Shown here: positions 1-64,000 of the stretch, piece by piece
How positions within the stretch are numbered: the stretch's first letter is position 1
Layout of the letters: every line of letters starts with the position of its first letter
Assembly (NCBI GenBank): GCA_050084515.1
Contig: CM114271.1
Span: 44,454,001 to 44,518,000 of the forward strand
DNA: 64,000 bases
Source of the DNA: Blasia pusilla
Taxonomy: Eukaryota
Direction of reading: 5' to 3'
Program-made: the position numbers and the translations under genes
The notes under the pieces: model-generated
Seen by the model: only the letters and a program-made list of their open reading frames with translations
What the model was told of the DNA's origin: nothing
The model's database searches: none

Positions 1-121
1 AAAAGAACACAATCCACAAGTCCAAAAACATATTCCAACAAACTTTAACAAACACCATTATGGGTTGAAAAAATCTCGTCCTTTATTACCTCCGAAGGAA
101 CCTCGAAAATGTAGATTTCAC

Positions 122-385
122 CTAGTCTATGATTTCTTCAGCCTCGTCATCTACAAATTTACTCCTAACTCTCCTCGGTGACAGTACCAAAGGAATGTCT
201 TGGGATTCAAGTGGCTCCTCTGGCCGATTGTAGACGGGGATTGAAAATGTTGGCGAATTCGAGAGCCTTGGCCCCCCCCTAGGTACACCATAACGGTCCC
301 ATGTAACCTGTCTCGAGTCCCACCGCCTTCCTCGGCAAAAAGATACCTTGTATGCGTTCGCAATGTGACACCCATCCAATATCAA
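122..385 (-). pseudogene. Unknown coding segment downstream of the methyltransferase region, copy 1
   Basis: Peptide CRGRRWDSxQVTWDRYGVPRGGPRLSNSP...RSKFVDDE open in both arms; no family recognised. Confidence 0.4.
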
Positions 386-1513
386 TATCCGCTCCGTCCC
401 GGTAATACCATTACGGCAACCGCACGGTAGAAGGAATCCAACACGTCGAGAGAGAAGAAAAGAAGCCCTACGCCGCCTTTACGAGTTGAGGGGAAGGTGC
501 CAAGGGAAGAAGCCCGCCAGATCGCCTCTTAAGTTGGACCAACAGGAAAGGGTCGATCGGGCAACTGTCGGAATCAGGCAGGTTGCATGGAGGTGGTAAA
601 AGGGTGCGATGGTCAAAAAGCGAAAAAGTTGCAAGCGAGGAGAAATCCGACGGGTTGCGAGTGGTCATAAAGTGAAAAGTTGCAAGCGGGAGAAATCCGA
701 CGGGTTGCAAAATAGAAGTCCGTGGAGTACATAGAGGATCACATTCAAAAGACAAAAATGATCAGCAAACATTTACAAGCACCACCATCATTGAAAAAAT
801 CTTTCGCTTTATATCATCCGAAAAAAGCTCAAAATCGTACATTTGATCTATTCTATGAAATCTTTTGCCTCATTATCAAAAAAACTCCCTACTCCAAACG
901 CGCTTGCTTTGTCAGGCTGGGTCGTTGAGTTCTTTGAACTCACTCGTCATCGTCGAGAGCTCTTGCAAAATTACTTTCGGCCTTGCCCTCCCGATTTTTG
1001 GAATCGTTGGAAGTGACGATGGAGTCACTACCAAGGGTGGCTCGAATCGAGCTCGGCCGGTGGAGAGTTGTACGCCCCAACGAGCCTTTTGTATTCTCGC
1101 CTTTGCCTCCTTGCAAAGGTCAAGCGATTCTGCCTTCCTCGAGGCGAGAATGTTCGTGCCACTCTGCCAGGCGCCTTTGATACTTGCCCTTGAAAGTCCC
1201 ACTAAGTCGAACACCAAGTCACCCGGCCTTGAGCAGAGCTCGATGAGCGCTTGCATCGGGTGGCGACTTTTCCTTCCTCCCAAAAGTGGGGGGTCTTGTC
1301 TTGCATGTAAATTCGGGGAATTGTACAAACTATCTAAGTTGTACCCATCGAGCATGGATCCACATGATCGTGGATCTTGAACACCTGAAATTGTGCTCGG
1401 GCGAACGAAGCGAAGAACGAGGGGAGTGGTCCATCTCAGAATCAAAGACGTTGGAAACAATGTCGAAAATAAAGAAGTCGGCTTGAGAACATTTTCAATA
1501 ACTGACTTTGGAT

Positions 1514-1833
1514 CAACCTGTCGGAGTCCGACGGGTTGTTTTATCCTGGACCAACCCGTCGCCTTCCGATGGGTTGGTCACGGAAAAAAACAACCCGTCG
1601 GGCTCCGTTGTTTTTGTCCGTGAGCAACCTGTCGGAAGGCGACGGGTTGTTGGCCTAGAGCAGCCCATGCTCGCCTACGAGCAACCCGTCGCTATCGACG
1701 GGTTGCATCCAAAACAAAATCAACCGGGAAAAACCAAAAGCAAGCGCAACCCGCCGGGTTCGGCGGGTTTGCGTACACCATGATTTTTCCTGTGTATGGG
1801 AAAGATGCAACCCGTCGGAAAACGACGGGTTGC
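1514..1833. repeat. Intronic cluster of the 27-bp palindrome GCAACCCGTCGGANTCCGACGGGTTGC
   Basis: About 7 degenerate copies, near 1515, 1552, 1591, 1625, 1681, 1746, 1807. Confidence 0.9.
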
Positions 1834-3968
1834 TCTCAGCCGAGCATGGGCTGCTCTAAGCCAGCAACCCAGATTGACTCTCATTATACACATCATTAAA
1901 ATATAATTGAAATTATAGTACAGGAATTGAGCCTTACCCGAATCTGACTCGTCGCGGATCCGAGTGGGTACTCATTTTTTATGATCCACGATTGCGCCGT
2001 CCTCCACTTTAGCGACCTCATGACGCACTGGAGGTTGAAGAGCTCGTCCTCGCTCCCTCCATTCAACACCAAGAAGCAGCCCCTGTCACTCAGATAGGCG
2101 TCTGCAAAGGAGAACAAAAGCGCAATCTGGTCATAAGATAGCGGCACATTCCACTCACGTACCTCGTCCGACGGATTCTCGCCCCAAAGTCGCAACCTCG
2201 AGGACAGATCGGCGATCAAGAAATCCACCGCAACCTCTTCGACCACTCCATTCACCGTCCAGGAAGCCTGCCCGTTTTGTTGGAGCTTCCGTCCCAGCGT
2301 TGTTAATTTTTCGATGGCTGGTGTCGACGCTTAGGAACTGAAGCTCTTCAACTCATCTAGTAAAGGAGTGAACTGAAGGAGGACGCTTGTCCGGGTCGTT
2401 GTTTGTCTGTGTCTTCCCAAGGATGATGGACTGTATTCTCCTTGGGACAACCCGGGCACCTCTCGCTTCCGCTTCTCCCTAGCCTGGGGACGGCTTGTCC
2501 GGGTTTCTATGACCTTAGACTCTCGTGGCGTTTTTAGCGAGGACCTGGTCCGACCCTCACCCCGCTTTCGTGGGGACGATTCCGCCTCGGCCTTGAATCT
2601 TCAGCCTCTCTTTGGGAAAACTCGGCCTCTGAATTTTTCCCTCCCCTCGCCTTGCCTTTGAGACCATTTGTGGATTTGTCTTTGGGTGTGCGGACCTTGA
2701 AGCCAACTCACTGTCTCGTGGGCTGCTCTTCATCATCTCCTACGAAGAAGTCTTCAGGCTGGGAAATTGGGGATGTCGTCTTGTCCTGAGGCCACAGCAT
2801 CATGAAGCACTCGTAAATCCTTATCGGTGATGTCTTCAGGGTCGTTGAAGTTGAGCCAAATGGGGCAATTCTCCACCTCCCAATCGGACATATGTTGCCC
2901 CATCTCCATGTCGTACATGGAGAATGTCTCTGCATCCGGCAGCGAAGCCCACAATTTCAAGGCTATCGGTAATTTTCCCCACGTACCTGCATTCTTACAC
3001 TGGACGAGGTATCTGAAGACCATCCGTTGGGCAGCTTTTAGTCGAACAAAATTGGCCGTCTTCTCTTGTAGATCTCGCTTCTTCTTTGCTTGATCCCGTT
3101 TGTTCCCCTCTACTTCTTTGTCAAGCTCTGCGTGAGGGAGGACGTAAACCTTGAACATGGTCTTGAATCCTGGGTTTTTGGTTGGCTTGTCCCGGATGTC
3201 GTCAAGCCAAACCTCGAAATCTCCAGAACTTTCAAGGTTTGCTTCCGGCGGGATGGGCTCTAATCTTTTGAGCTCCGCTTGCAGACTGTCCAGCAAGGAC
3301 TTTCCGATTACCCGCAACGCGTCCCAGAACGACCATTCGCGTAGCCAGTGCGAGATCACTGGATCGGACACACCCGGAGGATGGTTTGCCGCCCTCTTAT
3401 GGGCCTCTGAGCCCTCGAGACTGATTTTCATCAGTCGTATCCTCCTAAACTCGCTTATCCCGGACAACGCAAACCGATGCACGCGATCTAGGGACACTTT
3501 CTCCCCAATCCGACTATGCGGATCTTCATCCCTTTTCCGCTGGCGCTTGATAATCGCCTTCAGCTCCTTGTAGAACTCCGGACCAAGTTCGTGGTTGAGA
3601 ATGCTGATGTATCGCTGCATCTTGCTCAGCAGTATATTCGTTCTTCGCAGATCATCGCAGCTTGATGAATTTGTTCGCGCCGACGCAGATACCTTCTCCC
3701 TCCGCTCAGTTCCGGCAGCGCTTTTCTTTGTGGCCTGTATCTTCGACCAGCAAAGGATGGTTACGGCTGCATCTTGGGAAATAAACTTATTTGCCCAAGT
3801 TTTCTTTTTAATCTGAGCACCCTTTGCAAGCATCTGATTGACAAGGGCATCGCCCAAGAACCCCTTGTACTCTCCCGTGTGTGTCGTAAGTACCTTCCTC
3901 ACCCGATCGCAGTCCTGGATCCAGTGGTGGGTGACATTCCCCTCCGATACAATCTGCACATCCAAACT

Positions 3969-4388
3969 CAACCCGTCAGGAAATTACATGGGTTCGCGAA
4001 CCCGCCGGACTCGACGGTCGTCATACTCAAGGTCGGATTCTAGCAACGAGCTAAATGATGCAACCCGTCGGAGTCCGACGGATTGCATTCTGATTTGCTA
4101 ATGACTGGTAAGCAAACCGTCAGATTCCGACGGGTTGCTCGACACGCCGCCTTGTCAGGATGTTTTTTGAAGAATGCAACTCGTCGGAGTCCGACGTTTG
4201 GGTCAAAAACTAGTTAAATCTATGGTCAATCAAACAACTTGTCAGAGTCCGACGATTTGCATTCTTAAAAAAACATCCGAAAAAGCGTGTAGTCGAGCAA
4301 CCCGTGAAAGTCCGACGAGTTGCTTTCGGCAAAAACAAACCTAATCCATTCATCAATCGAGCAACTCGTCGGAGTCCGACGAGTTGCG
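3969..4388. repeat. Largely intronic cluster of the same palindrome
   Basis: Copies near 4060, 4112, 4176, 4234, 4297, 4361. Confidence 0.9.
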
Positions 4389-5850
4389 TAAGTGTTAAAG
4401 ATACTCACGTGTTCATGGCATGCATTGCCATCTCCACCGTCGCCATGTGATGAGGGAATGGGTGAAGGACCACTGCCTTCACGCAAAAATGTGCCTCCAA
4501 TGAGTTGGGCCGCTCCTCCGCAAACTTGGTCTACGCCATGAACCTGTGATTTCCATCCCAGATGAAGAAATGCAGATTCCTCATCCAGCTGAATTCCGTG
4601 CCCTCAACTTGCCTTGTGAAATCCTGGTCTCGCATCCTCCAGAATGTGTCGAGCTTTTCCAAGTCCTCCTCGGTAACCAGAGCTTGGGTTCCATGCTCGT
4701 CGTAAGGCTGAACATAGAAGGGAGGAAAGTTGTCGACGTAGGATGCTGTCGCCGCCGATTGTTTAAGCTTCGCGATGTCCTCGTCGGACTGAATTTCGCG
4801 GACGTATTCCATTGTCCGCAATCAGCAGAGTGGCCCTCCATGAGTGCCATCTGCTTTACCACCTGTCAGAACCGGGATAAGATGAATAAGCTACATTGAA
4901 TTCCCAATGAATTGCAATTCACATAATTGAAAAAACCCAGATCCTCTCTTACCCGCTCGAAAATGGGGTCGGTTTCTTGACCAGCTAACTTGTCTGAGAC
5001 AGAAGCTAGCAAATCGACTGGGAACTCGTTGATCCGATAGAGGTCGATGTCCTCCGCCGGGCTTGGAGTCGAGAATGACCGCTCTCCGGCTTCTTCGGCC
5101 ATGTCCACCATCTCCACGCTGGCGGTCCTTATGACCTCGTCGTCATCGATTTCAACTTCTGGCGTTTCCACTATGTTGATTGTGTCCCCGGACGTCATGG
5201 GGGACATTTCCCGCATCCCAACACTTGCGGTTGGATGGGCAGGGCTATCGTCAATGGCTATCGCTTTTTCCCTCCTCGCTTTAGCCAATTCTGCCCTCCT
5301 CACCGACGCGTCCAGACGCTTCTTTTCTCTCTTTTCGTCAGCGATCCTTTTCTTCAAGGCCTGCGACGTCTCAACCTCTGCGTTCTGTTTATCTAGCGCC
5401 TCTTGAACACGTCTCGCAAGAAGCACTTGGTTGTGCATCTCCGCTTCCCTTTCCCGCTCCTCAATTTCCTGCTGCCTAATTTCATTCGCCGAACGAGGCC
5501 CAGGAGATGCTGACGCAGGAGTCCTAATGGACTTCGGGTTGAAGCTCCCAGACTTGTTGGCTTGTGATTTTTTCCTCGTCATTTTTTCCGGAAATGCCTC
5601 CACCTATGTCCACGAAAAATCCCTTGATCAGTCGCCTTGCTGATGTCGAGATGGGGAGCTCGAATCGTCCCGCGATCGTTTAGTCGAACCGTCTCGCTGT
5701 CGTTCGGTCAAACGGTCTCGCTATTGTTCCCTCCTATCGACTCGCGATGTGTCGCCGTGTGAAACGCCCCTTCGTATCTGATCAGCTGCTGCGCGGGAGA
5801 GTGAGGAATGAAGATCGCGAAATGAGAAACCGGAAATGAGCGATTTCTGC

Positions 5851-5860
5851 CCTATTTATA
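5851..5860 (-). promoter_or_regulatory. Putative TATA box of the ParB-MTase gene
   Basis: TATAAATAGG on the minus strand ~250 bp upstream of the first coding exon and just downstream of the palindrome array. Confidence 0.5.
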
Positions 5861-5949
5861 CTTTTCTAGCCGTTGGGCTGACCGTTGGGTCCCATCGTCC
5901 TTTCGACGGCGACGTGCCGGAGGTTACGGAAGTCCGAAGGTGAAAATTG

Positions 5950-6480
5950 GCAACCCTTCGGAGTCCGACAGGTTGCGCGCCTCCGCCATCCTGGGTACGT
6001 CGCCACGTGTGCAAGCAACCTGTCGGAGACCGACGGGTTGAGCGCCTCCGTCGTCTTCAGAAAAGAACGCGAGGTACCCGCGCAACCCGTCGGAGACCGA
6101 CATGTTGCGCGCCTCCGGCGTGTTTGGGACGGGAACGAGACGTATCTTGGGCAATCCGTCGGAGACCGTTGGGTTGCACGCTTCCCTCATCAAGTGTTAA
6201 GAACGAGGGCTTCCTGTGCAAGTCGTCGGAGTCCGCTTGCTGCACCACAAGGCGAGGCCCTTGCGCAACCCGTTGGAGGGCGACGGGTTGCACACCTCGC
6301 CGTCTTTGGGCAAATAGGTGAGGCACCCGCGGTACTCGTCGGGAACAGACGGTTTGCACGCCTCCAACATCTTCGGGCAAGAAGGAGCGGTATCCGAGCA
6401 ACTTGTCGGAGAGCGACGGGTTGCTCGCTTCGACAATGTTTGGCAGAAGCGTGCAACCCGTCCGAAGCCGACGGGTTGCA
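5950..6480. repeat. Regularly spaced palindrome array, period ~66-67 bp
   Basis: Nine units starting at 5950, 6015, 6082, 6151, 6218, 6265, 6331, 6398, 6453. Confidence 0.9.
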
Positions 6481-7289
6481 GGCTTCGGTTAGCTTCGAGT
6501 AATTTTTGAGTTACCAGGACTCCCACGGGTTCCAAGTGTGATGCGCAACCCTCTGCTTCCCAAATCCGGTAACATATTGCAACAGAATTGAATGTGTTAT
6601 AGAATTGGATCCATTGTGTCAGACAATGTCACCCACCGAATTCATCTTGTCAGTAAAAATCTGTCAAGAGTATCTGTTTCCTATTCACTATAAATTAAAA
6701 ATTCTCATTCTCATTCTCAGTCTCCTCCCGTTGGAATCTTCTTGGAATGGATAATTATGTTAAGCTCACTTGTGGGAGTCATCCGAGGCCCTTCCTCAAT
6801 CGAAATCATTCGACCCCAAGCTCGTGAGTCTTTCATAGCAAATGGATGAAAATTTTCATGTCTTCGATTTCTTCTCCAATTGGAACCATCTTTGTATCCA
6901 AAGATGTTAGGGTGGACAGACGGAAGACATAATAGGTGAGACGGTCCAGCAAAGTGATCTCGCATCGTAAAGTATGGAATCTCCTACCTCTAGCAAATGG
7001 TCAATACTGAGTTTACGGCCCGCCCTGAATTCATCTGTTTCCCAAGTAGACGGTCTAGAATTTCCCTCGCTCCGAGCTCACGTTTGCAACTCCAAGCTCT
7101 GCAGATCCGCCGACTCCAACCGACGCTCATAATAATGTTGTTCTTCCCGAAGAGATTCCGGATGTTATCAACTCGGTGGATCTGTTCGGACATCAATCGG
7201 GCCCCTCGTCCGCCTACTCGTTTCTCTTGCAGTATCGGAAATAGTTTGCTTTCGTCTCTCGGCCTTGAAAATGTTCAAGCACATTCTTG

Positions 7290-8790
7290 TCGCATTTAGC
7301 CCGCCCACGCATCACGATGGTAATTGTATTTTTGAGTTGCCTCCACTTTCGCTCCTGCTCAAAAGAAGGATGGAGGACGCCTGAAGGGTATGGATAGAAA
7401 GTCTGATTGTCATCGATGGTGCAGGCTTCAACGGACCAGTGCTTCAATTCCAGATGGTCCTTGGATTGTCTCCCGCCGCCAATGCGTGGGAGCCTTGGAG
7501 TGTAGAAGTCCAGCATGCCCGTATCTAGAGCGCAACGGGCGAGTCAATACGTCGCAATTCCCTCCCAAGAATGTAGAAACTCCATACGAGGTCGGTGCCA
7601 CCATATCGCCGGGAGGCCATCGATGTCCTCATTGTCAGGCATCGCCCTTCTGCGTTGGAGCGTGTCCTGCATATATATTTTTCATTGTCCACGACTTGGG
7701 CTCCACGTTAGAGTATACAAGGTGGCGGCAAGAAATGTTGGCTCCACACTCATCCCGTGACCGATGCAATTCAAAGACACATCAAGGAGGATGTGGCGAA
7801 GAAAGTAGCCGAGGTCTACAGAAACTCTCCGGGTTCAAAGCCCAGAGTGATCAAGCTCACAACGGCATCACAAATTTGTGAACAATTGCTTGGAATCCCT
7901 GAACAGGGCGAGATCACTGCGGTTGAGAAGAAACAACTCTGGGAAAATCTCGCATTTTCGCGATCCGAATGCTTCCGAATTTCTTTGCGTCAAATACGAG
8001 TTCGATGGAAAGACGGCCGAAATGGATGCCATCGCAGAATCAAGGCCAACTCCTGATTTCCATTCATTCAAAGATGGCGTTCATGGGCCAAGGAGGCGAG
8101 GATCCAGGGCCTATGTCTTCAAAATGTCAACCACAGTCCGTGAGTGGCCTCGATCTTATAGATCGAATGAGGGAAGGGGAAGATCTTTACGGGAGCCGGG
8201 TAAGCTTTGATATTTGCTCAGAGTGCTTTGAACGGATGGTTGACGATGGGTGCTCACGTTTATGACCATGTGGAGAAGGGACTCAAAACTATATTTGTGT
8301 GTGAAGTAAAGGCAGAAGATGTTGGTAGTTTGAAGATGTGCTAGTTACTCTTATTGGAGGTGATGAAGGAAAACAAAAGGCCACCTCCGAAAATTTATGG
8401 GTTCATGGCGGACAATGCACAACCTGGATGGATTGCTATCCGGGAAGTGTCTCAGGGTGAGAGGTTCAACCGGAGAGGGAAAGGTCGGATGCTTTCCATT
8501 GGCAGCGATCTGTGACCCGGTACACAAATCTTGCATCAAGGAGAATAACAGGCGAGCATGTCACTTACTCCAACGCTGCAAGGACAGCAAAACCTTGAAG
8601 CAAAGGCCATGGAATGCCATGAAGAACTTCATGGGTGGTGGAGGAAGCATGCGATTGAGGGGAAGTACAAAGAGTTGTGCTCTTGGTTGAGTTGGTGGAC
8701 TGTACGTATGAGTAAAATGATTTCTGATTGAGGAATGGCCTCCTGATGACTGCCACAAGTGAGCTTAACATAATTATCCATTCCAAGAAG
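7290..8790 (+). pseudogene. Decayed Mutator-like (MULE) DDE transposase with N-terminal GCM-like Zn domain
   Basis: Across frameshifts: GNCIFELPP, GMDRKSDCHRWC...CVGALECRSPACP...CPHC...CP, YVFKMS, SFD, TMGAHVYD, GFMADNAQPGWIAIREV, LSWW; truncated near 8790. Confidence 0.65.
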
Positions 8791-9597
8791 ATTCCAACGG
8801 GAGGAGACTGAGAATGAGAATGAGAATGAGAATGAGAATTTTTAATTTATAGTGAATAGGAAATGATACTCTCTGATGATTTTTTTCTTGACAAGATGAA
8901 TTCGGTGGGTGACATTGTCTGACACAATGGATCCAATTCTGTAATACATTCAATTCTGTTGCAATATGTTACCGGATTTGGGAAGCAGAGGGTTGCGCAT
9001 CACACTTGGAACCCGTGGGAGTCCTGGTAACTCAAAAATTACTCGAAGCTAACCAAAGCCTGCAACCCGTCGGCTTCGGACGGGTTGCACGCTTCTGCCA
9101 AACATTGTCGAAGAGATGGCACTCATGGAGGGCCACAACGCCCCAAGGATTCCACTCTGCCGATTGCGGACAATGGAATACGTCCGCAAAATTCAGTCCG
9201 ACGAGGACATCGCGAAGCTTAAACAATCAGCGGCGACAACATCCTACGTAGACAACTTTCCTCCCTTCTATGTTCAGCCTTACGACGAGCATGGAACCCA
9301 AGCTCTGGTTACCGAGGAGGACTTGGAAAAGCTCGACACATTCTGGAGGATGCGAGACCAGGATTTCACAAGGCAAGTTGAGGGCACGGAATTCAGCTGG
9401 ATGAGGAATCTAAATTTCTTCATTTGGGATGGAAATCACAGGTTCATGGCGTGGACCAAGTTTGCGGAGGAGCGGCCCAACTCATTGGAGGCACATTTTT
9501 GCGTGAAGGCAGTGGTCCTTCACCCATTCCCTCATCACATGGCGACGGTGGAGATGGCAATGCATGCCATAAACACGTGAGTATCTTTAACACTTGC

Positions 9598-10321
9598 GCA
9601 ACTCGACGGGACGGTTGTTGGGATGCTTTAACACTTACGCAACTCGTCGGACTCTGACGAGTTGCTCGATTGATGAATGGGTTAGGTTTGTTTTTGCCAA
9701 AAGCAACTCGTCGAACTCCGACGGGTTGCTCGACTCGACGCTTTTTCGGATGTTTTTTTAAGAATGCAACTCGTCGGACTCCGACGAGTTGTTCGATTGA
9801 CCATAGATTGAATTGTTTTTTGGCCCAAAGCAAACCGTCGGAGTCCGTCGGGTTGCTCGACTCGCCGCCTTGTCATGATGTTTTTTGAAGAATGCAACTC
9901 GTCGGACTCCGACGAGTTGTTCGACTGACTGTAGGTTTAGAAGGTTTTTTCCCCAAAGCAACCCGTCGGAGTCCGACGGGTTGGTTGCCTCGAAACTGTT
10001 TTTGGCCGAAATCAACCCATCGAAGTCTGACGGGTTGCATTTGGAAGTTGGTTCCCCAAATTTCGCGTCAAATTGCAAGTTTACATTCAATTGCGCAACC
10101 TGTCGGACTCCGACGGGTTGCTATGTTCACGTTAGTATGTTTAGTTGCACAACCCATCGGACTCCGACGGGTTGAAACCAGGCATTAGCAAATCTGAATG
10201 CAATCCATCGGACTCCGACGGGTTGCATCATTTAGCTCGTTGCTAGAATCCGACCTTGAGCTGTGACGACCCGTCGGAGTCCGACGCGTTGCAGGAACCC
10301 ATGTAATTTCCTGACGGGTTG
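9598..10321. repeat. Intronic palindrome cluster, longer than its left-arm counterpart
   Basis: A dozen or more copies of caaCCCGTCGGA(c/g)TCCGACGGGTTG after the donor gtgagt at ~9577. Confidence 0.9.
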
Positions 10322-12458
10322 AGTTTGGATGTGCAGGATTGTATCGAAGGGGAATGTCACCCACCACTGGATCCAGGACTGTGATCGGGTGAGGAAGGTG
10401 CTTACGACGCACCCGGGAGAGTTCAAGGGGTTCTTGGGCGATGCCCTTGTCAATCAGATGCTTGCAAAGGGTGCTCAGATTAAAAAGAAAACTTGGGCAA
10501 ACAAGTTTATTTCCCAAGATGCAGCCGTAACCATCCTTTGCTGGTCGAAGATTCAGGCCGCGAAGAAAAGCGCTGACCGAGCCGAGCGAGGGAGAAGGTA
10601 TCTCGTCGAGCGCAGTAACAAATTCATCCAAGCCGCAGATTCGCAAAGAACGAAATACACGGCGAGCAAGATGCAGCGATACCTCAGCATTCTTAACCCC
10701 GAACTTGGTCCGGAGTTCTACAAGGAGCTGAAGGCGATTATCAAGCGCCAACGGATTGGGGAGAAAGTGTCCCTGGATTGCATGCATCGGTTTGGGTTGT
10801 CTGGCATAAGCGAGTTTAGGAGGATCCGACTGATGAAAATCAGTCTCGAGGGCACAGAGGCCGTAAGAGAGCGCACACCATCTCCTCGGGTGTGTCCGAT
10901 CTAGTGATCTCCCACCGCTACGCGAATGGTCGTTCCGGGGACGCGTTATGGTTATCGGGAAGTCCTTTGGCCGATACCGCAAGCGGAGCTCGAAGATTAG
11001 AGCCCATCCCGGATGAAGCAAACCTTGAAAGTTCTGGAGATTTCAAGGTTTGGCTCGACGACATCCGGGACAAGCTAACCAAAAACCCAGGATTCAAGAC
11101 CATGTTCAAGGTTTGCGTCCTCCCTCACGCAGAGCTTGACAAAGAAGTAGAGGGGAACAAACGGGATCAAGCAAAGAAGAAGCGAGATCTACAAGAGAAG
11201 ACGGCCAATTCTGTTCGACTAAAAGCTACCCAACGGATGGTCTTCAGGTACCTCGTCCAGTGTAAGAATGCAGGTACGTGGGGAAAATTACCGGTAGCCT
11301 TGAAATTGTGGGCTTCGCCACCGGATGCAGAGACATTCTCCATGTACGACATGGAGATGGGGCAGCACATGTCCGATTGGGAGGTGGAGAATTGCCCCAT
11401 TTGGTTCGACTTCAACGACCCTGAAGACATCACCGATAAGGATTTACGAGTGCTTCATGATGCAGTGGCCTCAGGACAAGACGACATCCCCAATTTCGTC
11501 CAGCCTGAAGACTTCTTCGGAGGAGATGCAGAAGAGCAGCCCACGAGACAGTACCTGAGTTGGCTTCAAGGTCCGTCTGACCAAAGACAAATCTAAATGG
11601 TCTCAAAAGGCAAGGCGAGGGGAGTGAAAAATTCAGAGGCCGAGTCTTCCCAAAGAGAGGCTGAAGATTCAAGGCCAGAGGCGGAATCGTCTGGGCGAGA
11701 GGGGAGAGAGGGTCGGACCAGGTCCTCGGAAAAAAAAATGCCACCAGAGTCTGAGGTCATAGAGACCCCGACAAGTCGTCCGCAGACTCGGGAGAAGCGG
11801 AAGCGAGAGGTGCGAGGGTTGTCCCAAGGAGAATACAGTCCATCATCCTTGGGAAGACACAAACAAACAACGACTTCGGACAAGCGCCCTCCTTGATTCA
11901 CTCCTTTACTAGATGAGTGAAGAGCTTGATTCTCAGCGTCGACACCGACCATCGATAAATTGACAATGCTGGGACGGAAGCTCCAACGAAACGGGCACGC
12001 TGCCTGGACGGTGAATGGAGTGGTCGAAGAGGTTGCGGTGCATCTCTTGATCGCTGATCTGCCCTCGGGGTTGTGACTTTGGGGCGAGAATCCGTCGGTC
12101 GAGGTACCTGAGTGGATTGTGCCGCTCTCTTATGACCAGATTGCGCTATTATTCTCCTTTGCGCACGCCTATCCGAGTGACAGGGTCGCTTCTTGGTGTT
12201 GATGGAGGGAGCGAGGACGAGCTCTTCAACCTCCAAAGTCGCCAAGAGGTCGCTAAAGTGGAGGACGGCGCAATCGTGGATCATAAAAAACGAGTACCCA
12301 CTCCGATCCGCGACGAGTCAGATTCGGGTAAGGCTCAATTCCTGTACTGTAATCTCAATTATATTTTAATGATGTGCATAATGAGTGTTCATCTCCGTTG
12401 AGTGAGTATAATGAATGTCAATCTCCGCTGGCTTAGAGCAGCCCATGCTCGGCTGAGA

Positions 12459-12721
12459 GCAACCCGTCGGTTTCCGACGGGTTGCATCTTTCCCACATAC
12501 ACAGGGAAAACCGCGGTGTAACTGCAACCCGTCGGAACCCGACGGGTTGCGCTTGCTTTTGGTTTTTCCCGTGTTTTTCCGAAAGTCGCAACGTCGATAG
12601 CGACGGGTTGCTCACGGACAAAAACAACGGAGCCCGACGGGTTGTTTTAGTCCCTGACCAACCCGTCGGAAGGCGACGGGTTGTTCCAGGACAAAACAAC
12701 CCGTCGGACTTCGACAGGTTG
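12459..12721. repeat. Intronic palindrome cluster (mirror of 1514-1833)
   Basis: Copies near 12460, 12524, 12588, 12659, 12697. Confidence 0.9.
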
Positions 12722-13536
12722 ATCCAAAGTCAGTAATTGAAAAATCTTCTCTTAAGCCGGCTTCTTTAGTTGCTGACATTGTTTCCAAAGTGCTGATTTA
12801 CGATGGACCACTCCTACGTATCGCTGCGTTCGCCCGAGCACAATTTCCAGGTGTTCAAGATCCACGATCATGTGGATCCATGCTCAGATGGGTACAACTT
12901 AGATAGTTTGTACAATTCCCCCCCGAGAATTTACATGCAAGACATTACCCCACTTCTGGGAGGAAGGGAAAAGTCGCCAGCCCTGATCCAAACGCTCATT
13001 GAGCTCTGCTCAAGGCCGGGTGACTTGGTGTTCGACTTAGTGGGACTTTCAGGGCAAGTATCAAAGGCGCTGGCAGAGTGGCACGAACATTTCTCGCCTC
13101 GAGGGAAGGCAGAATCGCTTGACCTTTGCAAGGAGGCAAAGGCAGAATACAAAAGGCTCGTTGGGGCGTACAACTCTCCACCGAAGCCGAGAGCTCCGGT
13201 TCCAGAGCCACCCTTGGTAGTGACTCCATCGTCACTTCCAACGATTCCGAAAATTGGGAGGGCAAGGCCGAAAGTAATTTTGCAAGAGCTCTCGGACGAT
13301 GACGAGTGAGTTCAAAGAACTCAATGACCCAGCTTGACTGCAGCGTTTGGAGTAGGGAGTTTTTTGATGATGAGGCAAAAGATTTCATAGAATAGATCAA
13401 ATGTATAGTTCCAAGCTTTTTTCAGATGATATAAAGCAGAAGATTTTTTGAACGATGGTGGTGCTTGTAAAAGTTTGCTCAACATTTTTTGTCTTTTCGA
13501 ATGTGATCGTCTATGTACTCCGCGGACTTCTATTTT

Positions 13537-14590
13537 GCAACCCGTCGGATTTCTCCTGCTTGCAACTTTTCACTTTTTGACCACTGTAACCTGTCGGATT
13601 TCTCCTGCTTGCAAATTTTCACTTTTTGACCACTATAACCTGTCGGATTTCTCCTGCTTGCAAATTTTCACTTTTTGACCACTGCACCCTTTTTACCACT
13701 TCCAAGAAACTTGTCGGATTCCAACAGGTTGCCTGATCGGACTCTTTCCGTGTTGGTCCAACTTAAGAGGCAGTCTGGCGGGCTTCTTCCCTTGGCACCT
13801 TCCCCTCAACTCGTAAAGGCAGGCGTAGGCTTCTTTTCTTCTCTCAGACGTGTTGGATTCCTACTACCTGTGCGATTGCTATAATGGTATTACCGGGGAC
13901 AGAGCACATATTGATACTGGATGGGTGTCACATTGCAGAGCGTACAAGGTATACTGCCGAGGAAGGCGGTGGGACTCGAATCAGGTAACATGGGACCGTT
14001 ATGGTGTACCTAGGGGGGGGCCAAGGCTCTCGAATTCGCCAATATTTTTGATCCCCGTCTACAATCAGCCAGAGGAGCCACTTGTATCCCAGGACATTCC
14101 TTTGGTACTGTCACCGAGGAGAGTTAGGAGTAAATTTGTAGATGAAGAGGTTGAAGAAATCATAGACAAGGTCAAATGTACATTTCCGAGGTTCCTTCGG
14201 AGGTAATAAAGGACGAGTTTTTTCAACCCATTATGGTGTTTGTAAAAGTTTGCTCGAATATTTTTTGGGACTTGTGGATTGTGTTCTTTTAGCTACTCAG
14301 AATTACAATTCTGCAACCCATATGATTCCGACGGGTTGCAACTTTTTGCTTTTTGCCCTTTGCAACTTTTTTTTACCATTTCGGGCAAGTCAGCCGGATT
14401 CGACAAAGTTGATCGCTTGAGTGATCGGACTCTATCCCGGTGAGACCAACTTCTGACGCATTGTGGCGGGCTTCTTAACTTTTGGCTTGTTCCCCTACAT
14501 TCACCAAACCAGTTGTAGGCTTCTTTTCTTGTCTAAGATGTGCAGGATTCCTACTACATGTCGGATTGCCATTTCGGATTCCCAACCTGT
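13537..14590. repeat. Further degenerate palindrome copies and a ~49-bp triplication
   Basis: aaccYgtcggatttctcctgcttgcaa..tttcactttttgaccact three times at 13537-13685; degenerate copies at 14313-14590. Confidence 0.75.
13850..14206 (+). pseudogene. Unknown coding segment, copy 2 (mirror of 122-385)
   Basis: Same CRGRRWDS...RSKFVDEE peptide. Confidence 0.4.
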
Positions 14591-17198
14591 TAGATCGTCG
14601 TGGGTGCAGGGTGGAAGAAAATCACTTCTAAAAATCTTTCCTTTCTTATGGTCAGCTTTCTTACGGGTTGGGAGGGGTGCAGCTTCTCGATTTCTCAGCC
14701 TTAGGATCTGATGTGTTCACATTTCACAAAGTTGGTCTTGAGCAGACACCATTCATAACCAAGTTATGAATGGTTATGGGGAAATTATGGGGCAATTTAG
14801 GGGAGGCCATGATGCAGGCAACAATTCCTGGAAAAAGAGAGGTTGGCATCCGGGTGGTCCTCCAACAAAAATACCAAGGGCACTGCTTTTTGTTGACCGA
14901 GATAGGGAATGTTAAGAAACTTAGGCTCACATGGAGAGTGATGGAAAAATGTTTGTAGTGGTCTTATGATGTCTCCTTTTTTCTCGCCCCCAAGAAAGAG
15001 GAGGTTTTTTTAGGGCCAAATATGGACCACTAAATAATCTCTTCTAAAGATTTCATGAATTTGAAAGCAAACAAAAATTTCAAATATGTCAAAAAGTTTT
15101 GAAGAGAGGAGGCGGATTTGGCCCTTTTTTTTGAAGAGAGACTCTCCTCTCTTCCTCTCTTCCTCTCCTCTCTTACTCTCTTCCCCCCTTTTGAAGTGTC
15201 ATCTGGTGAAACAGATTCCTTGCAATCTGCCAACTTGACTTTCTCCCTTTTAGCTCCCTTGTCTTTCCTCTCTTTCAATACACTTCCATCTTTCCTAGAG
15301 TTGGTCTCATTTTGCAGGGTCATAGAACCGTAACCCACTTCTGGTCTACTTCAAAATCCTATACCTATTTATTCAATTTCAAAGTTGGAGTTCACTTAAA
15401 ATGTGACTCAGCTGGTTCAATCAGAAGATCAGGCAATGATCAAGGAGTCAACCATGAGGAGCTTCATGAGATGTCATGATCTGCCATTGCACAGTAGCAA
15501 GACAACGCCATCATTTCCTGATAGAATTTCCTTATTTGTGATTCAAACACAACTTGGATAGCCATAACGAACACAACCACTCACCCGTATCATGTCCCAC
15601 AGACTCCTATCAGGGCTAGCATTGTCCTCAAAAGCTGATCTTGCATCACCATCTGGATCATTGTCAGCTGAAGGAGAGGGGAAATGATCCAAACCAAACC
15701 CATCGTATATGGCCTTCTGGACATCTTGGTCCACTTCTTGCTGCCCTTGCTTCACTAAGTGATCTGAAAACTGAGTGTATAACTTTCTTTTCATCAAAGG
15801 ACACACGATCTTTGGCTATGTTAATCTTTCCCACTACATTTGCTACTCCATCAGTGGTGTGAATCACACCATTGCTAGAATTGTGGCCTTTTACCTTTGA
15901 ATCATGGGGAGAATTCTTAGTGACACTATCTGGACTACACTGGAACGACCATGCACACGTCTCCCTCACTGAAACAGATGCAGCATGGGCAATGGTTGAG
16001 TGCTAAGTTTTCCATTTAAGATAAGGAGAAATGTTTTGTTCTTGCCTCGAGAAATGAAGAGTCATCAACTACTTACACTTAACAGACCATTATCCAGAAA
16101 ATTACCTCCATGTGGCCTTTTGTTGGTCTAGTTCGTGAAGGTCATTAACTGGTCCTAGAGGTGGAGCTGATAAAACGGGAGTACACTTCACATGAGTTAG
16201 TAAAAATATGCCATATCCTCCATATCTCGATGCTGTAACACAATTCCCAAGATGCAGATCTTCAACCAAAGCTCTATAATCTTCCCTATCTCCGTTCCTT
16301 TCAAAGGCTTCTCAATTTTAGATGGATTTCTTATTCCCTCGTTTTGCCTCCCCTCACACACACAACACTCTCGTTGTTTACATGATAAGATTTAAACATT
16401 TCACAAAGAAAACCATCACATTTCATTCAATTATTGTTTATAATTTAGTACAAGTCCCGACTATGGCTCATGATATTGATCACACTTTAACCTATCCAAG
16501 TGCACTATTCGATACCCACTTGGAGCCTTCATGAATTCATCTTATTTCAATATGTCTCTACACTACTTGTGTAAAATTAATGTGCAACACAAGGGCGGCA
16601 TTAGCATGTTACCAGCTCAAGTGTAACCTTTGTTTCAACTTCAATGGCTCTATTATTCCATCTTTTTTTTCTGATTTATAATTTACTATAGAGTTGTTTG
16701 TCTATAAACACTAATGGTGTATCCCAACTCAGGTGCGAGTTCATCTTTTCCAAGACGTTATATGTTTGTTCCTTTCAAAAATTTGGGTTTTGTGATTGCG
16801 TAAGTTTCTACTCTCAAGATTTTTTGTTTAGTACCTTTCCATTGTCTCCATTCAGATTTTCCATTATTGTGAAAGAATCTAACTTCAGAGAGTCAATATA
16901 GTTTTTTCTTTGAATCCTCCACTTATGCGCTGCAACCTCACTATGCAAGACAAAACCTATACATCTGCTACCAAAAATACTTCAGGCTTAAGACATTTAC
17001 ACAGAAAAAGAATTAAACGTAATATTCTGGGCCACTCCATTCTGAATAAAAAACCGTTTACAAAAATGTAGATTACATGCCCATGACTACATTACAGCAA
17101 AAGGTAAGGTTTTATGCAAACCAATCGATTATCATTGGCCTCATTCCTACGTACTTCTATCCAAATGGCAATCCATCTGCAGTCTTTTTATAACAAAC

Positions 17199-20100
17199 AT
17201 GCAATGTTGCGGTTGCTGTGGCTCTGTACTGTATTGCACACCACCCACTAGAATGTACTTAGTTAAATCTGACCACTACCCACCATACGCTCTATGCAAT
17301 GGCTTCCTCAAACCTTATAGTATTCCAACTCCTAGCGAGTTCTATGCATGCGATCTGTGCACAACTTCTGAGCTACCTACCATGTTAAATGTGTACATGA
17401 GACTAGCTTACATCAGAGAAATACTAGCTTCAAACCCCCTCCAACTTCAACTACTATCCATTGTTGATTCAAGAATTGGAACCGTTTAAAAATTCAATGG
17501 ATTTCACAAAGGATTCTTTCGGCCAACATCCCTTTTAGACTCCCCCCTCGTGGCCTAGAATATGTCCATTCCATAAAAACCCACCCTAAAATCTAAGTAG
17601 GACAACGTGAGTAATGTCCTTGCGACTAACTTAGCTATAAATAATTTATATAGGGATTAGAAGTGCTTACTAGAACTTCCCAACCCTTCAACGGGACTTG
17701 TAGTACTTCCAGCAAATTTTGTTTCATCAATTTTGAAAAAGAGCCGACAGAAAGGACAAATAACTCACAACATATCCTTTAATCCTTATCAACTAGAACT
17801 TAATGTATAACAAGATGTCACGTACTCTCTCCCAGTTCAGCGTGGCCATTCATACGATATATTTGATAATGGGAGTGTATTCCTTCAAAGGCAAGCCTTC
17901 TCTAGAGAATCATTCTTAACTGACTCATCAGGAAATTCAGTAGACAAAAGATGACAAATTGAAATAGATATCTTTCCCTTCCTCTTCCTATATCTCATCG
18001 GATATTTTCAATGTTCCCTATCTTTCTCCGACTACAATAGGCAACGCTCTAAACAACTCTTTAGTGCTTTCTCCCTATACAAACCTTACTCCCTTGTCAC
18101 GCATCAACTATGTCAATTGATTTCACTATGCTCTTCCTCAAGCTCATTCATACTAAATAGAGACCTAGATAAACTAAGACGTGACAAGCCAGACTTACCA
18201 GAGGAAGACTTGTACCGTGAGCTGCCTAGACATTCACTGAGTCCGCAAATCCCAAGTACCCTTGGTTGGCATAGAAAACATATTAAAGATATTAAATCAA
18301 TGGTCCAAAAGTGGGGCATGCCTCACTTTTTCCTTACACTTACATCTGATGAAGTCTCTTCAACAAAGTGGCCAAAAATAGATGCAATTGAAAAAGTCCT
18401 CCATACATTTAACCCCAAGTTTACTTGGCGAGACGCACCTGCTGAATGCACACAACTATCTCATATTAGGCTTCATACATTCCTATCTTAGTTCATATTT
18501 TCAGGCCCACAAATTATGGGCAAGGTACAAGACTACATTCTCAGATATGAAGTGCAAGGTAGGGGTAGTCTTCATTGCCATATGATTTTTTGGATAGATA
18601 TTGTAGACGTAGATCGCATTGCATTACAAATTTGTGCCTATCTACCTAACCCACCTACACGACATCCACAGACTTGCAACACAAATCTTGAATCTGATCC
18701 TCATTCATTAATGTATACCTATGTCACAACAAAACAACTCCACATTTTTAAAGAAAGTGGGTGTATTGTCAAGAAAAAGTCACAACATTCATATTGCAGA
18801 CTTGGCTTTCCACATGATGTAAGTCTCCGGAAATTCCCCTTCATTCACCCTCATACTAACATGTGGACATACTTCAGACCATTTAATATTCATAGAAATG
18901 TCATTCCATACCATCCCCTCGTTCTTCTCTTTGTGGGGAGCACATATGAATCTCCAACGGGTTACATACACTGAGTGGTCTTTTTACCTCATCAAATATG
19001 CACTTAAATCAGAGCCTACAGGTTCTTTGGATATTAACACACAAACAACACGTTGTCTAGGGCTAGATAGTTTAGATGAAGTTAAGCTTAAACTTATTTC
19101 AGGCATTGTCTTAAATCATTTTGTATCATCTACAGAAGCTTCTCTAATGTCCTCACAAATTCCCATCATATTCAGACCCCTGTCTGTGAAATACATTGAC
19201 TCTAATCCGTCATCCAGAAGGACAACCTCCATTCACCGTGTTCTAATATATTGCAGTAAACCAGAATCTCTTGAATTAGAAACATTTGTCCACTATTGGT
19301 CAAATTATACTACTCTTAGGAAAACTAAACAAAAACTTCCAACCTCAGCAATTGGCATGGATTTGTTGACATGAATATTTTCTCCAAAACATCCATACTT
19401 GTTCGTTTTACATAATTCTATCCACTCTATCAATGGAATGAATTCTTCTACACTCAACTTCTTCAACACGTTCCTTTTAGATCGGACAATGATCTCATGT
19501 CCTCTCATTCACAACATTGGACATACCTCCATGAGTGCCTTTTGTGTGGCATCATCAGTGACATGGCATCCATAGATACAATTATAAACACCCATGCTAC
19601 TCTAAACCTTTGGAGTAAAACACACACAACATAAAATTTAGCTAAGGCAGCATATATTCTCAAGCCATTACTTGATGATAGACCTATGGATACTATGATA
19701 CGATCAAACACAATATTTTCACATACTACTAATTAGACACAAGAACCATTCAGTGTAGATACTACAAAATTGAATCATGAGCAGCAACAATTATTCCACA
19801 AATTCAAATCCAAGTTCTCTCGTCTAATTCTCCTACAAGGCTGCGTTTTAGGGTTTAGGGTTTAGGGTTTAGGATATTAAGATATTATTCATCAATTTTA
19901 TTGTCATTATCGGACTTCCTTAAACTTGCATGTCCTTCTAGCAGCTACCATAGGCATTGTTGCTGTTAGATTACATTCTCAGGCATCTATAGTCCACTCT
20001 GCATTTTGCATACCTATCCGTGGTGAAGTTCCTTACATGCATGCAACTTCTGAGGCAAGTATGAAGTTGAGAGAATCTAAAGTGATTATTATAGATGAGT

Positions 20101-21063
20101 GTTCAGTGTTGACACCACAATTGTTGCAAATAATAGCGATGAGATCAAATGAAATAGCACTTATATAGTATGTGATCCATTTGGAGGAAGGTTAGTAGTT
20201 TCAGTTGGTGACTTATCTTAGTTACATGCTGTTTGTAAACATAAGACAAACACTATGTGTTCATCTTGTCATGTACTTTCTTCATAATTGATGTACTTAG
20301 TAGAGAAGTATGAGCTTCACACATCTATCAGACATTCCAGGGACCCTCACTATTCACAATTTTTGAATGAAATCAGACAAAGACTCCCTTCCTCCCAACA
20401 AATTCATGAGTCTCTTGGCTGCTTTGTAATTGAGAATGAGGCAATTGATTTCCTTACTGAAGACACAACCATTATTTGCTCTCATAGCTCAAACGTTAGA
20501 ATATTTAATTCATTGTGCTTGAGCCATTTTTTGGAGAGGCTTCTATTCTCAGTACAGATCTACTCACAAATGCTCCGCATTCCCTAGAACTAAAATCATG
20601 GTTGCTTGATCCAGACTTCCATCAATTACCTTCTTTTGCCATTGGTTCAAAGGTTATGCTCACGTCCAATATTAATCTAAAAGTGCACGCTGCCAATGGT
20701 TCTCATGGTGTTATTGAAGATGTACACTATAAGGATGGCATCTTAAACTCTATAGTAGTTAAAACTACTACGTCTAGTCATACATTATCTGTAACGAGAA
20801 AATATTTTAGCTCCTTGAGATATGGTTCAGATAGGAAGTATTACAAAAAAACCTTTCCACTTACCTTGGGTTATGCCATGACATGCCACAAGAGCCAAGG
20901 CCTTACAATTAAAGGTAGATGTCTGCTAGTGGTTAAATCTCCTTTTGCACCTGGTTTAGTGTATGTAATGCTCTACAGGTCTCAAAGCAGAGATCAGATC
21001 AGAATTCTTGGCGATTTAGCTCCTTCTGATTTTATCACATTTGGTCAAGATTCACACTCATGA
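17199..21063 (+). mobile_element. Helitron Rep/PIF1-helicase pseudogene
   Basis: Rep motifs GMPHFFLTLT, YEVQGRGSLHCHMIFW, CRLGFP, GAHMNLQRV, YLIKYALK; helicase motifs LAATIGIVA, IIIDECS, FPLTLGYAMTCHKSQGLT, PGLVYVML; stops and frameshifts. Element ends not identified. Confidence 0.92.
19847..19873 (+). repeat. Interstitial telomeric repeat (TTTAGGG)x3 + TTTAGG
   Basis: tttagggtttagggtttagggtttagg read directly. Confidence 0.9.
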
Positions 21064-21863
21064 AGATATCTGCAATCTTCCTAACATTATGATTCCAGAA
21101 TGGCATCTCACGATTCGTCGAGGTCAAAAGGAAAGTGAAAATCAACCTCTTCCACTTTGAACCTCACTTACATGCAGCAAGTACACCAAACACAAGGCTT
21201 TACAGCAAACACAAGTGACTCAGTTGCACTTCCTGTTCGTCCACCATCACCAGAGGCAACCAATTATCAGGCAATTCAGCGTATATCATTACCACTTCTT
21301 GTGCCACATAAATACTAAATGCTTATACTAACACTTCTACCGACCCCAATGAACTACATGGACTTTGCCAACATGATTCTGCACGACATTCAGAAAATAA
21401 CAGAAACATATGCACCAAAGTACACTCAATCCACGGAGAATCAGAGGAGGTTTTGTGACAACTTGGGCCTCTGTCGAGCCTTTTGGGAAAATGGCATAAC
21501 TAAACGTCAGATACACGAAATCATCACACAAGGCAAGAATTGGGATGAGAAATTCCGTCTCCACAACAAAGATGCACCAGAAACTAGTGAGTTCACTCCT
21601 AAACTCCACTTTTCCAACAGATGTTTTACAACTTTCAAAGCATATTGTTTATCCATTCTTACTTATTTTTCCTTTGTACACTTTTCAGGAATTTAGAAAG
21701 AGGCTCTCCTCCACAAAAAAGTTGAATTTAATGAGACTACCCCTTACACAATCTCATGAAAATAGGCTATTTTCCATAGCCTCTTCAGGCATAAGGCTAG
21801 ATTAGCTGCGCACTTTGCGCCAGTTTCATTTGCCTTTAGCTATGGTTATAGACTTCACATCCT

Positions 21864-22369
21864 TGTCACGTCTTTTAGGATAGATCGGTGAGATCTAGTA
21901 GAGCGCCTTTGTGAGTAGTGGAGGAGATGCTCAATAAGTCGAGGATGACCAACTGAGGCCCCAGGAAACGCGAGAGAGCAGGTTTCCCCTTCGTTTCAAC
22001 TTATTTAGAGCCAATTGAGGAACTTACTATTTTAGGTAAGTACCATTTTGAGTATATGATCAACTTTATATTTTTGTTAAGTGGCCATTGACCTCTTACA
22101 TCAGGTCAAGAGCCAAGGAGGTGACTTGGGAGCATAGGTTTCCATGGAGAGGGGAGGGGTATACCTCAAGGAGAGAGAGAGCTCGAGAGATCATTCTCTC
22201 TTTGTTGAACGTCTTGGCATGAGGCGGCGGAGCTATGGTCTTGCTTACCTTGTGTGTGTAATCCAAGCCTCTCATTTGGAGAATGGGTTTGGTTTGACAT
22301 TGAGAGAGACATGTGAAAGTGCACATATTTTGAGAGCTATCGTGTTGAGAGAGATTGGATCTTATTTTA
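21864..22369 (+). repeat. Terminal repeat A1
   Basis: Matches 30913-31272 (partly deleted there) and the rc of 58937-59449 over its length. Confidence 0.9.
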
Positions 22370-24104
22370 CAAAGAGAGGATGAATGAGTGAGAGAGTTTC
22401 ATGGGGGAGCTCGCTGTTTGCTTGATGTTTGGTGTAGGTTGGGAGACCGTGTTCCCTGCTTCATGGCTCATGGGAGTGCTCACCGAAGCAAGAGTCGTGT
22501 GAGTTTGTTGTTTTGCTTTGCTATTTTTTTGTACAGGAGAGTGCCAATCGGAAGCGCTGCCCAATTTTGGATAGGAATTGAGTATGGGGGCGGATTGCTC
22601 CATGCCAATGCTCTCGGGAGCACCATGTAGCTTGCTGATTTGTGTTCTCACAGGTTTTATATTTTTGTTGGGAGAAATCAGTGCAAAAGTGCTGCCAAAT
22701 TTTTTGTAGGAGAAAGAGACGGTGGGCTTTACAAAAATCCCCGTCAATTTTATAGACCGTGCATGCTGTGCAAGTTGTGCAAGAAACGGTGCACAATTTG
22801 GAGTTGTGAGCAAAAAGTTATAGTCAATCTTGCAAAACTGCCATTGCTAGGCAATTTTTAGGGTTAAATTGTTCAAACCCGCCGCCGCGCCGGCGGCGGC
22901 CGTCGCCTTCATAGTCATAATCAATGGTCTGCCATCAATGGTCAACCTTCATTGTCGATGGTCAACTGTCATCGTCAATGGTCCATCGTGCACCGTCCAC
23001 CATCCACCGTCGGCCGCCTCTGCCGCTTAGCGCTGCTCAGAGCCGCGTTTGGCCATTGTCCACCCTTGGTTGCCATTGCCGCCATTACGGAGTGGAGGGT
23101 CTTCCACGACGATCGTTGATTCTTTGACTTGCGCCGCTATCACGTACTTTGTTTGGCCGCCACCGTCATCATAATTTTTTCATCAACCAATGATGGCAGA
23201 TGACCTCGGGTTATGATGTTTGAGTTTTCATTTCATGCTGCTATATTGTGATTGGTAGCGGCTTGACGACAATCGAGTACCGTGCCGTGCTTGGTATTGT
23301 GATACCCGTAGCCACAACGCGTCGCCAATTTTTGCGCCGTTCCGCTCATGGCCACACCGCATCGTCTGAATCGCGGAGCCACTCCTTCACTAAGGATAAG
23401 AGCGTGTGAATTGCTGATTGAGGAGGGTATCTTGTCGAGTGCCACACCCCATTCTCGAGTTCCGTGCCATTTGTAGCCATTCGGTACCTCCCGTGCCACA
23501 CTAGACCGCTAGACCTGCAATGCACATCTAGAAGGTTAGAGCAGCGTCAGTATGAGAGGAGTACACCTTGCTGATTGGAGGAGTTGGCTTCAGGACCGAG
23601 TTGGGGTCGAGATTTGCAGTTGCCAATCGAGGAGTGACATCGACATTATTGTCAAGTTATCCATCAGGTCTCTTATCCTACACGTGTGAGGGATTTCCGG
23701 GTATTAGAATATTATTTGGGATATTGGGTTTTGTGCTGATGCTGAGAGCATCGATGAAATATGGGTTTAGGGGACATAGACCTGTGTGGGATGTATAGAG
23801 TTGAGGATGGTTTGTCGATGAGACGATGGATCAGTTGATTTGCCGTACCACGCTGCTTGTTGCAGCACAACACACGTCTCAATAAGAGAGTGTAGATTGA
23901 GTGCCGCATGTTTAGTTCTAGTCATTGAGGGATTACTTGCAAGATTGAGGGTGATTGTGTGAGAGGGGCACGAGGGCCATCACGGCATCATTTTGGGATT
24001 TTGAGAGGCGAGGTAGTGGACCTGAGAGTAGCTCCGGAGGGTTTACCTGAAGTGGTGCGAGGTTTCAAGGGTCTCCACGTGAGAGACCTTCTCGATCTCC
24101 TTTT

Positions 24105-25920
24105 GTGTCGTCTTCAGACGAGGGGGAGCCTATAGAGGAGTGTGTTAGTGATCCATTGTACACATTGAGTGGTCCTACTAGTTGGGTGTACGAGATGGAC
24201 GACCGGGATAGAGGACCGCGTCGATTTTCAGATGTTGTAGGCACCATAGAGCTACACGACTTCATTATAGAGTTTAGGAGTTGGTGTGACTCACAGCGTG
24301 CTAGGAACTCTAGAGAGTTCAACACGTTTACAATATGGAATGGTATGTTCCAACATTTAGAAGGGACGCCCATGGACGATTACCATGAGTTCTCCCACAG
24401 ATATGCCCAGGAGATTGAAGCATGGTGACTCTACTATGACCCACACTATGTATCATGGACGGAGCCGTTCTTAGATGAGGAGGAGGAGTTAGGAGAGGCT
24501 ACTTCCTCTTCCACAAGTGATATTTTAGGAGGGGTCACTCGCACTGGAAAAATTGCACCGTCTAGGCGGGTTCGTCCCAAGTTCAACCCCGTGGTTGAGT
24601 TCTTTGTTGAGTTGAGGGCGAGCTATCAAGGGGTACGGATGGAGAAATTTCGAAGTAGCTAGTCCGGGTGGGCCTAGAGATCATGCACCAGGTGGTCCAG
24701 TTGGGGGACGAGGAGTTGGAGTTTCCCGACATGATGGTGGAGCTGCTCGTGGAAGAGGTAGAGTCCCACCACCTAGACGTGTCGAGGGAGACGCCGGACG
24801 TGAGGCTGGGATGGCTGCTTAGATACAGTAGCTACAGGAGCAGATTTCCGCTATGGCATTGAGGTTACCCGATGCCACATCTATGGCATCGACATCATAT
24901 GGAGCAACCACAGATATGGAGGATCGTGGTTGGATGTGCGGGGTTGCCCAGATGGAGGCCGCCGCAATTTTGACGCGTGGAGAAGCCGTAGAGTTGGATC
25001 CATAGCGAGGGAAAGCCAGGAAACAGACCAAGCTTCCTTGGTTTTTCACGTTGTCCAAGGCAATGAGGACCCCATCGATGGGTCGTGATCAGAGTTCCTG
25101 GAGAGTTGGTGATGTTGTTGGTGTGCAGGCATAGAGGATGATGGGAGAAGCGAGTGCAACAACTCCTATTGCCGATGCTCATGAGGGGCATGTGTCGAGC
25201 ACATTGTTGGGGGTGGCCATCATTGTGTACCGCGCTCTTTTATTTTCTGCTTCCGATGTTATGACGTCGGGAGGTATGCCCGTCGAGGTTTTTTGGCTAG
25301 CCGCTACGCTATATGAGCGTGGAGTTGGAGTTCTTGCATAACGTTCATAGGTGATTGTAGAGGAGGTGATGGATCTGCCCTTGGAGCGGATGCTCAGGTT
25401 GTCCACGTCATATTTATGGCAGGCTGCGACTGCTAGAATGGCGGAGATGCTCGATAGATATGCGATAGAGCGTGCCATGGCTTCTAGTGTTGTGTCATTG
25501 GAAAACCGGGGAGAGATCTTCCAGACGGTGAATCCTAGAGGTAGAGATTTTAGTCCGCAGCGCGTCTTGTTGGATTGAGGAGCGCAACCCCTGATATTGG
25601 GAAAAAACGTCATTTAGAGGATTGGGCTTGACGAGAGCTGATGTGGAGCGTTGTCCATTCCGGATACAGACATCCTTGGATAGAGCGAGTACCACACAGT
25701 ATATCACTTGACATGAGGTTGTGGTGAGGATTCGCCCGGGACATCATACAGATGAGTCCGTGGTGCGAGCCAAGGGGATAGTGACTGATGTAGAGTCCTA
25801 TGACGTCTTGGTTGGTGGAGCAGTGCTATACCCAATGGGGTTTTCCCTGGATTAATGGGAGGAGTCAACATCCTATAGACCAATAGGGCGCCTTATCTCA
25901 TTACCCATTCGATTCACAGG
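24105..25920 (+). pseudogene. gag and aspartic protease remnants
   Basis: Gag-like ORF 24105-24428, RGG-rich stretch, protease motif RVLLD*GAQPLILG at ~25560 (intact VLLDSGAQP in the 50.5-kb copy). Confidence 0.7.
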
Positions 25921-26269
25921 TGCAGTGATCGAGTGACGACCTTGAGAGATGGTGATCTTAGTAGCATTTAGCATTGCCATCACTTGGCCTAGTGATTTGA
26001 TTGAGAGACATGTCCATGCAGAGGATACTCCCGTTCTTGACATTTCTATGGAAAGGAGTGTCATGGTAGCCGCATCAGTTTGTGGAGGACAGGTGCCGCT
26101 TTGGGGCTCGATTGAGAAGCTTCGACGCTTAGCCACTGAGCATGTGCACACCGCGTGGAGCGAGACATTTGCACTAGAGTGTGACGGGTCAGAGGAACCA
26201 CAGGTAGGCAGGAGTGCTACTATGATCCCTTTGGACACCACCCCGATTGTGTGGTGCATCTTAGAGAAG

Positions 26270-27210
26270 GGTATTCGGGTGTTGGATCTCTTTGGAGGGA
26301 TCAACACTCGGTTAGATGTTGTTTCGTACGCTGGAGTACGCGTGCAGCAGTACGTGTATGTGGAGATTGATGATGTTGTGAGGGGCGCTTTACTTCACCA
26401 TGTGGTGCTATTACGCCTCCATTTTCCTGACTTGTTGTCTGCGTTCGCCATTTAGGGTTCCCAGAGTTCCCTACCGAGGGATATTTCATTGTTGGGGGTG
26501 CAAGACTTGGAGCGGGTAGGGACCATAGACTTGGTCATTGCTGGTTGGCTGTGTGAGGGCCAATCGAGTGTTGGACGAGGTAGCGGGTTAGCTGACACTC
26601 GGTCCAGGTTGTTTTGGGAGATGATATGGATCTTGCGACATTTACAGGAGCATCCGTCTTCTTCTCCATCAAACATTTTGGAGAATGTGCCAATTTTGGG
26701 CGATTCGAGGTCCCGTGTGGTGACGAGTGTACAACAGGTGCGCGCATGGATCGGTACGGCAGTGTTGTTAGATGCAGCGAGTGTGGGTTCACAAGCATAT
26801 CGCCCGCGTCTTTGGTGGACCAACTTGGTACCACATGAGGTATTGCGGAGGGCTTATGCAAGAGTGGAGCATCCCTTGGATTTGTTGATGGATTCTATAT
26901 TGGATCCGGGCCGTCGATCACAGGCAATGAGGCACGATGATCAACCTCCGTTGACTGTGGTCAACAGGATTGGCATGCCACGAGCAGCCTTTCCCACATT
27001 GGTGAGTTTTCGCGCTTCCTGTGCATTCAAAGAGGCCAGACCTGGCTTGGTTTGGGATGACCAGGTACATAGGTTGGTGGAGCCCAACGCCAATGAGCAA
27101 GAGCGAGCGATGGGATTCCCCACAGGAGTGATGGGAGTACCGTCACTATCGGAGGCATGACGACGTCATGTCTTGGGTCAAGTGATGGATCTGAACTGCT
27201 TGACATGGAT
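26270..27210 (+). pseudogene. DNMT3-like C5 cytosine methyltransferase domain within pol
   Basis: Motif I IRVLDLFGGI, II YVYVEID, IV IDLVIAGWLCEGQS (PC mutated), VI ILENV, VIII AYRPRLWWTNL, IX EQERAMGFPTG. Confidence 0.9.
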
Positions 27211-27529
27211 TTTCAGCTCAAGGGTAGTTGAGTAACGTCGTTTGAGGATGCAACAGATCACAAAAGTTACATTGGCGGGCCCCATGCCTATCGAGACGGT
27301 TGAGGCAGTGGTTGGGGGCGAGACTCGAGGAGATTGATATACCAGGGGTGATCGGGAGAGACACCCTTGGACTTCTTGAGATATTTTGAAGGTACGCCAA
27401 GAGATGATAGCCACAACATTGAGCATGCTGCTGACTACTGCACGTGGAGATAAGAGTTCTATTGTTCGAGACGGGGTTGCACCATAGCAACCACCAACAT
27501 CCACATTAGAGAGTCCTACAATAGTCACG

Positions 27530-28975
27530 ATGGAGACTTGGAAGCCAGATATGGGCCCTAAGTTGATAGGAGAAGAGGGGCGTCGGATACACCAGTTCCT
27601 TAGGAGTTATAGGAGTTGTTTTGCATTTAGTATCCATGATTTGGGTACTCTGAAGGGTCCAGGGATCTGCATTGAGTTATCGAGTGACACGCCAATCTTC
27701 CAACGACCCTAGAAGTACAATAATATGGAGAAGGCTCTGATTCAAAGTAGTAGCCAAGACTTGGTTAGAGTAGGACTAGTAGAGATGTCGCATGGAGAGT
27801 ATGCATCTGCCACTGTCATGCCCGCCAAGAAGGATGTGCATGGCAACTAGACGGATAGGCAAATGTGTGGAGATTACCGACCTATCAATTGGCAGACAAA
27901 GGCCGATAGGTATGCCATGCCCATCCCTGAGGAGATCTTTGATGCGATTGGGCATGCAAAGGTCTTCAATTCATCGCATTTGCGAGTCGGATACCATCAG
28001 CTGCCTATCAAATTGAAGGACGGGCAGAAGACGGTATTATGGGGCATCGATCCTCACGAGAAGGATTGTTTGTACCAGTGGCGGTTATTACCATTCAGGT
28101 TAAAGAATGCCCCGGTTGAGTTTCAGAGGATCATGGATAGGATCTTGGCAGGTCTGGATTTTGCTAGGTGTTATATTGATGACATCGTAGTCTTTAGCGT
28201 CACAGTTGAGGAGCATGAGCGACATCTAGAGGAGATGTTTTGTCAATTGCAGTTACATGGGTTGAAGCTACATCCAGGCAAGTGCAAGTTCTTCTATGAC
28301 CAGATTGAGTACTTGGGTCATACAATACACCCTTGGGGCCTTGGTGTGCAACAGATGAAGGTAGAGGCTATTTCACGCATTCCACGCCCTACACATGTGA
28401 GTCGAGTTCGTGCATTTATGGGATTGGCAAACTTCTATCGACGGTACGTCAAGGGTTTCAGTTCCATTGCGAAGCCGCTAACCTTGATGACCAAGGTGGA
28501 TCAAGAGTGGCATTGGGTGGATGAGCAAGAGACAACATTTTAGATGCTCAAGGACAGATTGATGTCCGCGCTCATATTGAGGAGATCGATCAGGGATCGT
28601 ACTTTCTACTTGCATACCGATTAGAGCATGTTGGGGCTTGGAGGTGTGCTCACCCAACATGATGATGATGGTAGAGAGTTCGTGGTGGCTTATGCTAGTC
28701 GCTCGAACAACGTTGCAAAGGCGAAGTATAGCTCGTATGAGGGTGAATGCTTGGTTGTTGTGTGGGTTGTCGTTCATTTCAGATGTTACCTATTCGGCAA
28801 TCCCTTTACTATCATTACTGATCATCAGCCACTTAAGTGGTTGATGGAGTCCGATAAGCTTATAGGGAAGCTTGCAAGGTGGGCTCTTTTGTTGTAGGAG
28901 TATGACTTTGAGGTGGTGCATAGACCTGGGACGCTCAACCAAGATGCAGATGGTTTGAGCCGTATACCATGCGCG
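27530..28975 (+). pseudogene. Reverse transcriptase and RNase H
   Basis: MCGDYRPIN, PFRLKNAP, CYIDDIVVFS; LHTD*S.LGLGGVL, YSSYEGECL, TDHQPLKW. Confidence 0.95.
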
Positions 28976-29329
28976 AGTTAGCGAGATGCGATTGGAGCTT
29001 GTTGGCATGGTGAGAGTGATGAGGAGTTGGTGCCAAGATGGCATGCGTCAGCCTATTTGGGCTTGTTGGCTATGGAGAGCCAGATTGCCGAGACTTTGAT
29101 GGCGAGGTCTGATGGAGAGTCCTTAGATCCAGAGGCCGATAAGGAGACGAAAGGTGGCCGAGATATTCACGACGATGGAGTGGTCTTGGAGTACGCATCC
29201 ATTGTGCCTGCGAGCACAATGGGTGCTAGAGAGCGGGATCGGATCCTACAGCGAGCTAGACGGTTCCGGTGGGAGGGGACACATATGTTGCGAGTGTGGG
29301 AGGATGGTAGAGTGCGTGAAGTGCCTCAT

Positions 29330-30602
29330 CCTTCATATAGAGCATGTTTGGTGCGTCATGACCACGAGGAGTTGGGTCATTTTGGAGTGAAGCGGACGTA
29401 CAACTTGCTCTAGATTCAGTATTGGTGGCAAGGCATGCAAAGTAACATTCAGTAGTTTGTTGCTAGATGCATGGTGTGTGATCGAGTTCGAGCATCGTTC
29501 AATGGTTTGAATCCACAGTTGCATCCACTTCCGATCATGGATTTAGGTTATAGATGGAGTTTGGATTTTGTAGGACCTTTGTCTTTGACGAAGGGCCATA
29601 GTCGTTATGTGTTGGTGATGGTGGAGCACTTCTCGAAGTGGATAGAGTTAGTTGAATTGCTTGACAAAGCAAGTGAGGGAGTAGCGTATGCCTTCCTAGA
29701 TCGAGTTTTGAGTCATTACGGCACACGAGCTGAGGTGTTGACAGACCAGGGTACAAAGGTTCGAGGGGAGTTTCAGGCCTTGTGTGATCAGGCACTCATC
29801 GACCACCGCAGTACTTCGTGAGATCATCCTGAGGCGAATGGACTAGCGGAGCGGGTTGTGTAGATGGTGAAGAGAGGACTAAGCAAGTATGGCTTGCAGA
29901 GAGGTCACCTAGGATATTCGGACCTTCAGTTGCCGTGGTTGGCGATGGGATATAGATTCACCAAGGAGGTATCCTTAGCGTCTTTCTCACCGTACTTTTT
30001 GCTTTATGGCCGAGAGCCAGATTTACCTACGGCCATTCGTCGAGATGTTGGTGAGGTGTTGAACCTTGATGACCCTTATGTATGGATGCGAGCATGTTCT
30101 TAGAGGGCTTAGTTATTTCGGAGAGTGATGCCCATGGCGTTTGAGAACTTTAGTGATTGCGCAACATCGGGATACGTTGAGGTATGCGACTATTCGGGGA
30201 GGTGGTTATCAACATACTATCCGGAGGTTTCATCAAGGAGACTATGTCTACTTGCAACAGACGGTACTCACGATGTTGGATGTTACTGCAGGGCACACCA
30301 TCTTGAGAATGCGTGAGGTTTTGCCATCCAGTATTCTCTTATTGGAGAGAGGCAATGGTATGGTTTGGAAGGACCATGTGCGTAACTATGCGCCATGTCA
30401 TCTTTCGAACATTGACGGTACAGTTGATCTGAGCTTAGCAAAAGTTCTTGTAGGCTTGCGGTGTATGTTGTGTTGTTCGGCCCGTGGTGCAGCCACTATG
30501 CTAGTCTGTGATGGGTATTCGAGAGGATGGCATATGGCTTGTTTGATGCCACCTCTCACTAGGGTTCCTCATGGACGATGGATGTGTCCCAGATGTACAT
30601 AG
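29330..30602 (+). pseudogene. DDE integrase with C-terminal PHD finger
   Basis: HEELGHFG...CMVC, RWSLDF, VLTDQG, HPEANGLAER, SPYFLLYG; PHD CMLC...MLVCDG.SRGWHMACL.PPLTRVP.GRWMCPRC. Confidence 0.93.
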
Positions 30603-30769
30603 AGTAGGTAGTTCTATATTCCGACTTGTGTCTGTGACATGGATGATAAGAAGGCGACTAACGATGGGTCCACATGAGCACTCGACCTTCTTGCTCTTAG
30701 CGTCTGAGAGATGTATGTCATGGTAGGTAGAGATAGATGACTATCTAGAGTTAGAGGGATCTAACCACT

Positions 30770-30780
30770 AGCTAGGGGGG
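30770..30780 (+). other. Polypurine tract
   Basis: agctagggggg directly before repeat B1; same at rc 59582-59592. Confidence 0.7.
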
Positions 30781-31394
30781 TGATTAGAGATATTTTGGTA
30801 CTTCTTGTCTCGTTGTTTGGATGTCATGAATTAGCATGGGATCATGCGTGTTTGTGTGTGTGTTCGGTGACAACGATGTATATTGTGTAGCGATGTGTAT
30901 GCGGAGGACAACTGTCAAGTTTGGAGCCATATTGAAAAACTTACTATTTTAGGTAAGTACCATTTTGAGTATATGATCGACTTTATATTTTTGGTGAGTG
31001 GCCCTTGACTTCCTACATCAGGTCAAGAGCCAAGGAGGTGACTTGGGAGCATAGGTTTCCATGGAGAGGGGAGGGGTATACCTCAAGGAGAGAGAGCTTG
31101 AGAGATCATTCTCTCTTTGTTGAACCTCTTGGCATGAGGTGGCGGAGCTATGGTCTTGCTTACCTTGTGTGTGTAACCCAAGCCTCTCATTAGGAGAGTG
31201 GGTTTGGTTTGACATTGAGAGAGACAGTGAGAGTGCACATATTTGAGAGCTATGGTGTTGAGAGAGATTGGAGATATTTTGGTACTTCTCGTCTCGTTGT
31301 TTGGATGCCATGAGTTAGCATGGGATCATGCGTGTCTGTGTGTGTGTTCGATGACAGCGATGTATGTTGTGCAGCGGTGTGTATGCGCACGACA
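30781..31394 (+). repeat. 3' terminal block B1 (30781-30910) - ac - A2 (30913-31272) - B2 (31266-31394)
   Basis: B1 and B2 are ~130-bp direct repeats ending in GACA; A2 starts TGTCA and matches A1. Confidence 0.9.
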
Positions 31395-34300
31395 TTCTCT
31401 CAAGCATCTCACATGATAACTAGAATGAAGCTAGCAAGTTCTAATGGTGAACTTCCTGAATTTACCCCACGAGGATTAGATGATGATACTACCCTCCATG
31501 TCCCTATCTTGTCTGACTTTGAAAACTTCAATGTCAAGTCAAAACCCAATTCTTCCACATCCCCAATTGACCTTACCACCTACGAGCGTGAAACTCACAT
31601 CACATCTCTAGCAAAACGCAAGTGTGCTTGATGCTCTTGAGGCATCAATTTCTTTCATACACTTTGTAGTTTGTAACTTTAAATGTCTCTACTAGGCGCT
31701 TATTCATTTCTAACTTATCCACATTCTCGTCATCATGTAGGCAATGTCTTGGTTTCAATGGATACCGCCTATCCAATGTAGACCATAATCTCACAATCAA
31801 AGCAATCATCCCTACTATCAATAGACATTAGCATCCTATCATGTGCCAATTTTTTTGTCATCTCTCTTCAAGAGATATTTTGATTGCACAAATTTTATGA
31901 TGCAAATGCAAACATCTTTCAATTGGTTTACTCATATCTTCAATTTTCTCATCACTTCATTCAATCTACTCTTTATTTCTTATTATTCTTCAGTATGCAA
32001 CAATGCATTTCTTAATTTATGCATTTCTTATTCATGTGTGCACTAAGTATTGCTTCTTTTCACTTCAAGTAATTGTCAGATTCTTTCAATTCCTTATTGT
32101 ACTAATGTTATGCTATCTTTTTCAGTAATCTCATCTTACTTACCCTTCTTAAGTACACTATTGCAGATAAGAACAAGGCAGCCGTGCCGTCGTCCCAACT
32201 TCAACCATACTGCACTTCCACCACCATTACTACATGTTGAGTTCAACACCAACACTTTTGATCAAGACCAATCAAATTCTGAGACTTCCACTGTTCCACT
32301 TCACGTGTACACACGACTTCTACACAAACTGGATATGCTTCAAGATGACAAGTCTGCTCTCAGTTCGGATATCAAATCTCTATCTTGCAGTGTTAACAAT
32401 GCTTTACTCAGGGCTACCAAAGCTGAGTCTATCCATACTACTTACAAGTCCCATCTTACAAGTGCATATGAGTACTTTCACGACTTTATGAAAGAAACAA
32501 CATACCTCATTGAGGGGAACCCTAAGTTAGAACTTCAAGCTGCTTTGATTCAATCTCTGCTACGCACTTTCATTTCTTGTGATTAGTACAACCATCTCCA
32601 TATTTTTACTTTTTGCTGTTGATTATACTTCTGGTCCATTCAACTTTCATCTTATGTATCTTCTACCAACTCGATTGATATGAGATTTGGAATACAAACT
32701 CATACCTATGTGTCATTTTAAAAAGACATTTCACATTTTGCATTTCTGTTATGAAATATATTTTCCAACACTTTCATTACTTTCTACTGTACATATGCAA
32801 CTCAACCACTCTTACTCTTATTTACAATTGTTTCTATTTGTTCCCTGCTACCAGCTGGTATAATGTACAAGATGTGCACACTATATTATATTCAGGTCCA
32901 TGTCCATCACTAAAATGCATACAGACTCCTTTCACAACAATAGGTCTTTCAGCAATAGGAACATATTCCATTCCTTGCTTTGTTATGTTAAAACAAGATA
33001 AATTCACACGTTCATACACAAATTCAAACTTCTTTTGGGCATTAAGTCTACTAAATTTCATATCCATCAATAGGTCTGCTTCAAATACCAAACAAGTGAG
33101 ACCTAACTAAACCTGCCAACATATGCCATTACACAACACACCCTAAACACTCCACATCTCTTTAGCAACATAACATCACCTTACTCTTATGTCTCTAATA
33201 GGCTCATTTAACTACTATTTCTTTACATTCAACTACATTTCAGATCTGACCGGCACTTATATCAAATATATAATCCGCATGTTGCATTAAGCACACTACA
33301 AATATATGACACGTTTTTAATTCCACCATTCCATAATTTTACTTCTTTATTAATCCATACAACTACTAGCTCCAATTACAAATATTCTTACAAACCACCA
33401 CTTTTCATTTACCTTTCCGACTTATCTATCTTTCCGACTTATCATCTAAATGTACGCTACCAACTTCCACCCAAATATTCAATCTCCTTTCTTTCAAGAT
33501 TGACACCCCAACCTAAATCAAGTCGTCCTACTTTTACTGTAGCTTTAGTGGCCGCACACTTGTTTGTCTTGGAGAATTGTGTTCTCATAGAGGTTGGCAC
33601 CACAGGAATGGACACATCCGTCCGGTGTCTTCTCGTAGCAATGGGTATTGAAAGGTCAGAGGCAATACGGTATGGTTACGGAACTAGTAACCAGATCCAT
33701 TTACAGTAATGTTAGTCTGTTAAGTGCGGCAGATTTGAGGGCTTCGAGAATCAACAGAAGAGGAGAAAACTTGGGGTCTCGGTGACTCCGGGAGGCCAGA
33801 AGGTTTGGGAACCGGCCCAGATCTGCAAGGTGAGAAATGGCTAATGTGGAGGAAGAAAGTTGGCGAGTTCACCGTTGATTTCGGCTATGGAAAAAGCACG
33901 GGGAATTATCTGGGTTTCTGAGTCGAGGTTGCTTTGGATGTTGGGATTCAAGATTCTGAGTTATCTTATATTTGTTCGACGATGGAGAGGGTTAGAAACC
34001 TGCAGTACTAGGAGACTGTCGGCAAAACTATGATTTGTATTTCTTCTGAGGATCCATGGCTTAAAATATCATGTGATAGGATTGTCCTGCCAGGCTTTCT
34101 CTGAAGCCCGAATATTGAAATATTTCTCTGATGATAGGTTTACGCTTGAGATCAGGCGGAGGTATTGGTTTGCATAATTTAATTAAAATTGCGGATAAAA
34201 AGTGGGATCATGAAACTTGAAATTTTGGCTGGAAGATTCAATGAGCGAGAAGGAGAAGGCCAGGGAGATTTAGAGTCACTGATCCTTGAATTCATCTGTC

Positions 34301-34503
34301 TCCAGTTCGTAGGCGCTCAAAGTGAGGTTTGCGGGTCTTGCAGTTCGCCAACAAAGCGAGCTGCCATTTTCCCACGCAATGGGCTGAAGAGCCAGAGGAA
34401 GAGAAACTCGAGAGGTTGTGTTGGTCGATTGACGGTTTGTGAACATCAATTGAGTTTGTGAAGTTGACTTTTGAAGTGTTCTCGCTCTTGGAATTGGGTC
34501 CTC

Positions 34504-37500
34504 ATGTCGGCCCGCATGTTTCAGCGGGCTCTGAGGAACAACGAGGCAAAGTCTCCTGTCGATACGGTTAACTCTGATCAGAACCGCAGTGACTCGGAAG
34601 AAGATCATGCCCGAGAATCTGTGAGCAATCGCTTTGACCTTTTAGGGTTACAGGCAAGGACTCTTTCCAACGCTGCTCCTAAGCTTCGCATGTCTTTCTG
34701 TTAGGGCATGTCAATTTTACTAGAGTAAGATCAGCTCAATGATTTATCAGTACAATTAATCAATGGGTGGCCCGAGCAAATTCGAGGCAGTGTATAGTCT
34801 ATCGTTCATAAATAGTCGCAAAAGGAGCGTGTTCCAAAATTCGGATGGTACGTGACTGGAAGATGGCGTGTGTGAGCAGGATGATGCTGAAGACGACGAA
34901 GGAGAGGATGTCGAAAGGCATTCAGATCAACAGAGTGCTGCAGGTTCTGCTTCCACTTCAGCACCGGTGCCTAGTAAGGCAAAAAGGAAAAAAAATAAAG
35001 GCAAGAAGAAGGGAAAACAACAGGGCAGTTCTGAAGAAAGACAGGTAGACGAGGATGAGTCAGTTGATCAGCTCTTGGAAAGACTGGTAGTCAGGAATGG
35101 GGAGTCCTCGAGCTCAGTTGTGGGTCAGGATGTGAGGGAGTTTCCCAATGTCTTGGCTGTTGATACAAAACATTTAAGAGCAGAAGATGAACTGCGTCGG
35201 ATTTTTGGGTCAAAAGTCATCAATTCTGTAGAAAATGGAGTTGATGGATCAGGGTTTTCAAGGAGGAGGCAAGCTGCTTCTCGGCGAACTGGCAGAGGAA
35301 TGCCTTTGAGAAAGAGCCTTTTGGTAGTACCCATGGAACACTGGGGTGACTGGGCTCGTTGTGATGGGGGAATATCCATGGAGTGTACTGAAGTGAAGGA
35401 TGGGTTACAATTCTACAGGTACTTGATACAATCACACCTTGTCACCAAACATCAACTTGAATGTTTCCCACTGTAATCTTTGTCATAAAATAGCCTCCTG
35501 GTTGATCAATCTGCCTGAAGCCTGAAGTTGTAATGATTGTATTGTTGAACTGGTTTTCAAGAGATAGGCATATTGGTTGGAGTGCATAGTATGTTCTAAG
35601 TGAATCCTGAAATTGGCAGTTTAGTGGTTATCTCACCAATTGCTTGAAAGGCCACTACACTCCTTTCGGTCTTTGCTCTTTCTTGTATCCCTTCAGATCA
35701 TGATTCTGATTCCGTGATCAGTGCACCAACTGTCTTGGTTCAACTTTTAAAGGCAATGCCATCTCGTCTGAACATATTGTCTATTCTAACTAGCAGGATG
35801 TCCTGAATGGATCTATTGTTGCCTTGGTACATCTCCAGGTACAAATATTCCCCATCATATCTGGAGGTACAAAAAAAGTTTGAATCTTGTGTAGCATCAC
35901 ATGATCCAAACACCATTGTTATGCTACTTCGCCAGCATCCATATCATGTAGACTCCCTGCTAGCATTGGCAGAGGTCTACAAGCATATGGGGGAATTTCA
36001 ACATGCCGCAGACTTGCTGGAACAATCTCTTTATGCTTTAGAGTGTTCATGGCACCCATGGTTTAATCCTGCCTTGGGGATCTGTAGGTTGGACTTCTCA
36101 TGTGATACAAACAAGTCTTTGTTCCTGGCCTTGTTCCGTCACATGCAACATTTGGGTAAACGAGGATGCCATCGTACAGCTCTTGAAGTGTGCAAGTTTC
36201 TCCTGTCTCTCGATCCAAGTGATCCTCTTGGGTCCCTTTTCTGTATTGATTACTTTGCGTTGAGGGCGGAGCAATATGAATGGTTAGAGGACTTTGTTGA
36301 ACGGTACGAAAAAGACAAGTCCCTTTCTCTCCTCCCAAATTTTTCTTATTCCCTGGCTGTAGCTTGCTTCCATCTGGAAGAGCGAAGTTCTGAGCGGAGC
36401 AATGGATCTGGGGGCAATTCAAAGCAAGCAAAAGGATCTAGGATAAATAAGATATCCTCTGACAATCTCTTACAGCAAGCTCTCATGATACATCCATGTG
36501 TGGTAAAGAAAATTATCGACAAAGCACCAATCAAGGAGGATGTGGGTTGGACCAAAATTCTCACCCACCCTCATTTTCTCAATGCCACTGGAGGAGGACC
36601 TACACTAGAGCATCTGATAAATATATATGTTGAGAGAAATTACTTGATTTGGCGAGCACCAGAACTTCAGGCATGGCTCAAAGAAGCTGCTGCAGCTGTT
36701 ACTCGAATGGCAGATAAGAGCCAGGACACCAAGTCTAGTTCTGAGATGGCCAACTGGCAATGTGTACGAACGGAAGTGTTTCATTCAAATGACAACGAGT
36801 ACTCTCACTATCCATTTGATTGTGTTTGTGTGGCCTGCTGGGTTTCAATGTTCAGAAGTAGAATCATACGAACATCTCAGAAGTCATCAGCTTGGGGTGG
36901 CCATCACTTGGATTCCATTACTCCAGTGAAATATTTGTCAAGACCAGGATAAGCAGTTCCTCATGCAATTTTTTGGTGTTTTGGGCTCACCTATTTGAGT
37001 TCCTATGTGCCTTCTGCTAATATTCCCATCAATTTCTCTTGGTGTTTCAAAAAGGGATGGCCTTAGTGCATCTGTTATTTCATTTATAGAAGCAGAGGAA
37101 TGCTGGTTGATCATCTGGTATTTTATTGTTTTAGAACTTTTCCTGTACATCGAACATCAAAAGAATCACCGAGTGAAACACAGCTTATCTCCAAAGGATT
37201 TTCATTATGAGGGGAGAACTGTCATCTTCAATATCCACAAGTGGTGTGGTGCAGGGTAATAAGTACTAGGGCAGACAGCAGTAGTTTTTGAACCTTCATA
37301 GTCTCCTTCATGGTCGTCATGCAAAGATGATCTATTGAACAGAATCACAGAATATGTCTGGGGTTATGGTAAGAGGTGCAAAGGGCTTCACTCATGTTGA
37401 CAATATGTAGAGGAACTGGAGCAATGGCTCTGTACTTTAGGGACCTATTTGTACCATGTTCTTCAGATTCTATCCAATCATTGTAAGAGATATCGCTATT

Positions 37501-37889
37501 GGAGCTGTTCCTTTTAATGCACACTGACATTGCTCTTGTTCTTGTCCACCAGATATCGTCACCTGCATGTGTCGGAATTTTCAGATTCAACCTCTACACT
37601 TCCCCCAGAAGAGGTGCCGCAGTTGGGTTTTCCACGGGGGTTTGCACCTAGGGTGGAGTTTCAAGGTGCAGATGTGTTGGCTGATGATGTTGCACGTGAC
37701 AATGAAATCTTGCAGATTCATCAGACTGTACAACAGGCTGCATCGCAGGGTCGGAATGCATTGTTGGTATTTCTCCACTCTTTAGTTCCGAGGGTGGAGT
37801 ATGGTGGAGAAGTTCCTGTAGAGGACGCTCCTGTGTTGCTGGAGGAAGGTAGCGAAGGGGACACTGGAGGGGATGACAGGGACTGTTGA
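34504..37889 (+). CDS. TCF25: Transcription factor 25 / Rqc1-family protein; exons 34504-34653, 34880-35418, 35839-36798, 37553-37889
   Basis: Motifs SNRFDLL, LRAEDELRRIFGSKV, DPNTIVMLLRQHPYHVDSLL, KRGCHRTALEVCKFLLSLD..DP, IDYFALRA, LLPNFSYSLA, NEYRHLHVSEFSD; splice phases 0, 2, 2 are compatible; intron 1 is GC-AG. Confidence 0.92.
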
Positions 37890-40800
37890 GCAATTTGACC
37901 TCATTTCATTATAAGAGTACGAGAAAAAGTAGCAAGGGACTGCCGCCGAATTTGAGTGAAGATTTATATGTACTGACATTGAAGAGCTGTGAACTGGATG
38001 AGCGGTAACCTTTTCCTGATTGGCGATGTCACATCTGTGCCAGCACACATGCAAAGAAGGAAGAGCTGCAGAGCTATTTGGTTCTTTCAACAAGAGGAAG
38101 AGTGTAAGTGATAAATCTCTGGAGTTTGAGGCCCTTGGAGCGGGTCACTCTGACTTCATATGGCTCAGAGAGTTGTGGCGCACTCACAATTATGTTCACA
38201 GGGATCAGAATGATGGGGCTGGAAAAGTTGGTGCTTGTGCAGAAAGTTCAGGTAGGAATCCATGAAATTTCTTGGAAGATTTCACCGCTTGTGGCCTAGA
38301 TTTAAGTGCAAAGTAATTACATTACCAATGAGTCCTGTTGACTTCATGTGACTAAAATACTATCAAGGTTCCTTGGATTTTTCCATGAAACGTCTCTCGT
38401 CAAGAGGATTGGTATCTATGCATGGAGAATGTTTCATTCTTGAACTAGTGTCTAAGCAGAACAGATTGTCTTGAGTGCGTCCTCTATGGAGTTGGGTAAA
38501 CTATCCAGCTCTAGAAACTGGTTTTCCCATTCTAGAAAGGGGGACATATCACTTGTTTTGTCTGGATTCTTGACCAACACTCAATCCTTCCTCCATGGTA
38601 GAAGAAATCACACTAAACACCACATGAAGGGAAAATGGGAGACTCCACATGATAACATAGTGGAGGTTCAAATCTATGTCTGACTTTGTCCATTTGTACC
38701 CTCATCCAATTTGCAATACCAACACTATAAAACATCCATTTGTGATGTCAGTGTTGCTATTGCAAATTTTGCAAGTTCGGCATGAGAGCAGGTTGAAATG
38801 AGAATGCGCGAGTTTAGTGGAGTGCGGACTTACTGCAACTTGATAAACTCAAAACCTCTAAGTTAGAGATGCATGGTTTGTAAATTCAACCTTAGGGATG
38901 GAGAAATAATATTATATCCATCGATTGAGAAAATTGTAAATTCAATGTTGGTTCTTTTCCATTATTGTTATCCAATGAATACTCCATCCTGATTATATCC
39001 TCTATTCCTCGGATGTTTCCCCCCCGAGCATCTATGATATACATCTGCCCTCATATCAACTCTTTTTCACTACCGCACTATTGAATACACTATGGAATGT
39101 AAGAATGTCAGTGTGAAACTAGATATTGTGTAATGACTAGTCTAAACTTGATAAAGCATTTGATCCTCGGAAGGTGATCCCCTTCCAAGGATCACCCTCC
39201 ATTGACATATATGAATCATTGATTGTTCAATGAAACTTGTGTGGATACTCCACTCCTAGATTAGTATAGAGCTCCCACGGATCGAGTTCTATGACCCCAT
39301 TTTCTCCGGGGTTGCCAACCATGACATGGGTTGGCTTGGGTGAGGATTTGTAATCTTATGATCGGCCATTTTGAGAAGAGGGTGATTTGATGTCTATGGA
39401 CTTGATATGTCTAGTGGACAAGAGTAAGGTGATCCAAGAATAGTTCCTATGAGTGTGGATCACGCGAGTTCTTGTAGCCCTGCACGATAATGTGTTAAGC
39501 GCCTAGTGGATTGAAGCACTAGAGGGTCCTCCATGTCGAAAAATCGAGAGTAGGTTGTTTCATGGTTACAAGGTAATGGTTGATGGGGATGATATAAAAC
39601 TTTGCTATTCCAACATAAGGATCTTTGTCCGAAAATTATGAATGACCCCAAAGGAATTTCTACCTTTTCTTTAATGTATTCTCAGGTGATTGTTTCCCTT
39701 ACAGGAAGTACCTACGAGGTTGAGTGTCTCTTTTGTATTGGTCATGCAATAACTTTTTAAATGCGCTTGCCACTTATCCTTTTTTCAATTTGCACCATCT
39801 TATGTGCAAATTGAAAAAAGTCACATGTACCCTATGCAAACTTTCTTTATCTTATTTGTACTTCGTCTTCCACATCACGTCTTTTTCCTCATTCCTCTCA
39901 CCTTTTACCCTTATCCTAAATAGTACATTTACTTTCTTGGTTCTTTTTCTAATTTAATCTCTACTTAGTCATATCTCATTACAATACTCCCCACATTCAA
40001 GAAGTACCGATTGCGTTGCCGCTACTCTCAAAACTTTGAATCACTAATAATGCGTTAGCCTAGTTGGTTTGAAGTTTCTAAGTGGTTTCATACAATAGAT
40101 GTCCATTCCATTGGACCAAATACTCAATGACTTGATAACTACTCTATTGGCGAGTGCGTTTATGCAAGATTTGTTTCATCTCAATTCTTCGTGGTCATTC
40201 ACTAATCTTGAGTAGAGGTTTGATTGGGTGCTAAGTGAAATTTGATGATGGAGGAATATAATGTTTCAAGAGCAATACATGGATGACATTATGAATCTTT
40301 ATGTGTAGAGGGAGTTCCAATTTATATGTCACTTCATCAATATGCTCTAATATAGGAAAATATCTAGCACAATGTGCATTTATCGTAGTCCATCGTCTAC
40401 TTCATCTCGTTTCATGCCGAAGCACTCCCGACTTTGAGCTTTGTAAGTGAAAGATTTAGATCGAGTCCTACAGACTCAACCGGTTGCATATTCCATAGAT
40501 AGTCAAGAAGCCGCAGAATGCTAATTGGATAGAGTTTCCACAAAGTGTGTATCATCTCCCTAGAAAGCATCTTCCCCAAGCCTTGACAAATCTTCCCAAG
40601 TTGTTCGCCTAAATTAGAGTGCGTCGCTTAATTAATTCCTTAGGATATGTCCCTTAGCTCAAACTTGAATCAGGGCCAAACAAGCATCACGGTTAGTTCC
40701 TGGTTCAAGAGATTGAGCGGATAAAGGGGGAGAGTGTTGCCCCCCTCCTCTGTAGGTACTTCTAGGGTTTTCCGGAGTAACTCCACCTTCCACATTGTTC

Positions 40801-42800
40801 CCCTTGGACCCTTGATTTTGGCCCTTAACTCAAATGAAGTTCGCTCCTGCTCTACGGATTGATGTTTCATTAGTTATCCATCAAGAATCAAGATGGCTTT
40901 GCGGAGGCTTCTTGTAGCTTATGCAACTCCCGACTCCCTAAACATATCTTGGAGCTTAGATCGGCGTTACACGCGTTTCATGGCTAGTGCCTATCTTGAT
41001 TCCCCGTTTGACGTCTCATGGTTGTCTTCACTAGAAGAAAACCATGATTTTTATGACTAGGATCCAAATGAGTGAGGTTCCTCATGACTAGGACTTATGA
41101 CTGAAATCTCCCTTAGTCATATGGTAGATGTATCTTTAAAAAAATCAACACTATTTTAGTCATATAGAAATATGACTAAATCATTGAATCATTTTAGGAT
41201 ATGACTTAGTCATATAAAATAATGACTTATTCAATAGTGAGTCATTTAACACTCAATATGACTTAGGACATGACTTAGTCATATACATGAATGACTTATT
41301 CAATAGTGAGTCATTTTACACTGAATATGACCGAGTCATACTAAATTGTGCAAATATTGCAAATATTTCATATCCTTAATTTTTCATTTATAGAAAACCA
41401 TCATCATAAAATATTTTCTATTCCTTCAAGAGTCACAAAGCATGATTTTTTAATTCAATCATGTAGAAAAATTAGATTATAGGCCATGCTTGTAAAATTT
41501 ATAACAGAATTTATGAATGTATAGATTGATATAAACCCTTCCCTTAAACCTTGGAAAATATTTCGGGTTTGGAAACATTTGGAGAAGCAATTCTCCTTAT
41601 CCTATGTAGAGATCCTTATAATAGATCATACTAGCTAAGGTAACACATGCGGAAGGGTTTAGACAACGTTTGAGACCACGAAAAGAGTTCTGCAATAGTT
41701 ACGCATGTACATGTAGGAGGTTAGGGGTTTGAGTAGAGTTTGGAAGGGAAAAACACATAAGACAAGAGGAGTAACTTGGAGGGCTTAGGTGTGTGAGCAT
41801 ATGTGCGCGGGACCTCGAGAGCGGGAGAGGTTGAGGAACGAGAGAGGCCTTGAGGAGAGTTCTCACCCACAGAGCTAGTGAGGGAGCCGAGAGGTTGATG
41901 ATGCAATAGAGAGGACCATGAGGTGCAGCCACAAAGGTTTTATACAAGCTTTCATCCGAGGTGATCCGAGCTGCTTTGATCTGAGTTGTTATGATCTGAG
42001 GTATCGTTTGAGTGAGAGAACAAAAATTGAAGGGTTTACACGAGCTTTGATAAGAGGTGATCCAAGCTGCTATGATCCGAGGTGCTTTGATTTGTGCTGA
42101 TGTGATCCGAGCTGATGTATCATGGAAGGCATGATCGTGATGGCGATGTGCGACTCTGTGTCTGTTGCCTCTATCACACCTTCCGGAGCTGCGGAGTTCC
42201 GAGATGAGATGCGCTTCTTTTACCCTTTCTATGATTCCTTCTTGTTGCTGCTGCCGTCGTTGTGGTGAATGATGATGATGATGATGGGAGTTGGGATAGG
42301 AGAGGAACGGGAAGGGCCAATTTTAGGGGCATTGTAGTGATGCGGTTGGGGCGCACTTGTTTGGTTCGATGAAGGGGAGCTCAGGCGGGAAGTGGGACTG
42401 AATTTTTTGTGCAATCGCAGTGCCACCCTTGGCATCCTAATCTGTCTATCTGTCTGTCTGTCTGTCTGTTTGTCTGTGAACACAATCGGTGCCATAGAGT
42501 TGACCGCTCAGGAATTAGTGACGGCTCATAGAGATGTAAAAAATATGCCGGTAAAAAATATGTCATCTTCAAAAACCTCCATGGATGAGGTTTTTGAAGA
42601 TGACACATGTGAATTGGATGTAGATATATAATATTTCTGCACTAAAGGCAATTCAGGTTGATCGGAGAGTTACTAGAGGCAGAGGTTGTGATAGGAGTTA
42701 TAGAGGTCTTGCTTGAGATGTATGTTTCATCATGTTTATCATTCATCATTCATTCCCTGATTGAGCTCCTTGACCACATTTCTCAACAGAAACTTTGTGA

Positions 42801-43445
42801 ATGGAGGGGGGTACCCAACACAATAGTACCATAGCAAAAGAGTTTAGTGATCGAGCAAATCTTGAGGCCATTCTTGCATCTCAAGGCTTACGTGATGCAA
42901 GGGGTGACTTGCCTCATGGGAAGAACCATCAAGTATGGATAGTGAAGTGGAAACGTCGAGGGAGCAAGAGTGAAATTTTTGTGCTTCGTATGGCTTCATA
43001 TGATGACGTGCATGAAGTTGATTGGGAACCTTATCCAAGCACGCAAGAGGATCAAGTATGTCATGAGGAGATAGTTGACTCCAAAATGTGTATCATTTCT
43101 GAAGATGAAAGGAAATGTGGAGATGCACCAAGAATAGAGGAGGAGATTGGGCAAAGGGGGGAATCTACTATGGATAGTGGCAAGGTTGGAGAGTGTACAA
43201 AGAGCATCCAATCTGCATTCCTTGCTAGTTACAGTAGTGTAAACATTTCTGAAGAAGAAAGGAAATGTGGAGATACACCAACAACAGAGATTGGGCAAAG
43301 AGGGGAATCTACTATGGATAGTGGTAAGGTTGGAGAGTGTATAGAGAGCATCCAATCTGCATTCCTTGTTGGACATAGTAGTGTCGAAATTTCTGTGATA
43401 CTGAAAAGTGATGAACTACATCTGAATACAAAGTCTAAAGAGTGA
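42801..43445 (+). other. 214-aa ORF with internal ~45-aa duplication, probably CACTA-internal
   Basis: ISE.ERKCGD.P..EIGQRGESTMDSGKVGEC..SIQSAFL occurs twice. Confidence 0.4.
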
Positions 43446-45896
43446 TTTTTTTTTTCAGAAAGCACTCAAAGTGAGTCCTTATTGCTTGGAGATCATAGTA
43501 CTAGCTCGAGTGTCCATACAAATAGAGTAGAAAACCTTCGACTATTGAGTATATCAATGGAGAGAGCGGATCTCGATGATTATGATGTGGCTTATGATTT
43601 GAGTACAAAGGAGCAAGGAAGTACTAGGGATATTAAAAAACAAGCAACATATATGTCTCCACAAAGAAAGCCATGACCTCCATGCATAGCGAGGGAGCCT
43701 GAAAATGAGAGTAATGACCACTTTAGTGACCAAAAACATATGACCAGTGAAGTCACTCCATCTTTTGATGGAGTTGAGAGCCTCATCCTCGTGGATAAGA
43801 ACCTTGATGCTGATTTCCTGATTGACGAGGAGCGTGCACAGAAGATAAGGGAAAACAAAATAATACAATCATTCTTACTTGGTGATATTCTTGCAGAGTA
43901 AGGAGTTCTCCCATTTTCATAATGTGCATTCTCTGAATTTCACTTCTGTCATGATGTTTTTTCTTCCATGTACTTCATGTGTATATAGAAAACAATAGAA
44001 ACATTTGATAACTTGTAGATGATTAATTGTGGAATGCTTGTTTGGAAAGCTAGGCTGAAACTAGGAAAGGAAACTAGGAAAGCCTTCCCTTCTAGAGTAG
44101 TAGTGGCAAAGGGTGTTGAAGTGCGACGAAGTTCAAGGTTGAGATCAAAGGAGAGCTTACCTAATATGATTGAAAGAACAAAGGATAATATTGTGAGAGA
44201 TCTTGATTATATGACACCTGAACATATGGATTTCCAATCCGATGATGATGAGGGCACGCCATATCGTTCTATTGAGTACCAAAACTTTGGACCGACAACC
44301 CATCCCAAACAAGTTGAGAGGGTAACTACTTTAAATTTTCCACTGCCTTTTTCATGATTGAATATAGGATTCCTCTAATCATGGTGATGAATAGAATGTC
44401 CACGAGTTGTACAAAGCACTAACACTTAATACGTTTTGATAGGCTTCAGGTTCATGAGGACGAGAATCCTTCGATTCTCAAGCAAATTCGAAACCCCTAG
44501 AGCCTTGTTCACATGAGAGGTTGCAAATGGGTGGGCAGTATCCTATGTCCCACATGGTCAGAAAGTGGAAGAACCTGTTGCCCTAATCCCACATGGACAG
44601 AAAGTCGGAGTCGTTGGAATAGCCAAATGGGAGTGGGGTGGTATCCGTCTGATTGTCAGCCATCAATGATGAATCATTTACAAGGTGGATCTAACGGTAT
44701 GCCACAACCCCCTTCCTCAGCCCCACCTCCACCACCATGGGGTCAACAAACTCCTCAAACGAGCTTGATTGTTCAACAACAATGGGTTGGTGGCATGAAT
44801 TGGTCACAACCCCCATTGGGAGAACACCAATGGGCTCCTACTACTCAGCCTTCCCAATTGATGGGAGGTCAACAACATTGGCCTACCAACCAACCTGGCC
44901 CACCATAGGCACGACTAAGTGTATGCTCTCATTGATCCCCAAGCATATGAAATTTGTAAGTAGATGATATGAATTCCTACAGAGAATGTGAGGATGGTAG
45001 ACACTTTGTTATGCGAAGTACTTATTGGGAGTTGTTTGGTTAATTTTCTCCAATTGGTATTTACTTGGCAATAAATAACACTTGTTGCTTGTTTTGTGAT
45101 TGTAACAGGATGGAGTTCCATGCCCCCCCTCCCCCTCATATTCAGATGCTGGAGAAGGTTCTGATGTGAGAAAACAGAAAGTGACGAAATCACTGAAATC
45201 TTTACAAAACTTAGAGATACAAAGTGGCCTAGTCCGTCCGTGCGCTCACAGAAGAGCTTCAATGGAACCTGAACATGGATATAACTCGACATACGAGAAT
45301 GCGCTACCGCTGCGGCTCTCGACTATTTGACTACTCGGGAAAACTAGGGTTTTAACCTATTTTTCTTTGTTTCTATTAATAGAAAAATGTTGCTTCAGGG
45401 TACCCTGCACTCTGATGCAATATAGGGTTAGATAAACCTAGTAACGCTACTCCTAAAACCACCTACGTCATATTACTATGACTCCTTCGACGTCTAAGTC
45501 GAAACCATCAATCTAGGCTTCTCCTCATACAAGGGGGCCGATCAGATTAATGGTGCTCAGAGGAGTGGATGCTGAGAATCCAACATCTGACTCCACATTT
45601 TCTGATGGGCCATCGGGATTTTTTGGGACGAGTGTACATTCGCAGCAAAGTGATAGTCAGTCTTTCATGGCCCCTAATCCTTCCAATCCCACAAATCATA
45701 GTGGGGGTAGGTCCACATGAAGTGATCTCCCAGGATTGGCATGACTGCCAACTTTGAATATTCAAAAAGCTATCATTAAAGATTTTGGTCAAATTCATTT
45801 ATATGTTGGAACATCTCAAGTGTAAATGTTGGGTTTTCTTCTAATATATGTGCAGATGATAGGGCAAGTGCTAGGAGAAGTAGAACCAAGAGAGAC

Positions 45897-46385
45897 TTGT
45901 TGACCCGTGATGTGGCCCAATGCAAGGAGCAAAACTTATTGCCCAGATGCGAGTTGTTGCCCACGGGGGTTCCAAAGCCGAAAGTGCCCGGTTATGAACC
46001 CTGGTTGAATGACCTAAAGGTATGGACCACGCATTATCTCGACTTATCATGTGTCGAGATGAGTAGGCAAGACGCTATTAGTGTGGAAACAATTCGTAAT
46101 CATGTTGAGAGTGCCTACACCTATATTGGTGGGCAATCTTTGTGCCTGGACTTCTTGAAGAAAAAATGTGCGCAACTATTGAAAATTGAACGGTCTAGCA
46201 TGAAAGCATACTGGGTGGCCAATGGGAAAAATGCGGAAGTCCCGTGCCACCCTGATGCAAAGGAAGAAGTGTGGGCACGTTTGATAGATTATTGGCTTTC
46301 AAAAAAGGATATATTGAAGGCTTAAAAGATGGTGAACACAAGATCCAAGGTTGTCACTTTAAATCATAGCGGGCGGGGAGGTTTA
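45897..46385 (+). pseudogene. TnpA/Ptta-like (Transposase_24-type) exon
   Basis: EVWARLIDYWLSKKDILKA*KMVNTRSKVVTLNHSGRGG resembles the W..L..YW...R...H..G..G signature. Confidence 0.65.
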
Positions 46386-48099
46386 GAGGGGTTCTCTGTA
46401 AGTTCTCTTTAGCAACCTTGTGTCTTCTAAATCCTTTTCTTCTTTCTGCCTAAGAAGTTTGTAGTATTTGTATTTATGGCATGATTACTAACTTTCCATT
46501 GTTTTGTGGAGTTGATGTTAGGTGTATCCGCTGCACCAAGCAATGCAAGTGTCATTCAGAGTGGCATGGGGGCTAGTGCCTCTGAGGGTAGTTTAACCTG
46601 TTTCATGTATTTCATCCAATTTTTCTCCATGCTGTGATCAATAAGTTTGAGCATACCTTTAAGATATGTCCAAAACAATAAACTAACCTTGAGAGTTGAA
46701 TAAAATAGGGGAGGGATGCAGGAGTAGGAATGAATCCTAAAGAACACGTTGTGGAAACACCAATAGCAAGTGATAGTCATTTTAGTGGAGCCTCACTGGT
46801 GAATGATCATTCCAACTCAATGTGGGAAAAACATAATCTTGGCTTGATATATTGTTTGATGAATTTGTCTTGTGTTGTTTTGGGAGTTAAAATATTGATA
46901 ATGATGTGAGAACTAATCAGATTGTGCATGTATGATTTCAGTGGAGTGTGGAATCAAGCATATCTACTCAACTCTTGAAGGTAGAGATAAAGTGGAGTGA
47001 AGATATGGATGCCATTAAAGGCCAACTTGAGGAGGAATTGGAGAAGAACCAATTTCAATTGGAAGAGAAGATGGCCAAGAACCAAATTTTGATTGAGGAG
47101 AAGTTGGAAAAACATCAAAAACAACAGAATGAGGCATTTTCCATGCTTGTTGAAATGATCAACAAGCTATGAGAGAAGAAGAGAACGCAACCATATGCAT
47201 CAAGAGACCGCATTCCTGATCAAGGGGAGGGTAAGAAATGATCACTTGCATGGTTTCATTTTGGATCGTTCAAGGTATTCTTGAATAGCTGATCAAATTT
47301 CCCTGTTATGTATACTGCACGCCTTGTTGGCGTTCACATTGAGAAGGTGAAAGTTGCAAAAATTGGTGGTGGTTCTCACAAAGAACCGTTGAGAGAGTCG
47401 GATGGGTATGATTGACCAACACAAAGTGGTAAGTGTTGAAGGTTGATGATAAGCTCTTTGCTGATTGTCCAGAAGCATGGCTGTACTAAATGCATGTTCT
47501 TGCTTGTGTGATAGTGAGGAAAACTTCTAAAGTGAAGGTATCTTCCCCATCAGAAAAAATTGGAGGTTCAACCGCAGCTGGCTTATGTCTTTCCTTTTTT
47601 TAATTACATCCTGATTGTTATGATTCTCATGCAGACTAAATATTACAATCCTGGTCTTTGACACCATTAGTTCAAGACTAACTCTCAAAATGTGCAGATT
47701 CCATCCTTGTGGAGCACTCATCACCGAAAAAAAAAGGCGTTTAGGAAGAGTACAAGGAGACACAATTCAGGATGCAAACAACAAACATGACAACAATGTG
47801 AAATCTGGGAGCAATAAGAAACTCACGGGGAAGGTAAAATTACTTTTCTATTAAACTTTGAGGATGCATTAGCTTCATGATAACATTTCTAGATATCCTA
47901 ATCATTTATACTTGGATATTATAATTGATGGAGGACTATTTATATCAGGTGGGATGTGTGAAGTTACCAAGATTTATACCTCTCCAAGGTTGGACCTTCA
48001 CGAAGGTAAAAGCATATGGTTATTGCATTCTATGTTGTGCGCCCCTTCATAAGTGGCTCCCATGTGTGTTAGATACTTTTGGGACTCTAGTTAGGTGAG

Positions 48100-50166
48100 T
48101 AGAAGGAGCTAGAACAACAATCTGCAATTTAAATGGGATCATTGGTGCTATTTGGACCAAGATGGTGGCAGTTCACAAATCAGATTAGGATAGGAAATTA
48201 GCTTCAGTTGTCCATGCTTACAACACAGTTGAGAAGAGTACCACAGGGAAAAGTCCCTACTTCTTGGTCTATGGGCAGAACCCTCTCTCGGTAGTAGAGT
48301 TGGAGTTGAAGACTGATCATACTCTAGAAGGGCACTTCCAACCTGAAGGTGGCATAGATAGCAAGCTGGATATGATTGATGCCCTAGAGGAGGAGAGAAA
48401 GGCAGCATTAGAGAAGACCAAGGCCGTTCAGCAAAAAAGGAAGATGAGGTTTGATAACCGAATACAGCATGATCCAATGAAGGAGGGGGACATGGTGCTG
48501 ATGTATGATAGTCGACCCCAAAAATTCCAGGAAAGGTGCACATTCGACTGCTTGGGCCTTATCAGCTGAAGAGCATCCAGGGGAGTAATGAGATCAGGTG
48601 AGGAGCATCCAAGAAAGTGATGAGATCAGGTGAGGAGCATCCAAGGAAGTGATGAGAGAAGGTGAGCATAAGTGATGAGATCAGGTGAGGAGCATCCAGG
48701 GGAGTAATGAGATCAGGTGAGGAGCATCCAAGGAAGTGATGAGATCAGGTGAGGAGCATCCAAGGAAGTGATGAGAGCAGGTGGAGCTGAAGAGCATCCA
48801 AGGAAGTGATGAGATCAGGTGAAGAGCATCCAAGGAAGTGATGAGAGCAAGTGGAGCTGAGGAGCATCCAAGGAAGTGATGAGATCAGGTGAGGAGCATC
48901 CAAGGAAGTGATGAGATCAGGTGAGGAGCATCCAAGGAAGTGATGAGATCAGGTGAGGAGCATCCAAGGAAGTGATGAGAGCAGGTGGAGCTGAAGAGCA
49001 TCCAAGGGAAGCTCGAACCAGCTTGAGAAGAAGCAAGCATGGGAAGAATGTAAAGGTGGGTCTTACCTTCAAGCATGTCCAAGAGACAAGTCGAGCCTAT
49101 GCCATCAATGCTGCTCAAGAGACTTTAGTTAGGACAAGTTCAGAAGTAGATGAGGTAGAAATTTCAGGCAGTAGATGCCTTGGAGTAGATGCTTAGGGGG
49201 AGGTAGACTTGTAGGAAGGTAGGAACCCAGAATGCCAGAGAAGCCCAAGGGGAAAGAGGGCTCTCAGCTTCACTTATAAATACTCTGTTGGGTTTGCTTG
49301 AAGGCGGGCATATACAAGTTGTTGGCTAGTAGACACTCGATCTCTTGAGCCAAGCTAACCAGCAGAGTTATGTGCTCCCAGATCTAGGTAGTGTGTAGTG
49401 TGCTTGAAGGGGGCTGAGACTAAGAAGGTCTCCCATGTACTCGATGATTTTGTGATACACAGAAGGTAGCCCTATGAAATGAGTTCACTCCATTGCCCTG
49501 TATCTGAGTATGTGCATGATTGAGTGATGAGTTGGGGGGCTTTATGAAGGGAGATTCTTGGAGCTGATTCAACTAATCATTCACAAGTGTAGTGAGTGGA
49601 CAAGAGGCTGTACCAGTAGAGGGGAGGAAAGCTTGGGTTCCAAGATTGTGCTCCACCAAGGTGTGCTTGGAAAGCTTGCTGTTCTGCCCACCTAAGCTTG
49701 GCCTTTGACACCAATCACTGATTACTTCCAGGGTGTGACAACCTAGACTTCCAGGTCTGGTAAGTGATAAGAGTTAGTGAGTGGAGAGAGAGAGAGAGAG
49801 AGGGTCATGCTTGAGCTTCCCTATAGGTAGAAGACCATGGGCTCAGCCTATTAAGTCTCCTACTACCTGAACAAGAAGGGAGAACAAAGGATCAGCAAGG
49901 TAAGAGGAGAAGAAGAGGGTGATTGCACTACCTGATCGGTAAGGAGTTGGGTGTACTTTAGAGGATATCCTTGGTACATTCAACTCGTCCAAGGCAACAC
50001 ATTGGAGGACCTTATGCTGCCCTGGTCATTCTTGATTGAGATTTCTAAGTAGAGTGTGCTTGTTAGGTTCCACTGGCCACTCCACTCAAAGCACTCAAGA
50101 GAAAGGAAGGAGTTTTGGTTAGTAGGGTGAGGATAGGATTGTGATACTTAAGTGAACGTGGTCACA
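48100..50166 (+). mobile_element. 3' end of a conventional Gypsy element: integrase tail, tandem array, PPT, LTR
   Basis: TGKSPYFLVYGQNP and KEGDMVLMYD (~48240-48570); PPT tagggggagg ~49195; LTR-like TGTAGG (49210) to GTCACA (50166) with TATAAATA at ~49275. Confidence 0.75.
48572..49010 (+). repeat. Minisatellite of 32/38-bp units
   Basis: gagcatccaaggaagtgatgagatcaggtgag (units at 48894 and 48926) with a 38-bp variant; ~13 units. Confidence 0.95.
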
Positions 50167-52180
50167 GACTCGCCTCATGATCGACCACCTCATCCCGCAA
50201 ACAGCACGGGTAACTGACTCATCCGGCCGTCACCTGACCGCCATCCTGGCCGATAAGCAACAGTCTCCTCCCAGAAGTCAAGGATGAATCCTAGGGGATA
50301 TAACACTATACTCCCCACCAACACATCGTATCACTTAGCTGGTGGCGTAATCGCACGTGTGCGCACCATAGCACTATCCGTCGCAAGCTCTGGCTGGACT
50401 ATGACAACAATCTCCTATCGAGTCATATACTGAGTGGGTGATACGTCCCCAATTGAGGTCTGTATCTAGAAGGGACAAGGCTCAATGTTGGCCTTTCGTA
50501 ACCCCAACGTTAAACACGTCGCCTTCCCTAACATCAAGGGTTGCGCTCCCGAATCAAGTAGGACGCGCTGCGGGTGGTATACTGTCCCCGTCGGACTAAC
50601 CAAGCGAAATACTCCAGCTTGGTTATCCAGTAATACTACTCCATGTGTCACCACTGCTCGCTCTATGGCCGGTCAAGTTTGCATATCTACCAACTTCGCC
50701 ACCGCCGCATGCCATGACTTTGTGGGGAACGTCTCGAGCACCGGCTCTGAGGGCAAGTCCACCATCTCCTCAACTACCTCTGAACAAGAAGCAGTCATCT
50801 CTCCATGCTTACACAACGTGGCGGCCAATCGGAACACCTCATCTGGTCCAACTTCCAACGTCGCCAACTCTATGGCGGAAAATAGTGGAGTTTGACTCAC
50901 TCTGGTGGCCACCTCCAACACTATGGTTGACACTGACTCCACTTGAGCCGGCATAGGAGCACTCCAACTCCTTGTGATGTCGACATAGGTGCTTGAGCTG
51001 TAGGCACCGCTGGTCGTTGAGGCACCATCGATGGTGTGTGTAGTGCCTCCGACAATGTGAACGACTATGGAACCCTGGTCTGCCGCCCATCGGTCCCCTC
51101 TGGTGGGTCAATCTCAACTCCACCTCTCGTTGGCTTGGTGCCTCTCGCAGCACCCCGAGTCACCACTGCAACTGCCTCAACCTGGGTTGCACTACACATA
51201 AATCCCATACAGGCAAGATCCTCACCCGGGTGAGGGTAAGAGGTAGAAGTTGGAGTCACACTAGCTGTTCGCAGCTCCGTGCCTTCCCTAAGCTACATCA
51301 TCGTCATGGCAACAATCCTCTGCTCCAACTAATCGATGCGTGAGAGAAGTGTCGGCTCTGGTGCTCCTGCTCCATCTCCTCTGGCTGATGGTGGTCCTCT
51401 ACCACCACGTCCAGGAAGAACTCCCCGACCTCCTCCAAGACGACCGCCCCCAGGCCCTCGGCCTACCTCTGGACGTGACCCTCGGCGAAGGTCAAAACAT
51501 CTATCCCTAGTGTGACCATATCTGTGGCAATGGTCACACTGGTGCTGTGGTGGGGCCATCCTTTGTGGCTCTTGAGCAATCGGAGGCGCTGGTGGTCCTC
51601 TCCCATGCTGTGGGCAGTCTCTCTGCCTATGGGCCTCTCCGCGCCCCCACCAAAGAGATGTTGGCGGGTAGCTTATGCTGATATCCCCGTACTGTAGATA
51701 CCGGCAACAACTCATGATGCCTCTGGACCAATCTTGCCACGTGACGTAATGATACTCGCCGCGCGGTCTCATCTCTCTCCACATAAAGGTACTGATGCAC
51801 CCGTATGCCCGCCTGCAATAGTGCAGCCAATCCAGGGCTAATCCCTCCGAAGAGATCTAACACCCTAACGCCCTCCTCTGGGCACTGCCACACAACGGGT
51901 GTGGTATCCAGTGGGGTCAACGTCTCCACTCCAAGAGCCCGATCGCCACGTGACTCTCGCTGCTCTGGGATAAAAACATGACTCCACGCCTGCCTCACGA
52001 GGTCGTCAACACTTCTCTGTAGCTCTCGAGTCGTACCCCACAATGGTGAAGAGGCCTCGCCAACATGGGAAGAGACACCCGCCATGGCATGTCTCTCCAT
52101 GGGACTATCCGCTACTAGGACATCCTCCGCATGTGCGTTCCCCTCCAACAACTCTCCTGGCCAGCTAACTATACCTGTGT
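50167..52180 (-). mobile_element. Rearranged fragment of a related DNMT-bearing Gypsy element
   Basis: VRVLDLFGGISPGLAALLQAGIRVHQYLYVE (51627-52151), Zn knuckle CDHCHRYGHTRDRC (~51500-51545), protease VLLDSGAQPLMLG (50466-50654). Confidence 0.88.
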
Positions 52181-52280
52181 GGTCTGTAAAATGATGGGAA
52201 TGCCATGTGGGAGTGCGCAGAAGGCTAATATGAGTGTTTAATTTTGTTCACGAGGGGACGAGCATTTTTACATTTCCACT

Positions 52281-52283
<3 letters not shown>

Positions 52284-52349
<66 letters not shown>

Positions 52350-52375
52350 ATATATATATATATATATATATATAT
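52284..52375. repeat. Interrupted (AT)n microsatellite
   Basis: Direct reading. Confidence 0.98.
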
Positions 52376-55300
52376 GAGGTTTTTGTTAGTTACCAATGGG
52401 GAAGACCAAGATGAAATATGTTTGCAACATTTATGCATAAATATAAAATGAAGCACATTTTTGGCTTATGTGTGTTGGTGTATATTTGTATAATCTTTCT
52501 CTTGGGGTTTAGAATGGCTCGTTATGCATTTTGTTTCCCAAATGAAACTACCTCTCCACATAGGCTTCCCTAACTTGGAGACATGGCAACTTGGAGCCCT
52601 TATTCATGATGGAGGATGTCGATTCATCCTTGTTAAAGTTGAGCAGACACTTTATAGAATTTTCTTAGACCCAGCCACTATGAAGATTAGGGAGGAGATT
52701 ATCCTGGATCTTAGTGGCAGAAATGAGTATGATAGTTAGACCATGAATGTTAGAAGAGATGTACCTCACGAGCAGGATAGGATGAAAGCAAAGTGGTGGA
52801 CATAAGTTCCAGATGATGAGTATAATATAGTGTATGGGGTAAATAATTTGAATTTTTTTTTCCTCAGTGGCAAATATAAAACGGACAAACTCTGTCGAGA
52901 CTGGGCTTAACAATGTGCAACCTTACACCATGATTTATTCTCTTGCTATGATGTCATGGTTCAAAAAGTGCTTGGAGTAGAAAACTAGAGAAGGAAACTA
53001 ACGAGAAGAAGACTCATAGTGTAACAAAGAGATGGATTTAGGTTATATAAAATGAGTTTACAAAAATAGCCTTGGGCATGAGAAGAAAGATCAAATGGCT
53101 ACAGGGATTGAGCCTATTGCATTAGAATCGCATTTCCCATGCGATGTCTTGCAATTGAATGCTAAAAGCAAGAGTGAATACGAAAGTATAAACAATTGGA
53201 AGAGAACAACAAGACATTGGGTGTAATTAAGGATGGCAATATAAGATTGAACAGAAAGTAAAATAAGGTACTTTTTCAAAGGTAGAATGATATACAACAA
53301 TCCTATATTGGACTTCTAGTGTATGGAGTCTTATACATAACAAAAAAAATGATTAATGAGATGGAGAGTAACTATATGAAAGTGTAGAAGGCATCATGTA
53401 GGAGCAGAAAAGAAAATTGTTGGAATGGTGCACATTATGGAAGTGATGCACATGGTGGCAAAGGATAGAGAATACGATGCAAAAATTCCAAACAAAAGCT
53501 ACTTAGAAAAAGTAGAAGATTGGAGCGTCCAAGGAGTGAGAACACTGGGTCACCATGAAACATTTGAATCTTCCACAAGAGCCTGTAAAGAAAAAAGCCT
53601 GGCATAAGAAAAAAGTCCACGAAGCCTGGCATAAGAAAAAAGTCTCCACAGTACTGAACAGAAAAAATCATCTTTGGCCTGATGTAAAGTTTGGAAGTAG
53701 AGAAGTGAAGATTAACATCTTCCTCTATATTCCCTCAACATGGATTGGATGATGTTGAGTTGAAGAGCAAGCCCTGGGCTATATTGTATGATAGGACTAA
53801 CATTCTTTGCAAAATCAGTTACTTGATGCTTAGCTTCTTGTAATTTTTTCTTTAAAGCATCAACCTCAATAATGAGGTGTTGGTTGATAATGTCTTCAAG
53901 GGAAAAATCGAGAAGATCGTTAAGATCAGAAATCTCTGTATTGCAAGGAGTTCATCTTCAACGGCTTGATATCAACCCGCATTCATCTTAAGCGGCTTGA
54001 TATGAACCTACATCTTGGTCTTTCGGAGATGGCAACTACTTGTGATCACTATTGTTGCCTTGGTTATAATTGATATCAATATCAACATAGTGCAACTTCC
54101 TATTTGCGTGGAGATGAAGAGTGTGCATGGTTGCACAAAAATGGACAAGTATGTCCTTAGGACGGACATGGACGGACAAGTCTGGACATGTCCACAAACA
54201 TGGGTTCCAAGGGGTGGGACCCACATTTTTAGTCCATGATGGAAGGCAAGGCAAGGATGAGAGGAGCCATGAAGGAAGAGGGAGTGGAGGTGGAGGGAGG
54301 TAGAAATGGGGGAGTATGGAACAAGAAGGCAAGTAAGGGGAATGAGAAAGAAGGGAAAGATGGGGCCCATACGGACAAGTCCTTCCATAGGATGGACATA
54401 AGTCCACGGACACGGACTTTGTCCACATGTAACCTTGAGAGTGTGTGATGAAGCATTTTCTTGATGGAATGGACCTCGACATATTGGACGATATGTGCCC
54501 ACTTTTGTTCGTGGCAAGGGAAACATAGAGAGTATGAATTAAGAATAGATTGTGGTATAGAAGAAAATTTACAAAAGCAAGAATGCATTACATAGGGTAT
54601 AGACTCAAAAGCAAAAACTTGGCTTAGATGAGAGCAAATACTTGCAAAGCATAACAATGCAAGACATAAGAAGAACGGTCGACTATGATTATAGAAATGA
54701 GGGTCTTAAGGAAACATATGTAGTAAAGAGGAAAAATATGGAAGTAAAATACAAAGAGAAAAACACAAGACCAATGAGAACGAGAAACAAAAAATGCAGT
54801 CCTAGAATAGAGCATTAAAATGCAAAGAGAGGTTCCATATTTTGGTTTTAATATTTTTGTAGATTCCACAACAATTGTGCCACTTTACATGATGTTTTCA
54901 TTGAACATATGCTTTTGCATAAATTTTATATTTTGGACAGAGTTTTCCCTATGGAAAATTTTTCACACAAGCTCTCTTTGCATTGGAACACAACATTTAT
55001 CCTAAGAAGCTCACTATTGTTGGCATCTGAGTTTCATTGTGGGCCTACAATAAGAGAGTGAAGAGAAAGTTAAAAAATATGTTTTGCTACATTTAAGTAT
55101 GTGTTGGAGCAAGGAGGAACACATGGAATGGATAAAGCATGCTCACCTAGTGGGTTGTGGAGAATGCTTATACACACATGCGCTTATTTGGTGAAGTCAC
55201 AAGCAGGTCTGCTTCCTAAGAGTAATTTATTAGTGTTGGGAAGAGTGGACTGTGTGCTTGAGTTGGAGTGTCTTGAGGTAAGGTAGAGGTACTAGACTGC

Positions 55301-56138
55301 TAAGTGGCAGGAGCAAGATTAGATGAAATGAGTATTCAATCATCAAAGTCTGGAAGTAATTGGAGCTATTGAGGGTAATCAAGGTGAATAGGAAAAGAAA
55401 AAAACTCTAGTAACTTCCCGTCTGCAAGGGATATTTTCCTTCAGTCAATTAAGTGAGTAGCCTTGACAGACGGGAGGACTAGCAACATGTCAAATGGTAA
55501 GTGCATGTCATGTCTAAAGCTGAGCTAATCCAGAGGCATTCCATTGTCGATGAGGTTGCACACTAGAAGGAATATGGTGCTTTTAGCACTAAGGCACTTA
55601 CAACTAGAATCCAGTAAGACTGACATACAACAAATTATAACTAAAGAGACTTATCTGGCATAATATAGTATCACTTAGCTACTAAGAATGACTAAAGAAT
55701 ATGACTTGGTTTTATTTTAATATAATTGGTAAATTTTACTTCTTATCAATTAATTAATGACATATCATGCAGAATGACTAGATTGGTACAAAATAACTAA
55801 GACGTGGCACTTATGGTAAATGAATTTAAATTAAAAATTAATCCATAATATGAGGTGTAAAAATAAGACTAGATTATACTAGTCATAATCAAACAATTGC
55901 ATGTACTTAGAACTATAATTGCTAAACTACAACTATTGCCAAGTTGGAAAATTAAGAACCTAATTAATTAGTACACATCATTATGATTAGACCCTTCTTA
56001 CCTAATTACGATATTCTTTTTTTCCGGCATTCTCTGAAGGCATTTCCTGCGACCACGCATAAGCTCTAGGTTGAATCTAGGTTTCCTTAGGAATCGCAAG
56101 GAAAAGCTCGAAGAGTGAGTTGAATATTTTGTAAATTC

Positions 56139-56349
<211 letters not shown>

Positions 56350-56814
56350 TAATAACTTGTGTTACATCTACTGATGAACTGGAGTAATTGTGTTGTTTCA
56401 AGAGGATGATGGGTGTATATGGCCTCTAGTGAATCAACCTACACAAAACAGTTAAAGAAGGATTTAAAACCTACGATTCGAAGAGCCACTTGAGAGGAGG
56501 AGAAAGGGTTAGACAAGATTGATCAAATATAAACAAGATTAAAGTCAATTAAAGAGGAAACCGCCCAATACTACATCAATTGTGCAATTGAAGTTGATCA
56601 GGAGTATAATACATGCCGTGATCTTTATGAAGCTTTACCCCCTTGGTGGAACCGTGGAGGGGAAGAGAGAAAAGCAACATACGATAAGGCTAGAAAGGAG
56701 GAAGAGTGGTACATGTGGAGGAAGAACATCAAGGAGTGGTCACCAGATTGGTCAGGTAATATATAGTACGAAATACGTAATAATGCAGCAAAAAAATGCA
56801 AGGAGTGATAGAGC

Positions 56815-57226
56815 TTTTCTTTTGAATTTTTTAAAACTCTTTTGTTCTTCTTTTGTGAATGAAGCTTGTTTGATGGTGTTCCAAATTTGACTTGCTATCT
56901 ATTTTTTTGATCCATGATCAAGGTTTCACGAAAACGGACAAGTCTAGACATGGTCGGCCCGCACCTGAGCCCGCCTGAAGTCCACTGCGTAGGCTTGGGC
57001 TGATGGAGCCTGCACCTATTGCGTAGCCCACCCAAGACCCGCTCGCAGTCCACAGAGGGCCTCCATGGCGGGCTTAGAGCTCGCCCCCAAGGAGTGAGAG
57101 AGTCTTTCCTTTTAAAATTTTAAAAACTCTTCTATTATTCTTTTGTGAATGAAGCTTGTTTGATGGAGTTCCACATTTGACTTGCTATGTATTTTTTTTG
57201 ATCCATGATCAAGGTTGCATGGAAAC
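56815..57226 (+). repeat. ~115-bp direct duplication flanked by GC-rich blocks
   Basis: tttttaaaactct...gtgaatgaagcttgtttgatgg...gatccatgatcaaggtt at ~56827-56926 and ~57117-57216. Confidence 0.8.
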
Positions 57227-58809
57227 GGGTCCATCCATAGGATGGACATGTTCGACCCATCCTAGAGCCCTCCGCGTAGGCTCAGATTGACAGAGCCCGC
57301 ACTCGTTGTGGGGCCCTTGGCAAGCCCGCGTAGGGCTTGCATGGCAGGCTCAAGGCCTTGGACGGGCCTAAGCCCGCCCAGTGGGGTCCAAGCCCACCCT
57401 ACGGGTCTGGTTGTGGTTTGCCATAGGCCCCGCAATGGGTGCAGACTCAATCAGCCCGGGCCTACGCGACGGGCTCTAGGCGGGTTTGGGTGAAGGTGAT
57501 GCGTACCGGCCTACCCTGGCCTACATGGATATGTCCCTCCATACAAAGACTTTGTCAGTGTGCAACCTTGTTGATGATGCAAAAGGTAGCAGAAATGTTT
57601 GAATGGCGGAGATAGGGAGATTCACGACTTTGTGTAATTTGTGATTTGACCAATAATTAACTATAGAGAAAAACCGATGTTTGAAAGAGTTATTTTGGTT
57701 GATATCTTCTATTGATAGAACATGAGTCTGACGTAAAATTGTATCATCATGAGAACACATAAAAAATAGATGTGAGTGAAGGAGAGTTGTATATTATATA
57801 GCGTTTTTTCACACATATTGTTTGGTCTATTATAATGGAGACAATGAGGAAATTTGAAAGAGCTAGGCCAAATTTAAATGATGTTGGGAGGATTGTTGCC
57901 CATGACAAAAAGATCTCGCATAGAGAGAAGGAAGCAGATGGAGTTCTTGGGTTGAAAAAACTAAGGTGTTTGTGTAATGAATGCAAAGGGATAAAATTAA
58001 GATTACTACACATTGTAGAAAAGCACCTCCCAAACAAATATGGGTAAATCCTGATGATTATGATTCATTAGATGAGGAGTGGAAATCAAATGAAAGCCAC
58101 CGTGGTGACAATCCCGGTATTTTGAATGATGCGGTGATATTATGACTGATTTAAATTATAGGTGTAGTGATACAACTTTGGAAATAGACTAAACATTGGA
58201 CATCCATCAGATGATCAACGAGGTCTTCCATACCTTTTGATATGGGACAAGTCCAAGATTTTCTAACAGAGATACAACCAAATTCTAAAAATTAAGATGA
58301 GGATCAAGTGCCATTTGAGATGGCGGTAGATAACTCTAAAATGGGAGGTGGTGAGGAGGAATGGGTTTCATAGTATAATGCATTAAGGAATGCTTGTCAA
58401 CCCTTATTTACGGGTTCTAAAACTAGCAAACTTGCATTCACCATGTTGTTCTTAAATATATATGGTAATCACAATGTCTCAAATATCGCTGTGGATGAGA
58501 TCCTAAATTTTTTGGTCGTGCAACTCCTGCCCGATGAGAATGTGGCTCCAAGAAACCAATATATTGCAAAACCGTTCATCACTAAGTTGGGTTTGAATTG
58601 GAAAATTCCCATGTCAGAGTCATTGTAGGAGAAGTGGTCATAGAGGAAGTTCTCCATGTTGTCATCAAGGAAGTCATTTGGGACATCGTGTGGGCACTTC
58701 TGGTCATCGGGTTGATCATTCTATGATTCAACATCATCATCTACGTACACTCCTTCATCCATATGGCGTCCCATGTGGCCATTCCCCCCTGACACACATC
58801 GGTCATAGG

Positions 58810-61800
58810 TGTCGTGCGCATACACATCGCTACACAACATACATCGCTATCACCGAACACACACACAAACACACACGATCCCATGCTAACTCATGGCATC
58901 CAAACAACGAGACAAGAAGTACTAAAATATCTCCAATAAAGTAATATCCAATCTCTCTCTACACCATCTCACACCATAGCTCTCAAAGGTGTGCACTCTC
59001 TCTCATGTCAAACCAAACCCACTCTCCTAATGAGAGGCTTGGGTTACACTCACAAGGCAAGGAACCATAGCTCCGCCGCCTTATGCCAAGAGGTTCAACA
59101 AAGAGAGAATGAGCTCTCAAGCTCTCTCTCTTTGAGGTATACCCCTCCCCTCTCCCAAGCTCTCTCCATGGTAACCTATTCTCCCAAGTCACCTCCTTGG
59201 CTCTTGACCTGATGTAGGAGGTCAAGGGCTAATTATCAAAAATAGAAAGTTGATCATATACTCAAAAAGATACTTACCTAAATAGTAAGTTCCTCAATAT
59301 GGCCCCAAATGAGCCGAAACGAAGGGGAAACCTGCTCTCTCAAGTTTCTCGAGGCCTCAGCAGGTCATCCTTGACCTACTGAGCGTATCCTCCACTATTG
59401 ACGAAGGCGTTCTATTACATCTCACCGATCTATCCTAAAAGACGTGACAGTTGTCGTGCGCATACACATCGCTACACAACATACATCGTTGTCACCGAAC
59501 ACGCACACAAACATGCACGATCCCATGCTAACTCATGGGATCCAAACTACGAGACAAGAAGTACTAAAATATCTCCAATCGCCCCCCTAGCTGGTGGTTA
59601 GGTCCCTCTAACTCCAGATAGCCATCTATCCCTACCTACCATGACATACATCTCTCCAACACTAAGAGCAAGAAAGGTCGGGTGCTCATGTGGCCCCAAT
59701 CGTTTGTCACCTTCCTGTCATTCATATAACCTAAAAAGTCAGAATCGAAACCTACCTAGTATCTCGTCTATGTACATCTAGGACACATCCATCGTCCCCA
59801 AGGAACCCTAGTGAGAGGTGGCGTCAGACATGCCATATGCCAACCTCTCGAACATCCATCACATACTAGCATCGTGGCCGCACCACAGACAAAACCACAC
59901 AACATACAATGCAAGCCTACAGGAACTACTGCTAAGCTCGGATCTACTATACCATCAATGTTAGGAAGGTGACATGGCGCACAATTACGCACATGGTCCT
60001 TCCATACCACACCATCGCGTCCCTCTTGCAAGAGAACACCGGATGGCAGAACTTCACACACTCTCAAGATAGTGCGCCCTGCAGTCACATTCAACGTCGT
60101 CGCTGTCGTCCGCTGCAAGTAGACATAATCTCCCTGATGAAACCTCTGGATAGTTGGTTGATAACCATCACCCTGAATAGTCGCATACCTCAACGTATCA
60201 AGATGCTGCGCAATCGCCAAGTTCTCGAACGTCATGGGCATCACTCTCCGAAATAACTCAGCCCTCTGAGAACATGCTCGCATCCATACATATAGGTCAT
60301 CAAGATCCAGCACCTCACTAGCATCTTGACCAATGGCCGCAGGTAATCAGGCTCTCAGCCATAAAGTAGCAAGTACGGTGAAAAAGACGCTAAGGATTCC
60401 TGCCTGCTAAATCTGTATCCCATCGCCACCAGGGAGAAAGGAGGTCCCAATCTCCTAGGTGACCTCTTTGCAAGCCATACTTGCGTGAACCCCTTTTTAA
60501 CCTCTCTACAACTCTCTCCGCTTATCCATCCGCCTCAAGATAATCTCGCAAATTCGTGCGATGGTCAATCAACGCTTGATCACACAAGGCTTGGAACTCA
60601 CCGCAAAACTCGATACCCTAGTCTGTCAACACCTCAGCTGGTGCGCCATAATGACTCAGCATTCTGTCAAGGAAAGCATAAGCTACTCCCTCACTCGCTT
60701 TGTCAGGCAATGCAACCAACTCGATCCACTTCGAGAAGTGCTCGACCATCACCAACACATAACGACTGTGACGCTCCGTCAAAGGCAAAGGTCTTGCAAA
60801 ATCCAAACTCCATCTATACCCTAAGCCCATGATCCGTAATGGATGCAACTTTGGAGTTGGAGCATTGAACGATGCTCGGACCCGATCGCACACCATGCAC
60901 CTGGCAACAAACTACTCAACGTCAGTCTGCATGCCTCGCCACCAATACTGAATGTGGAGCAAGTTGTACGTCCGCTTCACCCCAAAGTGACCCAACTCCT
61001 CGTGGGCATGCTGCACTCGTCGTGTTGTCTACGAAGGATGCGGCACTACGCGTACTCCGCCATCCTCCCAAACCCTCAAAACATGTATCCTCTCCCAACG
61101 GAACCGTCTGGCCCGCTGTAGGATCGGATCTTGCTCTTTAGCATCCACGGTGCTCGCAATGCTGCCACTACGATACTCCAAGACTACTCCATCATTATGA
61201 ATATCTCGGCCATCTGTCATCTCCTCACTTGCGTAGGGATCCAACGACTCTCCACAAGACCTCACCATCAAAGTCTCCACACTCTGGCTCTCCATAGCCA
61301 ACATGCCTAAATAGGCTGACGCGTGCCATCCTGGCACTGACTCCTCATCACTCTTTCCATGCCATCGGGCTCCAGTCGCATCTCGATGACTCGGGCATGG
61401 GTTACGACTCAACCCATCTGCATTCTGGTTGAGCGTCCTAGGTCTATGTACCACATGAAAATCATACTCCTTCAACAACAAAGCCCATCTCGCAAGCTTC
61501 CCTGTAAGCTTGTCGGACTCCATAAACCACTTCAATAGTTGATGATTAGTGATGATGGTAAAGGGATTGTCGAATAAGTAGCACCTAAAATGTGTGACAG
61601 CACACACCGTAGCCAAGCACTCACCCTCATACCCTCATCATCATGTTGGGTGAGCACCGCTCCAAGCCCCCAACATGCTCCAATCTGTGTGCAACTGGAA
61701 AGGACGCCCCCTGATCAGTCTCCTCAAGATGGGTGCGGACATCAAGCTGTCCTTGAGCAATTGAAATGCTCGCTCCTACTCATCCCCCCCAGTGCCACTG

Positions 61801-62810
61801 GTGTTCCACCTTGGTCAGCAAGATGAGCGTCTTCGCAATCAAACTAAATCCCTTGACGTACCGCCGATAGAAGTTTTTTAATCCCATGAATGTGCGAACA
61901 CGGCTCACATCTGTAGGGCGTGGAATGCGTAAGATAGCCTCTACCTTCATCTGTTGAACACCAAGGCCCCTGGGTATATCGTATGACCCAAGTTTTCAAT
62001 CTGGTCGTAGAAGAACTTGCACTTGCCTAGATGTAGCTTCAACCCATGAAATTGCAATCGTCGAAACACCTCCTCTAGATGTCGCTCATGCTCCTCAACC
62101 GTGGCGCTAAAGACTACGATGTCATCAATATAACACCTAGAAAAATCCAGACCAGCCAAGATCCTATCCATGACCCTCTGAAACTCACCCGGGGCATTCT
62201 TTAACCCAAATGGTAAGAACCACCACTGATACAAACAATCCTTCTCGTAAGGATCGATGCCCCAAAATGTCGTCTTCTGCCTGTCCTCCAATCTGATAGG
62301 CAACTGATAGTATCCGGCTCACAAATCCAATGAACTGAAAACCTTTGCATGACCAATGGCATCGAAGATCTCCTCAGGGGTGGGCATGGCATACCTATCA
62401 GACTTTGTCTGCCGATTGATAGGTCGGTAATCCCCACACATCCGCCTATCTGTCCAGTTGCCATGCACATCCTTCTTGGACATACTCCCCATGCGACATC
62501 TCCAGTAGTCCTGCTCCAACCAAGTCCTGGCTCCTACTCTGAATCAGAGCCCTCTCCATATCACTGTACCTATAGGGTCGTCGGAAGATCGGCGTATCAC
62601 TCGACAACTCAATGCGGATCCCCAGTCCCTTCAGCATACCCAAATCCTCCATGCTAAACGCAAAGCAGCTCCTATAACTCTTGAGGAACTGATGTATTCG
62701 GCGCCGCTCTCCTCCTGTCAACTTAGGGCCCATATGTGGCTCCAAAGTCTCTATCGTGACTACGGTAGGACTCTCCTATGCGGGTATCGGTGGTTGCTAT
62801 GGTGCAACCC
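58810..62810 (-). mobile_element. Second, 5'-truncated copy of the DNMT/PHD Gypsy family (RT-RH-INT-PHD-PPT-B1-A2-B2)
   Basis: CYIDDIVVFS, RWSLDF, intact PHD (59768-60313); B1 59452-59580, A2 58937-59449, B2 58810-58937. The DNMT region itself is absent from this copy. Confidence 0.93.
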
Positions 62811-64000
62811 TAACCCTACCACACACAGAGAACGAAATTTGCAATGAGAGAATGAGTGGAGGCTGGTCCTCTTCTCAATTATATAGGGTATGTACAAGCA
62901 ACCCTAACCCTACCCTTAACCATAGTCTCGAGTTAGACTAACTGTGATGAACTAACCTTAGTTAAGATAACCATGCTTAACTGACTAACCAAGATTAAGC
63001 TTCCCTACTTCGTACCAAATGTAGTAGTTCACGTGTCTCATGAGCTTGATTGTAACTCAATCTTCAATACTCCCCCTCAAGCTCATATCGATATCTCTAA
63101 CGCCTATATCCTTTCTAAACATCTCAAACTTATCTCTAGACAATGCCTTTGTAAAGATGTCAGCAATTTGTTGATCTGTACCTATATACACAAGATCAAT
63201 TTCTCCTACAAGCACTTTCTCTCTGATAAAATGATAGTGTGCCTCAACATGCTTTGTACGAGCATGAAACACAGAGTTATTAGCAAGCTTGATGCTACTA
63301 ATATTGTCTACATATATTACACTAAGTCCTAAGTTACTAACACCAATCTCAACAAGTAATCGATGAAGCCACACCGCCTCACATGCTGCATTGGTTGCTC
63401 CTCTGTACTCAGCCTCTATTGAAGATAAAAAAATTGTAGGTTGCTTCTTTGAAGCCCAACTTATAGCTACGCTTCCCAAAGTAAATGAATAACCAGATGT
63501 GGAGTATCGATCAGACACGCTTCTTGCCCAATCAGCATCTATGAATCCCTGTAATTGAAAACTTGGAGAAGGTTCAAATTAAATCCCGAATTGAATAGAG
63601 AATTTCATATACCGCATAATCCTCCTCACAGCATCAAGGTGAGGTTTTCGAGGTGCTTGCATAAATTGGCTCACTAGGCCAACAACATAGCTCAAATCTG
63701 ATATGGTTATAGCTAGATAGATCAAACTTCCAACCATGGGCCTGTATATATTAGAATCTGTAAGCAACTCTTCTTCATCGACTCTTAGATTCACGCTCTG
63801 GTCCAACGGTGTAGAGATTGGCTTACAAGCCGTCATACCATATTTTGAAAGCATATGAAGAGCATATTGTCGTTATAGTAACCACATGCTCTCTCCAATC
63901 TTGATAAACTCAATACCAAGGAAGTACTTGAGTTCTCCCAAGTCCTTCATATCAAATTTTGCTTGTAACTTAAGCTTGACTTGTTGTACCATTTCTTCAG
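62811..64000 (-). mobile_element. Ty1/Copia retrotransposon 3' part (RT, RNase H, PPT, partial LTR)
   Basis: MKDLGELKYFLGIE, YRPMVGSLIYL, ISWASKKQ..LSS.EAEY, FHARTKHVEAHYHFIRE, QIADIFTKAL; PPT ttgaggggga near 63071-63080; LTR-like sequence 62811-~63069. Confidence 0.95.

Follow-up and report, generated by a model that had tools for sequence, protein, structure and literature searches.

The window contains two inverted copies of one split gene

The window, i.e. the whole stretch of 64,000 nucleotides analysed, contains a left and a right arm, each harboring one copy of the same gene (copies L and R, respectively), which flank a unique centre (Table 1). Global alignment of the two inverted arms gave an identity of 92.1% over 5106 columns with 80 gaps, and 1-6783 pairs with 8745-14290 through 24 inverted-repeat blocks that are 71-505 nt long and 74-99% complementary. 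By blastn, the arms match at 87.6% (1-1634/14290-12601), 88.5% (1679-4137/12613-10150), 88.9% (4176-4833/9856-9152) and 92.5% (6425-6810/9116-8716). The right arm lacks 1575 bp corresponding to left 4853-6427, a segment that contains exon 1 together with the palindrome array upstream of it, and both arms stop at the same homologous point beside the unique spacer. The arms are best read as two old, mutually decayed inverted copies of one member of a transposon-type gene family. Their surroundings are rich in transposons.

Table 1. Features of the two arms and the centre between them
Feature	Position	Strand	Basis or remarks
Left arm, gene copy L inside	1..6810	-	outer end cut off by window start
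Copy L tentative exon 6, tail '..RSKFVDDEAEEIID'	122..393	-	Riccia tail likeness, E 0.57; inferred
Copy L exon 5, SAM-motif region GDLVFDLVGLSR at 1188-1223	944..1390, 5' end approximate	-	
Palindrome array, copy L intron between exons 4 and 5	1514..1830	.	
Copy L exon 4, linker and motif-IV region; IADLSS 2199-2216, LSDRG 2079-2093	1943..2600, ends approximate	-	
Copy L exon 3, encoding the conserved middle domain; open frame of 409 aa at 2754-3983	2711..3953	-	Riccia alignment
Palindrome array, copy L intron 2	4058..4400	.	
Copy L exon 2, ParB-like region; DGNHR 4543-4557	4409..4862	-	Riccia alignment, RNA intron joint
Copy L exon 1, Lys/Glu-rich, 210 codons; ATG 5582-5580	4953..5582	-	direct sequence reading
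Palindrome array upstream of copy L, period ~67 bp	5950..6476	.	
Unique centre, cysteine-rich and DDE-transposase-looking frames	6811..8715	+	by eye only
Right arm, gene copy R inside	8716..14290	+	inverted-repeat blocks, blastn, global alignment
Copy R exon 2; IPLCRL 9149-9166, DGNHR 9428-9442	9116..9574	+	Riccia alignment
Palindrome array, copy R intron 2; period 64/128 bp, 12 copies	9639..10291	.	
Copy R exon 3, middle domain	10335..11545	+	27-nt deletion and several frameshifts
Copy R exon 4; IADLPSGL from 12050-12067 on, then stop	11640..12395, approximate	+	several frameshifts
Palindrome array, copy R intron between exons 4 and 5	12458..12721	.	
Copy R exon 5, EKSPALIQTLIELCSRPGDLVFDLVGLSG	12850..13305, 5' end approximate	+	PF01555 match, E 0.0047, 17.3 bits (weak)
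Degenerate half-palindrome 49-bp tandem repeat, downstream of copy R exon 5	13536..13731	.	
Copy R tentative exon 6, tail '..RSKFVDEEVEEIID'	13903..14206	+	Riccia tail likeness; inferred

In both arms the exons are collinear with single full-length proteins of Riccia sorocarpa, namely P0037 (1207 aa) and P0001 (1191 aa), and the joint of intron 2 (3953-4408) occurs in four RNA reads and in none of the DNA contigs. The exons therefore form one split gene rather than separate genes, in agreement with the original prediction of a spliced, intron-containing gene in both arms. The motifs listed in that prediction (DGNHR, IADL(P/S), LSDRG and the SAM motif) are present where it had placed them, LSDRG in copy L and the others in both arms; the SAM-motif region reads GDLVFDLVGLS(G/R) at 13019-13054 (+) and 1188-1223 (-), and the motif-IV region reads IADLPS in copy R and IADLSS in copy L. 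The product of exon 1 is probably disordered, and exon 2 of copy R contains the best-preserved ParB-like region. As for the extent of the gene, it probably reaches past the predicted span of 912-13330: the TGA at 13307 sits within a GTGAGT donor (13306-13311), a GTGAGT donor also follows exon 5 of copy L (943-938), and a further frame in each arm, our tentative exon 6, encodes '..FVDEEVEE', with a weak likeness to the Riccia tail.

Both copies are broken, as had been noted. Exon 2 of copy L has lost 19 nt near 4833 and contains a TAG (4531-4533) after DGNHRFMA; exon 3 has a frameshift near 2760, exon 4 an in-frame stop near 2331-2333 before motif IV, and the copy carries many indels of 1-2 nt. 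Copy R has lost exon 1 through the 1575-bp deletion, and carries the stop after IADLPSGL in addition to many indels. The protein cannot be made by either copy.

Intact relatives in Riccia sorocarpa have a modular architecture

Profile search yielded 74 matches among 8000 scored candidates, comprising 73 proteins of Riccia sorocarpa and one ENA protein, and the family is described by 34 representatives; metagenome scans found no relatives. The Riccia gene models, more than 70 and mostly fragmentary, are spread over all large contigs. DGNHR is present in 32 of 38 models, and six models contain DGNH[RQ] together with motif IV. Searching with P0038 gave 26 methyltransferase-like models, and 17 of 28 such models adjoin an N-terminal or middle model (locus tags ±1). 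An intact Riccia member of ~1200 aa consists, in order, of a disordered N-terminus, the DGNHR domain, a middle domain, a basic linker and a methyltransferase-like domain. The middle domain of ~400 aa is conserved and helical, and has no match in ESM-Atlas. These data support a gene family that forms repeated transposon-type sequence of liverwort-like genomes.

The C-terminal domain resembles beta-class amino-methyltransferases but has a variant catalytic motif

Comparison of the C-terminal part with two plasmid beta-class enzymes by hhalign gave 95.4%, 96.4% and 96.8%. PF01555 matched 12 of 17 Riccia models at E<=0.01 (best 1.9e-7), most scores being below the Pfam gathering cut-off of 26.7 bits, in addition to matches to a DNA methyltransferase of PHROGs (8.7e-7) and MTase_II of PADLOC (1e-4). 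At the sequence level, these similarities support the predicted membership of the C-terminal half in the permuted (beta-class) N6/N4 amino-methyltransferase superfamily. The AlphaFold2 model of this region was unusable (mean pLDDT 38.4), and Foldseek with the AlphaFold2 models returned no match at E<=0.001.

The SAM-binding motif D-F-A-G-G-W-G is well kept, with FAGGWGA in 10 of 22 models and near-variants in the others. Motif IV is indeed non-canonical: 22 of the 26 Riccia models read D-[LM]-P-[ST]-G, and none of the 26, nor either window copy, contains the aromatic residue that ends (D/S/N)PP(Y/F/W/H). Methyl transfer to a base is therefore doubtful, and so is the active 4mC/6mA writer that the original prediction had envisaged.

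The domain might instead be a pseudo-enzyme that binds SAM and/or DNA without methyl transfer, in which case the protein would serve the element as an accessory factor for DNA binding or scaffolding. The motif, whose position 4 is never aromatic, fits such a role, for which the transposon-borne methyltransferase domain of DIRS1, described as 'likely inactive' (PMC4738411), provides a precedent. However, two lineages that are only 25-30% identical share the variant motif, and motif I is likewise preserved, which suggests a ligand-binding, possibly catalytic, pocket. Moreover, an annotated phage-type enzyme from a Bacteroides plasmid has ADIPY instead of DPPY, indicating that motif position 2 is tolerant, and an aromatic or large residue (W/Y/F/L/M) often directly follows the motif-IV glycine. 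We regard a pseudo-enzyme as a possible, though not the favored, reading.

The DGNHR domain is most likely of ParB/Srx type

We compared the DGNHR region with 60 N-termini of a phage ParB-methyltransferase, which matches PF02195 above cut-off, and obtained an hhalign score of 23.7 (P 0.01). The alignment is in register, with DGNHR paired to GGHQR and IPLCRL..VR..LK.SF paired to the first ParB strand-helix. The best of 100 column shuffles scored 21.8 and the reversed alignment 11.1; a true ParB-versus-ParB control scored 21.9, a value that the DGNHR-phage alignment equals rather than betters. Against 58 N-termini of ICE/plasmid ParB proteins, the score of 16.7 was at noise level, being reached by 3 of 100 shuffles and approached by the reversed alignment (15.9). 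No ParB family in Pfam, NCBIfam, PHROGs or PADLOC matched the domain, nor did any ParB chain in a sequence search of the PDB, and the AlphaFold2 model of the region (mean pLDDT 49.1) is unusable for fold assignment. The ESM-Atlas neighbours, taken as a lead only, include ParB_N (0.92) and DUF6551 (0.90).

In view of the silent libraries, the noise-level ICE comparison, the poor model and the lack of a Foldseek match, DGNHR might be a chance match, with a lineage-specific domain of a different fold making up the N-terminal two thirds. We consider this unlikely, since three separate ParB elements lie in register with a genuine ParB-methyltransferase at a score that no shuffle attains and that matches the control, ParB_N and DUF6551 are among the neighbours, and the domain order is that of prokaryotic ParB-methyltransferases. 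The predicted ParB/Srx assignment is therefore retained in weakened form: the domain is most likely, on the weak in-register phage alignment, of ParB/Srx type with an insertion of ~48 residues.

Palindrome arrays are confined to the gene unit

A 27-bp perfect palindrome, GCAACCCGTCGG-N3-CCGACGGGTTGC, has 33 matches versus 0 expected, all inside 1516-14336 and thus confined to the gene unit. Nineteen palindromes are near-perfect, with 12-nt arms and one common sequence, and the hairpin energy is -15.8 kcal/mol compared to -7.9 ± 2.0 kcal/mol for shuffles. The palindromes, arranged in arrays upstream of copy L and within two introns of both copies, and recurring downstream as degenerate half-palindromes, could represent a satellite or MITE.

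The family is high-copy, and the central frames may belong to an unrelated neighbour

In one DNA run, 93,870 contig pieces match the 15 kb at >=90% likeness, and the gene family is therefore high-copy. In both arms the RNA reads have sense orientation; they are mostly 90-95% alike to the window, indicating that other copies are transcribed.

The original prediction placed the gene in a Mutator-like element, as a second gene behind a GCM-type transposase gene. The centre has the highest DNA depth of the stretch, its plus-strand frames are cysteine-rich with a DDE-transposase-looking stretch by eye, RNA strandedness fits transcription of the plus strand, and Mutator elements of Chondrus reportedly carry homologues of algal accessory genes (10.1101/2025.02.11.637652). 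However, these frames matched no Pfam family even at E<=10 (including MULE, SWIM and DBD_Tnp_Mut), no homologue and no PDB chain. Furthermore, reads of other copies (14-22 RNA reads per run, 29 DNA contigs) extend past 8712 with sequence that the window lacks, which indicates that the central frame is truncated at the arm junction, and the DNA depth drops ~9-fold from 8501-9000 to 9001-9500. Hence the ParB-like/methyltransferase-like gene does not follow the majority of copies of the central element, and the transposase-like piece may be an unrelated neighbour. No transposase domain occurs in any of 21 long Riccia models, and neither a transposase nor terminal repeats nor a target-site duplication could be linked to the gene. 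A Mutator-like element thus appears improbable, and neither the GCM-type transposase nor its linkage to the gene found support.

It is similarly improbable that the family is an immobile host multigene family and the locus a local palindromic (fold-back) duplication: the lack of defined element ends, target-site duplications and transposase, and the common end point of the arms, would suit it, but the numerous fragmentary Riccia models on all large contigs, the very many diverged DNA pieces in the source species, the heavy decay, the transposon-rich neighbourhood and the published algal counterparts residing inside transposons (PMC12477816; 10.1101/2025.02.11.637652) argue against it.

A putative self-directed DNA-binding protein

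Altogether, we somewhat favor the interpretation that the locus holds two decayed copies of a high-copy, transposon-type family joining ParB-like and methyltransferase-like domains, which would act on its own element. By analogy with ParB/parS and the accessory proteins of algal transposons, we infer that the ParB-like and middle parts might recognise the palindrome arrays of the putative transposon. The methyltransferase-like domain would thereby be brought to the DNA of the element, where it may modify DNA or, if catalytically dead, only bind.

Comparison with known systems

Fusions of ParB and methyltransferase are known in prokaryotes, including Bce_0392 of B. cereus (cited in PMC5512222). 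The Streptococcus phage Javan122 gene L084:931-2181 has the same order, ParB_N followed by a permuted beta-class N6/N4 methyltransferase, and the phage ParB-methyltransferase protein can be aligned with each half of the liverwort family. However, the Javan122 protein is only 417 aa, has canonical DPPY and DPFLGSGS, and lacks the 400-aa middle domain, the 48-aa insertion and introns.

Eukaryotic proteins of bacterial amino-methyltransferase type also include the Marchantia 4mC writers MpDN4MT1a/b, with TSPPY (Walker et al., bioRxiv 10.1101/2021.02.12.428880), and bdelloid N4CMT, a PF01555 protein of permuted beta type (PMC8885841). As described there, these are host genes with TSPPY/SPPY and proven 4mC activity, without a ParB-like domain, whereas the liverwort family, with its D-[LM]-P-[ST]-G motif, consists of repeated, decaying copies. 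No evidence was found for the suggested kinship with MpDN4MT1.

The fungal Starships, large mobile elements, likewise carry accessory genes, among them those for DUF3723 proteins (Gluck-Thaler et al., bioRxiv 10.1101/2021.12.13.472469), whose function is 'not known' (10.1101/2025.02.28.640899). The nearest ESM-Atlas neighbours of the P0037 DGNHR region are DUF3723 clusters (0.96 and 0.95; 13 of 30 matches), a lead only, and no family protein scanned matched the PF12520 HMM.

The closest parallels come from algae. In red-algal Plavaka elements, PAG2 combines PF01555 with SET, and PAG3 a ParB-like domain with 2OG oxygenase (Petroll et al., bioRxiv 10.1101/2025.02.11.637652); the ParB assignment of PAG3 is also weak (HHpred E 0.29), and tandem inverted-repeat arrays lie beside it. 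Carriers of such accessory genes include EnSpm/Plavaka, Zisupton and Fanzor elements and Chondrus Mutator (same source). The liverwort family shares the ParB-like N-terminus with a DNA-modifying domain, the PF01555 methylase and the inverted-repeat arrays. Compared to the Plavaka description, however, its arrays also lie within introns, and the ParB-like and methylase parts, separate proteins in Plavaka, are fused.

Such a fusion is present in the Ectocarpus Sola1-1_Ec32 accessory protein of 1104 aa, ParB-like plus DNA methyltransferase, which its authors propose to bind and epigenetically modify its own transposon (Dinatale et al. 2025, PMC12477816). Both systems place the two domains in one protein of ~1100-1200 aa within repeated eukaryotic DNA, a likeness drawn from the published description. 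They differ in host, a brown alga versus a liverwort-like plant, and in context, the Sola1-1_Ec32 gene belonging to a defined Sola1 element and running opposite to its transposase, whereas neither a transposase nor element ends are established for the liverwort gene. The catalytic motif of the liverwort family is non-canonical. The family is a land-plant counterpart of the recently reported accessory genes of algal transposons, a gene type already published for algae.

Inverted copies of one split gene

The two arms of the structure (1–6810 and 8716–14290) are inverted copies of each other; the gene that both carry is read from the – strand in the left arm and from the + strand in the right arm (see table). 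They share 24 ungapped blocks that are 74–99% complementary, are joined by four long blastn segments with an identity of 87.6–92.5%, and align over 5106 columns with 92.1% identity and 80 gaps. The left arm extends past the start of the window, and the unique sequence between the arms is the 1.9-kb centre (6811–8715). The window is eukaryotic, with spliced genes and abundant transposons, and an Rfam search of it gave no match. The arms have observed/expected CpG ratios of 1.04 and 0.95, compared to 0.85 for the centre and 0.52 for the remaining window (14291–64000). CpG sites account for 90 of the 236 arm-to-arm transitions, yet the arms stay CpG-rich; the CpG-rich palindromes described below explain only part of the high CpG content of 1–14290.

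Exons of the gene in the left and right copies
Feature	Left copy (– strand)	Right copy (+ strand)	Content
Exon 1	ATG 5582		210 codons
Exon 2	4862–4409	9116–9574	IPLCRL and DGNHR
Exon 3	about 3953–2711	about 10335–11545	conserved middle part, 400 aa
Exon 4	about 2600–1943	about 11640–12395	IADL[SP]S...LSDRG
Exon 5	about 1390–944	about 12850–13305	EKSPAL..LIELCSRPGDLVFDLVGLSG
Exon 6 (tentative)	about 393–122	about 13903–14206	tail '..RSKFVDEEVEE'

The exons are collinear with single predicted proteins of the liverwort Riccia sorocarpa, P0037 (1207 aa) and P0001 (1191 aa), and are thus parts of one gene, as the original prediction of a split gene in both arms had it. In addition, four RNA reads cross the joint 3953/4408, which occurs in no DNA contig and has GT..AG borders once a 1-nt deletion at 3954 in the left copy is taken into account. 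The gene had been placed within 912..13330; it is indeed present there, but probably extends further. Because the predicted stop at 13307 falls within a consensus GTGAGT donor, and a downstream frame ends in a tail that resembles the Riccia tail '..RMVFIDDEA' (E 0.57), we propose that a sixth exon may exist. An RNA joint 13318/13897, found in 11 reads, was rejected as proof of the last intron, since a nearly identical joint, 13337/13897 with 36 other letters, is present in a DNA contig. Downstream of exon 5, the segments 13351–13882 and 14126–14572 form a direct repeat (families D6–D8) with an offset of about 690–775 bp and an identity of 71–77%, which indicates that duplication of the unit's 3' part preceded decay of the inverted duplication.

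Both copies in the window, which had already been noted as broken, are dead. The left copy has a 19-nt deletion in exon 2, an in-frame stop before motif IV, the catalytic motif, and 1–2-nt indels throughout; in addition, DGNHRFMA is followed by a TAG that reads as Trp in other copies of the DNA run, which have a C at 4532. The right copy lost exon 1 and the upstream palindrome array in a 1575-bp deletion. Its exons 3, 4 and 5 are frameshifted, exon 3 has in addition lost 27 nt, and a stop follows IADLPSGL. Altogether, the observation behind the original prediction is real, and its interpretation is partly right.

Family, copy number and transcription

A search with the 409-aa middle frame retrieved 34 representatives among 1.84 billion proteins, with a best E value of 1.7e-20 and an identity of at most 33%; of ten representatives looked up, nine are hypothetical proteins of Riccia sorocarpa and one is an ENA protein. 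A profile search gave 74 matches among 8000 scored candidates, of which 73 are Riccia proteins and the remaining one is again the ENA protein, and the methyltransferase-like part alone as a query retrieved 26 Riccia models. According to their locus tags, 17 of the 28 methyltransferase-like models adjoin an N-terminal or middle model, and six models contain DGNH[RQ] together with motif IV, indicating that both halves belong together at many loci. Metagenome scans with the 409-aa frame or the Riccia alignment found no relative, and an ESM-Atlas search with the middle domain gave no usable match.

The family is abundant in the source species Blasia pusilla, with 93,870 contig pieces of a DNA run matching the 15 kb at a likeness of at least 90%. 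Three RNA runs contributed only 201, 284 and 231 matching reads, most of which are 90–95% alike and thus stem from other copies; assuming the usual kind of stranded library, their orientation is sense in both arms. A separate set of 28–52 reads in each RNA run matches only the 44 nt at 9154–9197 (the part that codes for IPLCRLRTMEYV), with both flanks unmatched. The first mate of these reads is on the + strand, opposite to the other right-arm reads, and their left flank still encodes '..MEGQKAPRI'. They stem either from a diverged paralogue that is well expressed or from antisense transcription.

A methyltransferase-like domain with a variant catalytic motif

The order of motifs in the C-terminal domain is that of a beta-class enzyme, as originally predicted: IADL[PS]S precedes GDLVFDLVGLS in both copies, and the same order is seen in the Riccia models and in alignments with plasmid enzymes. 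Comparison of the family with two annotated plasmid enzymes by hhalign gave probabilities of 95.4%, 96.4% and 96.8%, with E values from 1.8e-8 to 2.7e-10. The methyltransferase family PF01555 was matched at E<=0.01 in 12 of 17 Riccia models (best 1.9e-7) and is the precomputed label of five models, and methyltransferase models were also matched in PHROGs and PADLOC. Against a Pfam gathering cut-off of 26.7 bits, the PF01555 scores are 17.3 bits for the window frame and 26.2, 25.9 and 23.7 bits for the Riccia relatives P0035, P0094 and P0037, respectively. A PDB profile search with the methyltransferase alignment gave weak matches to DpnA and CcrM (E 0.04–0.8), and the AlphaFold2 model of the methyltransferase-like P0038, with a mean pLDDT of 38.4, is too poor to count for or against a Rossmann fold.

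Motif I, the SAM-binding motif, reads D-F-A-G-G-W-G-A in the Riccia models, exactly in 10 of 22 and nearly so in the rest, and is degenerate in the window copies (DLVGLSG and DLVGLSR). Motif IV is non-canonical, in agreement with the original prediction. Of 26 Riccia models, 22 read D-[LM]-P-[ST]-G; the window copies read ADLPS or ADLSS (ADLPSGL in the right one). At low stringency, the motif aligns opposite ADIPY and TDPPY of the plasmid enzymes. The canonical (D/S/N)PP(Y/F/W/H) is present in none of the 26 Riccia models and in none of the frames of the window arms. Moreover, the aromatic residue of this motif occurs in no Riccia model, so the family lacks a defining catalytic feature. On sequence grounds, we assign the C-terminal domain to the permuted beta-class amino-methyltransferases; the protein probably binds SAM, and is not classed as an active N6A/N4C enzyme.

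The DGNHR domain is likely of the ParB/Srx type

The N-terminal domain had been ascribed to the ParB/Srx fold from its DGNHR motif. The motif itself is well preserved: both window copies contain ..F.(T/I)WDGNHR.., in which the strand and the nucleotide-pocket motif are recognizable at the motif level only, and DGNHR is kept in 32 of 38 Riccia models. For a reference of known type, we used the ParB-methyltransferase of Streptococcus phage Javan122, which combines a PF02195 domain above cut-off with a following DPPY beta-class enzyme, and built a profile of its N-terminus from 60 distinct relatives. The family aligns with this profile in register by hhalign (score 23.7, P 0.01), pairing DGNHR with GGHQR, ..RVRCVIL.. 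with ..AKCVIV.., and AMHNLN with ALNKI. None of 100 column shuffles reached this score (maximum 21.8), the reversed control scored 11.1, and a second hhalign implementation agreed; two true ParB groups compared likewise score 21.9. At low stringency, IPLCRL..VR..LK.SF pairs with the first ParB strand and helix around a 48-residue insertion.

No ParB-type HMM (PF02195 and its kin) was matched in Pfam (even at E<=10), NCBIfam, PHROGs or PADLOC; the sole HMM match over the DGNHR stretch of the window is a weak one (E 0.011) to DUF1015, a kin of ParB. Against 58 ParB N-termini from ICEs and plasmids, hhalign scored 16.7, a noise level reached by 3 of 100 shuffles. PDB sequence and profile searches with the ParB-like region gave low-complexity noise only, and tblastn against phages gave only two chance matches to RNA phages (E 4). 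The AlphaFold2 model of this region (mean pLDDT 49.1) is too poor to count for or against the fold, which makes its Foldseek matches meaningless (best PDB match E 0.9, none at E<=0.001). ESM-Atlas neighbours of the DGNHR region include ParB_N and DUF6551, as leads only. Weighing both sides, we regard a ParB/Srx domain as likely.

The nearest ESM-Atlas clusters to residues 165–330 of P0037, the homologue of window 9116–9574, are fungal DUF3723 clusters (0.96 and 0.95), and a cnidarian cluster lies likewise near; these are leads only, and HMM searches gave no support for a kinship of the DGNHR region with DUF3723. DUF3723 is described as an unexplained accessory gene of Starship elements (bioRxiv 10.1101/2021.12.13.472469; 10.1101/2025.02.28.640899).

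Palindrome arrays and a possible function

Allowing up to 3 mismatches, the window contains 33 occurrences of the 27-bp palindrome GCAACCCGTCGG-N3-CCGACGGGTTGC, compared to 0 expected; 19 of these are near-perfect, and all 33 lie inside 1516–14336, with none in the remaining 50 kb of the window. The palindromes form tandem arrays with a period of 64–67 bp, which are located upstream of the gene, within introns 2 and 4 and, in degenerate form, downstream. Each unit is predicted to fold into a strong hairpin (z -3.9), and is a candidate binding site for the family protein.

Joining these elements, one may picture giant DNA transposons in liverwort genomes that carry a live module for marking themselves. 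The ParB-like and middle parts would load on the 27-bp palindromes of their own element, even within introns, as on a eukaryotic analogue of parS; the methyltransferase-like domain, whose D-x-P-[ST]-G pocket is conserved, would write an unusual SAM-dependent mark on the element; and the DGNHR module would be the same ancient accessory module as the Starship DUF3723. We consider this combined reading improbable as a whole. Liverworts are transformable and known to use 4mC, and the present data supply a candidate palindrome site, a conserved variant motif that is testable, and apparently full-length Riccia copies that could be expressed.

The centre and the carrier element

The original prediction had the gene linked to a GCM-type transposase of a Mutator-like element. 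By eye, + strand frames of 6811–8715 resemble transposase parts and are cysteine-rich. A Pfam search with nine central frames and a read-through found no family, MULE/MuDR-type DDE transposases with WRKY/GCM1 or SWIM fingers included; the central frame 7336–7881 has no homologue, and the frames of 6811–8715 match nothing in the PDB. None of these searches confirms the transposase assignment. Other copies continue past 8712 into sequence absent from the window (14–22 RNA reads per run and 29 DNA contigs), and the DNA depth in the arm is about 9-fold lower than in the centre, indicating that the central frame is truncated at the junction and that most of its copies have no such gene after them. 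DNA depth in this stretch peaks in the centre, at 14,000–61,000 as opposed to 400–14,000 for the arms, and + strand RNA is present there too. The centre is a repeat in its own right, transcribed and more abundant, whose cysteine-rich frames match no known family; the label 'Mutator-like' for the carrier element is unsupported. A 'CACTA' at about 6687, mirrored by a 'TAGTG' at about 8850, was considered as EnSpm ends and rejected as too likely by chance.

Other elements and genes in the window

A retrotransposon-like stretch at 25946–30602 (+) contains a C5 cytosine DNA methylase frame (26456–27160; PF00145, E 1e-6, 28.9 bits, above cut-off), directly followed by a reverse transcriptase (27851–28543), with a PHD finger (30129–30602) at its end. 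An inverted second copy at 51627–52247 (–) and 59768–61634 (–) has similar 'VLDLFGGI' frames, RNase H and a PHD finger. DNA-methyltransferase-like genes borne by transposons are thus of two different kinds in this window. The stretch at 25946–30602 is reminiscent of retrotransposons with a DNMT gene that have been reported in charophytes and dinoflagellates (PMC5890265). Moreover, 17955–21063 (+) is a Helitron-like element, in which two neighbouring frames match Helitron_like_N (E about 1e-6) and a further one, at 20509–21063, resembles a helicase. The only clear non-repeat gene noticed is a Tcf25-family host gene at 34856–36952 (+; PF04910, E 1.8e-86).

Comparison with known systems

Phages and plasmids of prokaryotes commonly encode ParB-methyltransferases (PMC4738411, PMC5512222). 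Transposon-borne fusions of ParB-like and DNA-modifying domains were first flagged in 2025, in brown and red algae (PMC12477816; bioRxiv 10.1101/2025.02.11.637652). The Ectocarpus element Sola1-1_Ec32 encodes an accessory protein of 1104 aa with ParB-like and DNA methyltransferase domains, and the authors of that study see in such proteins a possible new class whose members bind and modify the transposon that encodes them (PMC12477816). Red-algal Plavaka elements encode PAG2 (PF01555 and SET) and PAG3 (ParB-like and 2OG oxygenase), with tandem inverted-repeat arrays beside PAG3, and PAG homologues are described in Zisupton, Fanzor-encoding and Chondrus Mutator elements (bioRxiv 10.1101/2025.02.11.637652). 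The liverwort family resembles the Ectocarpus Sola1-1 protein in combining a putative ParB-like N-terminus with a methyltransferase domain in repeated, mobile-type DNA, and shares with red-algal PAG3 the tandem arrays of inverted repeats beside a ParB-like gene. It differs from two eukaryotic 4mC enzymes in the catalytic motif: MpDN4MT1a/b have TSPPY (bioRxiv 10.1101/2021.02.12.428880), which is absent from the liverwort family here, and N4CMT has SPPY (PMC8885841), compared to D-[LM]-P-[ST]-G. The sequence evidence here gave no tie of the family to MpDN4MT1a/b or N4CMT.

The kind of gene is therefore already published, and the gene in the window is a dead member of this recently described kind. 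Our literature search retrieved no report of ParB-like/methyltransferase transposon genes in liverworts. Novel features are the occurrence in liverworts, a middle domain of 400 aa as part of the fusion, an aberrant but conserved catalytic motif and palindrome arrays that also occupy introns. Together with its Riccia relatives, the window extends the proposed class of accessory proteins from algae to land plants.

Follow-up and report, generated by a model that had tools for sequence, protein, structure and literature searches.

Split direct repeats in a Gypsy-DNMT3 retrotransposon of Blasia pusilla point to an LTR-LTR junction in the integration substrate

The window analysed here, a 64-kb stretch of Blasia pusilla DNA, carries at 21864-31394 on the + strand a decayed Ty3/Gypsy retrotransposon of the streptophyte 'Gypsy-DNMT3' lineage, in which A1 is followed by the internal region, the polypurine tract (PPT), B1, AC, A2 and B2. 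This A...PPT-B-NN-A-B layout is common to the family rather than the product of a local rearrangement, and the GACA-NN-TGTC inverted repeat within the LTR, to which the earlier note on this DNA had drawn attention, is the pair of chromosomal termini. These features strongly imply that the integration substrate contains an LTR-LTR junction (U5|U3, of the 2-LTR-circle type). We consider it probable that the element has a B-NN-A LTR with internal integrase sites and integrates from a substrate with head-to-tail LTRs.

The earlier note had described a DDE-integrase element with only A, of ~505 bp, at its 5' end and with PPT-B1-ac-A2-B2 ending in GACA at its 3' end, and this was confirmed to the base. 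A1 (21864..22368, 505 bp) begins TGTCACG, an integrase end, and was delimited by repeat alignment and reads, its length following from reads of other copies that set its end at 22368; in the reverse-transcribed LTR it makes up the 3' portion, from the end of U3 through R and U5. The 3' end spans 30770-31394, where the PPT AGCTAGGGGGGTG (30770..30782) adjoins B1 (30783..30910), which ends GACA and with which the reverse-transcribed LTR begins (5' part of U3). The 2-nt spacer AC (30911..30912) is the centre of a CA-NN-TG palindrome and is followed by A2 (30913..31272), which begins TGTCAAG and lacks ~130 bp present in A1, and by B2 (31267..31394), which ends CGACA (integrase end) and is joined to A2 by a U5|U3-type junction. 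In alignment A1 22004-22359 matched A2 30920-31272 at 93.8% (E 2e-152) and B1 30782-30910 matched B2 31266-31394 at 90.7% (E 6e-44). The A2~B2 junction of this copy has a 15-nt slippage deletion, because of which A2 and B2 have ATTGGA in common. The ~130-bp deletion in A2 is absent from most host copies, which according to the reads have a full A2 (joint 22003->30920 and a loose end at 30920). Flanking the element are TCCT (21860..21863) and, directly after B2, TTCT (31395..31398), a target-site duplication (TSD) with a 3/4 match. In place of two complete identical LTRs there is thus A only at the 5' end and B-NN-A~B at the 3' end, all on the + strand.

A second copy, 5'-truncated or interrupted, lies on the - strand (58807..62810) and contains RT-RH-IN-PHD, PPT, B1, AC, A2, a U5 tail and B2. 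As had been proposed for 58810-59590, its 3' end has the same layout as the first copy, with B2 at 58810-58937, a full-length A2 reaching to 59449, the spacer AC at 59450-59451, B1 at 59452-59580 and then the PPT; here a 9-nt U5 tail separates A2 from B2. The internal regions of the two copies match at 83-85%, reaching 62810.

The first copy has a leader and a decayed gag/protease region (22379..25945, +) with no Pfam match, then the C5 DNA methylase (DNMT) region of pol (25946..27157, +; PF00145, E 2.6e-6, exceeding the curated cut-off; one stop), and a region with ~10 stops that contains RT, RNase H, the integrase H2C2 zinc domain and the rve (DDE) core (27488..30100, +; RVT_1 4e-20, RT_RNaseH 1e-32, Integrase_H2C2 6e-14, rve 1.5e-10). 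A C-terminal PHD finger follows (30129..30599, +; PF00628, E 2e-7), frame-shifted relative to the integrase. The C5 DNA methylase and PHD domains had gone unnoticed in the earlier reading of the element. With rve and the H2C2 zinc domain the integrase is of the DDE type, and in the family alignment of the D,D(35)E triad D1169 and D1229 are invariant and E1264 nearly so. An intact relative, L001, has Asp_protease_2 5' of the methylase; pol in the lineage reads protease, C5 DNA methylase, RT, RNase H, DDE integrase and PHD finger, which contains the Ty3/Gypsy (Metaviridae) order of protease, RT, RNase H and DDE integrase, and the methylase lies inside Gypsy pol in both the window element (PF00145) and its relatives. 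Searches for a tyrosine recombinase found none in six frames of the element (PF00589, E<=0.01) or in six long ORFs from its relatives. Every copy with visible host flanks is decayed.

The best named protein matches of pol come from Marchantia polymorpha, at 57-65% identity, and from Klebsormidium nitens, whose protein KFL_009030040 covers 87% of the query at 38% identity (E 7e-239). A quick tree separated the 15 family rows from 12 other Gypsy-like matches by a branch with SH-aLRT 100 and placed KFL_009030040 within the family clade; judging from its domains, it is probably a copy of KnitGypsy-Dnmt3.

Tabulation of termini and TSDs, which the earlier note had called for, gave family chromosomal ends of TGTCATG...CACGACA and a 4-bp TSD in 8/8 elements with both ends visible, and thus the TG...CA termini and a TSD within the 4-6 bp that are typical of Ty3/Gypsy elements. 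Five TSDs were perfect (L080 CCAC, L028 TCTC, L033 TACA, L076 ATGC, L077 CATC) and those of the window element, L064 and L012 matched at 3/4 positions. In all 10 elements examined the PPT adjoins B1, and B ends CA(C/T)GACA and is followed by a 2-nt spacer; A begins TGTCATG in the same ten, except for TATCATG in L063/L064, while B ranges across the family from ~11 nt to ~180 nt. Both window copies have CGACA/TGACA-NN-TGTCA 3' of pol, as do 24/80 related metagenome loci. The split direct repeats (A-coding-B-A-B, DIRS-like) are found in the window element and its relatives, and the layout recurs across subfamilies of just 35-57% protein identity.

An ordinary element with A+B LTRs, which lost B from its 5' LTR and duplicated part of B before its 3' LTR, would account for the TG...CA ends of the A+B unit, and a 5' LTR of A+B in most copies was the case that the earlier note had set against its own reading. 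However, at the 12 visible 5' ends B was found neither after nor before A1, with the PBS or leader following A1 each time, and the recurrence of the layout at such low protein identity also speaks against it. Likewise, a joint of the B end to the PBS was absent among the best 15 of 260 host read joints (the weakest with 43 reads), against at least 545 and at least 757 reads for the real junctions. We find this account hardly credible.

Nine elements were seen at both ends, five with A2~B2 and four without. At 10 loci an intact B end lies beside unrelated DNA, with matching TSDs in four of these, and copies of the form A-internal-PPT-B with their own TSDs exist. Such copies are what would be needed if A2~B2 were a separate, internally deleted mini-element inserted beside a complete A-internal-B element. 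However, the 2-nt spacer is shorter than a 4-bp TSD, the TSD encloses the whole composite in L080 and L028, and the arrangement is repeated in ~7 independent loci and hundreds of host copies, which leaves this origin a negligible chance. Both of these accounts are contradicted by the 5' ends, spacer, TSDs and recurrence. Among the ~7 independent A~B junctions, that of L028 has a 17-nt filler and that of L080 a ~147-nt deletion. Recombination between the two B repeats of an inserted copy (B1 x B2) could also produce the form without A2~B2.

Host reads indicate ~1,000-2,500 copies, which are transcribed, with a read depth of ~1 in the flank and ~450-3,000 in the element. Read counts are lower bounds, taken from the best 15 of 260 joints, and those for A~B are so additionally because A~B copies with the 15-nt deletion map without a joint. 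At least 757 DNA reads join B-NN-A, the spacer in read joints being AC in at least 109 and GC in at least 90, and at least 545 join the last U5 base (22368/22369) to the first B base, at least 443 of them base-exact and at least 102 with one extra A. Before the start of A (21864) at least 886 reads have unlike flanks (agreement 0.34), which corresponds to about one host-flanked A per B-flanked A. Element RNA is strand-biased in the sense direction, and crosses B-NN-A in at least 69, 130 and 84 reads in X17, X18 and X19, but A~B in at least 13, 8 and 9, respectively. The ratio of B-NN-A to A~B is 1.4:1 in DNA and 5-16:1 in RNA; as RNA crosses B-NN-A but rarely A~B, B2 must be rebuilt every cycle.

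Immediately after A1 is a putative self-priming PBS, ACAAAGAGAG (22369..22378, +), whose complement CTCTCTTTGT (22196..22205, +) would be the 5' end of the transcript and act as a Tf1-like self-primer, as suggested by complementarity that 9/500 shuffles also reach. The corresponding pairs are ACTCAAAGAACT and AGTTCTTTGAGT in the L028 group, and TCTAGAAAAACT and AGTTTTTCTAGA in the L064 group, so that the complementarity between PBS and A covaries across three subfamilies, the sequences differing while the relation is kept, and in each the PBS lies 0-3 nt from the end of A1. Among 11 A1 copies the PBS match was 11/11 in five and 10/11 in four. The only read-start cluster, a weak one at 22132 (6/18 and 9/14 molecules), lies 64 nt 5' of the predicted start and does not fit it. 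What the PBS does, and where the transcript starts and ends, are thus predictions from these patterns. None-the-less, as the PPT always adjoins B and the self-priming site always adjoins A, the reverse-transcribed LTR is B-NN-A, in agreement with the B+A order that the earlier note had deduced from a PPT adjoining B1.

Replication could instead follow a DIRS/PAT-like route, with a transcript running from inside A1 to inside B2, the B1-A2 splint completing a circular cDNA, and the PPT- and PBS-like sequences idle. The repeat layout equals that of PAT/Ngaro (PMC4157794), and the comparison was already drawn by de Mendoza et al. 2018 (PMC5890265). However, no tyrosine recombinase was found in the searches above, the family has 4-bp TSDs and TG..CA ends, a G-run adjoins B1 in 10/10 elements, covariation ties the stretch that follows A1 to a site within A, and sense RNA seldom crosses A~B. 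We therefore regard this route as very improbable.

In the explanation that we favour, reverse transcription would yield a B-NN-A LTR from just after the PPT to just before the Tf1-like self-priming site, which is complementary to a stretch mid-A. Integrase would skip the LTR ends and join to the target the half-sites ...CACGACA and TGTCATG..., which lie back to back inside the LTR, 2 nt apart. With half-sites so placed, insertions begin at A and finish at B, with 4-bp target duplications, and inserted copies keep the end-to-end repeat junction. The replication-competent insertion would be A1-PBS-internal-PPT-B1-NN-A2~B2, in which a whole LTR is followed by a U5|U3 junction and then by another B, and this form calls for an integration substrate with two head-to-tail LTRs. 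The most economical such substrate would be a 2-LTR circle, cut at the palindrome beside the PBS. A second form, A1-internal-PPT-B, may come from a 1-LTR circle that was cut or from cutting at both palindromes, and should be replication-incompetent. Palindrome cleavage by integrase and a circular substrate are what we infer from this anatomy.

The earlier note had proposed a 2-LTR circle opened at the second B|A site, and while the U5|U3 junction is strongly implied and a circle is consistent with it, the polarity does not follow from such a circle. If a symmetric 2-LTR circle opened at either palindrome, the mirror isomer A~B-NN-A-internal-PPT-B would be expected as often as the observed form. 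It was seen at 0/12 visible 5' ends, nine of these elements being seen at both ends, so a circle model needs an unexplained polarity. Circular DNA itself was not observed; the contigs L037 and L039 are circularly permuted, which is equally explicable as assembly cycles through identical repeats.

This polarity would be accounted for if the B-NN-A LTR and internal integrase sites are kept and reverse transcriptase, rather than ligation into a circle, creates the U5|U3 junction. On reaching the end of A, at the right end of the linear cDNA, the plus strand would make an end-to-end jump to the left end, where it would continue on the minus-strand 3' terminus and copy B-NN; integrase would then process each 3' strand at the outermost CA, and without a jump A-internal-PPT-B would result. 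The same scheme accommodates the frequent form without A2~B2, with its 10 loci, and the base-exact A~B joint of most copies. Two of the ~7 A~B junctions (the L028 filler and L080 deletion), however, look more like end joining, although later mutation could also produce them. Furthermore, we know of no documented end-to-end jumps of such efficiency by Ty3/Gypsy reverse transcriptases. We consider this scheme rather unlikely, though a ligated circle and a junction made by reverse transcriptase are both candidates.

Split direct repeats are classically linked to tyrosine-recombinase elements, and linear cDNA that has both LTRs complete is linked to DDE integrases. The Gypsy-DNMT3 lineage breaks this tie between repeat layout and integrating enzyme, and it is abundant, with ~1,000-2,500 copies in the host studied here, as well as widespread, with liverwort, charophyte and algal relatives. 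It is a real possibility, though not one that we would call probable, that throughout the lineage, in green algae as in liverworts, integration depends obligately on an intermediate with a head-to-tail LTR-LTR (2-LTR-circle) arrangement, in which integrase makes one staggered cut at the CA-NN-TG palindrome of the LTR. If so, the 2-nt spacer would let a single cut leave both ends already '3'-processed', and split direct repeats would follow from the position of the joining site in the LTR, whatever the joining enzyme. Circles with tandem LTRs as integration precursors are an old and largely abandoned idea, of which this would then be a natural case, and the anatomy makes it testable whether the LTR-LTR junction serves as a productive natural integrase substrate. 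As standard LTR finders require two full LTRs and an adjoining TSD, the lineage will be misannotated or missed; in the passages searched of a large 2019 plant survey such elements are unmentioned, as are PHD, methyltransferase, Marchantia and Klebsormidium (PMC6317226).

The earlier note had overstated the novelty of the layout, which is not new, since it was noted in 2018 for KnitGypsy-Dnmt3 of Klebsormidium nitens, with repeats that look DIRS-like and domains that look Gypsy-like (de Mendoza et al. 2018, Nat Commun, PMC5890265, Fig. 4c legend). That legend is the one previous notice, and the layout was never explained; PPT/PBS placement, termini, TSDs and mechanism are absent from the main-text passages on the element (PMC5890265). 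The addition here is mechanism-relevant anatomy, namely PPT/PBS placement, termini and TSDs, junction recurrence, copy number and RNA across B-NN-A. Both elements have a Dnmt3-type methylase inside Gypsy pol (PMC5890265), but their hosts differ, that of the window element, whose best named matches are liverwort proteins, having a much larger genome, judged from read depth.

PAT/Ngaro/TOC-type elements have the same repeat order, A1...B1-A2-B2, with the B1-A2 junction 3' of the coding region (PMC4157794). However, they encode a tyrosine recombinase, which we did not find in the window element; it carries a DDE integrase instead, along with TG..CA termini and 4-bp TSDs, a PPT beside B1 and a putative PBS beside A1. 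Tf1/Sushi elements are described as self-priming and plant Tcn1 is predicted to be so (PMC6317226), the PBS in such elements complementing their own LTR and not a tRNA. The putative PBS of the window element likewise complements a stretch of its own LTR, although Tf1/Sushi and Tcn1 have ordinary LTRs and a chromodomain. Troyka, which the earlier note had named as a triple-repeat comparator, is likewise an aberrant Gypsy-like lineage, but it is found in animals and defined by CG..CG termini and 3-bp TSDs (Kojima 2025, PMC12440569). An affiliation was rejected given the TG..CA termini and 4-bp TSDs of the window family, and the abstract of that paper does not describe split or triple repeats (PMC12440569).

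Foamy-virus integrase cuts the palindrome at the LTR-LTR junctions of 2-LTR circles (PMC1180852) and like cleavage is reported for HIV-1 integrase (PMC1905944), so that retroviral 2-LTR circles share with the window element a CA...TG palindrome that integrase could cleave into processed ends. The retroviral palindrome arises only upon circularisation, at the LTR-LTR joint, whereas that of the window element is built into each LTR. Its spacer is 2 nt, against 4 nt in retroviral LTR-LTR junctions, and the LTR-LTR joint of the window element (A~B) is a separate, non-palindromic site that is retained in the insertion.

Repeat search and BLAST across the window bore out the split direct repeats A and B where the earlier note had placed them, with A1 (22004-22359) matching A2 (30920-31272) at 93.8% identity (E 2e-152) and B1 (30782-30910) matching B2 (31266-31394) at 90.7% (E 6e-44). 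The element (copy 1, 21864-31394, plus strand) starts with TGTCACG at 21864, and towards its 3' end a G-run polypurine tract (PPT), AGCTAGGGGGGTG, ends at 30782 and adjoins B1, which terminates in GACA at 30910 and is followed by the 2-nt spacer AC and then A2, with B2 ending in CGACA at 31394. Likewise, copy 2 on the minus strand (58807-62810) does share this 3' layout as had been claimed, reading PPT-B1-AC-A2-B2 with a full-length A2 and 83-91% identity to copy 1. The window copy has two private deletions, one removing ~130 bp of A2 and the other 15 nt at the joint between A2 and B2 (A~B). Copy 2 is homologous to copy 1 as far as 62810, which corresponds to position 27474 of copy 1, shortly ahead of the reverse transcriptase (RT), so the methylase and gag parts of copy 2 are either absent or displaced. 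Identity was also tabulated for the B1/B2 and A1/A2 repeats, both inside single copies and across copies. The matrices were star-like, with no B1-specific or B2-specific signature and no clear within-element pairing, and are weak either way.

Just upstream of the element, 17955-20165 contains Helitron-like open reading frames (ORFs): Helitron_like_N is matched in two neighbouring frames, along with a weakly matching PIF1 helicase fragment, and the element may lie inside or beside a decayed Helitron. A 381-aa open frame at 35807-36949 matches the TCF25 family of transcriptional repressors (Pfam Tcf25, E 1.8e-86) and is probably a host gene exon. Positions 1-14000 have 48-52% G+C compared with 37-44% around them, and carry on both strands numerous open frames of 90-400 aa, none with a Pfam match at E<=0.001; this region may be another, unrecognised repeat.

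Plus-strand Pfam analysis of the element identified DNA_methylase (C5), RVT_1, RT_RNaseH, Integrase_H2C2, rve and a C-terminal PHD finger, all within a coding region where many stops interrupt the domains; the methylase and PHD finger are features absent from the earlier note. No tyrosine recombinase was found in the six frames of the element (Pfam, E<=0.01) or in six long ORFs of relatives. A protein search using the window pol returned 216 hits, many of which have the set of methylase, RT, RNase H, integrase and PHD in common. The best named hits were Marchantia polymorpha proteins (57-65% identity), with Klebsormidium nitens KFL_009030040 (38% identity, E 7e-239), Closterium and Sphagnum also present. 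A quick maximum-likelihood tree was built from the RT-to-integrase core (27 rows, with four of 31, L048, P0038, P0013 and P0044, dropped as partial), and in it a branch with SH-aLRT 100 separated the 15 family rows from 12 other Gypsy-like hits. Within the lineage of KnitGypsy-Dnmt3, the K. nitens Gypsy element with a Dnmt3-type methylase described by de Mendoza et al. 2018 (PMC5890265), the window element represents a new, decayed member from a different host.

We then examined metagenome loci encoding relatives (303 candidates, 248 confirmed), of which the best 80 (L001-L080) were used. Among the 53 loci that extend 250 nt or more beyond pol on its 3' side, self-BLAST revealed a short pair of B1 and B2 close to the 3' end of pol in nine (L006, L009, L020, L021, L028, L063, L064, L078 and L080, with L006/L021 and L063/L064 being near-duplicates). 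Many of the 53 showed no repeats, and in most such loci the contig ends soon past the junction or the ORFs are intact, a pattern to be expected where short-read assemblies are broken by identical repeats. The junction CGACA/TGACA-NN-TGTCA, where NN is the spacer, was present 3' of pol in 24/80 loci and in both window copies. All ten elements examined closely have a PPT adjoining B1, a B that terminates CA(C/T)GACA and a 2-nt spacer after it, most commonly GC but also AC, AT or GT, and in these A begins TGTCATG, except for TATCATG in L063/L064. B length ranges from ~11 nt to ~180 nt. Twelve 5' ends were visible (window, L012, L028, L032, L033, L040, L048, L064, L068, L076, L077 and L080) and in none does B directly follow or precede A1, so the contrary case raised in the earlier note, a 5' LTR of A+B, fails.

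Giant relatives of ~16 kb were observed on aquatic metagenome contigs (L036-L039, L042 and L054; e.g. L039 11640-13020 and L038 1395-15637). Their B is only ~11 nt, with PPT GGGTGGGGGAA followed by TAGTCACGACA-GC-TGTCATG, their ORF1 is 2,738 aa with a zinc knuckle as the sole recognised domain, and their methylase lies between RNase H and integrase, not before RT. The G+C-rich relative L048 (43% identity to the query protein), which is probably green-algal, has a 5' A1 with unrelated flank (1975-2101) and a CGACA-GC-TGTCATG junction (9189-9320), its contig stopping inside A2.

Tabulation of termini and target-site duplications (TSDs) across the family, which the earlier note had recommended, showed a 4-bp TSD beside TGTCATG...CACGACA in all eight elements with both ends visible. 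Five TSDs are perfect (L080 CCAC, L028 TCTC, L033 TACA, L076 ATGC and L077 CATC), while three match at 3/4 positions (window TCCT/TTCT, L064 ATTA/ACTA and L012 GGTT/TGTT). Such termini with a 4-bp TSD are diagnostic of DDE integrases rather than tyrosine recombinases. A second inserted form, A1-internal-PPT-B, with unrelated DNA directly after an intact B end and without A2~B2, was found at ten loci (L012, L015, L019, L031, L033, L052, L057, L069, L076 and L077), and the four of these showing both ends all have 4-bp TSDs (TACA, ATGC and CATC perfect; GGTT/TGTT). Since these copies lack a 3' R they should not replicate and would be dead on arrival, although they could also have arisen later by deletion between B1 and B2.

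The 10-12 nt that directly follow A1 are the complement of a mid-A segment, and this predicted primer-binding site (PBS) and its complement covary across three subfamilies. In the window the PBS ACAAAGAGAG (22369-22378) pairs with CTCTCTTTGT inside A (22196-22205), while the corresponding pairs are ACTCAAAGAACT and AGTTCTTTGAGT in the L028 group, and TCTAGAAAAACT and AGTTTTTCTAGA in the L064 group. Over 11 A1 copies the match was 11/11 in five and 10/11 in four. An exact-match search on the mutated A1 of L028 itself failed, with 417/500 shuffles as good; its relatives L012 and L076 gave perfect matches. This complementarity matches the Tf1-type self-priming pattern, a mode of priming that the available text of a 2019 plant LTR-retrotransposon survey (PMC6317226) gives as known in Tf1/Sushi and as a prediction in plant Tcn1. 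As B begins at the PPT and A ends at the PBS, the reverse-transcribed LTR must be B-NN-A. This lends good support to the LTR with an internal attachment site that had been proposed for the window element, in which putative integrase half-sites lie back to back.

Public reads with the same species label, comprising one DNA run (X14) and three RNA runs (X17-X19), were mapped on 21500-31700 at 85% likeness. X14 depth was ~1 in the flank and ~450-3,000 in the element, which indicates ~1,000-2,500 copies. Taking joint counts in both DNA and RNA as lower bounds, with copies carrying the 15-nt A~B deletion not counted as joints, 757 DNA reads connect the end of B through the spacer to the start of A, and 545 connect 22368/22369 to the first base of B. 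At the start of A, a further 886 reads break off into flanks that are unlike one another (agreement 0.34), so that host-flanked and B-flanked A occur in roughly equal numbers, in line with the layout. Judging by the 545-read joint, U5 ends at 22368, immediately ahead of the PBS, and A~B is the last U5 base beside the first U3 base, so that inserted copies carry a joint like that of a 2-LTR circle; one extra A was present in 102/545 reads. A joint between the B end and the PBS was not among the best 15 of 260 in X14. Transitions dominated the differences between the window copy and the other copies in X14 over 21500-31700, with C>T at 454 places, G>A at 502, A>G at 341 and T>C at 343 compared with 38-86 for each transversion. 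C>T and G>A are in excess, consistent with heavy methylation of the repeat and deamination of its methylated cytosines.

RNA reads showed a strong strand bias, first mates mapping to the minus strand, which indicates sense transcripts. Reads crossing B-NN-A numbered 69, 130 and 84 in X17, X18 and X19, respectively, compared with 13, 8 and 9 of mixed orientation crossing A~B, a ratio of 5-16:1 in RNA versus 1.4:1 in DNA. Most transcripts therefore seem to end inside A2, in which case B2 would not be copied from RNA and would be rebuilt from the B of the other LTR in each cycle. The only read-start cluster, at 22132, was weak and did not match the predicted transcript start at 22196.

Linear cDNA with a B-NN-A LTR at each end, if cut at both internal sites, would yield A-internal-B, the second inserted form seen at the ten loci above. 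The form able to replicate, A-internal-B-NN-A~B, requires a B to the right of the right-hand LTR, and hence a head-to-tail LTR-LTR joint in the integration substrate, for which the simplest source would be a 2-LTR circle cut at the palindrome beside the PBS. Given the 2-nt spacer, a single staggered cut after each CA would produce recessed CA-3'OH ends with 2-nt 5' overhangs, which would have the same shape as processed retroviral ends, and available text on PFV (PMC1180852) and HIV-1 (PMC1905944) reports that integrase cuts such palindromes. The 2-LTR circle opened at the B/A site, as put forward in the earlier note, is plausible in supplying the LTR-LTR joint but unproven. The mirror isomer A~B-NN-A-internal-B was seen in 0/9 elements with both ends in view and no B lies upstream of A1 in the 12 visible 5' ends, which counts against a randomly opened circle. 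A jump of the plus strand from end to end at the close of reverse transcription, with all else as in the circle model, would be naturally polar, and the present data do not discriminate between the circle and the jump. The L037 and L039 contigs are circular permutations (internal-PPT-B-GC-A-internal) and may be 1-LTR circles or assembly cycles.

Among known systems, Troyka, an animal Gypsy-like lineage to which the earlier note had pointed, proved the wrong comparison and was rejected, being unrelated in its CG..CG termini, 3-bp TSDs and animal hosts in the descriptions available. The A-coding region-B-A-B arrangement is that of DIRS and, together with a Gypsy domain set, is already in print for KnitGypsy-Dnmt3 in the available text of the 2018 paper (PMC5890265), so the layout itself is not new. 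Beyond that paper, our literature search found no other description of the layout and no mechanism; a 2026 preprint merely cites 'streptophytes (Gypsy-DNMT3)', and PHD, methyltransferase, Marchantia and Klebsormidium are unmentioned in the available text of the 2019 survey (PMC6317226). To the published KnitGypsy-Dnmt3 layout, our analysis adds the placement of the PPT and PBS, the element termini with their TSDs, the conservation of the palindrome and the exact U5/U3 joint that inserted copies contain. It also adds the existence of two inserted forms, how widely the lineage extends and evidence from transcripts.
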